Part shown: one piece after another, positions 1-64,000 of the stretch
Layout: each line of letters starts with the position of its first letter
Position numbering within the stretch: the first letter of the stretch is position 1
IMG/VR virus record: IMGVR_UViG_3300035034_001389
DNA: 64,000 bases
DNA from: an uncultured virus (IMG/VR IMGVR_UViG_3300035034_001389)
Lineage: Duplodnaviria; Heunggongvirae; Uroviricota; Caudoviricetes
Reading direction: 5' to 3' (one strand)
Made by a program: the position numbers and the translations under genes
Notes under the pieces: generated by a model
Databases searched by the model: none
The model's input: only the letters and a program-made list of their open reading frames with translations
Told to the model about the DNA's origin: nothing

Positions 1-116
1 AATTTTTTCTAACCCATCCACTAGTATACGCTTTCGACCATCATCGGTATATGTATCAGGACCAAAATTAGTATTTTCGAATGCTAATTCTATTTCATTA
101 TCTGTCGGCAAATTCA

Positions 117-512
117 TTATTTGTTATCCTCATCATTTATCACTTCAATAGTATTCATTTCCCAGTATTGCCATTGGTAACCCCGATTATCATCAAAATG
201 AACCGTGTGTGTCCTTTCAGATAAACCACCCGGCCCGAAATCCATAAGACCTCTAATAGTATCACCATCATATATTTCAACACCATTTTTATCTTTCCGA
301 CCTGTATACTGAAGATATTCGAAATGTATATCATATGTTAAATTACCAATATCGATAAACCCACCCGAACCAAAATCTATTTCAGGACCATCTTTAAATG
401 GAGAACGGGCCAACTCATCCATACTATATGAATGTTTGCTTATTTTAAATTCACTGCCATCATCCCAATCAGTAAACATTTTCAATTTAAATCTAATTTC
501 TCTAGATGCCAT
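117..512 (-). CDS. YopX-family phage protein
   Basis: N-terminal REIRFK and the YopX signature LQYTGRKDKNGVEIYDGD; AGGA SD upstream. Confidence 0.8.
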   Translation of the reverse strand: MASREIRFKLKMFTDWDDGSEFKISKHSYSMDELARSPFKDGPEIDFGSGGFIDIGNLTYDIHFEYLQYTGRKDKNGVEIYDGDTIRGLMDFGPGGLSERTHTVHFDDNRGYQWQYWEMNTIEVINDEDNK

Positions 513-539
513 GTATATATCCTATAATTAATATTTCTA

Positions 540-568
540 ACAGTAACAAAGTTTAATGTATATGTCAA
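540..568 (-). promoter_or_regulatory. Host sigma70-type (early) promoter for the YopX-like gene
   Basis: Minus strand TTGACA (568-563), 17-nt spacer, TGn-TACTGT (545-540). Confidence 0.6.
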
Positions 569-1008
569 TATGTTTTATAATATACTAATAAAAATAAACC
601 ATAGGAACCCCGTAAGCTGGTAGTAATCCTTTAACTGTATCATATAGATTTTCGTCAAATTATTACAATAACTTTAATTCCAATGTTCACTTCGCACTTG
701 ATTATATGGTTTAATAAATAACCAAATACTTATACCTAAAGGGGAAATTACCAGAGTATAACAATTGTTTCTAAAAAATAAATTTTAGAAATGGGAGTTA
801 CCAAACCCAAATGATTTAACATTACCAGCCTTAAAAGGAACTCTATATATCTCCTGACCATGATCCATAAGATGAACATCACCAATGGTGGCCGAATAGG
901 TGCGGGGTTGTTACAGATAAATCTGCCATGTTTCACACCTTCCCCTAAAAATCATTGAACCAGTTTTGTTTTTATTGTGGCATCAAAACACTCTTAAAAA
1001 TTCCACAT

Positions 1009-1755
1009 TTAAAATGTAGTTGTTAACTTCTCTATTGCATCATTAACATCATCATGCTCTTGTAACAACTTTTCTAGTATATGATACATGACCATACTAT
1101 CATTAATATCCTCAATAGGTTTAGGTATTGATTTACTTTCTAATATTTCATCCTCATGTATTCTCAGGAAGTTAACCCAATCCGTTTGAAGATCATTATT
1201 TTCAGTTAATGATTTGTAAATATCATGTTTAGTAAAACTACCACCCATCACACCCTCATTATTCCTATACTCAATCTTAGGCTTACGTTTACCAACATCT
1301 ACTGCTGGGTAAGTTAATCTTGCTGCCATCTTTTTTACAGATGATGGTGGCATAATAATAAATGTAATTTTGTGATCACATAGCATATTTCTGATTATTG
1401 TTCCTAATGCTACTAAGTCAATAATTGGACCAGAAGCTGAGGAATATGAATACCCCTCTATCAGAGCGATGGAATTATACGGATTTGTTATTTGTTTGTC
1501 AAGGAGTTCTGCTATATTATTAGCATAGGTTCGACAGAAATCTATTTTAGCTACTTCTAGATCAGAATATAAATCAATTTGATCGTATGCTTTATAGATG
1601 GTATGCAGTTCAATATGTTTTTGAGTTATATCAAACCATTTTTTTATTCTATTAGTCTTAGTCCATATTAAGTCGGATACTGCAAACGAGTGAGGATTTC
1701 CATTTATGACAATTGCGGTTGAACGTATTGAAGGGTCTATAGTTATTATATCCAT
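1009..1755 (-). CDS. RuvC-like (RNase H fold) Holliday junction resolvase/nuclease
   Basis: N-terminal IITIDPS, central IEGYSY, PPSSVKK and C-terminal EDINDS acidic motifs match RuvC-like phage resolvases. Confidence 0.7.
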   Translation of the reverse strand: MDIITIDPSIRSTAIVINGNPHSFAVSDLIWTKTNRIKKWFDITQKHIELHTIYKAYDQIDLYSDLEVAKIDFCRTYANNIAELLDKQITNPYNSIALIEGYSYSSASGPIIDLVALGTIIRNMLCDHKITFIIMPPSSVKKMAARLTYPAVDVGKRKPKIEYRNNEGVMGGSFTKHDIYKSLTENNDLQTDWVNFLRIHEDEILESKSIPKPIEDINDSMVMYHILEKLLQEHDDVNDAIEKLTTTF

Positions 1756-1806
1756 AAACCTATATAGTGTTAACTTATTATAGCGATCATATAATAAAAA
1801 TGTAAA

Positions 1807-2040
1807 TTATATTCTAAACATCGCACTTCTAATTTTCATTTCACGTTCTTCATTTTCTTCAATAAATTCAACAGCAATTTGCTTTTCAAATGGTGTTAAT
1901 TCAAATGATTCAGTATATCCTATACCTTTATGGTAATGGGATATTATAACACAATCCTTAACCAGTTGTCTAATCTGACCCTCAAAACTCTTTAACAGTT
2001 TATTAAGCTCTGTTATTCCACCGATTCTGAGGGTGTCATA
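1807..2040 (-). CDS. Unannotated gp51-like ORF (77 codons) with no start codon, probably reached by -1 frameshift from the gp26-like gene
   Basis: Hand translation YDTLRIGGITELNKLLKSFEGQIRQLVKDCVIISHYHKGIGYTESFELTPFEKQIAVEFIEENEEREMKIRSAMFRI*; resembles small gp51-like baseplate hub assembly proteins; opens at a T6 run in the -1 frame. Confidence 0.65.
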   Translation of the reverse strand, partial: YDTLRIGGITELNKLLKSFEGQIRQLVKDCVIISHYHKGIGYTESFELTPFEKQIAVEFIEENEEREMKIRSAMFRI

Positions 2041-2972
2041 AAAAACGTAATTGGGTTTAATAACGTTGAAATATTTCGTTCGTGGTTACACTTTGTATTA
2101 AGACATTTTACAGTGTAATCAAAGTTAGTACCCCATTCAACAGAATCACCTAATTGTTCATTTAACTCTTTTTTAAGTTTCACAGGAAGACCTCTGGCCC
2201 ATAGTGTGAGTTTTTCACGATTTGTTTCATCATCAACTGAAACAATTGCACTTGCTAATAGAAATGAAACATAATCAGTCATATCATCTAAGTTTAATGT
2301 TTTTTCATCATTTTGAAATTGATATGATGCTACTGAACTATCCAATTTAAGTGGAGTCAATTGTACCCTTTGGCCATTACTTAATGTACCTGAATATTTT
2401 GCAAATTCATCATCATCTACATTGACAGTATTGTTCTGTATAATACCTTCAAGGTTGATATCATATGAATGTTCCTGTGATTGTTTATTTCTTAATGTTT
2501 TAAGTCGGGTTTTTACATCAGAACTTGTCATTGCAGCTTCATATGATATATTTTGTTTTTTGGCCTTATCTCTTACCTCTTCCAAAAATTCAGTAACAGC
2601 CAAATCATTTTTTCGTTTTTGTTTTTCTTCACATACTGGACATCTGGTGTTTACTTGATATGTTCCACCATATGAAACTACACGTAAACATGCAAGGAGA
2701 AAGTCCACATCCCTTCCCAATAATCGTAATGGCTTATTAACTTCAGGTATACAACGTTTAAATACTCGATCTATTGCCTCACCAGTGAATAGAAATTCCG
2801 GTGATCTTAATGATATTTCATCAATTGTAGTCATTGGGAAGATTTCCAACTCACCATTAACCACATTTTCGTCAATCTCACCATCCATATAGAACAGACC
2901 CCTTGATGGGATTCTGAATCGTCTTCCCGGAATTCGGATTTTATCCATTATTGAACTTTCATTATTAGTCAT
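2013..2972 (-). CDS. T4 gp26-like baseplate hub / tail assembly chaperone
   Basis: IPSRGLFY, PMTTIDEI, DVDFLLACLRVVSYG, CPVC and CxxxxC zinc motifs, near-terminal FF; late promoter upstream. Confidence 0.75.
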   Translation of the reverse strand: MTNNESSIMDKIRIPGRRFRIPSRGLFYMDGEIDENVVNGELEIFPMTTIDEISLRSPEFLFTGEAIDRVFKRCIPEVNKPLRLLGRDVDFLLACLRVVSYGGTYQVNTRCPVCEEKQKRKNDLAVTEFLEEVRDKAKKQNISYEAAMTSSDVKTRLKTLRNKQSQEHSYDINLEGIIQNNTVNVDDDEFAKYSGTLSNGQRVQLTPLKLDSSVASYQFQNDEKTLNLDDMTDYVSFLLASAIVSVDDETNREKLTLWARGLPVKLKKELNEQLGDSVEWGTNFDYTVKCLNTKCNHERNISTLLNPITFFMTPSESVE

Positions 2973-3006
2973 ATCTTTATTTACCTCAATATTGATTGAT
3001 ACACCT

Positions 3007-3061
3007 TATTTATATCTGTGTATTAGTAGTGAAAAACGTAGTGTGGTTAGAAATATAAATA
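3007..3061. promoter_or_regulatory. Divergent pair of T4-type late promoters
   Basis: TATAAATA on the minus strand at 3007-3014 and on the plus strand at 3054-3061, between two divergent tail genes. Confidence 0.75.
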
Positions 3062-3087
3062 TAAGGATAAACCTTGGAAAATTATAG

Positions 3088-5595
3088 ATGCCTGAAGATA
3101 ATAACATGTTATTAAAGAAAATTGCTGATAGTACGGCAAGAACTGCCGATGCTTTGGCAAAGGGTAGAACTAAGGCTAAACCTGTATTTTCAGATGATGA
3201 TGAAGGTGGTAAAAAATCATCTGATCCACTATCAAAGGATATATTGTCAACTATAAAATCATTCAGACAGTTTAGAAAAGTTGCAGATGAAAACATCAAG
3301 TCACAAAAAGCCGCAATTGATAATCTTAAAGAAAGTAAAAAAGTACGCGAAAATCTTGATAAATTATCAGATGCATTTAAAGATGGCTCTGAACGTGGTG
3401 AAGAATTATCTAAGGTATATGATAAGAATAAGGCAGCATTTGACTCTCTGAATAGTACCCTTAAAGTTCACGGTATTAAATCTAATGAGTTAAATAAGGC
3501 ACTTTCTATGGCTGGTGGTGACATTGGAAAATTTAATGAAAAAATTGAAGGTATAGTTGGAACATTAGAATCAAACAGAAGTGGTCTAAAGAATGAATTA
3601 GATTCACTGCAAGATAGTTTCAGAACTGCTGCTAAAAGTCAAGTAGATGGTGCAAAGGCATCAATGTCAGGTATGGCTACAGGTTTAGGTACAGTACTTA
3701 AATCATTTAGTGATATTGGCCTTAGTACTATGGCCACTGGTTTTGATATTGGTTCTAACATGGAAGAATTCTCAAGTGATATGGGAAGTCTTATTAAGAA
3801 CTCAACATTAATGGGTGCATCACCACAAGAAGTTCAACAATTCGCAGCAAGAAATAGATCACTTCTTACAATGGCTGCGGGTGAAGCATTCACAATGGCA
3901 GGTGATGCTGCGGAGACTGCTAGAATATATGGTGATATGGTAAATAAAACTTTTGGAGTATCAGGCCAAGCACAATTAGATATGATTAGTAAAGGTATGG
4001 AAACATTATCCAATTTAGGTCAAGCAGTCACACCTGAAACATTTAATGCCTTTAATAATTCTATTAATCGAATGGCGAAAACATCAAACATGACCGCCGA
4101 TGAAATATATACACAGGTAAATGAATTATCAAAATTAGATGGTGTTAGGGGATTAGCTTTAAGTCTGGGACAATCTGCTAATACTGCTACATTTCTAACT
4201 GAATCATTCCTAAATCTACAGAAACAGACTGGATTAAATGCTGATGAATTTATGGAATATAGGAAAAAATTAGCACAAGAGCGAAATAGAACTGGTTCTG
4301 ATCGAGTTGTACAGGGTGCTATGACCGCACAATTAGCACAAAGTGTTGGTGGATTTAGTTCTGAAAATATTGGATTACTTGAACGCGGAATGGCATATCC
4401 AGAGTCATTAAAGGACGATCAACTTGCATTATTCGAAGAATTGAGGGTCCAATTAGGTAAATCTTTAGCTGAACAGCGACAGGAAGCACTTGAAAATGGA
4501 CTAACAGGAAGAGTTCAAGAATTAGATATTTTATCAAAACGTTCAAATGTTGAAGAGAGAGTAAGTTTACTTTCACGTGAGGCTTCGGGTGAAACAAAAG
4601 CAATACAGGATGCACAGGATGTGCGGGTAAAAGTAGCTGATGATGGTGCAGGTCCACTATTGGAAACTAATGCAGCATTGCGTGAATTTATTAATGGTTT
4701 TACAAACTCACCATTTGGTAAAGCCGCAGCATTTAGTGGTTTAATGACAGGTGCGGTAACGGCTGGTGTTGTTGCTGGTAATGTATTAACTGGTGGTGGT
4801 GGTGGATTAGCTAAGAGACTTCTAGGCGGGGGGTTGCTAAGGGGTGGACTTATAGCTGGCGTTGCAGTAGGTGCTTTTAAGGGTATACATGCTGTACAGG
4901 GTGCTATGACCACACAATTAGCAAAAAGTTTGGAAACTAATGCCGCATTGCGTAAATTTATTAATGGTTTTACAAACTCACCATTTGGTAAAGCCGCAGC
5001 ATTTAGTGGTTTAATGACAGGTGCGGTAAGGGCTGGTGTTACTGGTGGTGTTGCAGTAGGTGCTTTTAAGGGTATAAATAAGGTTTTACAGATGGACGAA
5101 AATGCACCAGCAATGGAGAAATTCTTAACTGGATTTGGCGAAATTGGTGATACATTAACATTTGGATATGCTAGTAAGGCTGGTGAATGGATTAGTGATG
5201 GATTAAGTAAAGATATAAATCAGGTCACGGGAAATCAGGATACTGAAAAGGTTAAATATAAGACAACTGATGTTAGTTTAGCACAACAATTAGCAAACAA
5301 ACGATCAAATGAATCTCAAATGCAACAGAAGTTACTTGCGGATGCAAATAAATTAGAAGAAAAGTTAAAACAGGAATCTGTTGATAATAATGAAACAAAT
5401 ATGGAGTTGGCCAAAGAGCAGAATTCAACGTTGGTAGCAGAGATACAACATGGTAATAATATTGCCAGTAAACAAGTCGGACTGATAGATAAGATCGTAT
5501 CTGACCAACCAAGAATATCTGTACTGACTGGTGGTTCTATGCCAACTAGAAGTTCAAAAGCTGTACGATTATCAAGTAAAAATAGGCGAGCTTAA
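3088..5595 (+). CDS. Probable tail tape measure protein
   Basis: 835 aa, Ala/Gly/Leu-rich and helical-looking, Gly-rich hydrophobic stretch; lies between the chaperone-like gene and the gp5-like gene. Confidence 0.6.
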   Translation: MPEDNNMLLKKIADSTARTADALAKGRTKAKPVFSDDDEGGKKSSDPLSKDILSTIKSFRQFRKVADENIKSQKAAIDNLKESKKVRENLDKLSDAFKDGSERGEELSKVYDKNKAAFDSLNSTLKVHGIKSNELNKALSMAGGDIGKFNEKIEGIVGTLESNRSGLKNELDSLQDSFRTAAKSQVDGAKASMSGMATGLGTVLKSFSDIGLSTMATGFDIGSNMEEFSSDMGSLIKNSTLMGASPQEVQQFAARNRSLLTMAAGEAFTMAGDAAETARIYGDMVNKTFGVSGQAQLDMISKGMETLSNLGQAVTPETFNAFNNSINRMAKTSNMTADEIYTQVNELSKLDGVRGLALSLGQSANTATFLTESFLNLQKQTGLNADEFMEYRKKLAQERNRTGSDRVVQGAMTAQLAQSVGGFSSENIGLLERGMAYPESLKDDQLALFEELRVQLGKSLAEQRQEALENGLTGRVQELDILSKRSNVEERVSLLSREASGETKAIQDAQDVRVKVADDGAGPLLETNAALREFINGFTNSPFGKAAAFSGLMTGAVTAGVVAGNVLTGGGGGLAKRLLGGGLLRGGLIAGVAVGAFKGIHAVQGAMTTQLAKSLETNAALRKFINGFTNSPFGKAAAFSGLMTGAVRAGVTGGVAVGAFKGINKVLQMDENAPAMEKFLTGFGEIGDTLTFGYASKAGEWISDGLSKDINQVTGNQDTEKVKYKTTDVSLAQQLANKRSNESQMQQKLLADANKLEEKLKQESVDNNETNMELAKEQNSTLVAEIQHGNNIASKQVGLIDKIVSDQPRISVLTGGSMPTRSSKAVRLSSKNRRA
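4660..5040 (+). repeat. 111-bp near-identical direct repeat (4660-4770 vs 4930-5040) inside the tape-measure gene
   Basis: Alignment by eye gives 3 mismatches in 111 bp, in frame, offset 270 bp. Confidence 0.9.
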
Positions 5596-5598
5596 TCA

Positions 5599-7257
5599 AT
5601 GGATGAAATAATACAGGGTCTATTAGATGATTTTATTTCTAATAGTTCAGAGAATGGAGATTTGGGTCCACTAACAGATGGACTGTCTGTAGGATTTGTC
5701 ATAGATGTTGATGATCCATTACAACAAGGTAGGGTTAAGGTATTTTGTCCTGCATATAATGATGACCCTAAAAAGATACAACATCTACCTTGGTGTGTAT
5801 ATGTGGCACCATATGGTGGTGTTATAAGCCAAACATCATATGCCCGAGGTAGTGATGAAAATAATAATACGAGTGACGGTCCAATACATTATGGATTCTG
5901 GGGTATACCTGAATCTGGTGCACATGTTTTAGTAGCATGTATTAATGGTGACATCAGAAGGCGTGTATGGTTGGGCTGTATGCCAAGTCACCAAGAAACC
6001 CATACAATCGGTAATGGTAGATTTAAACATGCTGATGGGGCTGTTGATGGACCTCTAACCTCAACTGGAAACCCAATTGAGCCAATTTATACTAATTTAA
6101 AATCTGCATTTAATGGTGATACATCATCAAGTGAATGGAAAACCCGTGGTGCAGAATATCAAATAGCAAGTGTAACATCACCACCATCACCTGAAAAGAG
6201 TGTTTATGTCGATGATGACCTAGATACAATTAAGGCTAATGAGGAAGATGAATGGGTTAAGGCTATTCTTGGTGAACATGGATATGATTGGACAGGATAT
6301 AAGAATTTAGGTGCATTTTTGGCATCCAGAGTTTATAACTGGTCAACACCCGGCTTCCATTCTATCACAATGGATGATAGACCCTTCAATTCAAGAATTA
6401 AAATTAGAACTTCTGGTGGTAGCCAAATAATATTAGATGATACTAATGAGCGAATGTATCTTTCAACAGGTGAAGGTGAAAGTTATTTGGAACTCGATAA
6501 TAAAGGTAATATTGATATGTATTCAGGTAATAGATTATCAGTACATGCTGAAAAAGATTTAAATTTTTCGGCTGGTGAATCAATACGATTTAAATCTGGT
6601 GGCTTTATATCAATGTATGCTGGTAATCAAACCGGCCAATCACCACTATCAGCACCATTGGCAGTCGGTGAAATACGAATACACTCTTCAAATGATTTGA
6701 ATTTAAAAGTTGATGGTAAGATGCAAAGCAATATTGATGGTGATTTCTTATCAACAATAGATGGTACTAGCAACATCACATTTGGTAGTGATATTAATAT
6801 AGGTGTTGAGGGTTCTTTTGGACTATCTACACTATCCGATATTAATTTATCGGGAAATGATGTCACATTTACTATTTCGGGAAAGGGAACAACAATAGAT
6901 ACACTAACTTCATTTTTAGATGGATTTGTTGACACTTATAATAATCATGGACATGTTGGTGCTGGTGTTAACTTAAATTTAGAAACACCCATTGAGCTTC
7001 CATCACCAGTAGCAATAACGGTAATTGATGACGATACTCAACTTGCACCTTGGACCAATAGGGTACCACAGCATGAACCTTGGCCTAGAGTCCTAATGCA
7101 GGATTCTGATGACACGGTGAATAGTGAAAATGATGGATATGTAAATAATATTGATTGGGTGGAGCAATATGATAATGTAGGTGAAAGTGGTAGGAAAAAT
7201 ATAGGTAAGGTTGAAGGTGATGTCACTATATCTCGTGGTAAATTCTGGAGAAGGTAA
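5599..7257 (+). CDS. gp5/VgrG-like baseplate central spike protein, no lysozyme domain evident
   Basis: OB-fold motif DDPLQQGRVKV...GFWGIPESGAHVLV, beta-helix-like repeats, HGH apex-like motif, RVPQHEPW. Confidence 0.8.
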   Translation: MDEIIQGLLDDFISNSSENGDLGPLTDGLSVGFVIDVDDPLQQGRVKVFCPAYNDDPKKIQHLPWCVYVAPYGGVISQTSYARGSDENNNTSDGPIHYGFWGIPESGAHVLVACINGDIRRRVWLGCMPSHQETHTIGNGRFKHADGAVDGPLTSTGNPIEPIYTNLKSAFNGDTSSSEWKTRGAEYQIASVTSPPSPEKSVYVDDDLDTIKANEEDEWVKAILGEHGYDWTGYKNLGAFLASRVYNWSTPGFHSITMDDRPFNSRIKIRTSGGSQIILDDTNERMYLSTGEGESYLELDNKGNIDMYSGNRLSVHAEKDLNFSAGESIRFKSGGFISMYAGNQTGQSPLSAPLAVGEIRIHSSNDLNLKVDGKMQSNIDGDFLSTIDGTSNITFGSDINIGVEGSFGLSTLSDINLSGNDVTFTISGKGTTIDTLTSFLDGFVDTYNNHGHVGAGVNLNLETPIELPSPVAITVIDDDTQLAPWTNRVPQHEPWPRVLMQDSDDTVNSENDGYVNNIDWVEQYDNVGESGRKNIGKVEGDVTISRGKFWRR

Positions 7258-7264
7258 CATCACC

Positions 7265-7272
7265 TATAAATA
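7265..7272 (+). promoter_or_regulatory. T4-type late promoter
   Basis: TATAAATA followed by an AGGAG SD and ATG at 7297. Confidence 0.7.
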
Positions 7273-7296
7273 ATTATAGATATTAGGAGAATAATT

Positions 7297-7677
7297 ATGG
7301 CATGCTTATCAATCGCAGAAACCGCAATCAACGTGGCAAAGGGGACAGCTTCATCAGCTAAATCATCTTATGATAGTGCATTGTCTTCACTGCGTGGTAT
7401 TAATCCTGAAAATTTCACAAATAGGGCAGATTTTGAAGCAGCAAAAAGTGCAGCAATAGCAACAGGTAAGGGTGCGCTTGACACATATATTAGTGGTATT
7501 GATGGTGTGAACTCCGCAGCAGCAGCATTAAGTATAATTAGTGGTTCCGACCTTGATGCATTGGCCATTACTAATGGTGCGGCTATGAGTGGTATACTGG
7601 CACTAATTCCTGATGGACCGGGTTCATTAGCTGCAATTGATGCCGCTGTTCTTGCCCAACAGTCATTACAGTGTTAA
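7297..7677 (+). CDS. Ala-rich hypothetical protein in the baseplate module
   Basis: Late promoter, strong SD, fills the gap between the gp5-like and gp25-like genes. Confidence 0.6.
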   Translation: MACLSIAETAINVAKGTASSAKSSYDSALSSLRGINPENFTNRADFEAAKSAAIATGKGALDTYISGIDGVNSAAAALSIISGSDLDALAITNGAAMSGILALIPDGPGSLAAIDAAVLAQQSLQC

Positions 7678-7689
7678 TTGGTTAATATT

Positions 7690-8067
7690 ATGGCACTGTA
7701 CAAGGGATTTTCTTTTAAAAATTGGAAAAATGACAAATCATTCACTCTTACGGATGTGGATATTGTTAAACGTGATATATTAAATCACATTTTTACTAGA
7801 AAGGGTGAACGTGTCGGCCAGAGAGGATTTGGTACCATTTTACAAGACCTCATCTTTGAACCATTTGATCAGGATACGATCACATTAGCGTCAGATCAGA
7901 TTAGATCAGTTATTGATTTCGATCCAAGAGTCGAATTACTATCTGACGATGACTATGTAGTATATCCAGACTTTGATAAAAGCTTTTTATTTATTTCTGC
8001 AAGATTATATTATATAGAATTAGATTTAACCGATATATTGCATATAAACGTGGAGTTTGAAATATAA
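7690..8067 (+). CDS. gp25-like baseplate wedge subunit
   Basis: DILNHIFTRKGERV...FGTILQDLIFEP...FDPRV; ATG at 7690 preferred over TTG at 7678. Confidence 0.85.
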   Translation: MALYKGFSFKNWKNDKSFTLTDVDIVKRDILNHIFTRKGERVGQRGFGTILQDLIFEPFDQDTITLASDQIRSVIDFDPRVELLSDDDYVVYPDFDKSFLFISARLYYIELDLTDILHINVEFEI

Positions 8068-11028
8068 ATGAGTAGAATAGTAAACAAGGCAGAAAATTGG
8101 GAAAGAGCATATGAGGCTTTTCAACAAGTCAATTTTGCTGCATGGGATTACACATCAGTTAAAGAGTCATTACTTGATTATCTTAAACTATATTACCCTG
8201 AAGAATTTAATGATTTTATTGAATCTAGTGAACTTATTGCACTATTAGAATTATTTGCATATATTGCAGAGCAATCTGCATACCGTTTTGATCTTAATGC
8301 TCATGAAAATTTCATAACGACTGCTGAACGTAAAGAGTCAGTGTTACGTCTTGCAAAACTTTTATCTTATAGTGCAAATCGTAATATACCAGCACGTGGT
8401 ATAGTTAAATTAACATCAGTAAGTACTACTGAACGTGTTTTTGATTCTAATGGAAATGATCTATCAAATGTAACTATTAGATGGAATGATGCTAACAATG
8501 CAAATTGGAAAGAGCAATTTATAATAGTTATGAATAAAGTTCTAGACCAGCGTTTTGGAACAGTATCACCAACTGATAGAACACAAGTACAGGATATATT
8601 ATTCGAAAGATATAAATTAATCAATAACCCACTTGCAACTAATACACTACCATATACCATAACAGTATCCAATGAAAGCTTCCCAATGGAAATAGTAAGC
8701 TCCGACTTAAATGAATTTGGTCCAATAGAAACTAGACCTGAACGTGATTTAAACATGGGCATATTGTATCTGAATGATGGTTTAGGTGACTCATCGGAGA
8801 ATACTGGATTCTTCGCATTTACTAAACAGGGTACGTTACAACGAACAGTGCAGACATTTGATGGTGTAACACCCAATCAAACATTTGATGTTGAAATTTT
8901 TAACAGTAATGAAACTGATGTATTCCTGAATAACATTGATGCTTCTACTGGTGAAATAATCCAGAATATAACTGGGATTGATACTGTAGAGCGTGAGGGT
9001 GAGTGGAACAAAGTCGATACTGTAATAGGACAAAATGTCGTATTTAATAATCAAACAAACCGAAATAAATATGAAATAGAAACACTTGACGATGATCAAT
9101 TCAGAATTATTTTTGGTGATGGTAATTTTTCAAACATACCTTCAGGTACTTTTGAAATATGGTCACGTGTTTCTGCAAACACAGACCTAACAATACCAAG
9201 GACTGCAATACAAAACATATCATCATCATTCACATATCAAGATTCTATAAACAAAGAACAAACTTTAAGTTTCTCTTTCTCACTATTGTCACCTATACAA
9301 AATGCTGCACCATCTGAGGATATAGATCACATACGCAGAACTGCACCAGCAGTCTATTTTACACAGGATCGAATGGTTAATAATCGGGATTATAATGAAT
9401 TTCTATTACAGGATAATAGTATTCTAAAATTAAGAGCCATAAATCGAACATTTGCAGGTGATTCTAAATATATAACATGGCATGATCCAAGTGAATCATA
9501 TGAAGATGTGAAAATATTTGGTGATGATGGTGTAATATATTTTGAAACTAATGATGGTGATAATGAAATATGTAACACAATATTATCATCCAATCTACCG
9601 GACCCAAATTCACCAACACATGACTTACTTACGACAGCATTGATTGATAATCATATCGAACCATTATTGAGCAACATAGCATTCTTTACTAGATTTGTAT
9701 TGGAAGGTGTAGTGCCATCTGATATACGTAATAATTTTACTGACGCTGAAAAAACCACAATTAAAACCACACTAGCATTAGCAGAAGAAAACCGAGCAGC
9801 TACTAAATATTTTGATTTTGATCCTATTTCAGAAACTTGGTCTGAAGATGTGGGTGGTACTGACTATTGGTTTAGTGTAACCGCATTAGATGGTGTAAAT
9901 TGGGAACTATGTTATGAATCACAACGACTAATATTTAATAGTCAGGAAACTAAATTTTGGAACACCAATAAGGGCAATGCTGTTGTAACTAGTGATACAT
10001 TAAACACTAATTTGGATACAGTGGTAATACTTAAAGCTAATATAGGTACACCTAATTCCACACCTGCAATATTAAGTGGTAATAAGAACTTTGACGTACT
10101 TGATCAAGTTATTATCCCTGATGGTACAGAATCTGGACTTCCAAGTATTCATGATCTTTATATATTACCAGATGATGTAAATGGTGATGGATTGCCTGAT
10201 GGAATTGAATTAGCTGACCTTATAAAAAGGGATGATGTGGATGTAGACCCAGCAACAACGGAAAATGATTATGTATATTTCAGTAGAGAAACTGTAAATT
10301 CAGCATGGATATTTCAGAAGAGTGATCAGGAATTAGATGTTACTGGAGCATGGGAAGATGATCAGACCGCAAACCCATCACCCACAAATCAATTATGGAA
10401 GCGTGAATTTGGATTAGAAGGTGTGAATTTTGCTTGGTTTCATAGGACACCTAGATATCACTTAGTAGACCCAGCACCATCTAATATAATAGATATGTTT
10501 ATTATTACTAGGGGATATGCCCGTAATGTGAGACAATGGCTGAATGGTCAACTTGAAAATGAACCTCAAGCTCCAACACCATTCCAACTACGATCTGATT
10601 ATCAAAAATTATTAGATAATAAGATGATTTCGGATACAGTTATCTTGCATTCTGGTTCAATAAAGCCTATAATAGGGGAGAAAGCTGATCCTGAATTAAG
10701 AGCAACTATTAAGATTGTAAGATCACAGGATAGAAGCCTTAGTGATAATCAGATAAAATCATCAATAGTTGACAGTGTAAGAGAATTTTTTGAAATAACA
10801 AGATGGGAATTTGGTGAAACTTTTTATTTTTCAGAACTTTCATCATTTATTCATACTAGTTTACCATCAGCATTGGATTCAGTTGTACTGGTACCTCAAC
10901 TTAGTACCAATGAATTTGGTGATTTATATCAGGTATTTTCAAGAGAAGATGAGATTCTACAGGTTGATATATCTGTGAATCAAATTGAAATTGTAGCATC
11001 GTTAGACTCTAGAACATTGCGTCAGTAA
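8068..11028 (+). CDS. gp6-like baseplate wedge protein
   Basis: FNDFIESSE, ENFITTAERKESVLRLAKLLSY, IIFGDG, APxxxFTQDRMVNNRDY. Confidence 0.85.
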   Translation: MSRIVNKAENWERAYEAFQQVNFAAWDYTSVKESLLDYLKLYYPEEFNDFIESSELIALLELFAYIAEQSAYRFDLNAHENFITTAERKESVLRLAKLLSYSANRNIPARGIVKLTSVSTTERVFDSNGNDLSNVTIRWNDANNANWKEQFIIVMNKVLDQRFGTVSPTDRTQVQDILFERYKLINNPLATNTLPYTITVSNESFPMEIVSSDLNEFGPIETRPERDLNMGILYLNDGLGDSSENTGFFAFTKQGTLQRTVQTFDGVTPNQTFDVEIFNSNETDVFLNNIDASTGEIIQNITGIDTVEREGEWNKVDTVIGQNVVFNNQTNRNKYEIETLDDDQFRIIFGDGNFSNIPSGTFEIWSRVSANTDLTIPRTAIQNISSSFTYQDSINKEQTLSFSFSLLSPIQNAAPSEDIDHIRRTAPAVYFTQDRMVNNRDYNEFLLQDNSILKLRAINRTFAGDSKYITWHDPSESYEDVKIFGDDGVIYFETNDGDNEICNTILSSNLPDPNSPTHDLLTTALIDNHIEPLLSNIAFFTRFVLEGVVPSDIRNNFTDAEKTTIKTTLALAEENRAATKYFDFDPISETWSEDVGGTDYWFSVTALDGVNWELCYESQRLIFNSQETKFWNTNKGNAVVTSDTLNTNLDTVVILKANIGTPNSTPAILSGNKNFDVLDQVIIPDGTESGLPSIHDLYILPDDVNGDGLPDGIELADLIKRDDVDVDPATTENDYVYFSRETVNSAWIFQKSDQELDVTGAWEDDQTANPSPTNQLWKREFGLEGVNFAWFHRTPRYHLVDPAPSNIIDMFIITRGYARNVRQWLNGQLENEPQAPTPFQLRSDYQKLLDNKMISDTVILHSGSIKPIIGEKADPELRATIKIVRSQDRSLSDNQIKSSIVDSVREFFEITRWEFGETFYFSELSSFIHTSLPSALDSVVLVPQLSTNEFGDLYQVFSREDEILQVDISVNQIEIVASLDSRTLRQ

Positions 11029-11099
11029 TATACTGAATTTCTAACACTTACATATTCAATAAATAATGTTATTGGACTATATAATAGTTAGGGAAAAAT

Positions 11100-14000
11100 G
11101 TGAAAGATAATAAAACAGATTATAATAAACCTCGAACAGATTTAAATAAACTTCTCCCTGAAGTGAATCTTGATGGTGCCGAAATATTAAAGGGCTTTAA
11201 TGATAACATCTTTGGTAGATTCTTTACCAAAGATGAGATTGATCGCATTGTAGGGTACATTGGTACTGATCCCCAGAATACAAGTGATAAAAATCAGATA
11301 ATTGAACCTTCAGAATATAGACAGGCTAACCAACTACAACCTATAATTTATAGTAAAGTTGGTGATATTGATTGGTTTATGTCGTTTCGTGATTTTATGA
11401 CCAGACTAGAACGTCTGGGTGTAAATATTGATCGATTCAATGAATGGGGTGCAAGCCTACAGTTCAACTGGGTTCCACCTATTGATATTGATAAGCTAAT
11501 TAATTATGGTGATTATTTTTGGGATTCGGATTCATTTAATGATCCACCACAATATGTTACAATAAAAAATCAAGAAAATTGGGTAAATAGTAGATTACAG
11601 CAATCATATAGAAGTATTGCAAATGGACTCCCAACATATATAATTGATTCATATGATACCGGTGCAGACTCCATTACAGTATTATCGGATGTAAGTTCAC
11701 AAATTACATCAGGTATACCAGTAATATTATCGGGAAATTCACAAGATGCAGTATTCTTCACACCCACATCTGTAGTATATGATGGTGGTGGGAATGAAAC
11801 TGTAATAACATTTGATAATGCAGAATATGATATAACTACAGGTGTTAATGATGTATATACCAATATCAATGCTACTCAGTTTATAATAACTGGAACTGAA
11901 ACAGGAACAAGATCGATATTTGTAGGTGATAATTTAACATCATTATTCACTAAATCATATATATTTAGTTCAGAGGATAGTCCTAATCAACCAACAACTT
12001 TATGGAAAGTTGAATCATCTGAATATAATAATCTTACAAATGAAACAAAAATAACAGTAACTGAAGATATATCAGGGTTTGATTGGTTAAAAGTATCAGT
12101 CAAGCCAATCCTACGATCTTTACAGTCTGAAGTACAGGCCATATCATCAGCACCATTAACATCAGCCCCATATGGTGCATTAACTGAGAGTGAAATGGGT
12201 GATATTATTTGGACTAGAAATACTTTACTATACACTGGAACAACAGGTGGTGGAGAAGGAACAGAACTAGGTTCCGAGGTTCTAACTGATACGGCAAGTG
12301 GTGTTGACTTTTTAGATGGTACATATTTAGTCGGAGATACTATTAGAATATCAGGTACATCGTTTGATGGTGATTATATTATAGAGAATTTGATTACATC
12401 AACTCAAGTTGGACTTAGTACTAAATTTTTTACAGATGTTGCAATAGAATATGAAATTGTAAGGAAAACATCTATAACCGAATTAGAGTCCGATATTGCA
12501 CCACTTTTACCTACTACAAATCAAGTGTGGTTCGATACTCCCAATGACCAATTACGTCAATGGGATGGTGCTGATTGGAACGTAATATATGACAATTATA
12601 GCTATTTGGTTGATTTAACAAACTCATCACATTTGATTAATTTATCACAGAATAATCCTTGGACAACTTCAAATAAGTGGATTCATAGAAGTAACATCAA
12701 TAATTTTACAGGTAAGTCTCGTGCCCAGAATCCAATTATAGAGTTTTTCCCGTATATTGAATTATCTGAATTTTCATATTCTGAAAAAGTTTGGAACTAT
12801 AGACGAACTGAAGATATAACATATACTGAATCATCAATATCACCAACACTTTTCGAATTAGTTGATACAACAAAAACAACTTCTGGTATAGAGGTATTAT
12901 TTATAGATGATAATACTATAATATTTGGTCCAGAATTTGGTAACATGACCGAAGGATTAAAATCGGGAACTGAGATTAAATTAGTTGGATTTAATTCAAA
13001 CAATGGTGAATATATTGTAGACTCTTCGGAGTTTGTACAATTTGTACCAAACTCAAGATACCAAACAAAAATAACATTACGATCTGACGTTGTGGACCCA
13101 CTAGATGTTCCAGATGGAGCATATGTCGCACCTAAATTTACATCTACTGGTGATTTATGGATTGACCATAATACAAATCATTGGCAGTTTAATAGAATAG
13201 AAAATATTTCCGCATCTAGTTTGCAACCGGAACGTAATCCAATGTTGGATTTTTATGTAACTGACTATAATGATGGATCATACGAATCACAAATTGGGTT
13301 ATATTTCCAAGAATATAAACTATTAACTGGTGAAGCTACTCAAACTGGTGGGGTAATATTTACACTAAACTCATCATTACATGATTTAGCACTTATAGAA
13401 GATTATCAAGAAGGTGATGTGAGGGTTTATATTAATGGTGTCAGACAGTATGGTAATTACACTGACATTAGATCAGCATCGAATTTGAATTATGTTGGTG
13501 GTATAAAATTCAGCTCAAATGTTTCTATAACTGATAATGATATTGTAAGAATTGAAGTAGGTGAGTATGCACTTGAAGATGTTGGGCGTGGTAGTATTTC
13601 AATACCCACAACTACTGGTATAGAATTATTCAATTTAACAAATAATTTTAGGTTAGAACAAGATAAAACTGAAAGAACACAATATCCTTGGTTTTCAATA
13701 TATGATGTTAATGGTAATAGACTGCAAATCGCATCTAATGTTTTTAAATATAAAGATGTGAGCACGGGCACATATTTCCCAGAACTTGATCAACGAATAG
13801 ATTTTAATCCAGTCAGTCAAGATTACATTTTTGATCAAAAGCTATTAGAGCCATCAACAGGTGAACTATACCTATACTTTGATGGTGGTGAATATCAAGA
13901 TGAGCTACAGTCAATATGGAAACGTGGAATTAATAATGAGCAATATGTACCAGTTGAAAAAAATGGATTCTGGGAAATACCAAATCAGTGGTATTTTAAT

Positions 14001-17000
14001 ATTAAACATGAGAATCGTGAATCTGTATCATTAACCGAAACATTCCAACATTTCTCATCAATTACTAACAGTCAAACTGTACCGGGTATTGATGGTACTA
14101 TTTTTAATAATTCATATTTCCTTGATGGTTCACCCAATTATGGTTTGGGTGGGAGAATCAAAGAGCATAATAATGGCTTTGATATCCTAGCATCATCAAT
14201 GTTTATTAATAATGTCAATCCGCTAGACTTGATTGACTTTGCACGAAGTCAATATAATTCAGCCCAGAACAACATACTTAGTATAATTGAAGATAGATTC
14301 GTAGAATTACTTACAGCTCCACTTGATAGCAATGATCTTGGTATTGTAAATGTTTCACAGTTGACTGACTTTATAAGTTATACTACCAAAGATGATTATG
14401 ATAAAAATGATAGGTTGGATCAATGGTTCGGTGATAGTTCAACTTTTAATCCAGTAACTAATGTTGGTGTAAAAAATTGGATTGCAACTGCACCATTCTT
14501 TGGATTACAAAGTAAAACATTCCCATATATCACAAATGATAACAACGGATTTATACAATTAGTTCACCATGATGGACACCGAAAAATAATAAGTGTAACA
14601 CCAGCAATTAAGTCGATATTATTTCAGGAACTACTTAAGAATAACCCTGATTCAACTGACGTTCAGACCGTTACATCTGAATCAGACCCATTCCCGGTTA
14701 CAATAAAGCTATCACCAGTTGAAAGTGGGGATTACATAATAAGAACAAATTCAACATTGAAGACTAGAAATCTTTATAGATATTCAAATATTGATACATG
14801 GGAATTGGTAGACTTAAATTTAATTTATGCAAAATCACTACTAAACATTGAATTATCATTATATAATGTACTATCTGATGAATTACTATCTGAGAATTTC
14901 ACATCAGTATTTGATTTTCGTCAAACGCGAAGTGATATAGAATATAGAACAAAATCACAAGAACGTTTTTCAAATTATATATCTGAAAATAATATTCAAG
15001 CACCATTTTTGAATAATGGATATGTGCAAAATAATCCATTCACATGGAACTACGCATACACCCCAATCCCAACCGATCCAAGAAATGGTGAACTTAATCC
15101 GAATGTTTTTGCATCATGGCAGGCATTATATGAAACAATATATAGGACACCATACCCACATTTGGAACCTTGGAAGTTGCAACAATTCAATGATAAGCCA
15201 GATTGGTGGGACAATGAATATCTAAGTGGTACAACCACTCGCATATGGAAATCCACTATGTGGAGTAATATAATAGACGGTAAAATACCAGTTGGTGAAA
15301 TTGATCCGTATGGGAATATTGGAACTGGATTGTCTAACCAAATAGCTGATCGCTTCACATACATCCCGGTAAACTCAAGCAACACTCCAACATTAGATGG
15401 TTATGGGCCAGATGAAATACTTCCACCATATTGGAATAGTAATAATTCACCAATAAATTCGGTAAGAAGTTTATATGATTCTGCACTGCAAGAATTTATT
15501 ACAACACCAAGTGCGGATTACCAATTTGGTCAATTGTCACCAACTGAGTGGGAATGGAAGTCATCAATTTATAACATATATGATGAATTTAATATTGCAT
15601 TTAAATTATCACCATTAAAATTCACAAACCAAACATTTGGGCTTGAGCTTATTGATGTTGCATGTTTACAAGTAGATTCTAGAGTTAATAAAGTTTCAAG
15701 ACACGATGAAACTATACTACATGGTGATTTGGGATCAGATAGTACAATTAATAGAGTTAATGGATTTAATCAATGGTATATTCATTTCAATAGATATAAT
15801 GGATTTGATGGTGCTTCTTCTGAATTTAGGGAAATGTGGTCTGGATGGACAAACCCACTAACATATCAATTTGGTGCATTTATTGATACCGAAACATTTG
15901 ATGTTGATTCTGAATTCTTTGATGTTGTAAATCGTGACTATGACGTATTATTCAAAAAGAGTTCAGGTATCAGGGATATTTGGCTGGATAGTCTAACGGC
16001 AACTATTACCTCATCACCTTCAAAATTTGCAACTGAGTTTGATTCAAGTAATGATTGGACTGTGGAATTTAACTCAACATCACCTATATCTAGACCAATT
16101 GAATACTTTGGGACACAGAGTTATCCAGTTAGAGTAACTGCGGGTGATGATACAATAAAGGTATTTAGTTTTAGAATATCATCGGCTGAGGTTAATGAAA
16201 GCTTTGGATTTGACACTATACAATACGCAGAGACTGCATCAAGTTCCACACCAACAACACTATTAAATGATAACACTGCATACTCCGCGAGTGTATTTTT
16301 TGACAATACAACTGTAGTTAATTTGTCAATTATTGGTAAAAATGCCCAGACATTCGGGGAACTAGTTAGCGTTATAGACACACAATTAGGTTCTAATGGT
16401 TCAGCATTCCTAGAAGATGGAAATCTAGTTATAAGCAGTGACACTCTTGGTGGTAATACTAAGGCTGTAGTTACTGATCTTGGATTATTCATAACTGCTA
16501 GTCCTAATTTTTTAGGTACAACTGGTAATAAATTTAATCTTGTATCATTTGATAAGGTATTCTATATTGATGGTGATCTATCAAAATACTTCCCTGATGG
16601 ATCGTTGTTTACAGTTTCAGATTCTACAAACTTCAACGGTACATATACGGTATCATCAGCATTTTATAATGTATCAACAAAGGAAACTAGAATTGAGATT
16701 AGAGAAACCGTTGAAATAACAGAATCAACAGTAGATGGATTCATAGAACCATCCACTGGTGTTGATCTTCCTGAAGAATGGATAACTGGCACCGGGGTAA
16801 ATTGGGTTGATGGTGGTTCACTACCTGCTGAATTCAATGATATAAATTTATATTACATAATTAGAGTTGATGATAGAAGTTTCAAACTGTCACCAACTAG
16901 GGAGTCAGCTATAGCGGGTATTAACTTTATAACACCTACAACTACTGGCAGTACGCAAAACTATATAGGCAGAATTAAGAATACATTTACTGCATTCTCT

Positions 17001-20000
17001 GGAAGAAATGTACAAGCGTACTGGAAACAACACTATGTTGATAACAGATCAACATTTACAAACCCAGCACCAATATCAATATCAGGTATTCAAAATATTA
17101 TTGATTTTATAAACGGATATTCTGTTTACTTAGAATCTATAGGCTTTGTATACGAAGATGAAGATGGTACCAATAGGGATTCCAGTACTGGTAGAACATT
17201 GGATTGGTTATTTGAAACTGAAAAGTTGATTGAATTCATTTATGCGTCAAGAAAAAACCAGCAATCAACACGCGAAGAATATCCCGTAACATTAAACAGT
17301 GGATCAAATGTTTTTACTTCTGACAGAGCTATAACATTGTCAACTGGGACAAAAGTTAACTTAATAGTTAATAATAATGGAACACTCCCAATTGAATTTG
17401 ATAATCCTATATCAGACTCTATAGTATATTATATAATACAAACTGCAACACCGGGAGTCTACCAATTAGCTGGTTCGAGTGTACAAGCTAAAAATGGTAA
17501 TGCATTACCATTCAGTGATAACGGAAGTGGTGAAATAAAACTAGTAGAATATATTGATACTGATAGGCTACCAAGTCTACCATTAAATCCACATAAAAAT
17601 CAAATATCTATTGATCATGCAACTGGTATTATATCCAACATGGTTGCTGGTACGGACTTAGATTTGATAACTGATCAGAGAATTTATACGGCAGAAAATA
17701 AAACACTTACCGTAAATGATATATTAGTTTTTCGTAATGATCTTAAGACTACTATAGGTTTAACACCAACTACAAAAGACTCAAATTCAAGCAATAGTTC
17801 GAATGTTTCTGAAATTTCAGGTATGCATGTATTCTTTGATGGGTATGAACATGTAATACAGTTCAAAAATTCAAGCTCAAATGATGTACTTATATATGAT
17901 CAATTTTTAGGTATAAACACTCTTAGATTTTCATTGGAATTGGATAGGCAAGTAGGGTTTACATTACGACCTAATGTGGGTGGTAATGTAATTCTTGATA
18001 GGAGTCAAAATCAAAATATAGAATCAGCAATAGAGTCTATTCGATTTGCATACAGTACATATCGATCTAGAGAAGGCGATTATATAACAGATAAAGTTAG
18101 GGATTCACTTGGATATGATGGACCATTTGATTATGCTGATGATATTGGCATTACAGATAAAACTCAGTTTATATTTTATCGTGGATTAATACAGACCAAA
18201 GGCACCAATTTTGCAGCAAATGCGTTTGCAAATCAAAGTCAATATGAGGGTCTTGATGTTGATGAATTCTGGGCATATAGATTAGATTGTTTTGGTGATT
18301 CAAAAGAGAAAAAATACCCAGAATTTAGACTTAAATCTAATGAAGTATCCAGAAAGGATTTGCGTTTAGAATTTGTCGAATCTTTGGGAACACCAAGTGA
18401 TAACACATTTATTGGTATTGATATAACTGATGATACTCGATGGTTCGAACAACCAGATCAAGTCGAAAAATTATTACCACGTGATAGACTTTATACTACA
18501 GTAACAGTAGTTGAAAAAATCGAAGATGTTGTTAATTCACCACAGTATTTCACAATCGCCAACATAACACCTGAAGATGATAAGTACGTTGAATTGTCAT
18601 CTCCAGCAGATTTCGCAATTATAACATATCTGGCAGCATCTGGTACTAATTTTGACCAACGTGCGGAGTTTACCGAAGGTGTTGAATTTGAATTTGTAAC
18701 TAACACTCTTATTAAATTCATAGGTGAAAAGAACCCGGATACCTTTACGGACATTACTATATACACGCTCACATATAACTATGATGCTCAGAACCCAGCG
18801 AATATAATTAATCGAAAAACTAACACTGTAGTTACGGAAGTTCCATTTTGGAATCCATCAAGGGGTCAATATTACAGTGGTGCAATATATGGTGTCAATT
18901 TTCAAAAATCTACAGACCCCGCAATATATACCGAATGGGTAGAATCTGTACCAAGCACATATACATATACATGGAATTCTAATTTCAAAAATAATATTTG
19001 GTTTGATACTAATTTAGAATACTATCTACCATATGATGACTCCAATATAACAACCAACATTGATAGTAGGATAAACAACTGGGGGAAATTGTCAAACTTT
19101 GGTGAAGTTAGGGTTTATCAGTGGACGGAAAGTGATGTATTGCCATCAGAATATGATGATCAATCAATACAAAATAATAATGATAATTCATTATTAATAG
19201 ATGAGCGAAAAACTGGTATAAGTAGAAAGGTTGTGTATAGAAATGATGGTACCAGTGTATCACCAATATGGGTTGAAGAAAGGGATGAAGTTTTTGAATT
19301 CATTGCTGAAATAGTAGAGACTTCTGGTGATAATTCATTAACAGGAAAGGGTGCACCATTAACCGCAGTCTACGTATATGTTGATGGTGTTGGAAGTAAC
19401 ACTGATACATTTACATTCAATGACACAACATTTAAAGATTTAGCTGACTACGTATCCGGTGATACTGGAATATCACCGATTTCCCCTGCACCCAATCAAG
19501 GTAAAACTATACAGGTTGTCAGTAGAGCAACACTACCAACTCCCCAACAATTAACAGATGTGGATTATAAAATAGATACCCCATTTACGGCGGTAAACAG
19601 AATCGACCCAATCACCGGAAGGTCAATACCTAAATATTATTTCTGGGTAGAGGATACACTTAATCCACTGCCTATAACAGGAGGCTCTACATCAAAGACA
19701 ACTGCTAAAAATATTAAAGATGGTTTGGTAAATATACCAACACCATATATGATCCCTAATAATATAGTTGACATTACTACAACATCATTTTCTAAATTAT
19801 TTACCACAAATAAACCAACAAAAGAGAATACGGTATCATATGAATATCCATTAGTATACAATCAATTAATAATAAAAAGTATTGGTAATAATGTACCAAA
19901 TGAAGATTTTTATACGTTACGATTCACAAAGGATTATACCTTACGGGATAGACTTTTGGATACTGAAGACGACGTATCTGATTTAGAAAGGAAAAATCTT

Positions 20001-20969
20001 CACTGGGAGTGGAAATTATTTAGAGAGAAGCAATTTGAGAAGATTGACCGTAACTTATGGAATGCAATAACTGAATCTATTCTAGGTTTTGAATATGATG
20101 GAACTGATATTGGTGCAAATGTAGCTGTATCACCGACACCAACCGTGACACCAACCGTGACACCAACATTGACACCATATATACCACCATCAGCATCCCC
20201 AACACCGGGAGTAACACCAACCCCAACACCAACAGGTACAGCACCTGTAACGCCATCTCCAACAGCATCGGTTACACCAACTGGTACACCTGCTGGAACG
20301 CCTGCTGTTACAAGCACACCTGCTGGAACGCCTGCTGTAACGCCAACACCAACACCAACACTAACTCCAAACGTTACAAGCACACCTGCAAGCACACCAC
20401 CTGCAACACCACCAGTAACACCTGCCGGTTCAGCTCCTGTTACCGTAACACCAACCAACACACCAGTGGCAACTGCACAACCAACACCAACCCCATCACC
20501 AACTGATAATACTGGTGTGGTTCTTGGTGATAGGGCATTTATAAACATAGACACCGCTCCAGATGTGTCATCGCAGATCACAATAGGATTTGAACCTAAT
20601 GGTAGATTGGGGTACAGAATAGGACAGGGAACTGGATTAATATACATACCGGGAACATGGTGGTCAACATCACCAACAACAACATCATTGGGTGGTTTTT
20701 ATGATATTAGAATAGATTATTTAACTGGAAATCCAGCTAATCAGGTATTTGGACCATCACCCGGAATATGGACTAATTTGGGAACTGCAAAGACTTTCTT
20801 GTGGTCACAAGATGTCGCAGGGTTGTATAATGCATCAATACAGGTACAAATACGAGACTCTAATACCCAGATAGTTAAGGATAGTGCTGTTTTTTCTATT
20901 CAATTGCAGGCTAGAACATCATTTGTTGATAATGGTTCTGGATTTGGTAGAATAGATGACGATAGGTAA
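11100..20969 (+). CDS. Giant (3289 aa) baseplate/virion structural protein with C-terminal Thr/Pro tract and appended domain
   Basis: Directly follows gp6; PPIDIDKLINY and PHLEPWKL motifs of large-myovirus giant baseplate proteins; AATAAATA late-promoter variant at 11058. Confidence 0.65.
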   Translation: MKDNKTDYNKPRTDLNKLLPEVNLDGAEILKGFNDNIFGRFFTKDEIDRIVGYIGTDPQNTSDKNQIIEPSEYRQANQLQPIIYSKVGDIDWFMSFRDFMTRLERLGVNIDRFNEWGASLQFNWVPPIDIDKLINYGDYFWDSDSFNDPPQYVTIKNQENWVNSRLQQSYRSIANGLPTYIIDSYDTGADSITVLSDVSSQITSGIPVILSGNSQDAVFFTPTSVVYDGGGNETVITFDNAEYDITTGVNDVYTNINATQFIITGTETGTRSIFVGDNLTSLFTKSYIFSSEDSPNQPTTLWKVESSEYNNLTNETKITVTEDISGFDWLKVSVKPILRSLQSEVQAISSAPLTSAPYGALTESEMGDIIWTRNTLLYTGTTGGGEGTELGSEVLTDTASGVDFLDGTYLVGDTIRISGTSFDGDYIIENLITSTQVGLSTKFFTDVAIEYEIVRKTSITELESDIAPLLPTTNQVWFDTPNDQLRQWDGADWNVIYDNYSYLVDLTNSSHLINLSQNNPWTTSNKWIHRSNINNFTGKSRAQNPIIEFFPYIELSEFSYSEKVWNYRRTEDITYTESSISPTLFELVDTTKTTSGIEVLFIDDNTIIFGPEFGNMTEGLKSGTEIKLVGFNSNNGEYIVDSSEFVQFVPNSRYQTKITLRSDVVDPLDVPDGAYVAPKFTSTGDLWIDHNTNHWQFNRIENISASSLQPERNPMLDFYVTDYNDGSYESQIGLYFQEYKLLTGEATQTGGVIFTLNSSLHDLALIEDYQEGDVRVYINGVRQYGNYTDIRSASNLNYVGGIKFSSNVSITDNDIVRIEVGEYALEDVGRGSISIPTTTGIELFNLTNNFRLEQDKTERTQYPWFSIYDVNGNRLQIASNVFKYKDVSTGTYFPELDQRIDFNPVSQDYIFDQKLLEPSTGELYLYFDGGEYQDELQSIWKRGINNEQYVPVEKNGFWEIPNQWYFNIKHENRESVSLTETFQHFSSITNSQTVPGIDGTIFNNSYFLDGSPNYGLGGRIKEHNNGFDILASSMFINNVNPLDLIDFARSQYNSAQNNILSIIEDRFVELLTAPLDSNDLGIVNVSQLTDFISYTTKDDYDKNDRLDQWFGDSSTFNPVTNVGVKNWIATAPFFGLQSKTFPYITNDNNGFIQLVHHDGHRKIISVTPAIKSILFQELLKNNPDSTDVQTVTSESDPFPVTIKLSPVESGDYIIRTNSTLKTRNLYRYSNIDTWELVDLNLIYAKSLLNIELSLYNVLSDELLSENFTSVFDFRQTRSDIEYRTKSQERFSNYISENNIQAPFLNNGYVQNNPFTWNYAYTPIPTDPRNGELNPNVFASWQALYETIYRTPYPHLEPWKLQQFNDKPDWWDNEYLSGTTTRIWKSTMWSNIIDGKIPVGEIDPYGNIGTGLSNQIADRFTYIPVNSSNTPTLDGYGPDEILPPYWNSNNSPINSVRSLYDSALQEFITTPSADYQFGQLSPTEWEWKSSIYNIYDEFNIAFKLSPLKFTNQTFGLELIDVACLQVDSRVNKVSRHDETILHGDLGSDSTINRVNGFNQWYIHFNRYNGFDGASSEFREMWSGWTNPLTYQFGAFIDTETFDVDSEFFDVVNRDYDVLFKKSSGIRDIWLDSLTATITSSPSKFATEFDSSNDWTVEFNSTSPISRPIEYFGTQSYPVRVTAGDDTIKVFSFRISSAEVNESFGFDTIQYAETASSSTPTTLLNDNTAYSASVFFDNTTVVNLSIIGKNAQTFGELVSVIDTQLGSNGSAFLEDGNLVISSDTLGGNTKAVVTDLGLFITASPNFLGTTGNKFNLVSFDKVFYIDGDLSKYFPDGSLFTVSDSTNFNGTYTVSSAFYNVSTKETRIEIRETVEITESTVDGFIEPSTGVDLPEEWITGTGVNWVDGGSLPAEFNDINLYYIIRVDDRSFKLSPTRESAIAGINFITPTTTGSTQNYIGRIKNTFTAFSGRNVQAYWKQHYVDNRSTFTNPAPISISGIQNIIDFINGYSVYLESIGFVYEDEDGTNRDSSTGRTLDWLFETEKLIEFIYASRKNQQSTREEYPVTLNSGSNVFTSDRAITLSTGTKVNLIVNNNGTLPIEFDNPISDSIVYYIIQTATPGVYQLAGSSVQAKNGNALPFSDNGSGEIKLVEYIDTDRLPSLPLNPHKNQISIDHATGIISNMVAGTDLDLITDQRIYTAENKTLTVNDILVFRNDLKTTIGLTPTTKDSNSSNSSNVSEISGMHVFFDGYEHVIQFKNSSSNDVLIYDQFLGINTLRFSLELDRQVGFTLRPNVGGNVILDRSQNQNIESAIESIRFAYSTYRSREGDYITDKVRDSLGYDGPFDYADDIGITDKTQFIFYRGLIQTKGTNFAANAFANQSQYEGLDVDEFWAYRLDCFGDSKEKKYPEFRLKSNEVSRKDLRLEFVESLGTPSDNTFIGIDITDDTRWFEQPDQVEKLLPRDRLYTTVTVVEKIEDVVNSPQYFTIANITPEDDKYVELSSPADFAIITYLAASGTNFDQRAEFTEGVEFEFVTNTLIKFIGEKNPDTFTDITIYTLTYNYDAQNPANIINRKTNTVVTEVPFWNPSRGQYYSGAIYGVNFQKSTDPAIYTEWVESVPSTYTYTWNSNFKNNIWFDTNLEYYLPYDDSNITTNIDSRINNWGKLSNFGEVRVYQWTESDVLPSEYDDQSIQNNNDNSLLIDERKTGISRKVVYRNDGTSVSPIWVEERDEVFEFIAEIVETSGDNSLTGKGAPLTAVYVYVDGVGSNTDTFTFNDTTFKDLADYVSGDTGISPISPAPNQGKTIQVVSRATLPTPQQLTDVDYKIDTPFTAVNRIDPITGRSIPKYYFWVEDTLNPLPITGGSTSKTTAKNIKDGLVNIPTPYMIPNNIVDITTTSFSKLFTTNKPTKENTVSYEYPLVYNQLIIKSIGNNVPNEDFYTLRFTKDYTLRDRLLDTEDDVSDLERKNLHWEWKLFREKQFEKIDRNLWNAITESILGFEYDGTDIGANVAVSPTPTVTPTVTPTLTPYIPPSASPTPGVTPTPTPTGTAPVTPSPTASVTPTGTPAGTPAVTSTPAGTPAVTPTPTPTLTPNVTSTPASTPPATPPVTPAGSAPVTVTPTNTPVATAQPTPTPSPTDNTGVVLGDRAFINIDTAPDVSSQITIGFEPNGRLGYRIGQGTGLIYIPGTWWSTSPTTTSLGGFYDIRIDYLTGNPANQVFGPSPGIWTNLGTAKTFLWSQDVAGLYNASIQVQIRDSNTQIVKDSAVFSIQLQARTSFVDNGSGFGRIDDDR
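20122..20505 (+). repeat. Mucin-like Thr/Pro/Val/Ala coding tract
   Basis: [16 protein letters not shown]...TPAGTPAVT...PTPTPSPT. Confidence 0.9.
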
Positions 20970-20974
20970 ATAAT

Positions 20975-22030
20975 ATGCGATTTGAATATACACAAGGGTT
21001 AGCTTATAACACAACTGCTTCTAATTTTTTAGAACGCAATGTTACTGGTGGTGTGGATATAAGTATACCTAAGACATCAAATATATCTGTGATCTTCTCA
21101 CATGGTGAAGGTAACTATTTAGTAGAACAAGGTAGATTGGCAAAGGCATGGAACTTTGCATTTTCTGACACATCATCATATTGGCTATATTTTGATATTG
21201 ATGTGTTGGATGCTAAGTTAACATATGGGTTTACAACACTGGCACCCAAATTTGGTTTAACACGCCCATCAACACCAACAACTGGTGAAAATTTCTTTGA
21301 TAAAAATATTAATAAAATGCTAGAATGGAACGGTGGGAGATGGATTGAAAAAATACGTGTGTTTGCAGGTAGTTTAAAAAATGGCAACCTTACTACCAAT
21401 AGTTCAAGAACCCAAGTAGACGCACATTTCGATGTTAATGCTGAAAACATTTCACTATTTAATGCATCACACCCAAGTCGCATTGAATTTGGAAATGGTG
21501 ATTTTATTTTCTTAACGAATGGTGATAGTATTAATGACATCAATTCATTTAAATTTAAAAGATTGGATTACCCACTCATTGCTGCTCGTGATTTACCTCA
21601 ATACACGGCAGTAATGTTAGATGATAATGGTGAACTGGTACCCGCAACTAATCGAGAACAAGTAAAGGAAGCTATTGGTATCGTTGATATAGAATATTCT
21701 GCCGGTGATGATGTTCTACCAATAATAAGAGGATTTATAAGCGACCCATCATTTTTTGCATTTTCTGAAAGTGCAATGTGGCCTCTGTTTACAGACGATA
21801 GTGGTGCAATAACTCCAACAGCACCAACCACATCCGCACTACAGAAAATAGGATTTGTTGTAAATGTTAATACTATGTACGTTGATATAACTCCAAAATT
21901 ATTAATTATTGGTGTCACACCACCTAATGTTACAGTAACTCCAACTCTAACCCCATCAGCTACGGTAACTCCAACTCCAACTGTTACACCAACAGTAACC
22001 CCATCACCATCACCATCACCATCAGTATAA
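20975..22030 (+). CDS. Virion structural/decoration protein, paralog 1 (shared ~310-aa module plus Thr/Pro tail ending PSPSV)
   Basis: Motifs QG, WLYxD, WNGxxW, RVFAG and AIGI are shared with the next two ORFs. Confidence 0.6.
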   Translation: MRFEYTQGLAYNTTASNFLERNVTGGVDISIPKTSNISVIFSHGEGNYLVEQGRLAKAWNFAFSDTSSYWLYFDIDVLDAKLTYGFTTLAPKFGLTRPSTPTTGENFFDKNINKMLEWNGGRWIEKIRVFAGSLKNGNLTTNSSRTQVDAHFDVNAENISLFNASHPSRIEFGNGDFIFLTNGDSINDINSFKFKRLDYPLIAARDLPQYTAVMLDDNGELVPATNREQVKEAIGIVDIEYSAGDDVLPIIRGFISDPSFFAFSESAMWPLFTDDSGAITPTAPTTSALQKIGFVVNVNTMYVDITPKLLIIGVTPPNVTVTPTLTPSATVTPTPTVTPTVTPSPSPSPSV

Positions 22031-22032
22031 AA

Positions 22033-22040
22033 TATAAATA
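22033..22040 (+). promoter_or_regulatory. T4-type late promoter
   Basis: TATAAATA, 18 nt before ATG 22059. Confidence 0.7.
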
Positions 22041-22058
22041 CTATAAAAGAGAATATTT

Positions 22059-24425
22059 ATGTTAACTAATATAAGACAAGGTATAATACAATCCCCTGAT
22101 AGTGGCAGGTTCTTAGTTAATACTTCTAAGGGTATTGATATTGTACTAAATTCACAGTCATTATTATTTACATTGGCAAATGGCAGTATAGATTATATCC
22201 ATTACGAGTCTGAAGATATAACAAGTGCGTGGACCAACACATTTACATCAAGAACTAACTTTTGGTTATATATTGATATCAATACCACTACTGCCAAACG
22301 GACATTCGGTAGTACATCAATTGCACCATCATCTGGTAATACTAGACCATCATCACCATCAAAAGATCAACATTTTTTTAATTATTCCAATAATAGTATG
22401 GAAGTTTGGAATGGATTTGAGTGGAATATAGTATTGCGTGTATTCATCGGTAAACTAATTTCAGGTAAAGTTGAGGAATATCAAGTGGGTACACAGGTTA
22501 GACTATATAGTCAGAGATTAGCAGGTGAAATTCTATTTGATGAAAATATTGAACCAATGTTCGATAGTGATGGTAAGTTCGTAACTAGTGAAACACCTGT
22601 TAAAACTGTTGACAGTGGAGACTATTCATTTAAACTTGATGTTAAACAAATACGAGCAAGAGCCATTGATAATATTCCTAAATATCATGGGGTTACATGG
22701 AAGGGTAATGGTAAATTAGGTATAGCTGTAAGGGACTCAGATAATAGGGGTGACTGTGTTGGACTGGCAGCAAATAACATATTTAAAAATGAAATAAGTA
22801 CGTTTATTACGTCTGGATATGTAACCAATGAAGAATGGAACTTCGCAAATAGAGCTGGCACACCAGTATACTTAAGTGAGTCTGGTGCAGTTACAGATGT
22901 CATCCCAAGAACAGGTAGAATAATACAGTTTTTAGGAACAATAACTACCCGTAATACAATTTATCTAGCAATAAAAGACAAAATGTTAGTTAATGGACCT
23001 ATATTATCACCAACACCAGAACCTTCAATTACACCATCATCCTCACCACCACCACCATTCACTGGTGGTTTATATAGTCAATATTTTCTTGATGAAACCG
23101 CAGATGAAATAATATTAGGTGCAGCATCTGATGGTAACTTCACAACATATGCAGTAGGTTCTACCACTACAACGGGTGTGACTAATGGTATTTTATTTGA
23201 AATAAACCATGCAAATAATAGCAATGTAGTAGTCAAATCTAAGAAATTTGCAGGTGATGCAAATATCAGTGAACTAAATAGAATAGTATATCATAATGAT
23301 GAGTTATATATGTCTGGTACTGTTGATGGATATACATTTCTTATGAAAACCAATCTAAATTTTGATATTATATGGCAACAAGTTTTTGATTCAGCATCAA
23401 GCACATCAGGGGAACCAACGGTAAATAATTACGGTGCAAAAATTGAAAACTTCATAATAGTAAATGAAAGCGGAACCGATTATATATATTCTTCTGGTTT
23501 TATAGAGCGCGAGAACTTTGGAATTTCACAAACTGATTTTCATATTGCAAAATATGATATGAGCGGAAATATATTATTGCAAAATGGAATTCGTCGAGCA
23601 TCTAACTTCGATGCATATGCTAAAAGTATAAAGGAAGAAAATGGATATATTGTAGTAACTGGGCATCTTCAACAGCCGTTTTTTTCCCCAAGTACTGCAA
23701 TATTTACGGTTAGAAGGGATGATATTGCATTGATCGACGGTAGGCTAATAGGAACTACACCCTTTGGAATCGAAGCATTGAGAACAGATGATACATATTA
23801 TATCATAGTTAACGAGGGTTTTGTCAGTTCAATAGCATCAATGGATATAGCCACATCTAATTTAAATTGGGCTAAGGGTTCTAATAATGGTGAATTAACT
23901 CAAATTGATATTAACTCAGATAATACAATACTAACCATAACAGGTCAGTCAACGTCGAGTAAAATCCCCATATCGATGCGACTTGATGCGTCTACAGGTG
24001 AGGTTATAGATGGATTCACACTATCTGCAAGTTCTACACCACCTGTAAGAAACGGAATATTTAATAAATTAATTGTTGATGATAGTAACAATGTTTTTGC
24101 ATATGGTGCAATGGTTCATAATGATAATTCTACAACTCAAATGATTTCACTTGTTGGTAATTCTTATGGACAGTCTAATAATGGGGTTGGGATTTCTATC
24201 TCAGATATCAAACTTGACCAGCGTAGTACTGCACTTCCAAATTCGTTGACTAATGATTCTACTGGAACTGAGACACGTGGTGGGGACGCATCTGCAATAC
24301 AACTTACTGCATTAAGCTATACATTTACAGACACTAATATAATATCTGAAAGTACCGAATTTGATGGTATTGTTACACCAACCCCAACACCAACCCCAAC
24401 CCCGACTCCATCACCGTCAGTATAA
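22059..24425 (+). CDS. Virion structural protein, paralog 2 (shared module, Pro/Ser linker, beta-propeller-like region, Thr/Pro tail ending PSPSV)
   Basis: N-terminal paralogy to both neighbours; repeated K-x-D/N-x-x-G/F-x-I-x-W-like blades. Confidence 0.6.
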   Translation: MLTNIRQGIIQSPDSGRFLVNTSKGIDIVLNSQSLLFTLANGSIDYIHYESEDITSAWTNTFTSRTNFWLYIDINTTTAKRTFGSTSIAPSSGNTRPSSPSKDQHFFNYSNNSMEVWNGFEWNIVLRVFIGKLISGKVEEYQVGTQVRLYSQRLAGEILFDENIEPMFDSDGKFVTSETPVKTVDSGDYSFKLDVKQIRARAIDNIPKYHGVTWKGNGKLGIAVRDSDNRGDCVGLAANNIFKNEISTFITSGYVTNEEWNFANRAGTPVYLSESGAVTDVIPRTGRIIQFLGTITTRNTIYLAIKDKMLVNGPILSPTPEPSITPSSSPPPPFTGGLYSQYFLDETADEIILGAASDGNFTTYAVGSTTTTGVTNGILFEINHANNSNVVVKSKKFAGDANISELNRIVYHNDELYMSGTVDGYTFLMKTNLNFDIIWQQVFDSASSTSGEPTVNNYGAKIENFIIVNESGTDYIYSSGFIERENFGISQTDFHIAKYDMSGNILLQNGIRRASNFDAYAKSIKEENGYIVVTGHLQQPFFSPSTAIFTVRRDDIALIDGRLIGTTPFGIEALRTDDTYYIIVNEGFVSSIASMDIATSNLNWAKGSNNGELTQIDINSDNTILTITGQSTSSKIPISMRLDASTGEVIDGFTLSASSTPPVRNGIFNKLIVDDSNNVFAYGAMVHNDNSTTQMISLVGNSYGQSNNGVGISISDIKLDQRSTALPNSLTNDSTGTETRGGDASAIQLTALSYTFTDTNIISESTEFDGIVTPTPTPTPTPTPSPSV

Positions 24426-24428
24426 ATA
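24421..24428 (+). promoter_or_regulatory. T4-type late promoter overlapping the upstream stop codon
   Basis: GTA TAA ATA contains TATAAATA. Confidence 0.7.
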
Positions 24429-24444
24429 GTATAAAGGGTATAAA

Positions 24445-26616
24445 ATGTTAACAGTAATTAGACAAGGAATAATAGAAATCAACGCACCTACTAACTTTTT
24501 AGAGTTATCTGGTGATGATGTAAATATTATTGCTAGTACTGGAAGCACAATATTTACATTTGCAGATATTGATACTAATTATTTACATACTGAAAATAAT
24601 GATGTGACTCCTGCATGGGAAGGTCCATTTGATTCTTCTGATAGATGGTTGTATATTGATTTAGATGTGACAACCGGAATAAGAACATTTGGTACTACAA
24701 TTGTAGAACCACAATTTGGAACATCTAAACCCCAAAACCCAACAACAGATTTACATTATTTTGATTTAGATGCTAATGTAATGTATGTGTGGAATGGTAA
24801 TAGTTGGGATAGGAGAATTCGGGTTTTTGCTGGAACATTAGAAGATGGTGTCACATTAACTGAGTATGCGGTTGGTTCTCAGGTAGGATTAACGGGTTCA
24901 TTTTCAATCGGAGCTATTGTTACAGATTTAACTTCTAATATTAAGAGGGCCAATGGGACATTCCTCACTACAGAAACACCATTGTCAAAAACATTTAACG
25001 AAACAAATAACAGTGCACAGGAAGCTAGAATATTTAGGGCTAAAGCAAATACAGGTATACGTAAATTTCAACCAGTTGTATATGTAGAATCAAATGAAAT
25101 TAAACCAGCTAGTTCATTGGATGTTTCTTTAGGTGGATGCATTGGCATTGCTACAATGGATATGAAAATGGGTGATGTAAGTGATGTATATAGATACGGA
25201 TATATAGAAAATTCAGAATGGAACTTTACAGAATCTCCCGGAACATCATTATTTCTTAATAGGCAGAATGAAATAACTAGTAACACCCCTAATGTTGGAT
25301 ACATTCAAAAGCTTGGGCATGTTGTTTCTGCAACTAAAATATTTCTAGATATTCAAGAACGTGTCATTGTTGGTGTTATACCACCCTCATCAACCCCCTC
25401 ATCAACCCCCTCATCAACCCCAACAGTCACACCAACCCAAACGGTTACTGTGACACCGACCGTTACTGTGACACCGACCGTTACAGTAACCCCAACGGCC
25501 ACAGTAACCCCAACTCCAACAGTATCACCATCCGTAGCAGGTCCACAACCATTCATATCTGAATGGACTACAACCGGGGCTGGCGAATCAATAGAATTGC
25601 CACTAAGAGCAACTGGTGGTTATACTTTTGATGTGGACTGGGGTGATGGGGACAATGATACAATAACAACATATAATCAATCCGAAGTAACACATACGTA
25701 TGCGGTGGCAGATACTTATACTGTAACTATTACTGGGACAATAATAGGATTCTCATTTAATGGACCAGTTGACGCTACAAAGATAACAAACATTTCACAA
25801 TGGGGAACATTACGATTAGGAAATGATGGTGGGTATTTTAATGGATGTACCAATCTAACTATAACTACACCCGATGACACACTTGATATGACAGGAACTA
25901 CAAATTTATTCCGAGCATGGCGACAATGTGAAAGTATGACTTCATTTCCACTAATAGATACTAGTAATGTTACCAATTTTACTTCAGCTTGGGAAGAGTG
26001 TTCTTTACTTTCAGAGTTCCCACTAATTGACACTAGTAGCGCATTATCATTGGAATATACTTGGTCGTATTGTGGCTTAACATCATTCCCATTAATAAAC
26101 ACTGCAAGTGTAACTGATTTTGAAGGAAGCTGGGAAGGATGTTCATTACTTGCAACCTTCCCATTAATTGATGTGAGTGGGGCGACATTACTAGCATTTA
26201 CTTGGAATGCATGTGGATCACTCACATCATTTCCACTAATAGATATTTCGGATATAACTGTGTTGCAAGCAACATGGTTTAACTGTACTGGGCTAACTAG
26301 CTTTCCAACGATGGACTTTACTAACGTAATAACACTAAATCAACCGTGGTCGGGCTGTACAAGTTTAACAACATTAGGCACTGATTTCGGACTCACAATG
26401 GGCAATGTTACTACATTTACCTCAACATTTTCTTTTGCTCCATTAAATACTACTTCTTATGAAGCACTACTAGTTGATTTGGAGGCAGTTAATGCGACTA
26501 ATAGTGTATTCTTTAGTAGTGATGGTACTTATAATGACCCTAGTGCCGGTGCAACCGCTAGGCAGGCTCTTATTGATGATCACTCATGGACATTTTTCGG
26601 TGACTCTAGCATATAA
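24445..26616 (+). CDS. Virion protein, paralog 3 (shared module, mucin-like linker, PKD-like domain, BspA/DUF285-type leucine-rich repeats)
   Basis: VDWGDG...HTYA...YTVTITG (PKD-like); ~23-aa repeats SFPLIDTSxVTxFxxxWxxCxxLT. Confidence 0.7.
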   Translation: MLTVIRQGIIEINAPTNFLELSGDDVNIIASTGSTIFTFADIDTNYLHTENNDVTPAWEGPFDSSDRWLYIDLDVTTGIRTFGTTIVEPQFGTSKPQNPTTDLHYFDLDANVMYVWNGNSWDRRIRVFAGTLEDGVTLTEYAVGSQVGLTGSFSIGAIVTDLTSNIKRANGTFLTTETPLSKTFNETNNSAQEARIFRAKANTGIRKFQPVVYVESNEIKPASSLDVSLGGCIGIATMDMKMGDVSDVYRYGYIENSEWNFTESPGTSLFLNRQNEITSNTPNVGYIQKLGHVVSATKIFLDIQERVIVGVIPPSSTPSSTPSSTPTVTPTQTVTVTPTVTVTPTVTVTPTATVTPTPTVSPSVAGPQPFISEWTTTGAGESIELPLRATGGYTFDVDWGDGDNDTITTYNQSEVTHTYAVADTYTVTITGTIIGFSFNGPVDATKITNISQWGTLRLGNDGGYFNGCTNLTITTPDDTLDMTGTTNLFRAWRQCESMTSFPLIDTSNVTNFTSAWEECSLLSEFPLIDTSSALSLEYTWSYCGLTSFPLINTASVTDFEGSWEGCSLLATFPLIDVSGATLLAFTWNACGSLTSFPLIDISDITVLQATWFNCTGLTSFPTMDFTNVITLNQPWSGCTSLTTLGTDFGLTMGNVTTFTSTFSFAPLNTTSYEALLVDLEAVNATNSVFFSSDGTYNDPSAGATARQALIDDHSWTFFGDSSI

Positions 26617-26641
26617 TTAATTTACAAGTTATTAGATTTTT

Positions 26642-26649
26642 TATAAATA
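26642..26649 (+). promoter_or_regulatory. T4-type late promoter
   Basis: TATAAATA upstream of a GAGG SD and ATG 26678. Confidence 0.7.
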
Positions 26650-26677
26650 TTATAAACAATACTAATTGAGGTAATAC

Positions 26678-27478
26678 ATGAAACATTTAGGTAATTTGGA
26701 ATTAAGTCAATCTAGCCAAATTCTAGGAAATAAAACAGAATCATTATCCACGGCACCTGACTTTATAGAGGTTGATGAATCTAGATTAATTTATAATACT
26801 GGAGCTAAAACACTTCAGTATAACAATGGAACTGAATGGAAAACTTTACTATCGGGACTTGATGCCACATCATCTGTAGTACGTAACACATTTGGATCAG
26901 ACCTAGCCAATGCTGATTTATCATTTAACCCAACAGCTATTAATGAATTGGATAATATTGATGGTCTTAATGGTAACAGTGGAATATATGATGTCATAGT
27001 TCAATTAGATGCTGCAATAACATCACAGCTTAGTAATTTAATTGGAGGTGTTACAGTAAATTTAACCGATCTAGTAGATAATGAGATTTTATTTTATGAT
27101 GGTAGTGAATTTGTAAATGGGCCACTTAGTGGCCTGATTGGTGAACTGGAAATCAATATTAACCAATTGAATAATGTTACCTTAGAAGACCAATTAGAAA
27201 ACGACATATTAATATTTCGTGGTGGTGTGTGGAATAACACTAGACTATTTTATAAGTATGATGACACTAGTGGGTTGAATAGTACATTCAGCATAACACA
27301 TAGTATTGGACAAAAGTATTGTCATGTTGATATAATTGATAGATCGACAAGCACAGAATCTATCATAGACCCATCATTAGTAACATCAATAGTTTTTACA
27401 GATGAAAACACTATTGATGTTACATTAACTGAAACAAAGGCAGTTAGTATTATTGTTACTGGATTACAGCAATCTTAA
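26678..27478 (+). CDS. Virion structural (fibre-associated) protein
   Basis: Late promoter; LIYNT...YNNGTEW and ILFYDGSEFVN fibre-type motifs; C-terminal small beta domain (FSITHSIG). Confidence 0.55.
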   Translation: MKHLGNLELSQSSQILGNKTESLSTAPDFIEVDESRLIYNTGAKTLQYNNGTEWKTLLSGLDATSSVVRNTFGSDLANADLSFNPTAINELDNIDGLNGNSGIYDVIVQLDAAITSQLSNLIGGVTVNLTDLVDNEILFYDGSEFVNGPLSGLIGELEININQLNNVTLEDQLENDILIFRGGVWNNTRLFYKYDDTSGLNSTFSITHSIGQKYCHVDIIDRSTSTESIIDPSLVTSIVFTDENTIDVTLTETKAVSIIVTGLQQS

Positions 27479-28338
27479 GCTGAAAATGGATAATCGATCT
27501 TAGGGTGTGATATATAATCAATAAAGTCGAAATCATTAACACTCACCCATGTTTCTAAATCCTCAAGTGATCTAATATTAGGATTAATCCATAATGTGGG
27601 TGGATCAAATGGGACTCTTTCAACCTGTTCTTTTGCTAATTCCATTTGGTCGGCATAAATATGAATATTCCACATCATATGCGTAAATTCACCAGCCTCC
27701 AAACCAGTTATTTGAGCCACAATTTTTAACAATAGTGCATAACTTGCAATATTCATAGGTATACCCAATGGAACATCACATGATCGCTGATACATACACA
27801 TATCTAACTTACCATCTCTAATACCAAACTGATAAAACATATGACATGGTGGTAAGGCTTGTAAATGGACTTCACCCGGATTCCAGTGAGATACTATTAA
27901 CCGTCGATCATCTACACCACTACTAAGTTTATCAATACAATTTTTTAATTGATCTACTGAATCACCACCCAAACCACTCTTCCAGTCCCTAGCCTGAACA
28001 CCATAAATTCTACCAAGGTCATCTTCACCCTTACGATTTGGATTTTTCAGCCAATCAACTGATTCATTAGCATTGGCATTCCAAAAATTACACTTTAAGT
28101 CTCTAAAATCTTTAGCGTTATCTACACCTCGAATAAAACCAATAAGTTCACCAATCATGGCCTTAACAGCCATTTTTTTAGTTGTAAGTAGTGGAAATTC
28201 ACCAGATGATAAGTCAAATTTCATCATATCACCATGATAAAAATAACAACCTTTGCCAGTTCGTTCATTCTCTCTATATGATCCATTACTCTGGATATTT
28301 TTTATTAAGTCAATATATTGTGTTTCAAAGTTATTCAT
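27475..28338 (-). CDS. thyA: Thymidylate synthase
   Basis: RTG, FPLLTTKK, LPPCH catalytic Cys, YQRSCDVPLGIPMN (dUMP-specifying Asn), HIY. Confidence 0.95.
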   Translation of the reverse strand: MNNFETQYIDLIKNIQSNGSYRENERTGKGCYFYHGDMMKFDLSSGEFPLLTTKKMAVKAMIGELIGFIRGVDNAKDFRDLKCNFWNANANESVDWLKNPNRKGEDDLGRIYGVQARDWKSGLGGDSVDQLKNCIDKLSSGVDDRRLIVSHWNPGEVHLQALPPCHMFYQFGIRDGKLDMCMYQRSCDVPLGIPMNIASYALLLKIVAQITGLEAGEFTHMMWNIHIYADQMELAKEQVERVPFDPPTLWINPNIRSLEDLETWVSVNDFDFIDYISHPKIDYPFSA

Positions 28339-28349
28339 AATTCTCCGTT

Positions 28350-29177
28350 TTAATATTTACTATAGTTTATTTCTAAACACTCATTTAATACAATTTTAAG
28401 TTCATCATAATCTGCATACTCTGGTAATGTCATAGTTTCACTTATCTTCATAACATGCTTTATTTTCCTATCAGTATAGGATAGGAATTCATCCAACGTA
28501 AGTTTGGCTAACTTTATTGGATTTAATATTTCACTATTGACATCTATTTCAAGGTCATGATTTTTAATCACATACTCAGCCTGCAATAACATTCTAACAA
28601 TATGGTACGCACCCTTAACATCATACCCATATTTATCTACATTATCCTGACGTGAGGCTTGTACTTCTGTGAGTTTTTTATAATGTCCTCTAGCGAAACC
28701 AAGCATTTTATACACAGCATATTTAGATAAAAACAATTTACGATTATCGTAAAAGTGTTCACCTTCTTCCTCCATGTGTAAAATACACGATGGAGGTGTA
28801 AAGACCGTATCTATAATATTAGGATTACCTTTTAATGCAAGGTCTGCATATTTTACAAGACTATATAATGTCACATCATACTCAATACCATCATGTTTTA
28901 TGTGGTGAATAGAATAACTGTCAAATGTTGGTCTTGCTGGACCAAATCCAATTATATGACCTTCCAGATGTGGGAAAAACATTTCTCTTGGGCATATATA
29001 TATACCCTGAATATCTACATCAGAACCATCATTATCTACACCATAAGATGTTGAACCTGATATAACCTCAAATATCGGGTTAGTTGCGAATGCTGGTAAT
29101 TCTTTAGGGTTTTTATCTCTGTGATCAAAATTATCTAAAAGACCCAGCTCATCAAGCTTTTTTATTTTTGAAGTCAT
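28350..29177 (-). CDS. DNA polymerase beta superfamily nucleotidyltransferase (PF10127/RlaP-like)
   Basis: SGSTSYG...SDVDIQG, KGNPNIID, YDVKGAYHIVRML. Confidence 0.85.
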   Translation of the reverse strand: MTSKIKKLDELGLLDNFDHRDKNPKELPAFATNPIFEVISGSTSYGVDNDGSDVDIQGIYICPREMFFPHLEGHIIGFGPARPTFDSYSIHHIKHDGIEYDVTLYSLVKYADLALKGNPNIIDTVFTPPSCILHMEEEGEHFYDNRKLFLSKYAVYKMLGFARGHYKKLTEVQASRQDNVDKYGYDVKGAYHIVRMLLQAEYVIKNHDLEIDVNSEILNPIKLAKLTLDEFLSYTDRKIKHVMKISETMTLPEYADYDELKIVLNECLEINYSKY

Positions 29178-29217
29178 TATTTTCTCTTATATGTGAATTA
29201 TCATTGATTGTATATGA

Positions 29218-29225
29218 TATAAATA
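29218..29225 (+). promoter_or_regulatory. T4-type late promoter
   Basis: TATAAATA upstream of ATG 29249. Confidence 0.7.
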
Positions 29226-29248
29226 TAGTATATCAGGAATATATATAA

Positions 29249-30415
29249 ATGTCAATTTTAAAAGATAACATAGGTGTGGGTCTTAAAGGTCATGTTAAGA
29301 TAATAGATGAATCTACTGGTAAGGTATTACTGGATCAGGATAATGCAATTCATCCACAAAATATGACCAGAATCATAGCACGTAAATTAGCCAATGAAAG
29401 CAATTCCTTTTTCTATCGCATTGCATTTGGTAATGGTGGTACATTTGTTGATGCTGGTTCTAATGTAACAACACGTAGACCGAATGATGGTAGTAATGGT
29501 GCTGGTTGGGAAGCTAGATTATACCGGGAAATATACTCTGAAATAATTGATGATAGTAGCCCCAATTTTGGCATTGACCCCGGTTCTGCTGGACCTGATA
29601 ATGTTAGAGTTGGTGGAAAATCATCACCATTAGGTGACGCTACAGGTTTAGGTGTATTTTCTGAAGAGAATGCCATAGATTCTAGTGTCGTTGTTAATAT
29701 GAATATAAACGAATCGGAGCCAATCGGACTAGAACCATTTATTTTTGATGAAATTGGAATATATAGCGAGGGTCTACAGGCAATCAATACGTCAGGTGTG
29801 GCATCTATTGATGTTGGCTCTAAAGTGTCTACAGATATCATATCCCCACCACTAGCAGCATCTACTAGCTACGTTGTCCGTGTTGACATAGATGGTACTG
29901 AGCGTGATGTTGAAATAACAACCCCAGCATCAGGTTCTGGTAGTGCAGGTGCGTTCACATATGGTGACTTTTGTGAAGCTATGAACACTGGATCATGGGA
30001 TGACGGTGGTACACCTTTTAGTTTCACAGATAACCTTGGAGCTTTCTTTCTTATAACCGATACCACTGGTGGGCAATATCCATCTATAAGTGGACAAGAC
30101 TCTGGTGGATTACTAACAATACAGAGTAAATCGAACAGTATAGGCTCATCCATATCATTCCCTAATTCACCAAGTGATATTACCATTGGCGGATCACCTA
30201 ACATAGTATATTTATTGGCAAATAGTTTGTGGGCCAAAACTAATGTACAGCAGTTAAATGGTCAAAATGCAGGTGTTATCAATAGTGATAATGATCTATT
30301 GGAGCGAGAAAGACTACTTACCCACATTATTTTCTCTCCCATAACCAAATCCACATCAAGTATTATACGAATAGTATACACCGTTACAGTATCCACACTT
30401 GATTGCATTGAATAA
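29249..30415 (+). CDS. Virion structural protein (baseplate/fibre-associated)
   Basis: GHVKIID...NAIH, IAFGNGG, FDEIGIY, LLTHIIFSPITK...IVYT motifs seen in large-myovirus structural proteins. Confidence 0.65.
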   Translation: MSILKDNIGVGLKGHVKIIDESTGKVLLDQDNAIHPQNMTRIIARKLANESNSFFYRIAFGNGGTFVDAGSNVTTRRPNDGSNGAGWEARLYREIYSEIIDDSSPNFGIDPGSAGPDNVRVGGKSSPLGDATGLGVFSEENAIDSSVVVNMNINESEPIGLEPFIFDEIGIYSEGLQAINTSGVASIDVGSKVSTDIISPPLAASTSYVVRVDIDGTERDVEITTPASGSGSAGAFTYGDFCEAMNTGSWDDGGTPFSFTDNLGAFFLITDTTGGQYPSISGQDSGGLLTIQSKSNSIGSSISFPNSPSDITIGGSPNIVYLLANSLWAKTNVQQLNGQNAGVINSDNDLLERERLLTHIIFSPITKSTSSIIRIVYTVTVSTLDCIE

Positions 30416-30512
30416 AATTAATACATAGTATCATTTAATTTAAAATATATTCAATATCTTATTGGCAGCACATTCGATAAATATTGTTTATACAATAGAT
30501 TTGGCAAATTAA

Positions 30513-33500
30513 ATGAACCTAAGAGAATTATTCAGAAATATCAAGACTAAAGAGTTGGAAATTGGCAATCCTGATGGAAAAGTGATATGCCCATATACTC
30601 ATGTCCAAACTGATCCACTAATTGAGTGGAACGTTAACCATTCTAATAATTCACTTTTACTTGCCGTTCAGGTATATGTTGATGATATATTGGTAGAACC
30701 TGATGCGATAGTAATTGACACGCTAAATAGATTCACTGTAAAGTTTCTTGAACCAACTGTAGGTAGGGTTAACTTCGTCATTTTGCGTACAGATAATGGT
30801 GAATGTGGTGATATTGTGGTTACACCGACACCAACCGCCACAGTGACACCAACATTGACACCAACTACCACAGTGACACCAACTATTACACCATCTGTAA
30901 CGGTTTCACCAACTATTACGCCAACTGTAACCGCAACAACTGATTTAACACCTACAGTAACAGTAACTCCAACTGCCACACCTATTGGTTCAGCAACACC
31001 AACACCAACAGCTCCGGTAACACCATCTATTACACCAACTAATAGTATCACACCTACACCATCTTTTACACCGGGGCCATCGTTCGGTGCTACACCTACA
31101 CCAACGGCCACTGCAACAGCAACACCTACAGCAACACCAACACCAACGGCCACTGCAACAGCAACACCTACAGCAACACCAACACCTACTGTAACAGTAA
31201 CACCATCACCATCACCATCACCATCTGACGTATCAGCACTTATATTAGACGAGGCAATAGTGCGATATAATTTTGGAGCTTCAGAGTTTACTGGACTAAT
31301 TGCCGATGGTATTAATAATATTTCAGTTGGTACAGTTGATCCATATGTGATATTCACAAGTGGTGGCATATCAACTCCAAATTCAGTAGCCTCAGATTTA
31401 ACAACCGTAATGGATGTACGTGCGTATGTAAGAAAAACTGATTATAATGCAGGTATGGTTACAGAAATTATAGCATCAAAGTGGAATGTGGTTAGTAATC
31501 AACGTGGATTTGCATTCGGTTTCAAAAATGATAAGTTAGTATTATCTATATCTGATAATGGTTCAACCATTGAAGAACAATTATCAGCCGATGTTCTACC
31601 ATATGCTAATAATACATGGAAATGGTTACGTTTTACATACGACGGTACAGTATCTGAACTAAAATTTTATGATTCAGATGATGGCACAAATTGGAATCAA
31701 ATAGGTACTACCATATCAACAACAGCTACCACGGCATTTAGTAATACTTCTGATTTGTATGTGGGTGATGTAAGTTCAAATACTGAAACGTTAGATGGGG
31801 CTATACAAAGAGTAGAATTTCATGATACTATAGATGGCATTACACCGGATGTACTTTTTGATGCAACTGAAAGAGTTTCGGGTAATTCATGGCTTTCATC
31901 AATAGGTGAAACATGGACACGGGACATAGATTCCACATTCTTTGTAGATTCCACACCTAAACACCACGTATATTTACCAAGTGGGTCAGGAAATTCTGTA
32001 GGCACAACGGCATATTCACCAAGTGGTGATTTAGACCTACAAATTGAGGTTGCTCCTGATAGTTGGGACACTGCTTCTACACAAACTTTAATCGCCAGAT
32101 ATGACACTGACACTGACACTAGGGCGTTCGAATTTTCAATCGATGGTACTGCGAGTAATGGACTTAATCTGAATGTTTCCGATGATGGTACGTCACAAGA
32201 AGCTTTATATTCTGGGTCAATATTACCATTTGTTTCTGGTCAGCGAATATGGCTAAGAGCAACATACAACACATCAACCACTACAGCTAACTTCTATTAC
32301 TCAGACGATAATCGCACCACATGGCAATCACTAGGTACCGATTCAGGTACAATAGCAAGTATATTCAGCACTGCGAACCCATTATACATTGGAGCATCAA
32401 ATGATGGTACCACAAACACTTGGTCAGGTAAAGTATATCGTGCGGTAATATATGAAACTGTAGATGGAATCACACCCGTAAAAGACTTTAATCCATCAAA
32501 TAAGACGTTATTCTCTGATACTGATTGGTTGGCACCAACAGGTGAAACATGGACACCAGAAGGAACCTCAATAATTAGAGAGGAATTTGACCTAGATACC
32601 ACACTAGATACAAATGATAACATGATACTTCCACCGGGAACGCTATACTTAAATGGCAATTCTGGAACTTATGGTGAAAGTATAGATGTTGATATAATTG
32701 CAGACTTAACCTTAATTGCATATGTATCCCTAGATGATGTAACACCAGCATCCACATCCACAATAATATCAAAGTATGTTGTCGCAGGTGACAATAGGGC
32801 ATTTAATTTCAATGTTGACAGCAGTGGAAATCTTAGCATTTTAATATCGAGTGATGGTACTGCTGCTAACACTGATACTATAACGTCATCAGTAATTCTT
32901 CCTGCCACAGCAGGGGTCTTATTATGGGTGAGGGCATCATTTGATGCTACCAATCAGGAAGTAACCTTTTTCACATCAACTGACCCTAGTAATATACAGA
33001 TGGGTAGCATGACTTGGACTGAACTTGGGGTAGCACAGGCTACTACAGTATCATCAATAAACACAAACTCAATTAATATAGAATTAGGTTCCTCTGAACT
33101 TGGTACATCTAACATGTGGACTGGTACTATATCAAAAGTGTATGCAATTAATAGCATAAACCCATTGGATGACGCCATAATAACATTTGATGCAACTGAA
33201 TATGTAGATTCAAATACATTATCATCTCCAAATACATTTATATCTCATGGTACACAATGGTCATTATTTGGAGATTATGTCATTCAAAATAGTAAATATA
33301 ACTCAATATTCACCTTCGGTGATGGTGGATTTGAAACATCTATATCAGATAACCTTAGCCCACCATTTACAATAATGTTTAATGCTAAATTCACTGACAT
33401 ATCACCATCAGCAGACCAGATAATTTTCGATTCTAGATCATCTGCAACTAATTTTATCAAAATATTTACCGACTTTTCTAACAGTAACAATATAACTCTT

Positions 33501-36338
33501 GAGACTAATGCTGGTGCTGTAGTAATACCTGAATCTTACCATAATAGTTATAGGGTGCATAAAATACAGGTTAATTCTTCCGGTGTTATTTACACTATAA
33601 GTGGTATTGGAACAATATCACAAGATAGTATAATTGGTTTAGTTGAATTTGTAACGCTATTATCTGATCGTAGTGCCGGTGATAATGGGTCTATGATGTT
33701 TGGTGATGTCTTGATATGGGACGGTATATTAAATGTATCAGACACTAATACTGCATATGAATATTTAATTAGTCAGACAGTATCACCATTCGATAAATCG
33801 GTAGTACATTATAAATCTGAAAACGTGCAATACTCGAATGAAAGTATAGTTGGTATTAAAAATTCAGCTACTGGCTTAGGAATACCATATGCTAGATATG
33901 ATGGAACATCTGGCAACCATTTATCCACCCCTGATTCTACAAGCGTTTCATTGAATAGTGATTTCGATATTAGAATTTGGTTACAATGTGATGATTGGGC
34001 CACTTCAACTACACGGACATTAATATCAAAATATGATGCAACTGGTTCTGATAGATCATATATATTTTATATTGATAATTCAAATAATTTAGCATTAACT
34101 ATAAGTGATGATGGTGCGTTTGATGCTGGCAATGATGTTTCATCAGGTACAGTAATATCATATGCCAATGGGACTCCGAAATGGGTGAGAGTAACATATG
34201 ATTCAAGTGTTCCAGAAGTCCAGTTTCATGATTCTGATGATGGTGAAACATGGGACACGGTAGGCACTGCACAGTCAGTACTTGCAACATCAATACATGA
34301 TAGTACTATAACATTAGAAGTTGGTTCAGGTGAGTCGGGTACATTAGATGTTTTATCTGGGGCTAACGTATTTAAGGCATTAATATATGATGTGGCAGAC
34401 AATAATAGCTTAGTTGCAAACATGGACATAGGTGAAAGGCGATTTGGGAATACGTGGACATCACAATTAACAGGTGAAACATGGACTAGAAATAATGAAT
34501 TAGTTATACAGAATGGGAAGTCACAAACATACGGTCTTCTTACTGGCGCGAGTGGTGATTATATATTCGCTGACGATAGTGCAACAAATTCGTTAACTGG
34601 TGATATTGATATTCGAATTAATTTGGCACTAGATGAATATGATAGCGGTGTAGCCCAAGCATTAGCTGGTAAATATAATTCATCAACTGATAATCGTGGG
34701 TTTTTATTCTTAATTAATGCTGATAATGAACTAGAACTAATTATTAGTGATGATGGCATTTTCTCTGCCAGTGACCTTGCAAATACTGGTGTTTCACTAT
34801 CATCATTCCCAGATTCATCGAATGTATGGTTTCGTGTAACATATGATGCATCAACTTCAGATGTTATTTTTTATTGGTCTGACGATGGTATTGTTTGGAA
34901 CCAAATGGGAACCACTCAAACAATAACAGCAACGTCTATATTTGATAGTGCGGCTGATTTTGAAATTGGTACTAATACAGCAGGAACATTAGACCCCGCA
35001 AGTGGGCGTTTTTATAGGGTGGAATTATATGATACTATTGATGGTACCACACCTGTTTCAGTTTTTGATCCTATTGAGAATATTACAATAGGCAGTACAA
35101 CTTGGACAAGTATAATAAATGCTGAAATTTGGAATATTTCTGGTAATTCATTAGTTAGAACTGAATATGATTTGGATACTGTAAATGGTACAGATACATC
35201 AATTAAGAGGTTAGACGAAGGTGATGTTTATCTTGATGGTACTACAAATTCATATATAACTGGTCCAACCGATTCAATAACTACAGATTTATCGGTAATT
35301 GCATATGTTGAACCCAATGATTGGACTGTTATAGGCACAATATTATCTAAATGGGTAACTGGAACCGATAACAGATCACACACATTTGCAATTAAACCTA
35401 CTGGTACATTGGAAGTTTCACTTAGTGATGATGGTACAGCAGTTGTTACTTCTACTTCTACAACTACTGTAGGATTTGACGATGGACATGGTGCATGGGT
35501 TAGATACACATTCGATAACACTCTTGATGAAGTATCATTTTATACATCAACTGAATCACCACTCACCGCAATAGATGATATTACATGGACACAATTGGGA
35601 ACCACCGTATCATCGGTACTGACTGGAATTCATGCGTCAACTGAAACTATTGAAATTGGATCAATTAACTCTGGATCAGATTTATTCGTAGGTAATATTA
35701 GACGTGTTGCTACCATTGCAAGCACTGACCCAACAGTAGTACCAGAAAATGATTTTGATGGTAGAAATTACATTAAAAATGGCACCTCAATAACAAGTGG
35801 TGGTGACGTATATTCATTTGCTGATGATATAATTGTTCATAAGACTGGATCAAATTTATTATTTGCCAATGGTTCATCACTAGAGACATCAATAGGTGAA
35901 CTCATAAATAGTTCATTCACGGTTATGGTAGCAGCTAGATTTACAAAAATAACCCCAACCGCCGACCAATTCTTACTAGATTCTAGAGACTCTGCACCAA
36001 ATAAACTGTCAATATATAGTGACTTTTCAGACAGTAATAACTTCACAATTGAGACTACTGACGGTGGTGCACAATCTATAGCAGCATCTTATGATGATGA
36101 TTGGCATATACATATCATAGAACAAACACCAACTTCTCTTAATTATGAGATACCCGGAGTAGGATCAGCAACCACAATAACATCACCCACTTTATGGGAA
36201 TTAATTACATTATTTGGATCAAGGGGTGCCTCTAATTCACCTATACTATTCGGTGAATTTGTATTATGGGATAGAATATTGACAGAAGAGGAACGCAAGC
36301 AAGCAATTGAAGACCTTAGAGATAAATATGAGTTATAA
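30513..36338 (+). CDS. Large fibre/adhesin-like protein: docking domain, mucin-like tract, multiple LamG/concanavalin-A-like modules
   Basis: Six repeats with IxSKW/Y...WxRxTYD...FYxSDDGxxWxQxG...IEIG; Thr/Pro tract at ~30820-31225. Confidence 0.7.
30820..31225 (+). repeat. Mucin-like TPT(V/A/I) coding tract
   Basis: About 135 aa almost entirely T/P/V/A/S/I. Confidence 0.9.
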
Positions 36339-36347
36339 GGTATTATT

Positions 36348-39300
36348 ATGGTAGAAAGAAGATATAATGATTCATATAGAGTATTATATGATAAAGACTC
36401 TGGTGAATATATTGCTGGTAATGATTTAGTTGTCGATGGCTTAGTAAGCATCGAACTATACAATATAAAGACTGCTTCAAAAAATTGGAAGTTGCGATTA
36501 CCTGTTGCTGCGGAAGTCATGTTTGTTTATGTTTATGAAATTAATGATGATGAAACATTTAGTATGGTCGTACCAGATAGTATAATAATATCATCAGAGA
36601 TTGAAGTTAATGTATCATTTACTGATGAAGTGCGTGGTATAGCGTCGGTTCTGTATGTAGGTGCTTCTACAGTTGAAATTAATGTAATTTCTCCAACACC
36701 AACACCAGCAGCAACCGCAACCCCAACACCAACACAAACCGTTACACCTACAGTATCAGTATCACCAACACCAGCAGTAACGGTTACACCAACTATATCA
36801 CCATCAGCGAATGTTACACCAACACCAACTATTGCACCTACAGTAACACCAACGGCAACACCCGAACTAACAGTATCACCGACCGTAACAGTAACGCCAA
36901 CGGCAACACCACTCGGAACACCGGACGTTACCGTATCACCAACAGTATCACCGACCGTAACAGTAACACCAACAGTAACACCAACGGTTACAGCTACTAC
37001 ATCCGTAACACCTACAGTAACACCAACAGTTACCGTATCACCAACAGTTACTGCAACACCCGAACTAACAGTATCACCTACAGTAACACCAACGGCTACA
37101 GTAACACCAACGGTTACAGTATCACCAACGGTTACAGTATCACCGACCGTAACAGTAACACCAACTATAACACCGACTGTAACCGCTACTCCATCAGTAA
37201 CGCCAACTATAACACCAACATTAACACCAACTATGACAGTAACACCAACGGTAACCACATCACCAGAGGCCGAACCAGTTGAAACAATTATTAACAACTC
37301 GCTAGCATTGTATAGTGCTGGAACTATGAATATCACTAGTGGTAGTGTAACTAGTATAATAAATGAAAAAGAAGAAGGTGGCAATAAATATATACAATTT
37401 GGTGGAAGTGGTTATATGTCTTCTCCTGACAGTATATTAAATTCCAATACAGGTGATTTAGATATACGTGTGTTTTGTGGTGACATTGAATGGGATTCCA
37501 CATCTGGTGCTGCTTTGGTCGGTAAATATGAGTCCGGTGAAAAAAGTTGGGCATTCTATATAGGTACTGGCCAAAATATGTTCCTTATTTTAAGTGAAGA
37601 TGGAACAACTGAAGCTGATACCATTTCAAACGGTGTTTCATTATCTGATATCCCAGATGGTTCATGGAAATGGTTGCGGGTGACATTTAATTCTGTAACA
37701 GGCGATATACAATTCTACATATCAGATGATGGTGATAATTGGGACACGAGTGGTACAGTTAAGAGTACCACAGTCACAACACTATTTGACTCAAGTGGTG
37801 CTGTGGAAATAGGATCAATAGCATCAGGTACCGGACTATTTAATGATGAGGGGTTATTCACTACTATTGAAGTTTATGATACTATTGATGGAATATCACC
37901 TACCATTCACTACGATGCCAATGATCACACAACAGGCAACACATTTGTTTCCTCAGTAACGGGTGAAACTTGGAGTAAAAATGGTATTAATGGAATGTCA
38001 TTCCAGAATCAATATATTAATAGGTATGGTGAATTTGCCGGTGGTATTGGTGGAGGCTCTAGAATATATGCCGATGATAGTGCAGCAAATTCACTAACAG
38101 GTGATATTGACTGTAGGGTATTACTAAGTTCTGATGGTTCTTGGAATAATTCAACTGCACGAGTTTTTGCTGCAAAATATAATAGTTCTGCTGGCCAGCT
38201 TTCATGGCTATTTCAGAAAATATCCGGTGGTCTTTTTCGAGTTCTTCTGAGTTCAGATAATTCAGCAGTATCGGTTGTACCAAGTGATGTTGCTGTCGGA
38301 TTCCCAGATGATAGTACTGTATGGGTTAGATTCACATATGATTCATTCGCTGGTGATATTAATTTCTATTGGTCTGACGCGACAGATGGTACAGTATGGC
38401 AACAATTAGGAACCACTCAAACTATAACACCAATGGGAATATTCGATAGTACCGCAGAATTTAGTCTAGGTGCAAATAACGATGGCAATAGTAATAGATT
38501 CCAAGGTAATATTTACCGTGCTGAACTATACGACACTATTGATGGCATCACACCTGTTTCAGTTTTTGATCCAAGTGAAGATACCACACTATCTGGAAGT
38601 AGTTGGACTAGCGCAACTAACAGTGAAACTTGGAATGTTGGTGGTGATGTTGAACTGAGAAGTGACTATACATTAAATGTAATTAATGGTACAGCGTCTA
38701 ACTTATCTAAGGTATCTAAGGGTGATATAGTTTTCTCATCATCATATATTGTAGGCCCAACGACCGGGTTATCATCTGGAGATTTGACCACTATAGCACA
38801 CATCAAGAAGGAAAATTGGGATAGGAGTGAGGCAATTGTATCTAAATGGAATTCTAGTGCATTTGATAATTTTAAATCATTCGCATTTAGATTTGATTCA
38901 GATAGCCTAGTTCTGGATATATCACCAGATGGAAGCAGTGAAGTTACCGCAACCTCAACTATTGCAACCTCATTCGGTACAAATGATTCTGCTTGGGTTA
39001 GAGCAACTTTTAATGATACTACTGATGAGGTATCATTCTTTACTTCCACCGATCCTGAAAATACTGCATTGGAAAGTATATCATGGTCAGCATTAGGAAC
39101 TACAGTTTCATTAGTTTCTGCTGGTATAAACACCAGTGCACAGGAAATTATTATAGGTTCTAAGAGAGGGGGCGATGATCTAACATATAATCTAACCTCA
39201 ACATCAGTAATGAGACACATTGCGGTTATTGATGATACCGATCCAACAACCACACCTATAATGCAATTAGATGGTTCAGATTATGTTTCAGGAACTACAA

Positions 39301-39854
39301 TAACAAGTAACAGTGACACGTACACATATTCATCAAAAACATGGTCAATTGGTACAGTAAATGATGTCATCCGTAGCAAAGGTTCTGGCAGTTTAGAAAC
39401 TTCAAGGGCTAAAACAATAGACACCCCAACAACAATAATTCTTATGGTTAAATGTATTAATCCAACACCAACTGAAAATATAGATATATTTGATTCTAGA
39501 AGCAGTACAGGCACTGATCGTATTGGACTACACACACTAAATGGTACCGATGATGATTTTTCAGTACAATTGGGTGGTGCTTCAGCAACTATAACAGGAT
39601 CATATAATACCGATTGGAACATCCACATTATAGAATATAGTGACACTGGCGTATATTATGAAATTTCTGGTGGAGGAAACGCATCAGCATCATATTCAAG
39701 TGCAACACCATTCGACGCTCTTACGTTATTTGGTAGTGCAACCCCAAGTAGTGATGATGAAATTGCATTTGGTGAAATGATAATTTACAGTAGACATTTA
39801 AACAGCTCTGAAAAGACCGCTATAATAGATGACTTAACTACTAAATATGCATAA
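36348..39854 (+). CDS. Paralogous fibre/adhesin-like protein: docking domain, mucin-like tract, three LamG-like modules
   Basis: Same repeat motifs as 30513..36338; DNA-level similarity, e.g. 35028-35071 vs 38529-38572. Confidence 0.7.
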   Translation: MVERRYNDSYRVLYDKDSGEYIAGNDLVVDGLVSIELYNIKTASKNWKLRLPVAAEVMFVYVYEINDDETFSMVVPDSIIISSEIEVNVSFTDEVRGIASVLYVGASTVEINVISPTPTPAATATPTPTQTVTPTVSVSPTPAVTVTPTISPSANVTPTPTIAPTVTPTATPELTVSPTVTVTPTATPLGTPDVTVSPTVSPTVTVTPTVTPTVTATTSVTPTVTPTVTVSPTVTATPELTVSPTVTPTATVTPTVTVSPTVTVSPTVTVTPTITPTVTATPSVTPTITPTLTPTMTVTPTVTTSPEAEPVETIINNSLALYSAGTMNITSGSVTSIINEKEEGGNKYIQFGGSGYMSSPDSILNSNTGDLDIRVFCGDIEWDSTSGAALVGKYESGEKSWAFYIGTGQNMFLILSEDGTTEADTISNGVSLSDIPDGSWKWLRVTFNSVTGDIQFYISDDGDNWDTSGTVKSTTVTTLFDSSGAVEIGSIASGTGLFNDEGLFTTIEVYDTIDGISPTIHYDANDHTTGNTFVSSVTGETWSKNGINGMSFQNQYINRYGEFAGGIGGGSRIYADDSAANSLTGDIDCRVLLSSDGSWNNSTARVFAAKYNSSAGQLSWLFQKISGGLFRVLLSSDNSAVSVVPSDVAVGFPDDSTVWVRFTYDSFAGDINFYWSDATDGTVWQQLGTTQTITPMGIFDSTAEFSLGANNDGNSNRFQGNIYRAELYDTIDGITPVSVFDPSEDTTLSGSSWTSATNSETWNVGGDVELRSDYTLNVINGTASNLSKVSKGDIVFSSSYIVGPTTGLSSGDLTTIAHIKKENWDRSEAIVSKWNSSAFDNFKSFAFRFDSDSLVLDISPDGSSEVTATSTIATSFGTNDSAWVRATFNDTTDEVSFFTSTDPENTALESISWSALGTTVSLVSAGINTSAQEIIIGSKRGGDDLTYNLTSTSVMRHIAVIDDTDPTTTPIMQLDGSDYVSGTTITSNSDTYTYSSKTWSIGTVNDVIRSKGSGSLETSRAKTIDTPTTIILMVKCINPTPTENIDIFDSRSSTGTDRIGLHTLNGTDDDFSVQLGGASATITGSYNTDWNIHIIEYSDTGVYYEISGGGNASASYSSATPFDALTLFGSATPSSDDEIAFGEMIIYSRHLNSSEKTAIIDDLTTKYA
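36690..37265 (+). repeat. Mucin-like (PTVT)/(SPTVTV) coding tract, the longest in the window
   Basis: About 190 aa of TPTVTVSPTVTV-type repeats. Confidence 0.9.
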
Positions 39855-39865
39855 TATGATATTTA

Positions 39866-39873
39866 TATAAATA
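39866..39873 (+). promoter_or_regulatory. T4-type late promoter
   Basis: TATAAATA, 5 nt before ATG 39879. Confidence 0.7.
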
Positions 39874-39878
39874 ATAAT

Positions 39879-40634
39879 ATGGCATACCCTACTGAAATAT
39901 CAATTGATGATTTTTACTATAATGAACAGTTTAGAAAACATATTGTTCAATTTATGGCTATTTTTTCAACACTTAAAGTATCCACAGGTAAAAATGATAA
40001 CAATTCATCAAGTAATTTGATAGAAGTCCCTATTACGTATGGTAGTCGAGATAGAGTGGTAGATGGTGTGTTATCCGATAATACACAAAATAAACTTCTT
40101 AAGTTGCCAGCTATGGCAGCACAAGTTACTGGCATTACTATAGCACGTGATCGATTAGTGGGCCAAGGTACTGAAAGGAGACAAGTTAAATTGAAGCGTG
40201 GTGGTACCATACCTGATGATTTGCAACAATTCACGACTTTAAAGCCAGTACCATATGAAATAGAAATGGAACTATCAATACTAGTAACTAACACCAATCA
40301 CCATTTTCAAATTTTAGAGCAAATTTTACTATTATTTAATCCATCAATAAGTATACAGATGTCAGATTCTTACGGTGATCAATCTTCAAAATCTGAAATA
40401 TTTTTACAAAGTATAGGAATAGAGGAAAATTACCCAGCCGGTGAAGACAGGCGGATCATAGCATCATCTATAATATTCAGCTTTGTCACACATTTAAGTG
40501 CTCCGGTTGACCTCAGAAATGAGATTATTAAGCAGATTAATATACGTGTTGGGGCAGCTTTTAATACTGCTGATATTAATTTTGAAAACTTAGACCCAAT
40601 AGTAATCGATACTTCAGGGTATATACCCGATTAA
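39879..40634 (+). CDS. gp15-like tail sheath stabilizer/terminator
   Basis: FYYNEQFRK, VPITYG, PVPYEIEMELSI, QILEQILLLFNP. Confidence 0.85.
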   Translation: MAYPTEISIDDFYYNEQFRKHIVQFMAIFSTLKVSTGKNDNNSSSNLIEVPITYGSRDRVVDGVLSDNTQNKLLKLPAMAAQVTGITIARDRLVGQGTERRQVKLKRGGTIPDDLQQFTTLKPVPYEIEMELSILVTNTNHHFQILEQILLLFNPSISIQMSDSYGDQSSKSEIFLQSIGIEENYPAGEDRRIIASSIIFSFVTHLSAPVDLRNEIIKQINIRVGAAFNTADINFENLDPIVIDTSGYIPD

Positions 40635-40667
40635 TATGCAGTTTTAGATATATTGAATAACAACCAT

Positions 40668-40675
40668 CATAAATA
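40668..40675 (+). promoter_or_regulatory. Late promoter variant (CATAAATA) for the tail sheath gene
   Basis: CATAAATAGT upstream of an AGGAG SD. Confidence 0.6.
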
Positions 40676-40716
40676 GTAATAACAAGTAATTTATACTATT
40701 TTTAGGAGATAATATT

Positions 40717-42843
40717 ATGGTTGATTTAGTTAGTCCGGGCACTCAAGTAAACGTATTTGATGATTCTTTTTTCATTCCGGGTCGTCAGGCAACAGTGCCG
40801 TTAATTTTCATTGCAACCGCAGATGAAAAAACACAAGCAGATGGTGTTACCCCAGCACTTGGAACATATGAAAATAATGTTGTACGAACTGTGACTAATT
40901 CCGGTCAGGCAGCACAATTGTATGGAACCCCGCGTTTTATGGTCAACTCTTCTGGTGCAGCACATCACGGTGACGCACGAAATGAATACGGGTTGGATGC
41001 ATTATATAAGTATCTAGATATTGGTGAACGTGCTTATGTTGTACGTGCTGATGTTAATCTTGATGACACATATACTAATACTAAGTCACTATGGACATCA
41101 AAAATTTCAACTGATGGTGACACGCTTAATCAACTAGTTGCTGATTTCATTGAAGAATCCAATGCTGCAAATGGTTTAGTACCAGCATCACCGGGATTCA
41201 AGCAGACAGTAACTGGAACAGAATTAAAAACCCTTATAGGTGAGGCTATAGCTTCAACTCTAGCTTCATATTCATTCAGTTCAACTCAATTTGAAGATGA
41301 CTTCTTACAGGATCACACTGTTGATCTTGCAGGTTATACTGAAGTTGTATATGATTCTACAGGTGGCAACATTGTTGGTACTGATGCTACTGGTCTTAAT
41401 AATGATAGCACTGCTTACTCTTTCCAGATTGAAGTAGTAGATAATGGTGGAACAAACACATTTATTGTTGCAGTAACAGGTTCAGATGTTCAGACATTTG
41501 CCGAGCTTACCGCACAGATACAGTCTGAAATTCAAGGTACAACTGGTGATTCAACTACATTAGTTGAATTAATATCTGGTAATATTCGAATTACATCGGG
41601 TCTAGCTGGTGCAACTTCAAGCATTGATATATTATCAGATGATGTTACAGGTAGTATTCCATTGTTTGGTAACACTAACCTATTTCTAAGTTTTTCTGAA
41701 CCAGTGTCGGGTCAAGGACCAAACCCACTAGACATTTATGATGACACATTCTCATCTATTGTAGATACATATGATGGTATAGATGCGATTGTGGACAACT
41801 GGTCGGCTGGAGCAGTTGTTGCAGATGAATTTACATCATCTGAAGCGGAAGGTGTTCTTATAGCGGCAGCATCAGATTTTGATAACACTCTAGAATTTCG
41901 TAACAGTACTTCATTAGGTTCTAACGATGCCGCACGAAGAGCAAGTATTGTACAGCAAATACAAGCAGCTATCAATAACCCAAACAGTGTTCTAAGAACT
42001 GACCAGTTCGAATATAACTTGGTATGTGCTCCGGGTTATTGGGAAGCTACTGATGAGCTATTATCACTAGCACAAGATCAATTAAATGAAGTATTTGTAA
42101 TTGGTGATACTCCAGTTGATCGTGCACCGACCGGACCAAATGGTATGGTTGAGTGGGCTAATGACAATAAAGTATTCAGTAACTTGGTAGCTTACTTCTA
42201 CCCACATGGATTATCATCTAACACTGATGGTGCTAAAATTTTAACATCTGCGGCTTCTACCGCATTGCGACTATTTGCATTGAATGATCGTGATGCTGAA
42301 CTTTGGTACGCAGTTGCTGGACCACAACGTGCAGTTGCTAACAACCTAGACTCTATCGGTTATGTTACTGGTAACTTAGGTACTGCAACAACATTTGTTG
42401 AGGATAATATAAGTAGGGGCATTGCTGATACACTATTCCCACTTGATATAAACTACTTTACACGAGTTAGAAATCGTGGTATAGTTCTAATGAGTCAGAA
42501 CACAACACAATCATCATCAACACAGTTGGATCGTGTTAACGTATCTCGATTGGTTGCATATATTCGTAGGGAAATTCGTGGTAGAGTTTTTGATCTACTG
42601 TATGAGCCAAATGATGGTATTACTCGCCAGAATGCCAAATCTAAAACAGATAGCTTCTTAAGTGAACTAGTTGGCCGTAGAGCACTATTTGACTTCGCAA
42701 CACGTGTTGATGGAGTTAATAACGCAGCAACACAAATAGCAAATAGTGAATTGGTTATTGATATAGCTATCAAGCCAGTAACATCTACAGAATTTGTAAC
42801 TGTAAATCTAACTATAGCTAGACCTGATGCAACAATCCGTTAA
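40717..42843 (+). CDS. Tail sheath protein (gp18-like)
   Basis: LVSPGTQV, YGTP, LDRVNVSRL, LYEPND, IDIAIKPV. Confidence 0.92.
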   Translation: MVDLVSPGTQVNVFDDSFFIPGRQATVPLIFIATADEKTQADGVTPALGTYENNVVRTVTNSGQAAQLYGTPRFMVNSSGAAHHGDARNEYGLDALYKYLDIGERAYVVRADVNLDDTYTNTKSLWTSKISTDGDTLNQLVADFIEESNAANGLVPASPGFKQTVTGTELKTLIGEAIASTLASYSFSSTQFEDDFLQDHTVDLAGYTEVVYDSTGGNIVGTDATGLNNDSTAYSFQIEVVDNGGTNTFIVAVTGSDVQTFAELTAQIQSEIQGTTGDSTTLVELISGNIRITSGLAGATSSIDILSDDVTGSIPLFGNTNLFLSFSEPVSGQGPNPLDIYDDTFSSIVDTYDGIDAIVDNWSAGAVVADEFTSSEAEGVLIAAASDFDNTLEFRNSTSLGSNDAARRASIVQQIQAAINNPNSVLRTDQFEYNLVCAPGYWEATDELLSLAQDQLNEVFVIGDTPVDRAPTGPNGMVEWANDNKVFSNLVAYFYPHGLSSNTDGAKILTSAASTALRLFALNDRDAELWYAVAGPQRAVANNLDSIGYVTGNLGTATTFVEDNISRGIADTLFPLDINYFTRVRNRGIVLMSQNTTQSSSTQLDRVNVSRLVAYIRREIRGRVFDLLYEPNDGITRQNAKSKTDSFLSELVGRRALFDFATRVDGVNNAATQIANSELVIDIAIKPVTSTEFVTVNLTIARPDATIR

Positions 42844-42857
42844 TATATCGGATAAAT

Positions 42858-42884
42858 AAAAAAGGGGCTTAAGCCCCTTTTTTT
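42858..42884. terminator. Bidirectional rho-independent terminator
   Basis: Perfect palindrome AAAAAAGGGGCTTAAGCCCCTTTTTT between convergent genes. Confidence 0.9.
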
Positions 42885-42900
42885 ATGTCTAAAATATTGT

Positions 42901-43641
42901 TTATGATTTAAATAATGGTTTTATTTTTTGGTCATAGAAGCTTTCAAGACGATTATGAAGCCTCTCTTTATTTTCCTTAGTAAGACCTTTATCATAGTTC
43001 CCGACTACTTCCCGCACAACCTTCTTAAACTCATGAAGGTTATCACCGAATGCTTCTTTAGCAACATTTTTAATGGCAAGTTTAGTGGTTTCTCTAACAC
43101 TAACATTTTCAGTATCAAGATTGCTATTAAGCTCTTTAAGTGTCCCTTCACAATCATCTAATCGACATCTAAGTTCACTGATAATTTTCTCATAGACTTC
43201 TTCGAAATTTTCATTATCTCTAGTTTCATCTTCATATTTTGTACGACTTGAAGGTTCATCACCAGTTCTATACTCATTAACATACTTAAGTATCATTTGT
43301 TTTATTTGATTGGTCATTTTAGAATCATTTGATAGAAATGTATCTATTTCCATTCGACTTGGGACATTCTCTTCACAATCAACCACTATAGTCCAATTAC
43401 CAGAAGATTTATTTTTACCCATACGAACTGAATTATTTCCAGTTTTTCGGATACAAAATTCAAGATCAAATGAACTATTTTTTACAACTCTACCAAGATG
43501 AAATTTAATGTCATTTTCATTATAATCAATATGGGCATGATCTAAGACATCCAGCATTTTTTGATATATAAGATCAACTGTTGATTCCGCAGAACTTTCA
43601 GTAATTATCTTAGTGGCTATAAAATCTCGCAAATTATTCAT
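42901..43641 (-). CDS. Hypothetical late protein (possible head-internal protein)
   Basis: TATAAATA on the minus strand at 43658-43665, AGGAG SD, N-terminal ITE motif. Confidence 0.65.
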   Translation of the reverse strand: MNNLRDFIATKIITESSAESTVDLIYQKMLDVLDHAHIDYNENDIKFHLGRVVKNSSFDLEFCIRKTGNNSVRMGKNKSSGNWTIVVDCEENVPSRMEIDTFLSNDSKMTNQIKQMILKYVNEYRTGDEPSSRTKYEDETRDNENFEEVYEKIISELRCRLDDCEGTLKELNSNLDTENVSVRETTKLAIKNVAKEAFGDNLHEFKKVVREVVGNYDKGLTKENKERLHNRLESFYDQKIKPLFKS

Positions 43642-43657
43642 ATTTTTCTCCTACATG

Positions 43658-43708
43658 TATTTATATATCAATGCATAAATCTATTAAATTGTGCTATTTT
43701 TATAAATA
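43658..43708. promoter_or_regulatory. Divergent late promoters
   Basis: TATAAATA on minus 43658-43665 and on plus 43701-43708. Confidence 0.7.
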
Positions 43709-43735
43709 TTATTAGGCACATATGAGGATAACGCC

Positions 43736-44188
43736 GTGATTGAAACAGGGTTAGTAAAGGTAGTAACAGATTTCATTAAATGGATTCTGGAATTCATATT
43801 CCCAAATAGAGTTAAAATTGCACCCGTTGATTTAACTGCAATTTATGATAAACGTAGAATTCTATTACCCAAAAAGGAAAAGACTTTGATTGAAATATTA
43901 GAGTTTAGCCCTCATCGACACTTTTCCACCATTGAACTTACATATGAATGGAATGAAAAAACTATGAAGTACTGGAAAATACCTGTAACTGAAGGAGAGT
44001 GTAGGGCAATTTTGAGAGATTGGTCAAATAATGAAAGATATAACCTTGTTATATGGCATGAATCTATCGCGGGTAGAAACCTTTGGTACTTAAATCCAGA
44101 ATATCAGGAAAATAGAACAAAGCCTCAACTAGATGAAACAACAATACAGAATATTGTTAATATTGAAAATGATGGAATATCAAAATAA
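43736..44188 (+). CDS. Hypothetical protein
   Basis: GTG start with GAGG SD, late promoter upstream. Confidence 0.6.
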   Translation: MIETGLVKVVTDFIKWILEFIFPNRVKIAPVDLTAIYDKRRILLPKKEKTLIEILEFSPHRHFSTIELTYEWNEKTMKYWKIPVTEGECRAILRDWSNNERYNLVIWHESIAGRNLWYLNPEYQENRTKPQLDETTIQNIVNIENDGISK

Positions 44189-44210
44189 TTTATTTACAAC
44201 GCACAATACT

Positions 44211-44218
44211 TATAAATA
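44211..44218 (+). promoter_or_regulatory. T4-type late promoter
   Basis: TATAAATA upstream of the tube gene. Confidence 0.7.
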
Positions 44219-44252
44219 ATTATGATATTAGAATCTTTATGGAGAAATACAA

Positions 44253-44846
44253 ATGGCTTTAATTACAGATATTGGTGTTGATGGTGGTGGGGTTTCCCAC
44301 CCACGATTTAAGCACAAGTGGGCAATCACCTTCCAGAACATCGCTGGTGATGAAGAACCGTTGAGAACTAATGCTATAAATGCATCTCGACCAAAAATGC
44401 AGTTTGAAGAAGTTGTACTAGATCGTTATAACTCTAAAGTGTATGTTGCTGGTAAGCACGTATTTGAAACAATTGATATTCAGTTTGAAGATGATATTAA
44501 TGGTGGCGTAACCTCAGCATTACAGGAACAGTTAGAACTACAGCAGAATATTATAGGTCTGAACGCTTCCCCTCGATTGGCATCTGCCGCAGCAGGTCAG
44601 GATTACAAGTTTGCTGTTCGTATGGACTTACTTGAAGGTTCTACTGCAATCGTTGAAACTTGGGTCATTGAAGGATGTTTTATTCAGAATATTGACTATG
44701 AAAACGTAGACTATACTACAAGTGAAACACTTAAAGTAACTATCACACTTCGATTTGACCATGCTCGCCAGAACATCAACCCTGATAATGTTTCAGGTAA
44801 GGCAACTGGTGGTGCTGGTTCTACTGATGAAGGATTTATACTATAA
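44253..44846 (+). CDS. Tail tube protein (gp19-like)
   Basis: RP...FEEV...YNSKVYVAGKH, ETWVIEGCF, ITLRFDHA. Confidence 0.88.
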   Translation: MALITDIGVDGGGVSHPRFKHKWAITFQNIAGDEEPLRTNAINASRPKMQFEEVVLDRYNSKVYVAGKHVFETIDIQFEDDINGGVTSALQEQLELQQNIIGLNASPRLASAAAGQDYKFAVRMDLLEGSTAIVETWVIEGCFIQNIDYENVDYTTSETLKVTITLRFDHARQNINPDNVSGKATGGAGSTDEGFIL

Positions 44847-44874
44847 TAAATCATAGTTAGTTATGATAGTAATT

Positions 44875-44907
44875 AGAAGGCTCGTTTTATACGGGCCTTC
44901 TTTGTTT
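44875..44907 (+). terminator. Rho-independent terminator after the tube gene
   Basis: AGAAGGCTCGT-TTTAT-ACGGGCCTTCT hairpin followed by TTGTTT. Confidence 0.75.
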
Positions 44908-44914
44908 ATAAATA
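44907..44914 (+). promoter_or_regulatory. T4-type late promoter directly after the terminator
   Basis: TATAAATA. Confidence 0.7.
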
Positions 44915-44935
44915 TAGTAAATATAAGGAAAAAAC

Positions 44936-46063
44936 ATGGCAAAGCGTAAGAATACAACATTATCATATCGTGCTGATATACAGGATGGTGGAAATAGCAA
45001 TAGAGCATCTAATCCAAGAAATGCTATAAGCCGATTATTAGATTTTAGTGGTCCAGAAACCGCTCCACATATTGTAGATCAATTTGCTACAATTAAACGA
45101 CCTAAATTAAAATTTAATTATACCATGACCATTAAGTTCCGTAATCCTATTGATATTGAAAGTATTACTACGGGTGTAAAATCAGATGACTCTAGAATGT
45201 CGGATGAAGTTACATTTGCACTTAAACAAGCAACAAGGCCAAACCCAACAATTAATTACCAAGATATAAATTTCTACAACTATCGAACTAAAGTCGCAAC
45301 TAAAATGGACTATGGTGCTATGACATTAACATTTTATGATGATGTATCTAACTATGCCCATAACATGTATGAACTATATCTTAAATCAATAAGCCCAATA
45401 GCATCTAAACGTAAAGAGGAAGCAAACACTATATACTCTGGGAAAGAAGGTCCACAAAATATGAACTTTAATCTTGGTGGTGGTACTAATTACGCAGGTG
45501 GTTCTGGTTCTATCGGACCATTACAGGGAATTGCAGATGGTGGTGAATCTGGATTGATCGAAAATATTAGTATTAGACATTGGTTCTACTCACAATTAGA
45601 ACGACGTGGTGATGAGGGATCAACTGAAGGAACTAGAGGTTATGACCCAAATAATATTCAATATATAGAATATCAATTCATTAATCCAAAAATATCAAAC
45701 ATGACTCTTGATGAACTAGACATGACACAATCGGATGTTAATACAGTTATGATGAGTTTTAATTATGATTCTGTTTACATTGACTCACCCAGAGCAGAAA
45801 ATGCACCAGAATTGAGCACAGCACCCCCAGCATCAAATGTCTTCACATTGGGTAGAGTATTATCTAAGGTACGTGACGCTGAAAGACTAATAAATAGATT
45901 TAGAAGATTAGATACTATACCAGATATTTCGGTTTTGTCTACGATTGGATCATTACAGAGTGGTGGCTTTTTACCACCACTTACAAACCCATTACCGGAA
46001 GGACTTGAAATACCGGAAATAGATATAGATTTTCCCATAACATTCGGTGATATAGGGTTATAA
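44936..46063 (+). CDS. Tail-tube-like protein (gp19/gp54-type tube initiator)
   Basis: PKLKFNY, RPNPTI...NFYNYRTKV, TLTFYDD, FINPKI...DELD...MSFNYD. Confidence 0.7.
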   Translation: MAKRKNTTLSYRADIQDGGNSNRASNPRNAISRLLDFSGPETAPHIVDQFATIKRPKLKFNYTMTIKFRNPIDIESITTGVKSDDSRMSDEVTFALKQATRPNPTINYQDINFYNYRTKVATKMDYGAMTLTFYDDVSNYAHNMYELYLKSISPIASKRKEEANTIYSGKEGPQNMNFNLGGGTNYAGGSGSIGPLQGIADGGESGLIENISIRHWFYSQLERRGDEGSTEGTRGYDPNNIQYIEYQFINPKISNMTLDELDMTQSDVNTVMMSFNYDSVYIDSPRAENAPELSTAPPASNVFTLGRVLSKVRDAERLINRFRRLDTIPDISVLSTIGSLQSGGFLPPLTNPLPEGLEIPEIDIDFPITFGDIGL

Positions 46064-46076
46064 ATATAGGTAAATT

Positions 46077-46517
46077 ATGGCTTGGAAACAGGGGTTGTAT
46101 GAAGTAAAAAACCGTAATAAATATGACGGTGATTATACTAATGTCGTATACCGTTCATCATGGGAATTAGATGCTTTTGAGTTTTGTGACAACAACCCGA
46201 ATGTTTTAAAATGGTCATCCGAGGAAATAGTAATACCATATGCAGTCCCAGCAAATAATGGTGGTATTAGACCGGCTAAATATTACCCTGATTTGTATAT
46301 GGAATGTAAAATATCTGATGGAAGAATAATAAAATATCTAATTGAAATTAAACCAGCAAAACAAACTAAGCCATCTAAATCTAGAAATACCAGAAATAAA
46401 ATGTATGAAAACTCGGTTTACCAAAAAAATCAATTAAAATGGAAAGCTGCTGAATTATGGTGTCAAGAAAGAAATATACAATTTAAATTATTAACTGAAA
46501 ATGATCAATTCAAATAA
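46077..46517 (+). CDS. gp4-like head completion protein (TnsA-like nuclease fold)
   Basis: KYDGD...YRSSWE...CDNNPNVLKWSSEEIVIPY...YYPD...EIKP...KWKAA; TATAAATA at 46059-46066. Confidence 0.9.
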   Translation: MAWKQGLYEVKNRNKYDGDYTNVVYRSSWELDAFEFCDNNPNVLKWSSEEIVIPYAVPANNGGIRPAKYYPDLYMECKISDGRIIKYLIEIKPAKQTKPSKSRNTRNKMYENSVYQKNQLKWKAAELWCQERNIQFKLLTENDQFK

Positions 46518-46571
46518 TAGAGCAATTTAGACCAATAATGCTAAATATAGTAAAGGAATCAAGGAATTATT

Positions 46572-47903
46572 ATGAAAAAAATTGATGAAACAGCAGCCGC
46601 AGGTTCAACTGGTGCGGGTTCTATAGCAGTTGCACCCTCTAGGAGTTTAGATGGTGCTCAGTCTAGAATGTCACTTAAGGACTTTATGGGCAAGTTCTAT
46701 AAAGGAGTTAAGAACGCATATGCACCTAAAGATGTAAGTAAAATGTTTACATCATCAATCAACAAGATAGATGAATCTGCCAACTTCGAATATCAATTAG
46801 ATAATGCTACAAGCACATTTAAAGCAGCACAGGGTGAATCTGGCCACGAAATGTCTGACACTATTGCATATGGTGTACAGGATGATGATGGTAATATTAT
46901 GGTAATTACAATCCCTATCGAGCAAAGTGAAGACCTAGAGCGAACAGTAGCACAAACATTGGCGGATGTTATGCAATATAAGAAAACTGGTCGAGGTGAA
47001 AATAAATCACTGGCTGAACTTTTATACGATCTTAAAGACAATTTTAATATTATAGATGCACAATTCCCAACAATTCCCAAAGATGCAGTATATAACGCTG
47101 ATGAAATAACATCATCATTACCTGAAAATGATAGCATGGGTGATGATGAGGATATGGGTGATGATGACTTTGGCTCTGAAGGTGATATGGGCGATGAAGA
47201 AACCGATAACATGGACCCATCTATTGATGGTGGTGATGACATGGAAGATGGTGATGGTGATGATGATGATTTTGATCCAGATGATGAAGATATGGGTGAC
47301 GATTTTGGGGATGGTGAAGAAGATAAAGAATCATTGCTAGTATCAGTATTGGGAATGTTAAAGTCACAGAATGAAAAGGAAACTGCACAAGCTAATGCCG
47401 AAATTGAGAAGGCCAAAGCTGTCCAAGCAAAAGCAGCATTAACATCATCTAAGATGGAAATGGAAGCACAGGAAGATATGGTAGCAGCACAGGCCGAAAT
47501 GGATGCCGAAAAGGAAAAGGAAAAACGTGCAAAGGAATTAGCGAATATTGCAAAGTTTAATTATAAGAAGAAAAAGGGTTTAGGTGAAGGATTTTCTAAC
47601 ACATTTAAAAGCATAGTAATGGAAATTGACCCTAATGATACCGTAGCTACTGTTCGTAAACAGATGCAGGTTGTACCTTTAAAGTATGCAATTGATCCGG
47701 GTGATAGTGAAGAAACAAAGAGTCTTAAGAATAAGGAGAAGCAGCTTGCGATGCGTGAACTGCAAATTAAATTAAGAGCTGCACGTAATAGGGCAACTTA
47801 CGATAAAACCCAACAAGATCAAGAACAAGATCAAGAACAAAATCCTGACGATTTAGATCAGAATAATCAAAATAATCAAAATAATAGGAATGGTGAAATA
47901 TAA
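46572..47903 (+). CDS. Acidic prohead-core/scaffold-like protein
   Basis: N-terminal IDETAAAG, several I/L-x-E sites, D/M/G-rich low-complexity segment, coiled-coil-like region. Confidence 0.5.
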   Translation: MKKIDETAAAGSTGAGSIAVAPSRSLDGAQSRMSLKDFMGKFYKGVKNAYAPKDVSKMFTSSINKIDESANFEYQLDNATSTFKAAQGESGHEMSDTIAYGVQDDDGNIMVITIPIEQSEDLERTVAQTLADVMQYKKTGRGENKSLAELLYDLKDNFNIIDAQFPTIPKDAVYNADEITSSLPENDSMGDDEDMGDDDFGSEGDMGDEETDNMDPSIDGGDDMEDGDGDDDDFDPDDEDMGDDFGDGEEDKESLLVSVLGMLKSQNEKETAQANAEIEKAKAVQAKAALTSSKMEMEAQEDMVAAQAEMDAEKEKEKRAKELANIAKFNYKKKKGLGEGFSNTFKSIVMEIDPNDTVATVRKQMQVVPLKYAIDPGDSEETKSLKNKEKQLAMRELQIKLRAARNRATYDKTQQDQEQDQEQNPDDLDQNNQNNQNNRNGEI

Positions 47904-48415
47904 TGAAACTTACTGACATAATGATAAGTGAAACAGTTATGGAATCTACTAACTTAGATGAATCCGCAATGACCCTGCTATCGGAGATTGAGTTAGCTGA
48001 AAGTGAAATACTTGAAGCTTATAAGCTGATAGATGAATTGCGAATTATTGTCTCAGAAAATGAAGAGGTTGATGAAGCTGATCTTAAGACAATTGATGAA
48101 CTAATTGATGAAGCATATGATCGTTTAGGTTCTTTTGACTTTGATGTAATTGAAGAGTCGGTTGATCGTCAATTTAAACGATATGGTGACACATTTAAGA
48201 GACAATATAGATGTACATCTGGACCAAAAGCTGGTAGAATGGTAGCATCACCTGAAAAGTGTGGTATTCGAAAAGACCCAAGACGTGTGCGTATTGGTAA
48301 GAAGTCTGCTAGAATGAAAAAAGGACAACGTGTAAGAAAGAGTAAATTTACTAAGCGTAAAACACAGTCAAAGCGTTTATCTAGAATGAATGCGGCATTA
48401 CGTGGAGATAAGTAA
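47903..48415 (+). CDS. gp68-like prohead core protein
   Basis: Acidic N-half with I/L-x-E sites, very basic C-half (KKSARMKKGQRVRKSKFTKRK). Confidence 0.55.
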   Translation: MKLTDIMISETVMESTNLDESAMTLLSEIELAESEILEAYKLIDELRIIVSENEEVDEADLKTIDELIDEAYDRLGSFDFDVIEESVDRQFKRYGDTFKRQYRCTSGPKAGRMVASPEKCGIRKDPRRVRIGKKSARMKKGQRVRKSKFTKRKTQSKRLSRMNAALRGDK

Positions 48416-48891
48416 TGCAATTTAAAGATACCACAGAGTTATTGGATTTCTTTAACAGTCTAGACTTAGAAGAATCTAATTTTGTACTTAAAGAAAAAAA
48501 AGAAAAACATGACCATTCTGAAGACTGTGAATGTGAATCATCAACATGTGCATGTGATACAAAGGTAGAGACTGCCAAGGTTGAATTGGTCAATAGTCTT
48601 ATGGTAGAATCATTCAGTGGTTCACCGCAGTTTGAATTTGAAATGGTAGACTCTGATAAAAATATATTTTTTGTAGAAGATTTTGAAGCTATTAAAGATG
48701 CATGTGGTACTGGTAGGATTGAATTTAATGACCGTATGGTACATATGAATCTATGTGAGCAAAATGGTGTTGCAACTGTTAATCTAAATATAAAGATAAA
48801 TGGAACACAGGTAAATAATGTACCATTTGTATTAGAACGCTCCAATGAATCCCCAAAGTTGTGTATTAAAAAGTCTGATTTTATAAAATAA
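48415..48891 (+). CDS. Hypothetical protein; C-terminus weakly like retropepsin/RimK-associated protease family, no catalytic DTG seen
   Basis: TAATG coupling to the upstream gene; VNLNIKING...VPFVLERS. Confidence 0.45.
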   Translation: MQFKDTTELLDFFNSLDLEESNFVLKEKKEKHDHSEDCECESSTCACDTKVETAKVELVNSLMVESFSGSPQFEFEMVDSDKNIFFVEDFEAIKDACGTGRIEFNDRMVHMNLCEQNGVATVNLNIKINGTQVNNVPFVLERSNESPKLCIKKSDFIK

Positions 48892-48919
48892 ATATATACT
48901 ATAATTAATAGGAGTTTAC

Positions 48920-49546
48920 ATGGATCATAAATCACCATTTATAGTGGTTAAGGAAGTTTTATCCCCACTACAATGCGAAGATATGGTGAAGCGTTTAAAG
49001 CATACTAGCCCAAATTTAAACCAACTGGGAATCCCAACCGTAACATATAAGGCAAACAACTTATCTGAAATTAGGATATCACCTATAGTCGAACAACTAA
49101 TTCCAGTAATAGAGCAGCATTATGATGTAAAGATTAAAAGCAAAACAACACCTATGTTCGAATGGTACCCTGAAGGATACCAAAACAACAAAGCAACATC
49201 TGAAGGCTACAGGCGTATCACAAAGCGTGGTAAGAAACCAGTATGGCAACGTGTGAAAAATTATGATTTCACAATTTTAACATTTCTTAATGATTATAAT
49301 AATGAAACTGATTTTGATGAACAATTCGAATTCCGGGGTGGTAAATTAGAATTCCCAACTCATGGATTTGGATTTAACGCTGAACGTGGAACAGTGCTAA
49401 TATTCCCAACTCGCCCTAATTTTGCACACGCAATAACAAATATCACCGCAGGAAACCTCAATATTATTAGAAGTCACTTGATTACTGACAGTGAATTCGA
49501 GTATAATATGGATGACTATACCGGATCGTATAAAGATTGGTTTTAA
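48920..49546 (+). CDS. 2OG-Fe(II) oxygenase fold protein (prolyl-4-hydroxylase-like), HxD motif apparently altered
   Basis: LSPLQCE, FLNDY, GGKLEFP, GTVLIFP, distal His in AHAI, Arg in IIRS. Confidence 0.75.
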   Translation: MDHKSPFIVVKEVLSPLQCEDMVKRLKHTSPNLNQLGIPTVTYKANNLSEIRISPIVEQLIPVIEQHYDVKIKSKTTPMFEWYPEGYQNNKATSEGYRRITKRGKKPVWQRVKNYDFTILTFLNDYNNETDFDEQFEFRGGKLEFPTHGFGFNAERGTVLIFPTRPNFAHAITNITAGNLNIIRSHLITDSEFEYNMDDYTGSYKDWF

Positions 49547-49551
49547 ACCAC

Positions 49552-49579
49552 TTGCATTATTCTAAAATAATGCTATAAT
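49552..49579 (+). promoter_or_regulatory. Sigma70-type promoter for the replication operon
   Basis: TTGCAT, 16-nt spacer, extended -10 TGC-TATAAT. Confidence 0.7.
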
Positions 49580-49622
49580 ATTCGGCTACAACAATTCATA
49601 AAAACTTAATAAGGAGAATAAT

Positions 49623-49925
49623 ATGAGTGATATAAGTAATTTCCAACTTCCTAGTGACCCACAAGAATTAGACAAGATCAAAAATTGCATTAATGAAATT
49701 TCTGGACAGAATCAAATGATTAAAGATCGCCAAGCTGCGATTAAAGACATTAAGGATGATCTTAAAGAAACATACGCAATGCCAACAGCACTAATCAATA
49801 AACTAGTTAAAGCTATTGATGACGGTGACTATCAAGAAATGACCGCAGAGCAAAGTGTATTTGAACTTGTACGTGAAACCATTCTTGGTGATGGTGGCCT
49901 ACCAGACGATAATGCTTCGGTATAA
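49623..49925 (+). CDS. T4 DsbA-like double-stranded DNA-binding protein
   Basis: 100-aa helical protein with IKDIKDDLKE...LINKLVK; AAGGAG SD; first gene before the polymerase. Confidence 0.55.
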   Translation: MSDISNFQLPSDPQELDKIKNCINEISGQNQMIKDRQAAIKDIKDDLKETYAMPTALINKLVKAIDDGDYQEMTAEQSVFELVRETILGDGGLPDDNASV

Positions 49926-49928
49926 TTA

Positions 49929-52493
49929 TTGACTTACATATCAGCAGTACTTAAAGATTATAGGAAGACTGTAAGAGTATGGTCTAGAAATAAAGATGGT
50001 CGTCGTAGCTATCATGATTACGATGCACCGTATTATTTCTACATTCCTGATAAAAATGGATCACATACGAATATTATTGGTGATACATTTGATCGTTTGG
50101 ACTTTAATACCCCTAAAGACTTCCATGAGGCTGTCGAGGCGTACAAGAGAGCCAGAGTTGATATCCATGAATCCGATATCAAACCTATGTATAAAATCCT
50201 CTCAGAACAGTTTCTAGGGGCTGACATTGGACAATTAAATGTAACATTTTTTGATATTGAGGTTGATTATGACCCAGAAATTGGATACTCAAGTACTGAA
50301 AACCCATATGCTCCTATAAATTCAATAGCATTATATCATTACCATTCAGGTAAGACAGTAGTACTTGCTGTACCACCAACGGGCAGGGCAGGTATATCTG
50401 TAAATGATTTACCGAATGATATTACATCTGCTGGTGAAATTGTATTATTTGATAATGAGCGTGATTTATTAAAACGATTCTTTCAAGAAATTTATGATAG
50501 TGATATTATATCAGGGTGGAACTCTGATTTCTTTGACGTACCATATACTTATGAACGTGCAAATATGGTTATATCAAAGAATGCCGGTAATCAGTTATGT
50601 TTTCCTGACGCAGGTACACCATACTATCAAGAAGTTGAGAAGTTTGGAAGAATGCAAAAACGTCTTAAATTACAAGGTAGGGTTACATTAGACTATTTAG
50701 AAGTATATAAAAACTTTGAAATGGCCAATAAGCCTAGTTATGCATTAGAAAGTGTCGCAGAAGATGAATTAGAAGGTATGGAGAAGTTATCATATACTGG
50801 AACATTGCATCAACTATATAATGATGACTTTGAAGAGTTCTTGAGATACAATCTACGAGATACCGAAATCCTTAAAGGTCTAGAAGACGTTAAGAAATAT
50901 ATTCAACTGGCTATACAAATGTCTCACATGAATACATGTACAATTGATGATGTTTTAGGCACTATACAAATATCTCAATGTTCAATAATAAATTCATGTC
51001 ATCAACAGGGGATGATTGTTGGTGATCATACCCCACCAGAAGAAACAATGGGTAAATATAGTGGTGCTACAGTAATCGATCCTAAAGCTGGGATGCATGA
51101 TTATACGGCATCAGTTGACTTAAAGTCACTATATCCCATGACAATGATATCATTAAATATAAGTCCAGAAACAATTAGAGGTCAATTCGCTGAAAGGGAA
51201 ATCGCATACAATGCTATAGTACACTTAACACAACAAATGGTCACATTCATCGATGAATCTAATGGGAATACTTTAAGAACTACTGGTGAAAAATGGAATA
51301 AAATTTTACTAAAAAAGAACTGGTGTATTAGTGCATTAGGTACGGTATATGACCAAAACGTAAATGGCATTATCCCTTCAGTATTAAGTACATGGTTTGC
51401 TGAACGTAAAGAATTCAAAGGAAAGATGGCAGAAGCTAAAAGAGAAGGGGACGATTTAAAAGCTGAATATTACGACCGAATGCAGTATATTAAGAAAATT
51501 CAACTTAATTCAATGTATGGTGCATGTGGTAATAAGTATTTTAAATTTTATGATGTGAGATTAGCAGAATCAACAACCTTATCAGGGCGTGAAGTACTTT
51601 ACCACATGGGTAGAACTATAGCATTAAAACTTAATGGTGAGTATGATTTAGAAGCTGACAGTATAGTATATGGTGATACCGACTCTATCTACTTTAAAAC
51701 ATATAAAACCAACCCAGAAGATGCACTTAAAGTTGCTCAAGATGTATGTACTTATGTAAACGAAACATACCCAACATTTATGTCTACGCATTTTTTATGT
51801 GATGAGCATCATGATAGTTACATGGAGGCTGAACAGGAAGTAGTATCTGATCGTGGAATTTATATCAAGAAGAAGTATTATATACTAAACGTTGTATACG
51901 ATGATGGTAAACCTGTCGATAAATTAAAGGATATGGGTGTACCAATCAAAAAGACAACTCTACCTAAAGCCATAAAATTGAAACTGACTAATTTTATAAA
52001 GAGGTTGCTAAAAGGTGAAGATTGGGATATAATAGGTAAAGAAATTGTATTTTATAAAGATGATCTTAAGGATATAAGTGCTAACATACGTGATATAGCA
52101 CTACCAAAAGGCATTACTAAGTTAGAAACATACACTGCTAGATATAATGCCAAAGAACCGGACCTACGATTGCCCGGACACGTAGCAGCATCAATATTTT
52201 GGAACACGTGCCTTAAATTATACAAGGATAAAGAGTCACCACAGATTTCATCCGGTAATAAGTTGGAAATATATTACCTTAAAAAACCAATTGGTAAATT
52301 TAAGAGTATCGCAGTTCCAAAAGATATGCAAGTACTACCTAAATGGTTTGAAGATCATATTGTACCAATTATAGATAAGGATGCACAGATAGAGCGGTTA
52401 GTTGATAAACAAATGAAAATTATGATATCAGCCGCAGGTATTAAAGTACCAACTAAAAAGAAAATATTATTTGAAGAAGGACTATTTGGATGA
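49929..52493 (+). CDS. Family B DNA polymerase (gp43-like)
   Basis: Exonuclease FDIE, GWNSDFFD, YNLRD; polymerase DLKSLYP, KKIQLNSMYG, YGDTDS, KKKY. Confidence 0.97.
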   Translation: MTYISAVLKDYRKTVRVWSRNKDGRRSYHDYDAPYYFYIPDKNGSHTNIIGDTFDRLDFNTPKDFHEAVEAYKRARVDIHESDIKPMYKILSEQFLGADIGQLNVTFFDIEVDYDPEIGYSSTENPYAPINSIALYHYHSGKTVVLAVPPTGRAGISVNDLPNDITSAGEIVLFDNERDLLKRFFQEIYDSDIISGWNSDFFDVPYTYERANMVISKNAGNQLCFPDAGTPYYQEVEKFGRMQKRLKLQGRVTLDYLEVYKNFEMANKPSYALESVAEDELEGMEKLSYTGTLHQLYNDDFEEFLRYNLRDTEILKGLEDVKKYIQLAIQMSHMNTCTIDDVLGTIQISQCSIINSCHQQGMIVGDHTPPEETMGKYSGATVIDPKAGMHDYTASVDLKSLYPMTMISLNISPETIRGQFAEREIAYNAIVHLTQQMVTFIDESNGNTLRTTGEKWNKILLKKNWCISALGTVYDQNVNGIIPSVLSTWFAERKEFKGKMAEAKREGDDLKAEYYDRMQYIKKIQLNSMYGACGNKYFKFYDVRLAESTTLSGREVLYHMGRTIALKLNGEYDLEADSIVYGDTDSIYFKTYKTNPEDALKVAQDVCTYVNETYPTFMSTHFLCDEHHDSYMEAEQEVVSDRGIYIKKKYYILNVVYDDGKPVDKLKDMGVPIKKTTLPKAIKLKLTNFIKRLLKGEDWDIIGKEIVFYKDDLKDISANIRDIALPKGITKLETYTARYNAKEPDLRLPGHVAASIFWNTCLKLYKDKESPQISSGNKLEIYYLKKPIGKFKSIAVPKDMQVLPKWFEDHIVPIIDKDAQIERLVDKQMKIMISAAGIKVPTKKKILFEEGLFG

Positions 52494-53242
52494 AGTTATC
52501 AGAAAAAACAACCGATATTATAATTGAGGCTGTCAGGTTATCAAATAATTTTGGTATTGAGGGGTTAATATTTGATGAGCATGGTGTTCGTGGTTACAAT
52601 GATGATGAAGGTGTTATAGTCGCATCATTAAAGAATCATAATTTTGAATTCGCATCATTGGGATTATCACGATTGGATAGTTTTAAAAAGAAACTCAGAC
52701 TATTGGATGACAGTGATACACTGGAAGTATCTGCCGACACAACTAAACCAAAAGAAGATGCAAATTTACTATCACAAGTGGCAACACCAGATGAAATGGT
52801 TGAAACTTTAAAGTTTAAATGTGGTAAAATTAAATTCGAATATAGGTGTGCGTCACCACACCATATTACTGATATCCCAAAAAAGTCATTGAACTTAGAC
52901 CCAGTGTTTCAATTTATGATTACCAAAGATGATATATCCACTATATCAAAGGGTTATAATGCTATGACCACTAAAAATATGGAAATTATTGGCAAGGGTG
53001 GTAATGTAGAGTTTAAATTTACCGATGAAACCGGAGATTCTTTGAATTTTTCTATTGATGGTGATTTAGAAAGCATTGGTGATGATAAAGAAGTTACATT
53101 AACAATAAATTTAAAGAAGATGTTACCTATTATGTCAATGGCAGCTCAAGATGGAAACTTCACAATAAATATCCTTAAGATGAACATAGTCCACATTGTA
53201 ATTGGTGAACTGGATGTTATCGTAATGCCAGAGGTATCATAA
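52490..53242 (+). CDS. Probable sliding clamp (gp45-like)
   Basis: 250 aa, MKLS start, ATGA overlap with the polymerase stop; polymerase ends in a clamp-binding-like peptide LFEEGLFG. Confidence 0.55.
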   Translation: MKLSEKTTDIIIEAVRLSNNFGIEGLIFDEHGVRGYNDDEGVIVASLKNHNFEFASLGLSRLDSFKKKLRLLDDSDTLEVSADTTKPKEDANLLSQVATPDEMVETLKFKCGKIKFEYRCASPHHITDIPKKSLNLDPVFQFMITKDDISTISKGYNAMTTKNMEIIGKGGNVEFKFTDETGDSLNFSIDGDLESIGDDKEVTLTINLKKMLPIMSMAAQDGNFTINILKMNIVHIVIGELDVIVMPEVS

Positions 53243-53790
53243 TGGGAAAAAAATCGTGGTTTAATAGACTATTTGAAACAAAAGAAGAGGCAATTGAACG
53301 TCAATTTCAAGAGATGCAGGATAATGAAAAATTTGCAGAACTTCTTGAAGATAAAGTAAACAAGATGTTTAATGAATCTAAGAAACGAGAAGAAGACGAA
53401 AAAAATTATGAAAAAATCAAACACGCAGAAAGATTGCAAAAGGCTAAATCTGATACTGCGGTTATTGCCGATGAACTTAAAGATAGCCCAGTTCCATTTG
53501 TTAATGTAATCAGTATTGGGTTTAGTAAGGAAAATGGTATCGAAGTTAAGCTAGATTATAACACTTCATTTATACGATATCTACATGCAAATAAGATTAA
53601 GGCATCCAATGATGATGACACTATTAGATTATGGTTAGCACATCTGGCTGATGATATTAATAAAGAATCACTTGCAGAAGATTATATACGAGGCAATACT
53701 CAAGATGATGAAATATTAGATATGGATTTTTCTACTATATTTGATACTAATGTTGATGACGATCCAAGTAAGGATGGGGTAAATGATTAA
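53242..53790 (+). CDS. Hypothetical protein
   Basis: Coupled ORF in the replication operon; KLDYNTSFIRYL motif. Confidence 0.65.
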   Translation: MGKKSWFNRLFETKEEAIERQFQEMQDNEKFAELLEDKVNKMFNESKKREEDEKNYEKIKHAERLQKAKSDTAVIADELKDSPVPFVNVISIGFSKENGIEVKLDYNTSFIRYLHANKIKASNDDDTIRLWLAHLADDINKESLAEDYIRGNTQDDEILDMDFSTIFDTNVDDDPSKDGVND

Positions 53791-54760
53791 TATAATTTTT
53801 GATGGTAATAATTTAATACATCGAACATTTCACGCAGTTAATAAAAGCGGTGATCCCGATCAAGTTGTTATGAGTTATTGCATTCAGCGAACTCTTGAAA
53901 TGATGGTAGGCTTTTACGAAACCCATAAAGCTGATAATGTCATAATAGCGTTTGATAGTTATTCTTGGAGAAGAGAATACACGGCTGATCTAAGTAAATG
54001 TGTGACTAATAAAAAATATAAAGGACACCGTTTAGATGATAAGACACCACAACAATTAACTATGCGAAAACTACTAGAAGAACACATAGAAGAGTTTTAT
54101 GAAATGTTAAATGGTATAACCAGTGTTCTAGTTTTACGTGGTGAAAAGCTTGAAGGTGATGACCTTATGGCTGCGTATGTTCGAATGAACTTGGATGACA
54201 CTAATGTCGTTGTAAGTGGTGATAAAGATATGATGCAGTTACTTAGGTATGATAATGTTAAAGTAGTTGACCCAGCAACTGGTAAAGAGCGAACACTCAA
54301 AGATCACAACAACGATCCAGACTTTTTTATATTCGAAAAGTGCATTCGTGGTGAAGCTAAGAAAAGTGATAATGTCCAATCAAGTTATCCAAGGTTGACA
54401 AAAGTTAAAATGCTTAAAGCTATGAATGATGAATACCTAATGAGTGAAATAATGAACCACACATTTACGGTGGTTGAACTTATGGAAGATGGTGAGTATA
54501 AAGATGTTAATTATGTCACTAAGGAATTATTTGCAGAGAATAAATTACTGATGGACCTAACAAAACAACCTAAAGATATTCAGAAGCGTATGGTTAGAAG
54601 TGTATTAGCAGCTAAAGAAGAGCGAAATAGATATAACCATTTTAAGTTTATCAGGTATTGTCACAAAAAAGAGCTTCTTAGTATTATTAATAGGGTGGAA
54701 TCTTACGTCCCTATGTTAGCATGTGGGAATCAATTCTCGTCCAAATCTCGACGCGGTTGA
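53783..54760 (+). CDS. rnh: T4 RNase H-like 5'-3' exonuclease / flap endonuclease
   Basis: IFDGNN, AFD...WRR...YKGHR, EGDD, SGDKDMMQL, DNV. Confidence 0.88.
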   Translation: MINIIFDGNNLIHRTFHAVNKSGDPDQVVMSYCIQRTLEMMVGFYETHKADNVIIAFDSYSWRREYTADLSKCVTNKKYKGHRLDDKTPQQLTMRKLLEEHIEEFYEMLNGITSVLVLRGEKLEGDDLMAAYVRMNLDDTNVVVSGDKDMMQLLRYDNVKVVDPATGKERTLKDHNNDPDFFIFEKCIRGEAKKSDNVQSSYPRLTKVKMLKAMNDEYLMSEIMNHTFTVVELMEDGEYKDVNYVTKELFAENKLLMDLTKQPKDIQKRMVRSVLAAKEERNRYNHFKFIRYCHKKELLSIINRVESYVPMLACGNQFSSKSRRG

Positions 54761-55101
54761 CTCTTTTTAGAGTTAACATAAAGACCAAATATTGCAGTTG
54801 ATAGACCGATTATAGTAGTTGCCAAGGCAGCTTGCTCTAGGGTTGGGCCACCAGCAACACCATCAACAGTACATGAAAGTTCGTGGACCTTATCAATGGG
54901 TATTTTAGATCGTATTAAAATTTCTACCATAGCCTCATTGCATTTCTCATTAATATATGTTGGAATGCTGGTAATCCAATTATATAGTTTATATACAAGA
55001 AAACCATAGCCTGCAAGTAGCAGTCTAGGTATTACTCTAAAATTATCTAAAATTTCTGATATTTTAGATAATTTTTTATAAATTGTATTTGATTCACTCA
55101 T
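54730..55101 (-). CDS. Two-TM membrane protein (holin-like candidate)
   Basis: LDNFRVIPRLLL...W and PTLEQAALATTIIG...FGLYVN hydrophobic segments; start reassigned to ATG 55101 behind CATAAATA (55114-55107). Confidence 0.55.
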   Translation of the reverse strand: MSESNTIYKKLSKISEILDNFRVIPRLLLAGYGFLVYKLYNWITSIPTYINEKCNEAMVEILIRSKIPIDKVHELSCTVDGVAGGPTLEQAALATTIIGLSTAIFGLYVNSKKSQPRRDLDEN

Positions 55102-55139
55102 ACATTTATTTATGTAAATAATAATATAATGGTATAAAA

Positions 55140-55943
55140 ATGCAAGATAATGAAGAACCAAAAAAGCGTGGACCCGGTAGACCTAAGAAGGGTGAAGTTG
55201 TTATAACTAAACGCAAAAAACCCAAGAAGAAAAAACCTACTAGGCCAGTTGGCAGACCCAAGATACACATGCCATTCAATGAAGCTAGGGAACTGGTGCG
55301 TAATGAAGGCATAGGATCATTCTCACAGTATAGACTATGGTGGAAGCTAAATACCCCTGCCAGAATACCAAAACGCCCTGACCGCACATATAACGAGAAC
55401 TGGAAGGGATGGAATGACTTTCTGGACAACAATAACAGGTATCCATGCGTCAAGAAAACATTTCGAGCCTTTAATGAAGCAAAAACATACGCCCAGCAAT
55501 TAGGACTTGCTTCAAAGGCTGAATGGATATCATACGCAAAGGGTAATAAGAAGCCTAAAGACATACCATCCAGACCAGATTTAGCATATCGAAATGATTG
55601 GTTTACTTGGAAAGATTTCTTAGGTGCTGATGCTGTAAGTAGAAAGCGCAATATTGAGGAATATGGTGGTGTATTCTTTATAATTAGAAATGCTGGTAGG
55701 CCACATAATGTATATCAAATGGGAATAACCTTAGAGGGTGTGGATGCTATAACTAGCGTTCAAAGTCAGCAACAATTTCAAATAATTGCAATGTTTAAAT
55801 GTGAAATAACTTTCCCTTGGGAAATTTATCTAAGTGAATATGGCACAAAATACTGGGAGTCTGGCAGGGAGGATGAATTTAAGATTGCAAATATAGGTGA
55901 ATTTATATTTGCAATCGATGATGATGTCGAAAAGATTAATTAA
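55140..55943 (+). CDS. Putative DNA-binding protein with AT-hook-like motifs and two integrase-repeat-like units
   Basis: RGPGRPKK, VGRPK; two FNEA...IPxRPDxxY...WxxWxDFL repeats. Confidence 0.65.
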   Translation: MQDNEEPKKRGPGRPKKGEVVITKRKKPKKKKPTRPVGRPKIHMPFNEARELVRNEGIGSFSQYRLWWKLNTPARIPKRPDRTYNENWKGWNDFLDNNNRYPCVKKTFRAFNEAKTYAQQLGLASKAEWISYAKGNKKPKDIPSRPDLAYRNDWFTWKDFLGADAVSRKRNIEEYGGVFFIIRNAGRPHNVYQMGITLEGVDAITSVQSQQQFQIIAMFKCEITFPWEIYLSEYGTKYWESGREDEFKIANIGEFIFAIDDDVEKIN

Positions 55944-56368
55944 TCAAATATTGGCATCAATGTCAATATTGCCTCTAAATCCCTAATAATTGGAATATGT
56001 ATACTTCTACCATTTTTATAAAATTCATCAAACGTATACCAAATGGTTTCACCCGTTTCATAAGTGGTATCTATAAAGTGTGATGGAGCAGAACTGTTAA
56101 CACGTGTAAAATATACATCTGTATATCGCATATATGTACCTAATAACAATACTTCACCACAATTTTCCTTAGTCAAGCCTAACTCTTCATTAGCTTCTCG
56201 GGTAGCCGCATCTATACTAATTTCACCTTCATCTACCTTACCTTTAGCTATTTGAAATTGATTTCCGCCATATTTTGGATTCGATGGCTTCATAAGCATC
56301 ATTTTTACGATGTTATCTTCAATTATATATGGTATTAAGCCTGCTCTTGGAACTCTTTTATTCTTCAT
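55940..56368 (-). CDS. NUDIX hydrolase
   Basis: Nudix box KGKVDEGEISIDAATREANEELG; start reassigned to ATG 56368 because the track's start overlaps the promoter -10 region. Confidence 0.9.
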   Translation of the reverse strand: MKNKRVPRAGLIPYIIEDNIVKMMLMKPSNPKYGGNQFQIAKGKVDEGEISIDAATREANEELGLTKENCGEVLLLGTYMRYTDVYFTRVNSSAPSHFIDTTYETGETIWYTFDEFYKNGRSIHIPIIRDLEAILTLMPIFD

Positions 56369-56374
56369 ATTACA

Positions 56375-56403
56375 ATTATACATTATTAATAATAATTAAT
56401 CAA
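56375..56403 (-). promoter_or_regulatory. Sigma70-type promoter for the NUDIX gene
   Basis: TTGATT (56403-56398), 17-nt spacer, TATAAT (56380-56375). Confidence 0.7.
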
Positions 56404-56431
56404 TACAACAAGCTCACACAAATAATTAAGG

Positions 56432-56439
56432 TATAAATA
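56432..56439 (+). promoter_or_regulatory. T4-type late promoter
   Basis: TATAAATA upstream of an AAGGAG SD and ATG 56490. Confidence 0.7.
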
Positions 56440-56489
56440 TTATCAAATAGACAATTAATTAATTAATTAAACAACAAAGGAGAATTAAA

Positions 56490-56879
56490 ATGTCAAATAA
56501 AGCAGTAAGTAAACACCCAAAGCTACCACATGTAGAATGGATCGATATTAATGACGAGGGTATTGCAGTAGAATGCATCGTTGTTAAGCGTGATAAGAAT
56601 AATGGTGATGTATATTTCCTAGAAACACAGGCTCTAGACCGAATCGATCTAGACCGATTAACTAGCATACTACAAAAGCGTGATGCTGACAAGTACCAAC
56701 TTTGGGATTTGTTGGATAATACAACACTTGCAAATGGTGAAAATGCTCTAGAGTTTTATCACCAGCTAGTAAAAGTATGTACTGCACAAAATCGAATCAT
56801 GACACCAAAACAGGGTCAGATGGGTATTCGAATAGTAGAAGAAAAGCCACGTGGTCCGGGTAGACCAAAAGGGTCTTAA
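56490..56879 (+). CDS. Hypothetical late protein with C-terminal AT-hook-like motif
   Basis: Own late promoter and terminator; ends RGPGRPKGS. Confidence 0.7.
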   Translation: MSNKAVSKHPKLPHVEWIDINDEGIAVECIVVKRDKNNGDVYFLETQALDRIDLDRLTSILQKRDADKYQLWDLLDNTTLANGENALEFYHQLVKVCTAQNRIMTPKQGQMGIRIVEEKPRGPGRPKGS

Positions 56880-56894
56880 AAGCCTTAAAGGTTT

Positions 56895-56925
56895 AAAAGG
56901 GGGGGAAACCCCCTTTTTATTTTTT
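56895..56925 (+). terminator. Rho-independent terminator
   Basis: AAAAGGGGG-GGAAA-CCCCCTTTT followed by a T-rich tail. Confidence 0.85.
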
Positions 56926-56950
56926 AAATAAGCACATATAAAAAACAAGA

Positions 56951-56958
56951 CATAAATA
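56951..56958 (+). promoter_or_regulatory. Late promoter variant (CATAAATA) heading the glycosylation cluster
   Basis: CATAAATAGT, the same 10-mer as upstream of the tail sheath gene; downstream of a terminator; AGGAG SD follows. Confidence 0.6.
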
Positions 56959-56983
56959 GTTTAACATATCTAGGAGAATAATT

Positions 56984-58372
56984 ATGGAAGCCAACACCAT
57001 TTTTGTTCAGATTGCATCATATCGTGATCCTGAACTAATCAACACACTTAATGGGTTAATAACCTACGCAGAAAAACCTGAAAACTTACACATTTGTGTC
57101 TGTTGGCAACATGGCCCAGAAGACACAACTGATATTTTTCTAAACTCTGATTTTTATATATATAATTTTGATGAAATAGAAGATGATGACGGTGTTAAAA
57201 GTACAGTTATGAACATGACTAAAAATGGTGCGAAATTATCAGTCATTGATTTTGATTATAATGAAACAGAGGGTGCTTGCTGGGCGAGATACCAAATTCA
57301 AAAGCGTTATTCTGGTGAACGATATACTCTACAATTAGATTCACATCACAGATTTGTCCCCAATTGGGATGAAATATGTATTGACATGCTAGAGTCAGTA
57401 CGCAGCGAAGACACACCTAAGCCACTATTGACTGGATATATACCATCATTTGACCCTGATAATGACCCTAGTGCCAGAGTACAAATACCTTGGAAAATGG
57501 ATTTCGATAGGTTCATTCCAGAAGGTGCAGTGTTCTTTAGACCATCTTCAATTGATAACTATAAGGAACTTACAAAGCCTATGTGCTCACGTTTTTATTC
57601 AGCACATTTTTGTTTTGTTGATGGTGACTTCACAGAGAAGGTACCACATGACCCTGATTATTTCTTCCACGGTGAAGAAATATCTATAGCAGTTAGAGCA
57701 TTCACACATGGATATGATCTATTTCACCCCCACAAAGTTGTGGCTTGGCATGAATATACACGAAAGGGTAGAACTAAAGTCTGGGATGATCACACAACAA
57801 CTAGTAAGAATGATGGTAATATCAAGCTAGATTGGGTTGAACGTAATAATCTTTGCCATAAGAGAAACCGAATACTATTTGGCATGGATGGTGAAGACCC
57901 AGCACAAATTGACTTTGGTAAATTTGGATTTGGTGATGTTAGAACTGTCAGAGAATATGAAGAATATGCTGGCATTAGTTTTGAATACCGTGGTGTACAA
58001 CAGCCAACATTGGATAGGAAAGACCCACCCAACAATATCCCATATGATAATGAGAAACAGTGGAAGGTATTGTTTGCACGTTCTAATGATGTACACATAT
58101 GCCTACATAAAAATGAATTAATTGAGAGTGGTGAAGAACTATTGGATGATTATGACTTTTTCTATGTCGGTACACATGATGAAAATGGTGACGAAATACA
58201 TCGGAAAGACATTACTAAAGATGAAATATACCAATATATAAATAGTGATAACGGTTTCGTTGATTATCGACTAATTTTTCTTTCGACTAAACGCCCAACA
58301 CATTACACGGTATGGGTACATAGTGAAAGTAAAGAATGGATGAAAAAAATAACTAAGCCTATTGACTATTAG
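56984..58372 (+). CDS. GT60-like (PF11397 GlcNAc) polypeptide/hydroxyproline alpha-GlcNAc transferase
   Basis: TIFVQIASYRDPEL, GACWAR, LQLDSHHRF...WD (DSH metal motif), FFHGEE...RAFTHGYDLFHP, WHEY. Confidence 0.85.
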   Translation: MEANTIFVQIASYRDPELINTLNGLITYAEKPENLHICVCWQHGPEDTTDIFLNSDFYIYNFDEIEDDDGVKSTVMNMTKNGAKLSVIDFDYNETEGACWARYQIQKRYSGERYTLQLDSHHRFVPNWDEICIDMLESVRSEDTPKPLLTGYIPSFDPDNDPSARVQIPWKMDFDRFIPEGAVFFRPSSIDNYKELTKPMCSRFYSAHFCFVDGDFTEKVPHDPDYFFHGEEISIAVRAFTHGYDLFHPHKVVAWHEYTRKGRTKVWDDHTTTSKNDGNIKLDWVERNNLCHKRNRILFGMDGEDPAQIDFGKFGFGDVRTVREYEEYAGISFEYRGVQQPTLDRKDPPNNIPYDNEKQWKVLFARSNDVHICLHKNELIESGEELLDDYDFFYVGTHDENGDEIHRKDITKDEIYQYINSDNGFVDYRLIFLSTKRPTHYTVWVHSESKEWMKKITKPIDY

Positions 58373-58380
58373 GTGAAAAC

Positions 58381-60699
58381 ATGAAAAATGAATTAATAAT
58401 AGCAAGTTATGGTTCCCATAATGCCGCTGTTGCAATGTTCTATAAAGGCACGTATACTGTAATTGAGGTAGAACGCTGGTTAAGTAAAAAAAATGCTGGC
58501 TTAATAACATACTTGCCAGCATCAAATCCTAATATTATATTGGAAGAAATCACTGAGTTTTTACTTTCTAAAACTGATAGAAGTGAAGTAGATTTATATT
58601 TAACAAACTATGGTGATTTGTCAAAACTGAAACCATCCTTTAATTATGTTAAGAGTTTAACGTTTGATCACCATGAAGCACACGCAGCATGTGCATTTTA
58701 TCAATCCCCTTTCGATAAAGCATTAACCTTCACATTTGATGGTGGTGGTGATGCCGGTTATTTTAATGTATACATGACAGATCGACAAAATGGCGTCACA
58801 TTACTTAATAAATTTAACCAAGATTTAGGATTTGCATATATGATTCTTGGTGATCACCTTGATGAAATTACACGTGACCCACTAAACATTGGCAATCTTG
58901 TTTATGCCGGTAAACTAATGGGACTGTGTTCATATGGAAATATTCGAGATGAATGGATTCCACACTTTACTGAATTCTATGAAACATTTACATATAGTGG
59001 GGACTCATACCTTGGTGGTGCAGAAGCAGCTAAAGATGCTCTCCCAAAATTGATGGAAGCCATACAGGTTAAGAATTATACTAAGGATACTAGAATAAGT
59101 GGTCAGATGTCATGGGACATTGCGGCAACAACACAACATGTATTTGAAGAACAATTTTTTAAATTTGCACAACCTTATTTTGATCAATATCCAGATATCC
59201 CAGTGACCTTAGCTGGAGGGTGTGCATTGAATGTTATATTGAATACTAGAATATTAAGGGAACGTGGTAAGAATGTTTTTATACCACCTAACACCAGTGA
59301 CTGTGGTATAGCTGTGGGTGGAATATTACTTAATCAGAAGCCAGAGTATCAGGTTGATTTAACATATGCAGGTGCGCCCGTTTTAGATGAACATATGTTC
59401 TCATCATATATTGAAAATGGCATGTTTAGTGTAGTGGAAGATGTATCTATTGAAAGTTTAGCTAACTATATAAACAATGGTCATATTGTAGGTATTATTA
59501 ATGGGAACTCGGAACATGGCCCAAGAGCACTAGGCAATAGAAGTATAATATGTAATCCAGTTGGCGATATGAAAAACATACTTAATGATAAAGTTAAAAA
59601 TAGAGAATGGTATAGACCATTTGCACCATTAGTTCGTCTAGAGGACGCACCAACATATTTTGATTTCCCAGAAGGTGCACAATCTCGACATATGACGTAT
59701 GTTGCTGAAGTACGAGAAGAATATAGAGATATTATACCAGCCGTAACACACGAAGATAATACTGGTAGATTGCAGACTGTGACCCGCCAGCAGAATAGCT
59801 TTATATATGATCTATTAACCGAATTTGATAAGGTTTCTGATCATAGTGTATTATTGAACACATCATTCAATGTCAATGGAAAACCAATTTTGACCAGAAT
59901 ATCAGAAGCTCTTGAAATATTAGAAACTTCAAAACTTGATGCCGTATTTTACAAGAACCGTCTAATATTTAGAAGGGGTGAAGAGAAAAAATTCGAGAAA
60001 AAATCAATCAATATTAACATCAAGCCATTATCAAATGAAACTACTGTAAATATATTTGTAACACCCACAAATAATGATAATTTATTATCAGCATACATAC
60101 CGAAGATTTCTAAAATTTGTCAAGATTCTAAAGTTGTATTGATAATAGAAGAGAAATATATTAAATATTGTCAACTTGCATTGTCTGACTTTGAAGTTGA
60201 GTATTTTCCCATTAATATAACCAGCTTTTACTATCATGAATTAGTTCAAAAAAGTTTACCCAATTTAAATATGGTGATGTCTGAATATCTAAATATTATA
60301 CGAATGTTGTGGGCCAAAAATGTAATGCTTGAGAATTTACATAGAACACAAAATCACATATTTGTAACTTTAGGAAATGTTATGTATTCAATGGATATTG
60401 TTAATGATATTAAAACTATATCCGAAGCATGTAAAGAGGGTGATCAAATTATTACTACCTCTAGAACATACACAGGATCACCAGCAGAGGACATACTTGG
60501 CAAGCATCACATTGGTAAGGTTCCTACCAAAATCCCATCTATGGACATTGTAGCAGGCCATATATCACAGATAGATTGGTTATGTACAAACATAGAGGCA
60601 CATCTACTGAGCATGTTACGTTCTGGGGGGGTGTCATCAGATTATGATTATGTTGTGGTTCCTTTCATGGAAAGTAATCATAAGTTCAGGTTAATATAA
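58381..60699 (+). CDS. NodU/CmcH-family O-carbamoyltransferase with a ~230-aa C-terminal extension
   Basis: HHEAHAA, DGGGD, GKLMGL, GGCALN, GPRALGNRS, KNREWYRPFAP, RLQTV, LNTSFN. Confidence 0.92.
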   Translation: MKNELIIASYGSHNAAVAMFYKGTYTVIEVERWLSKKNAGLITYLPASNPNIILEEITEFLLSKTDRSEVDLYLTNYGDLSKLKPSFNYVKSLTFDHHEAHAACAFYQSPFDKALTFTFDGGGDAGYFNVYMTDRQNGVTLLNKFNQDLGFAYMILGDHLDEITRDPLNIGNLVYAGKLMGLCSYGNIRDEWIPHFTEFYETFTYSGDSYLGGAEAAKDALPKLMEAIQVKNYTKDTRISGQMSWDIAATTQHVFEEQFFKFAQPYFDQYPDIPVTLAGGCALNVILNTRILRERGKNVFIPPNTSDCGIAVGGILLNQKPEYQVDLTYAGAPVLDEHMFSSYIENGMFSVVEDVSIESLANYINNGHIVGIINGNSEHGPRALGNRSIICNPVGDMKNILNDKVKNREWYRPFAPLVRLEDAPTYFDFPEGAQSRHMTYVAEVREEYRDIIPAVTHEDNTGRLQTVTRQQNSFIYDLLTEFDKVSDHSVLLNTSFNVNGKPILTRISEALEILETSKLDAVFYKNRLIFRRGEEKKFEKKSININIKPLSNETTVNIFVTPTNNDNLLSAYIPKISKICQDSKVVLIIEEKYIKYCQLALSDFEVEYFPINITSFYYHELVQKSLPNLNMVMSEYLNIIRMLWAKNVMLENLHRTQNHIFVTLGNVMYSMDIVNDIKTISEACKEGDQIITTSRTYTGSPAEDILGKHHIGKVPTKIPSMDIVAGHISQIDWLCTNIEAHLLSMLRSGGVSSDYDYVVVPFMESNHKFRLI

Positions 60700-61646
60700 T
60701 GAATATATCATTTGTAACATCGGTATATGATGATTTATCTAATACTAAATTTGCTGGTAGACATAATCGGGGCACCCAGTATGCATTTTCGTTGGCTCAG
60801 ATGCAACACATGGGTGTCCCAATTTATATCTTTACTGATAAGCGCAATATACAAAAGAACCTTCCAGCAATTTACAGCCATAGTTTAGATAATGCTAAAT
60901 TCATAAACTATGAACTAGATAAATATCCACTCTATAATGATATACAAAAAATTAAAGATAGTAACCCCGAAGTATATAGAAATGAAGCAGGGTGGTCAAG
61001 TCGGTGTGTTGAAATAATGTGGAGTAAATTTGATTTAGTTGAACATATTATTAATAAAGTTGGAATATCTGAAGATAATTTTGTATTTTGGATAGATGCT
61101 GGATTATCACATCCCGGAGTATTACCATACAAATATAATTCCATATATAACCCCGAAATGGAATATCCAAATCAATCAAAGGAATATCATGATGGTTTTT
61201 ATTTTGACCAAATTTTTAATAATGAATTTCCAGAGTATCTAGCAAATTATATAGGTAAAAATAAAATATTCCACATGATGTGTAATTCACCACAGCATAA
61301 TGACCCATCTTTTATGGGTAATATTGAAACTGTAAAAACTGGCACGGTTGTGGGTGGATTATTTGGTGGAACTACTAATGTATTATTAGACTGGGTGCTT
61401 GAAGGTAAGGATATTTGTCAGCAATTAGTAGACCATAATCAATTGGTTAAAGAAGAAGACATATTGAGTTATATGGTAAACAAGCATATGGTGGAAGATG
61501 AATCGTTTATTGATGAAAAAATAAAACTTTATTTATTCGATACATGGTATCATGAAGATTGGTTAAAAAATTGGGATAAAACATTATATGACCCCAACAC
61601 TGCAATATCATTTTCAGATTTTTTTAAAGAATTCACAGGTAGATAA
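60699..61646 (+). CDS. HtrL/YibB (WlaTC)-like putative glycosyltransferase
   Basis: FVTSVYD, MWSKF, FWIDAG, GGLFGG, KEEDIL; TAATG-coupled to the carbamoyltransferase. Confidence 0.7.
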   Translation: MNISFVTSVYDDLSNTKFAGRHNRGTQYAFSLAQMQHMGVPIYIFTDKRNIQKNLPAIYSHSLDNAKFINYELDKYPLYNDIQKIKDSNPEVYRNEAGWSSRCVEIMWSKFDLVEHIINKVGISEDNFVFWIDAGLSHPGVLPYKYNSIYNPEMEYPNQSKEYHDGFYFDQIFNNEFPEYLANYIGKNKIFHMMCNSPQHNDPSFMGNIETVKTGTVVGGLFGGTTNVLLDWVLEGKDICQQLVDHNQLVKEEDILSYMVNKHMVEDESFIDEKIKLYLFDTWYHEDWLKNWDKTLYDPNTAISFSDFFKEFTGR

Positions 61647-61675
61647 TTAAAATAAATAGATTTAAAGGTATTTAA

Positions 61676-63316
61676 ATGAACAACGATTTAACATTAGTTA
61701 CAGCACTATTTGATATTAAACGAGGTGATCTTAACCCCGGTTTCGCTAGAGGGTTCGATCATTATATTGAAACATTCAGACGCTTATTGAAGACGGAATT
61801 ACCTATGGTTATATTCTGTGATAAAGAAGTTGAAAAGATAGTGTGGGAGGAAAGAATTCCAGATAATACTAGAATTGTATCTAAGACCCTTGCTGACTTA
61901 AAAAACTTTCCATTTTATGAACAGACTAATGAAATACGCAATCAACCTGAATGGAAAAATAGAAGTGGTTGGATTACAGATAGTCCACAATCGGAACTAG
62001 AGTTATATAACCCATTAGTTATGAGTAAACAATTCTTTTTGAATGATGCATCAATATTTAATTTCTTCGAAACTAAGTATTTTTTATGGATGGATGCGGG
62101 AATAGCTAACACGATTGGTGACCCATGTGCATATATGAATTTTGACTTTGCTAAAAAAATAACAGAACATATGCAGAGAATGATGTATGTGTGTTTCCCA
62201 TATGATGGTGAAGTAGAAGTACATGGGTTTGAAAAAGAAGAATTTGATAAAATTGCAGGGTGTAAAACTGATAGAGTTGCCAGAGGTGGAATGTTTGGTG
62301 GTCCAGCCCATGTTATTCGTGAGATTAACGACATATATTATCAACTACTTGGAAATACGTTAAACTCTGGATATATGGGAACCGAAGAAAGTATTTTTAC
62401 CTTGATAACATATCAGCGTCCAGACCTTTGTAATATTGTCAACATTGATAATAATGGTCTAATAATTAAGGCATTAAATGATATTCAAAATGACACTAAA
62501 GTATATACTCAAGAAAAGTTAGCTATATATGCCCTTACCTACAACCTACCTCAACAATTTGAACATTGGGTGAAATCATTTGTATCTGCATTTCCCAAGG
62601 AATTTGAAAGTATGAAAAAGTATGTAATTAATAATTCCAATGATCCAAAAGTTGATGCAACATATAAAGAATTGTTTGAACAATATGGATTTGAAGAATT
62701 CAAGTTTGACAATGTAGGTATAAATGGTGGTAGACAATTTGCCGCAGAGCATTTTGATGCAAGTGATCATCAGTATATGGTATTCTTCGAAGATGACATG
62801 CTAATGCATCAGCCCAATGCAGGTCCATGCAAATCAGGATTCACAACATATCACCCTGAAATATTTGATAAGTGTATGGAAATCATGGCAACTGAAAAGC
62901 TTGATTATTTGAAAATGTGTTTTAGTGAATTTTATGGTGTTAATCATCATAACTGGGCATGGTTTAATGTACCACCTAGCAAAAAAGAATTATATTTCCC
63001 TGAACAGTCTGATACAGAAATACGCCACCACACCAATATTAAGAGAACTAATACACTAAGAGGATTACCCTATGCTGTAGGAGAGTACCATTATTGTAAT
63101 TGGCCACTAATGTTTAACAAGAGTGGAAGCTTTAAGGTATTTCTAGAAGATAAATATGAGCATCTATATGAACAGACATGGATGAGTCATACGATGAATC
63201 TTATACATGATAGGCGTATAAATCCGGGATGCCTTTTAGCCTCAACTATTAATCATGACAGAAAGTTTCATTATGATGGTGACACACGCCGGGAGAATGA
63301 ACACTATACTAATTAA
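61676..63316 (+). CDS. Two-domain protein: HtrL/YibB-like domain plus GT-A/GT2-like domain
   Basis: LTLVTALFDIKR, YNPLVMSK, LWMDAG, GGMFGG, TEESIF; second domain NVGINGGRQF...MVFFEDD. Confidence 0.75.
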   Translation: MNNDLTLVTALFDIKRGDLNPGFARGFDHYIETFRRLLKTELPMVIFCDKEVEKIVWEERIPDNTRIVSKTLADLKNFPFYEQTNEIRNQPEWKNRSGWITDSPQSELELYNPLVMSKQFFLNDASIFNFFETKYFLWMDAGIANTIGDPCAYMNFDFAKKITEHMQRMMYVCFPYDGEVEVHGFEKEEFDKIAGCKTDRVARGGMFGGPAHVIREINDIYYQLLGNTLNSGYMGTEESIFTLITYQRPDLCNIVNIDNNGLIIKALNDIQNDTKVYTQEKLAIYALTYNLPQQFEHWVKSFVSAFPKEFESMKKYVINNSNDPKVDATYKELFEQYGFEEFKFDNVGINGGRQFAAEHFDASDHQYMVFFEDDMLMHQPNAGPCKSGFTTYHPEIFDKCMEIMATEKLDYLKMCFSEFYGVNHHNWAWFNVPPSKKELYFPEQSDTEIRHHTNIKRTNTLRGLPYAVGEYHYCNWPLMFNKSGSFKVFLEDKYEHLYEQTWMSHTMNLIHDRRINPGCLLASTINHDRKFHYDGDTRRENEHYTN

Positions 63317-63870
63317 ACTGATGGTGATGGTGTAGGTGTAGGTGTTACTGTTGGAGTAGCACTCTGTGTCAACTCTGGCTCTGATACTGTAACGGATGCT
63401 GTTAATGTTGGTGTAAGTGCTGGTGCTGTAAAGCACCCACCACCAGCCTGTATATTAAGATCAGGCTCTGGAATGGCATTCGGTGAATCAACCCTCTGCT
63501 CAATTTGCAACGCAACCCATGATGTTTTAAATATTTCTTCAAATTTCGATTTTGTAGAAAAAGCATCCTTAAGTATTTCAAAGAATATATAATTAACGTC
63601 TTCTCTTCTAAATGTCTCATATATCAAATTCATTGTGGTTATAATATCATTGGGTGTATTGAAATTCAGATTGTTATTCACAAATGCATCAATATCTACA
63701 CCATCAAATTCCCTATTAGGTGAATTCAATATTGCAGTAATTGTTGATTTGGCAAGAGTAGGGTCAACAAATATCTGATCTGGACCTAGCCCATATCTAG
63801 TATCTGTACCATATTTTTCATCATATAATGATCGCTCTAATGATGGCAATAATTTTGTTCTATCTGTCAT
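63313..63870 (-). CDS. Structural protein, possibly the detached C-terminal domain of the giant baseplate protein, with Thr/Pro tail ending PSPSV
   Basis: PSLERSLYDEKYGTDTRYGLG...IFKTSWVAL followed by a mucin-like tail. Confidence 0.6.
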   Translation of the reverse strand: MTDRTKLLPSLERSLYDEKYGTDTRYGLGPDQIFVDPTLAKSTITAILNSPNREFDGVDIDAFVNNNLNFNTPNDIITTMNLIYETFRREDVNYIFFEILKDAFSTKSKFEEIFKTSWVALQIEQRVDSPNAIPEPDLNIQAGGGCFTAPALTPTLTASVTVSEPELTQSATPTVTPTPTPSPSV

Positions 63871-63874
63871 TTCA

Positions 63875-64000
63875 TTATACCGTATCGTTTAGTATTATTT
63901 CTTGTGATATACACTCACCAGCCGAAACTGTTATAGAGTATGTTATTTTAATTCTACTTGTTGAATCTTTACTTTTTTCTGGAAATATTATATGTGTTAA
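63875..64000 (-). CDS. 3' end of a paralog of the 29249..30415 structural protein (truncated by the window edge)
   Basis: Hand translation LTHIIFPEKSKDSTSRIKITYSITVSAGECISQEIILNDTV* aligns with LTHIIFSPITKSTSSIIRIVYTVTVSTLDCIE*. Confidence 0.75.
   Translation of the reverse strand, partial: LTHIIFPEKSKDSTSRIKITYSITVSAGECISQEIILNDTV

Follow-up and report, generated by a model that had tools for sequence, protein, structure and literature searches.

What would an uncultured phage make with a clustered set of glycan-building enzymes: sugars on its own virion, on the host envelope, on its DNA, or on a free small molecule? The locus in question lies in a stretch of 64,000 nucleotides (the window) from a jumbo phage, a relative of Xanthomonas phage XacN1. 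The answer favoured here, at a probability of roughly 65%, is that the cluster works as a cytoplasmic cassette for protein O-glycosylation, expressed late, which modifies Thr/Pro tracts on baseplate and tail-appendage proteins of this same phage before or during assembly.

Layout and expression signals of the cluster

Four co-oriented ORFs of the + strand span 56984-63316, downstream of a terminator and a CATAAATAGT box. An earlier note had described them as a GT60-like gene, a carbamoyltransferase gene and two HtrL/YibB-like genes, starting after a terminator at the late-promoter variant of the sheath gene. The gene set is borne out by ORF calls, Pfam, hhalign and the ESM Atlas, and the start by a hairpin and an identical 10-mer.

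56894..56919, + strand: intrinsic-terminator-like hairpin (11-pair stem, 5 GC pairs) with T tail, closing the upstream unit
56951..56960, + strand: CATAAATAGT, T4-type late-promoter-like box of putative promoter function, 33 nt before the GT60 start
56984..58372, + strand: ORF1, GT60/PF11397 glycosyltransferase, 462 aa, proposed HexNAc initiator on Thr (Pfam, PHROG, model)
58381..60699, + strand: ORF2, TobZ/NodU/CmcH-type carbamoyltransferase (1-529) with a third HtrL-like GT-A domain (~550-772), 772 aa (Pfam, PDB, Atlas)
60699..61646, + strand: ORF3, stand-alone HtrL-like putative glycosyltransferase, 315 aa (sub-threshold Pfam, hhalign, Atlas)
61676..63316, + strand: ORF4, two-domain glycosyltransferase, 546 aa, proposed glycan extender (Pfam, model, fold searches)

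The same 10-mer as CATAAATAGT lies 49 nt upstream of the sheath gene at 40717, and TATAAATA precedes a further 16 ORFs by 13-58 nt, most of which encode tail and baseplate proteins. Since the bare 8-mer CATAAATA is not over-represented (6 found vs 11 expected), the evidence for a late box is one of position rather than count.

None of the four proteins has a membrane segment, and neither a flippase nor a polyprenyl-phosphate transferase was found in the cluster by Pfam and membrane-segment checks. These absences, and the late-type box in common with the sheath gene, argue against synthesis or remodelling of a host envelope glycan (LPS core, O-antigen or exopolysaccharide) in the course of infection, for instance for superinfection block or progeny release, with the tracts as plain linkers. 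Such an envelope function, which we judge quite unlikely, would fit HtrL/YibB, named for a gene close to the E. coli LPS-core genes, and NodU, whose carbamoylation substrate is an oligosaccharide of GlcNAc and not a protein. It would also fit the HtrL-type genes of bacterial LPS/LOS loci, including Acinetobacter LOS outer-core loci, as given in published titles and abstracts.

A GT60 protein with a predicted fold close to polypeptide GalNAc-transferases

The GT60-like identity proposed for ORF1 was confirmed by a match to PF11397 ('GlcNAc') across nearly the full profile (positions 1-351 of 352; E 4.7e-76, 257 bits vs a cut-off of 21), alongside a match to phrog_24687 (E 2e-176). Its AlphaFold model (pLDDT 89.6) has a catalytic GT-A domain (~1-360) and a beta-rich C-terminal domain (~363-462). 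For this predicted structure, the two best VIA-align matches are an animal and a Toxoplasma polypeptide GalNAc-transferase (mGalNAc-T1, Z 21.5, rmsd 3.8 over 283 residues; TgGalNAc-T3, Z 19.8), followed by generic GT-A enzymes at Z <=15.7, and the first eight ranked Foldseek matches are ppGalNAc-Ts (E 8e-9 to 4e-8), as are most others listed. A model so distinctly polypeptide-transferase-like speaks against an envelope target.

The GT27 polypeptide GalNAc-transferases (metazoan and apicomplexan), which initiate mucin-type glycosylation and supply those top two matches, carry a D-x-H type metal motif similar to the invariant D119-S120-H121 of ORF1. They share, however, only 12-15% sequence identity with the phage enzyme and belong to another Pfam/CAZy family, and VIA-align gave no alignment between their ricin-type lectin domain and the C-terminal domain of the phage protein (model range ends 352-365). 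The phage protein is instead in the same Pfam family as the protist GT60 enzymes, such as Dictyostelium Gnt2 and Trypanosoma cruzi OGNT-2. According to the available text of two papers (PMC3769586, PMC8724618), characterised GT60 enzymes transfer alpha-GlcNAc onto Thr-rich peptides; the first of them describes the protist enzymes as Mn2+-dependent, with Thr-rich, Pro-flanked acceptors such as KP2T8KP2, to be compared with 36% Thr and 24% Pro in the window tracts. These protist enzymes, from which donor sugar and linkage are extrapolated, had no match in the PDB sequence search. They are eukaryotic Golgi membrane proteins, whereas the phage GT60 is soluble, would act in the bacterial cytoplasm and has an extra C-terminal beta domain of ~100 residues.

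A carbamoyltransferase fused to an HtrL-like domain

PF02543 and PF16861 end at residue 529 of ORF2, which matches TobZ, GdmN and novobiocin carbamoyltransferase in the PDB sequence search (E 1e-43 to 1e-34). New relative to the earlier note is a predicted third HtrL-like domain fused to this enzyme (~550-772; Atlas structure TM 0.74 to HtrL_YibB clusters). The fusion distinguishes ORF2 from TobZ, NodU and CmcH, and a description of the carbamoyltransferase plus HtrL-like glycosyltransferase architecture was not found in the literature. The label NodU-type, proposed earlier, stands as regards the TobZ/NodU type and both Pfam domains, but not as regards NodU equivalog status (160.7 bits vs a cut-off of 1000).

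That low score counts against a free carbamoylated oligosaccharide or glycoside, Nod-factor-like or antibiotic-like, serving in signalling or host manipulation, and Pfam found no acyltransferase, chitin-synthase-type NodC or export genes in the cluster. Such a product would suit the nearest solved carbamoyltransferases, which act on tobramycin, geldanamycin and novobiocin, but would leave the tract association described below unexplained, and we hold it to be extremely unlikely.

Hypermodification of phage DNA, with hydroxymethylated bases decorated against restriction, is suggested by a phage enzyme of the TobZ-like family that shares PF02543 and PF16861 with ORF2 and turns DNA 5hmC into 5-carbamoyloxymethyl-C (available text of PMC8670742), by the well-known DNA-glycosylating phage glycosyltransferases (available text of PMC12619734), and by one distant contig whose carbamoyltransferase adjoins QueC and a radical-SAM gene. 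ORF2, however, has no paired Asp-type thymidylate-synthase homologue as in the 5hmC system: the homologue in the window has Asn at the dUMP/dCMP switch position (PMC8670742, available text) and matches true thymidylate synthases best, while three complete relatives have a single PF00303 gene each, likewise with Asn. Moreover, the carbamoyltransferase does not adjoin the thymidylate-synthase homologue but shares a chain with a glycosyltransferase domain, and carbamoyltransferases lie next to glycosyltransferases on unmodified contigs too (same source, available text). Both DNA and envelope modification are disfavoured, the former as very unlikely on the 64 kb of this genome covered, although a hydroxymethylase may be encoded elsewhere in it.

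The full-length fusion is kept in 8/8 XacN1-like loci, and only in this clade does the fused carbamoyltransferase accompany GT60; its link to the glycan system is weaker than the earlier note assumed, the more so as a phage member of the family acts on DNA.

Two-domain and stand-alone HtrL-like proteins

ORF4 consists of an N-terminal HtrL/YibB GT-A domain with a GT6/GT8-like fold (1-266; PF09612 HtrL_YibB, E 9.4e-19, residues 4-256) and a C-terminal GT2-like GT-A domain (280-530) with an invariant E372-D373-D374. The second domain, seen by the earlier note as GT-A-like, was corroborated in the model (pLDDT 86.2), where residues 280-530 match B4GALNT1 (Z 15.5), POMGNT1 (14.3) and GnT-I (13.8). 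The claim of two HtrL/YibB-like proteins holds by profile for ORF4; because ORF3 scores 18 bits against PF09612, under the 24.1 cut-off, its assignment as HtrL-like comes from hhalign, where residues 2-139 align to the ORF4 family at 94% probability, and from the ESM Atlas (structure TM 0.66-0.75 to HtrL_YibB clusters; feature score 0.98).

The best Foldseek whole-protein matches of ORF4 are bifunctional two-GT-A enzymes (LARGE1, K4CP chondroitin polymerase, PmHS2, LH3 and mimivirus R699; E 2e-12 to 1e-9), with which, at a whole-chain TM of 0.22-0.31 and rmsd of ~19-24 A, it has the architecture alone in common; two GT-A domains in one chain, as in LARGE1 and K4CP, do not imply repeat polymerisation for ORF4. 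A full-length homologue lies <=10 kb from GT60 in 22/36 viral loci, and distant loci carry variable glycosyltransferases and sugar O-methyltransferases between the two genes. Across phages, GT60 and the two-domain transferase make up the conserved core, and the decorating enzymes vary (the carbamoyltransferase here, O-methyltransferases and fucosyltransferase-like enzymes in other phages).

Thr/Pro tracts in the window

Thr/Pro tracts occur in seven ORFs of the window, with 18 sites of a TPTxTPT-coding pattern vs 0 in 100 shuffles:

20121..20519, + strand: tract, residues 3008-3140 of a 3289-aa virion structural protein (11100-20969; phrog_10938, E 5e-62)
21917..22021, + strand: tract near the C-terminus of a 351-aa protein (20975-22030)
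24363..24422, + strand: C-terminal (TP)n-SPSV tail of a 788-aa protein (22059-24425)
25384..25542, + strand: internal tract of a 723-aa protein (24445-26616)
30816..31223, + strand: 136-residue tract near the N-terminus of a 1941-aa protein (30513-36338)
36687..37277, + strand: 197-residue tract near the N-terminus of a 1168-aa protein (36348-39854)
63316..63372, - strand: C-terminal TPTVTPTPTPSPSV tail of a 185-aa protein (63313-63870), convergent with the cluster

The number of tract genes given in the earlier note is correct, but only one or two of the seven have a structural match, PHROG 'virion structural protein' being hit strongly by the 3289-aa protein and weakly by one other; for the remainder, a structural role is suggested by their position among the late baseplate/tail genes.

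GT60 and the tracts co-occur in phages and bacteria

All three GT60-positive isolates tested carry TPTxTPT sites (XacN1 51, Xoo-sp13 51, RAS14 22), as opposed to none in four GT60-negative jumbo relatives (RsoM2USA, Atu_ph07, PA5oct and Munch), picked by sheath similarity and confirmed with the profile to lack GT60; the co-occurrence check proposed earlier was therefore positive. Sites were found in 17/36 GT60-positive IMG/VR contigs (8/12 among those >=50 kb) vs 0/50 arbitrary viral contigs (~2.0 Mb in total; Fisher p = 2e-8), counts within the XacN1 clade being inflated by relatedness. Conversely, GT60, present in 4/50,697 phage records, was found in 11/47 contigs chosen for long tracts alone (6/9 of those >=100 kb). 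Contigs with both cover several lineages (DNA polymerase identity 46%, 32%, 26%, 27-31%, or no match), and tract ORFs frequently adjoin GT60 or the two-domain gene. This tracking is left unexplained by an envelope function.

The association has exceptions in both directions. A strict tract is missing from 19/36 GT60-positive contigs, most of them fragments <30% complete; one 118-kb contig (71% complete, with GT60 and both HtrL genes) lacks it and has just a single looser tract. GT60 is present in just one of six tract-bearing records >=90% complete, so tracts do not require the enzyme; complete phage records with tracts but no GT60 lend some weight to an envelope role.

The pairing recurs in bacteria, where a tract ORF lies <=10 kb away at 25/78 GT60 loci. 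Genome-wide, 43/47 sites (7.9 Mb), 71/73 (12.8 Mb) and 5/5 (4.5 Mb) adjoin GT60 in three bacteria, in one of them on the T6SS VgrG spike, and at three Burkholderiales loci the tract carrier is VgrG. An envelope target leaves these adjoining sites unexplained, and GT60-VgrG pairing has no DNA logic.

A further possibility, which we consider unlikely, is that proteins are glycosylated elsewhere than at tract Thr (hydroxyproline, other phage or host proteins, or a subset such as C-terminal tails), the tract association then partly reflecting common descent among large phages that have fibrous proteins. Skp1 Gnt1, a characterised GT60 enzyme, acts on hydroxyproline, Pro makes up 24% of the tracts, single-clade contigs are not independent, and the 118-kb contig has its one loose tract. 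On the other hand, a PF13640 prolyl-hydroxylase-type gene is absent from five GT60-positive genomes (four complete), the four GT60-negative relatives have no tracts, and the association repeats in bacteria and in lineages whose DNA polymerases have 26-46% or no similarity. These cross-phage and cross-bacteria sequence comparisons suggest a sugar-coating of threonine-proline tracts on the phage's own tail proteins.

Glycoproteins of XacN1 and of other virions

In XacN1, the cluster has its syntenic orthologue in ORF334-ORF330, with an identity of 63% for GT60, 60% for the two-domain protein and 47% for the carbamoyltransferase. Schiff reagent stains at least two protein bands of XacN1 virions (Yoshikawa et al. 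2018, PMC5852040, main text and legend of Suppl. Fig. S4), and the authors of that paper put forward the phage glycosyltransferases as the cause. In its available text, the paper names two glycosyltransferases only (ORF328 and ORF334), neither identifies Thr/Pro tracts as substrates nor points out the HtrL-like genes or the link to the carbamoyltransferase, and reports the glycoproteins as bands without protein names; the window phage is known from genes alone. In mycobacteriophages, capsid and tail-tube subunits bear C-terminal extensions that are O-glycosylated by phage-encoded glycosyltransferases (Freeman et al. 2023, Cell Host Microbe, as summarised in the available text of PMC12619734). 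The window phage likewise has a TPTPSPSV tail on two proteins and a near-C-terminal tract on a third, but, set beside that summary, differs in its long internal and terminal tracts on baseplate/fibre-like proteins, in belonging to Gram-negative jumbo phages, and in its GT60 initiator.

Proposed mechanism

The central idea of the earlier note, a cluster acting on the phage's own Thr/Pro tracts, is partly supported by co-occurrence in phages, the same pairing in bacteria, the GT60 fold, the late-type box, the lack of membrane segments and the Schiff-stained XacN1 proteins. In this O-glycosylation scheme, the T4-type late box, observed as motif and position, would drive transcription of the cluster alongside the tail genes. 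The soluble GT60 enzyme, with a metal bound at its D-x-H motif, would use UDP-HexNAc, most likely UDP-GlcNAc, drawn from the host pool and, as initiator, would place the first sugar (HexNAc) on Thr hydroxyls of (x-T-P-T)n tracts, as family, fold and co-occurrence suggest. Judging from fold alone, the two-domain protein, the stand-alone HtrL-like protein and the HtrL-like domain of the carbamoyltransferase may then extend the glycan. Finally, the TobZ/NodU-type domain would O-carbamoylate a sugar hydroxyl with carbamoyl phosphate and ATP via carbamoyl-AMP, a chemistry known for this family, its fusion to a glycosyltransferase domain pointing to a sugar as the target. If this is true, stalks or linkers on the virion appendages would, speculatively, be glycan-clad, stiff, hydrated and protease-resistant.

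A glycosyltransferase cluster in a T4-like jumbo myovirus

The window comes from a T4-like jumbo myovirus of about 35% G+C. Its genes include those for baseplate hub, baseplate wedge, tail sheath and tube, for a virion protein of 3289 aa, and for a family-B DNA polymerase and RNase H. Its nearest named relatives are the Xanthomonas phages XacN1 and Xoo-sp13 and the Stenotrophomonas phages RAS14 and CM1 (40–63% protein identity), which share its gene order around the cluster; XacN1 ORF334–ORF330 is the syntenic orthologue. The nearest record, the 34-kb fragment G001, is without the cluster, and a nucleotide search (megablast) with the cluster as query gave no match among phage records, so a protein-level search was needed to find relatives. 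The region holds four co-oriented ORFs, as the earlier note had described:

56984–58372 (+): ORF1, GT60, 462 aa; PF11397 'Glycosyltransferase (GlcNAc)'
58381–60699 (+): ORF2, carbamoyltransferase–HtrL fusion, 772 aa; PF02543 and PF16861, Atlas model
60699–61646 (+): ORF3, HtrL-like, 315 aa; hhalign, Atlas
61676–63316 (+): ORF4, two GT-A domains, 546 aa; PF09612 and predicted model

A membrane-segment-like stretch is present in none of the four proteins. Further upstream, a 267-aa protein with an N-terminus rich in Lys and Pro (55140–55943 (+)) matched 'integrase repeat unit' just under the threshold (24.9 against 26.5 bits); it is conserved beside the NUDIX gene in all XacN1-like loci.

ORF1 matches PF11397, which we take to be CAZy family GT60, with an E-value of 4.7e-76 and 257 bits (cut-off 21) over profile positions 1–351 of 352, i.e., across the whole catalytic domain, and the earlier GT60-like call thus stands. 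This equation of the two families agrees with PMC8724618. Since a PDB sequence search returned no relative of either the GT60 protein or the 546-aa protein, their folds had to be predicted. The ORF1 AlphaFold model (mean pLDDT 89.6) has polypeptide GalNAc-transferases at Foldseek ranks 1–8 and as most of the matches listed. A Foldseek-independent scan of 48,161 PDB representatives gave Z 21.5 for mouse GalNAc-T1 (rmsd 3.8 Å over 283 residues, model residues 1–352) and 19.8 for Toxoplasma GalNAc-T3, followed by generic GT-A enzymes 4–6 Z units lower (Z ≤15.7). As modelled, ORF1 has a GT-A fold related to that of the GT27 polypeptide GalNAc-transferases. The residues D119-S120-H121, presumably its catalytic D-x-H metal-binding motif, are invariant across 24 sequences, and a beta-rich C-terminal domain (residues 363–462) is barely covered by the fold searches. 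By its sequence, ORF1 belongs to PF11397 and is a putative enzyme; the GT60 reaction, in which UDP-GlcNAc donates alpha-GlcNAc to Thr (or Hyp) of a protein, would apply to it on comparative evidence. The system of the window would work in the way that protist GT60 and animal GT27 enzymes start mucin-type glycans (PMC3769586 and PMC8724618).

The PF11397-type family is large: of 8000 candidates that were scored, at least 7608 protein clusters belong to it at E ≤1e-10, and PF11397 is present in each of the 120 clusters listed. In a number of metagenomic relatives the PF11397 stretch recurs within one chain, twice in P0001 (797 aa, its N-terminal GT60 motif visibly repeated near residue 344) and P0094, and three times in P0005 and P0110; judging from these profile matches, some GT60 relatives are putative tandem GT60–GT60 fusions.

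Predicted partner enzymes and the possibility of DNA modification

ORF4 exceeds the PF09612 (HtrL_YibB) cut-off (68.5 against 24.1 bits), and ORF3, at 18 bits, falls under it and is related to the family through hhalign (94%) and Atlas (0.98), so that two HtrL/YibB-like proteins are recovered as first described. TIGR02192, the equivalog of E. coli YibB, scored 74.7 bits, below its cut-off of 264.9. The ORF4 model (pLDDT 86.2) consists of two GT-A domains, in line with the previously proposed fusion to a second GT-A-like domain. Its N-terminal HtrL domain is closest to GT6/GT8/GT24-type enzymes (BoGT6a, Z 13.1; UGGT, 12.2; GTB, 11.9; LgtC, 10.9) and its C-terminal domain to GT2-like ones (B4GALNT1, Z 15.5; POMGNT1, 14.3; GnT-I, 13.8). 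Whole-chain Foldseek matches are themselves two-GT-A enzymes (LH3, K4CP, LARGE1, PmHS2 and mimivirus R699), with which ORF4 shares architecture only, as the TM-scores are low.

Residues 1–529 of ORF2 form a TobZ/NodU/CmcH-type carbamoyltransferase (PF02543, 100.5 bits, and PF16861, 186.6 bits, both above cut-off; phrog_1601, E 4e-122). Its score against the NodU equivalog NF041651 of NCBIfam is 160.7 bits, far below the cut-off of 1000. In the ESM Atlas's own model, residues ~550–772 are similar to HtrL_YibB domains (TM 0.74) and resemble a third HtrL-like domain, missed at first reading. Among the 36 viral loci, the carbamoyltransferase–HtrL fusion occurs in all eight XacN1-like loci and nowhere else.

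The alternative that the cluster modifies DNA arises from PMC8670742, in which a phage enzyme of the ORF2 family produces 5-carbamoyloxymethyl-C in partnership with a thymidylate-synthase homologue of the Asp type. The thymidylate-synthase homologue in the 64-kb window, however, has Asn (…PMNIASY) rather than Asp at the position of E. coli N177, and its best matches are true thymidylate synthases; three complete relatives, compared via tblastn alignments, likewise have a single PF00303 gene each, all with Asn. On the evidence of the 64-kb window and these relatives, DNA modification by the cluster is very improbable. The homologues of XacN1 (L331) and Xoo-sp13 (L332) are ~32% identical to the window enzyme and retain the Asn, with the motif MRSWD...FNIMGY for QRSCD...MNIASY in the window, and could be either true thymidylate synthases or dUMP hydroxymethylases. 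In the window, a gene for an RlaP-type (RNA-repair-associated) nucleotidyltransferase adjoins the thymidylate synthase gene (28350–29177 (-) and 27475–28338 (-)), both on the minus strand within the tail-gene block.

Carbamoyltransferases near GT60 in three other viral loci (L017–L019) were dropped as support for a glycan link. The stand-alone TobZ-type enzyme of L018 (15201–19316, on a GT60-positive viral contig) was not counted because QueC and radical-SAM genes lie beside it, an arrangement that suggests a 7-deazaguanine-type DNA modification module apart from the glycosylation genes.

Thr/Pro tracts and late-type promoter boxes

Thr/Pro tracts are found in seven window ORFs, matching the number given in the earlier note, and in no other listed ORF. 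Of their 618 residues, Thr makes up 36%, Pro 24%, Val 13% and Ser 9%, and Lys and Arg are absent; the tracts consist mostly of (V/x)-T-P-T repeats and reach 197 residues in length. The window has 18 copies of the coding pattern ACN-CCN-ACN-NNN-ACN-CCN-ACN (TPTxTPT, used below as a strict tract site), and 100 shuffles have none. Both the 788-aa protein (24363–24422 (+)) and the 185-aa protein (63316–63372 (-)) end in TPTPSPSV, as if this tail were a portable C-terminal tag, and the tract of a 351-aa protein (21917–22021 (+)) stops two residues short of its C-terminus.

A hairpin followed by a T run (56894–56919) ends the unit upstream of the cluster, and the 10-mer CATAAATAGT (56951–56960) lies 33 nt before ORF1; the identical 10-mer is found 49 nt before the sheath gene, and within the window this variant precedes these two genes only. 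The earlier description of a cluster that starts after a terminator with the box variant of the sheath gene is thus correct. The related box TATAAATA stands 13–58 nt before 16 further ORFs (window 3007–56439), nearly all in the tail/baseplate block, a placement compatible with T4-type late promoters; no late-type box precedes any ORF in 46572–55943, the stretch with DNA polymerase (49929–52493) and RNase H (53783–54760). TATAAATA is the T4 late promoter, and the promoter argument built on this is positional only, because the bare 8-mers are not over-represented (CATAAATA, 6 against 11 expected; TATAAATA, 18 against 14.4 expected). A scan for sigma-70-type promoters did not discriminate, with 52 sites in the sequence and 50.8 in its shuffles.

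Co-occurrence of GT60 and tracts across phages

Co-occurrence of cluster and tracts across phages had been set beforehand as a test that could refute the proposed glycosylation of virion tracts, and the two do co-occur, in isolates as well as in IMG/VR contigs. Of 50,697 phage records, just 4 have a GT60 homologue, and the three GT60-positive isolates tested contain 51, 51 and 22 TPTxTPT sites. The next relatives by sheath similarity—RsoM2USA, Atu_ph07, PA5oct and Munch—have no GT60 in a profile search with XacN1 as positive control, and no site in any of them. Among 36 IMG/VR contigs encoding a GT60 relative, 17 have at least one site (8 of the 12 of at least 50 kb), as opposed to none of 50 control contigs totalling 2.0 Mb, which were drawn via an arbitrary 14-mer as the longest of 80 fetched (Fisher p = 2e-8). 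In the reverse direction, 50 contigs were picked solely for a three-unit tract, and GT60 was found in 11 of the 47 that were searchable (6 of the 9 of at least 100 kb), in six cases within 10 kb of the tract. Several lineages are involved, as the DNA polymerases of contigs positive for both GT60 and tracts are 46%, 32%, 26% or 27–31% identical to that of the window, or undetectable. The tract ORF is often an immediate neighbour of GT60 or of the ORF4 homologue (loci L005, L006, L010, L013, L014, L016, L022 and L038).

The strict site is absent from 19 of the 36 GT60-positive contigs, most of them less than 30% complete; a 118-kb GT60-positive contig that is 71% complete has no strict site and one looser tract. 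A 712-aa ORF with collagen-like GPT repeats (G117:C1:86416–88551 (-)) occurs on a GT60-positive viral contig nearly devoid of TPT tracts. Only one of six tract-bearing records at least 90% complete has GT60, so GT60 is not required for tracts.

In 22 of the 36 viral loci, GT60 has a full-length homologue of ORF4 no more than 10 kb away. In distant loci, the two genes bracket GT10-, GT17-, GT2-, GT7-, GT1- and RXYLT1-like glycosyltransferases as well as O-methyltransferases, one of which is fused to the ORF4 homologue. In overall layout, the putative initiator and extender are conserved, and the decorating enzymes differ from lineage to lineage.

Synthesis of an envelope glycan by the cluster would give no reason for this tract association, and it is further disfavoured by the lack of a membrane component in the cluster and by the late type of its box, which together leave it improbable. 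A route in which GT60 acts via hydroxyproline is likewise opposed by the five GT60-positive genomes searched, none of which has a PF13640-type hydroxylase. For direct glycosylation of virion proteins, XacN1 provides an anchor: according to Yoshikawa et al. (PMC5852040), its virions show at least two glycoprotein bands by Schiff staining, and phage glycosyltransferases are suggested as their source. The paper also names a public set of XacN1 virion proteomics data (ProteomeXchange PXD008065).

Tracts next to GT60 in bacteria

GT60 relatives were also found in 78 bacterial loci (34–66% identity), 25 of which have a TPTxTPT ORF within 10 kb. Whole-genome scans of five of these genomes, with site positions covering four of them, show that bacterial tracts concentrate next to the GT60 gene: it has beside it 43 of the 47 sites of a Paraburkholderia genome (7.9 Mb), 71 of the 73 of a Saprospiraceae MAG (12.8 Mb), all 5 of a Jiulongibacter genome (4.5 Mb) and at least 23 of the 48 of an Achromobacter genome; the fifth genome has 17 sites in total. 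The ORF4 homologue is often missing from bacterial tract loci, which makes GT60 the constant partner of the tracts.

The tract carrier in three Burkholderiales loci is a T6SS VgrG spike with a (PT)n extension. These genes (L363:15087–17582(-), L397:15067–17550(-) and L340:13906–16464(-), from Paraburkholderia, Achromobacter and Paraherbaspirillum) lie ~4–6 kb from the GT60 homologue and encode Phage_GPD, base_V and Gp5_trimer_C domains and a long (PT)n stretch; a single VgrG gene holds the 43 Paraburkholderia sites and, in Achromobacter, the at least 23. In two Gemmatimonadaceae loci from MAGs, the carrier is a protein of ~250 aa that combines a PqqD-like (RiPP-recognition-type) domain with a Thr/Pro tract (L352:8438–9232(+) and L371:9212–9952(+)), located directly 5' of GT60 and the ORF4 homologue; these loci might represent a glycosylated peptide system.

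Discussion

The observation made in the earlier note is confirmed as a whole. Of its interpretation, supported in part, the link between the putative enzyme and the tracts is strongly supported by sequence comparison across phages and bacteria, and the chemistry and function proposed go beyond that support. We put the probability that the cluster O-glycosylates the Thr/Pro tracts of the phage's own tail and baseplate proteins at roughly two in three.

Phage-encoded virion glycosylation as a phenomenon is already known, from mycobacteriophages (Freeman 2023, as summarised in PMC12619734) and as a hint in XacN1. Chemical demonstration of virion glycans has so far come from mycobacteriophages, and the XacN1 anchor, Schiff-stained bands, is indirect. 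What can be named here, as predicted roles, are GT60 as the enzyme family, x-T-P-T repeats as the acceptor motif and the two-domain glycosyltransferase as a conserved partner. We found no paper linking PF11397/GT60 to phages, and the literature searched describes neither this enzyme family in the role nor its acceptor motif, the architecture of multiple GT-A domains with a carbamoyltransferase, or the parallel with bacterial VgrG.

More tentatively, and with the odds somewhat against it, GT60 and Thr-Pro tracts may constitute a widespread, undescribed prokaryotic 'mucin-type' O-glycosylation system for contractile-injection machinery, spanning proteins of the baseplates and fibres of many large phages as well as T6SS VgrG spikes of bacteria with their C-terminal (PT)n, with carbamoyl, methyl and fucosyl-like decorators that diversify the exposed glycan in the style of O-antigens. 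If so, the first step of mucin-type glycosylation, carried out by GT60 in protists and GT27 in animals, would have a prokaryotic or viral counterpart, possibly a prokaryotic origin. Should glycosylation of the tracts itself hold, glycan-clad stalks would be borne by a large number of environmental jumbo phages and by some T6SS spikes. This would matter for adsorption and protease resistance, for how the immune system recognises therapeutic phages and for the annotation of 'hypothetical' tail proteins, and would make bacterial cytoplasmic mucin-type glycosylation a testable concept, with XacN1, Xoo-sp13, RAS14 and CM1 as cultured systems.
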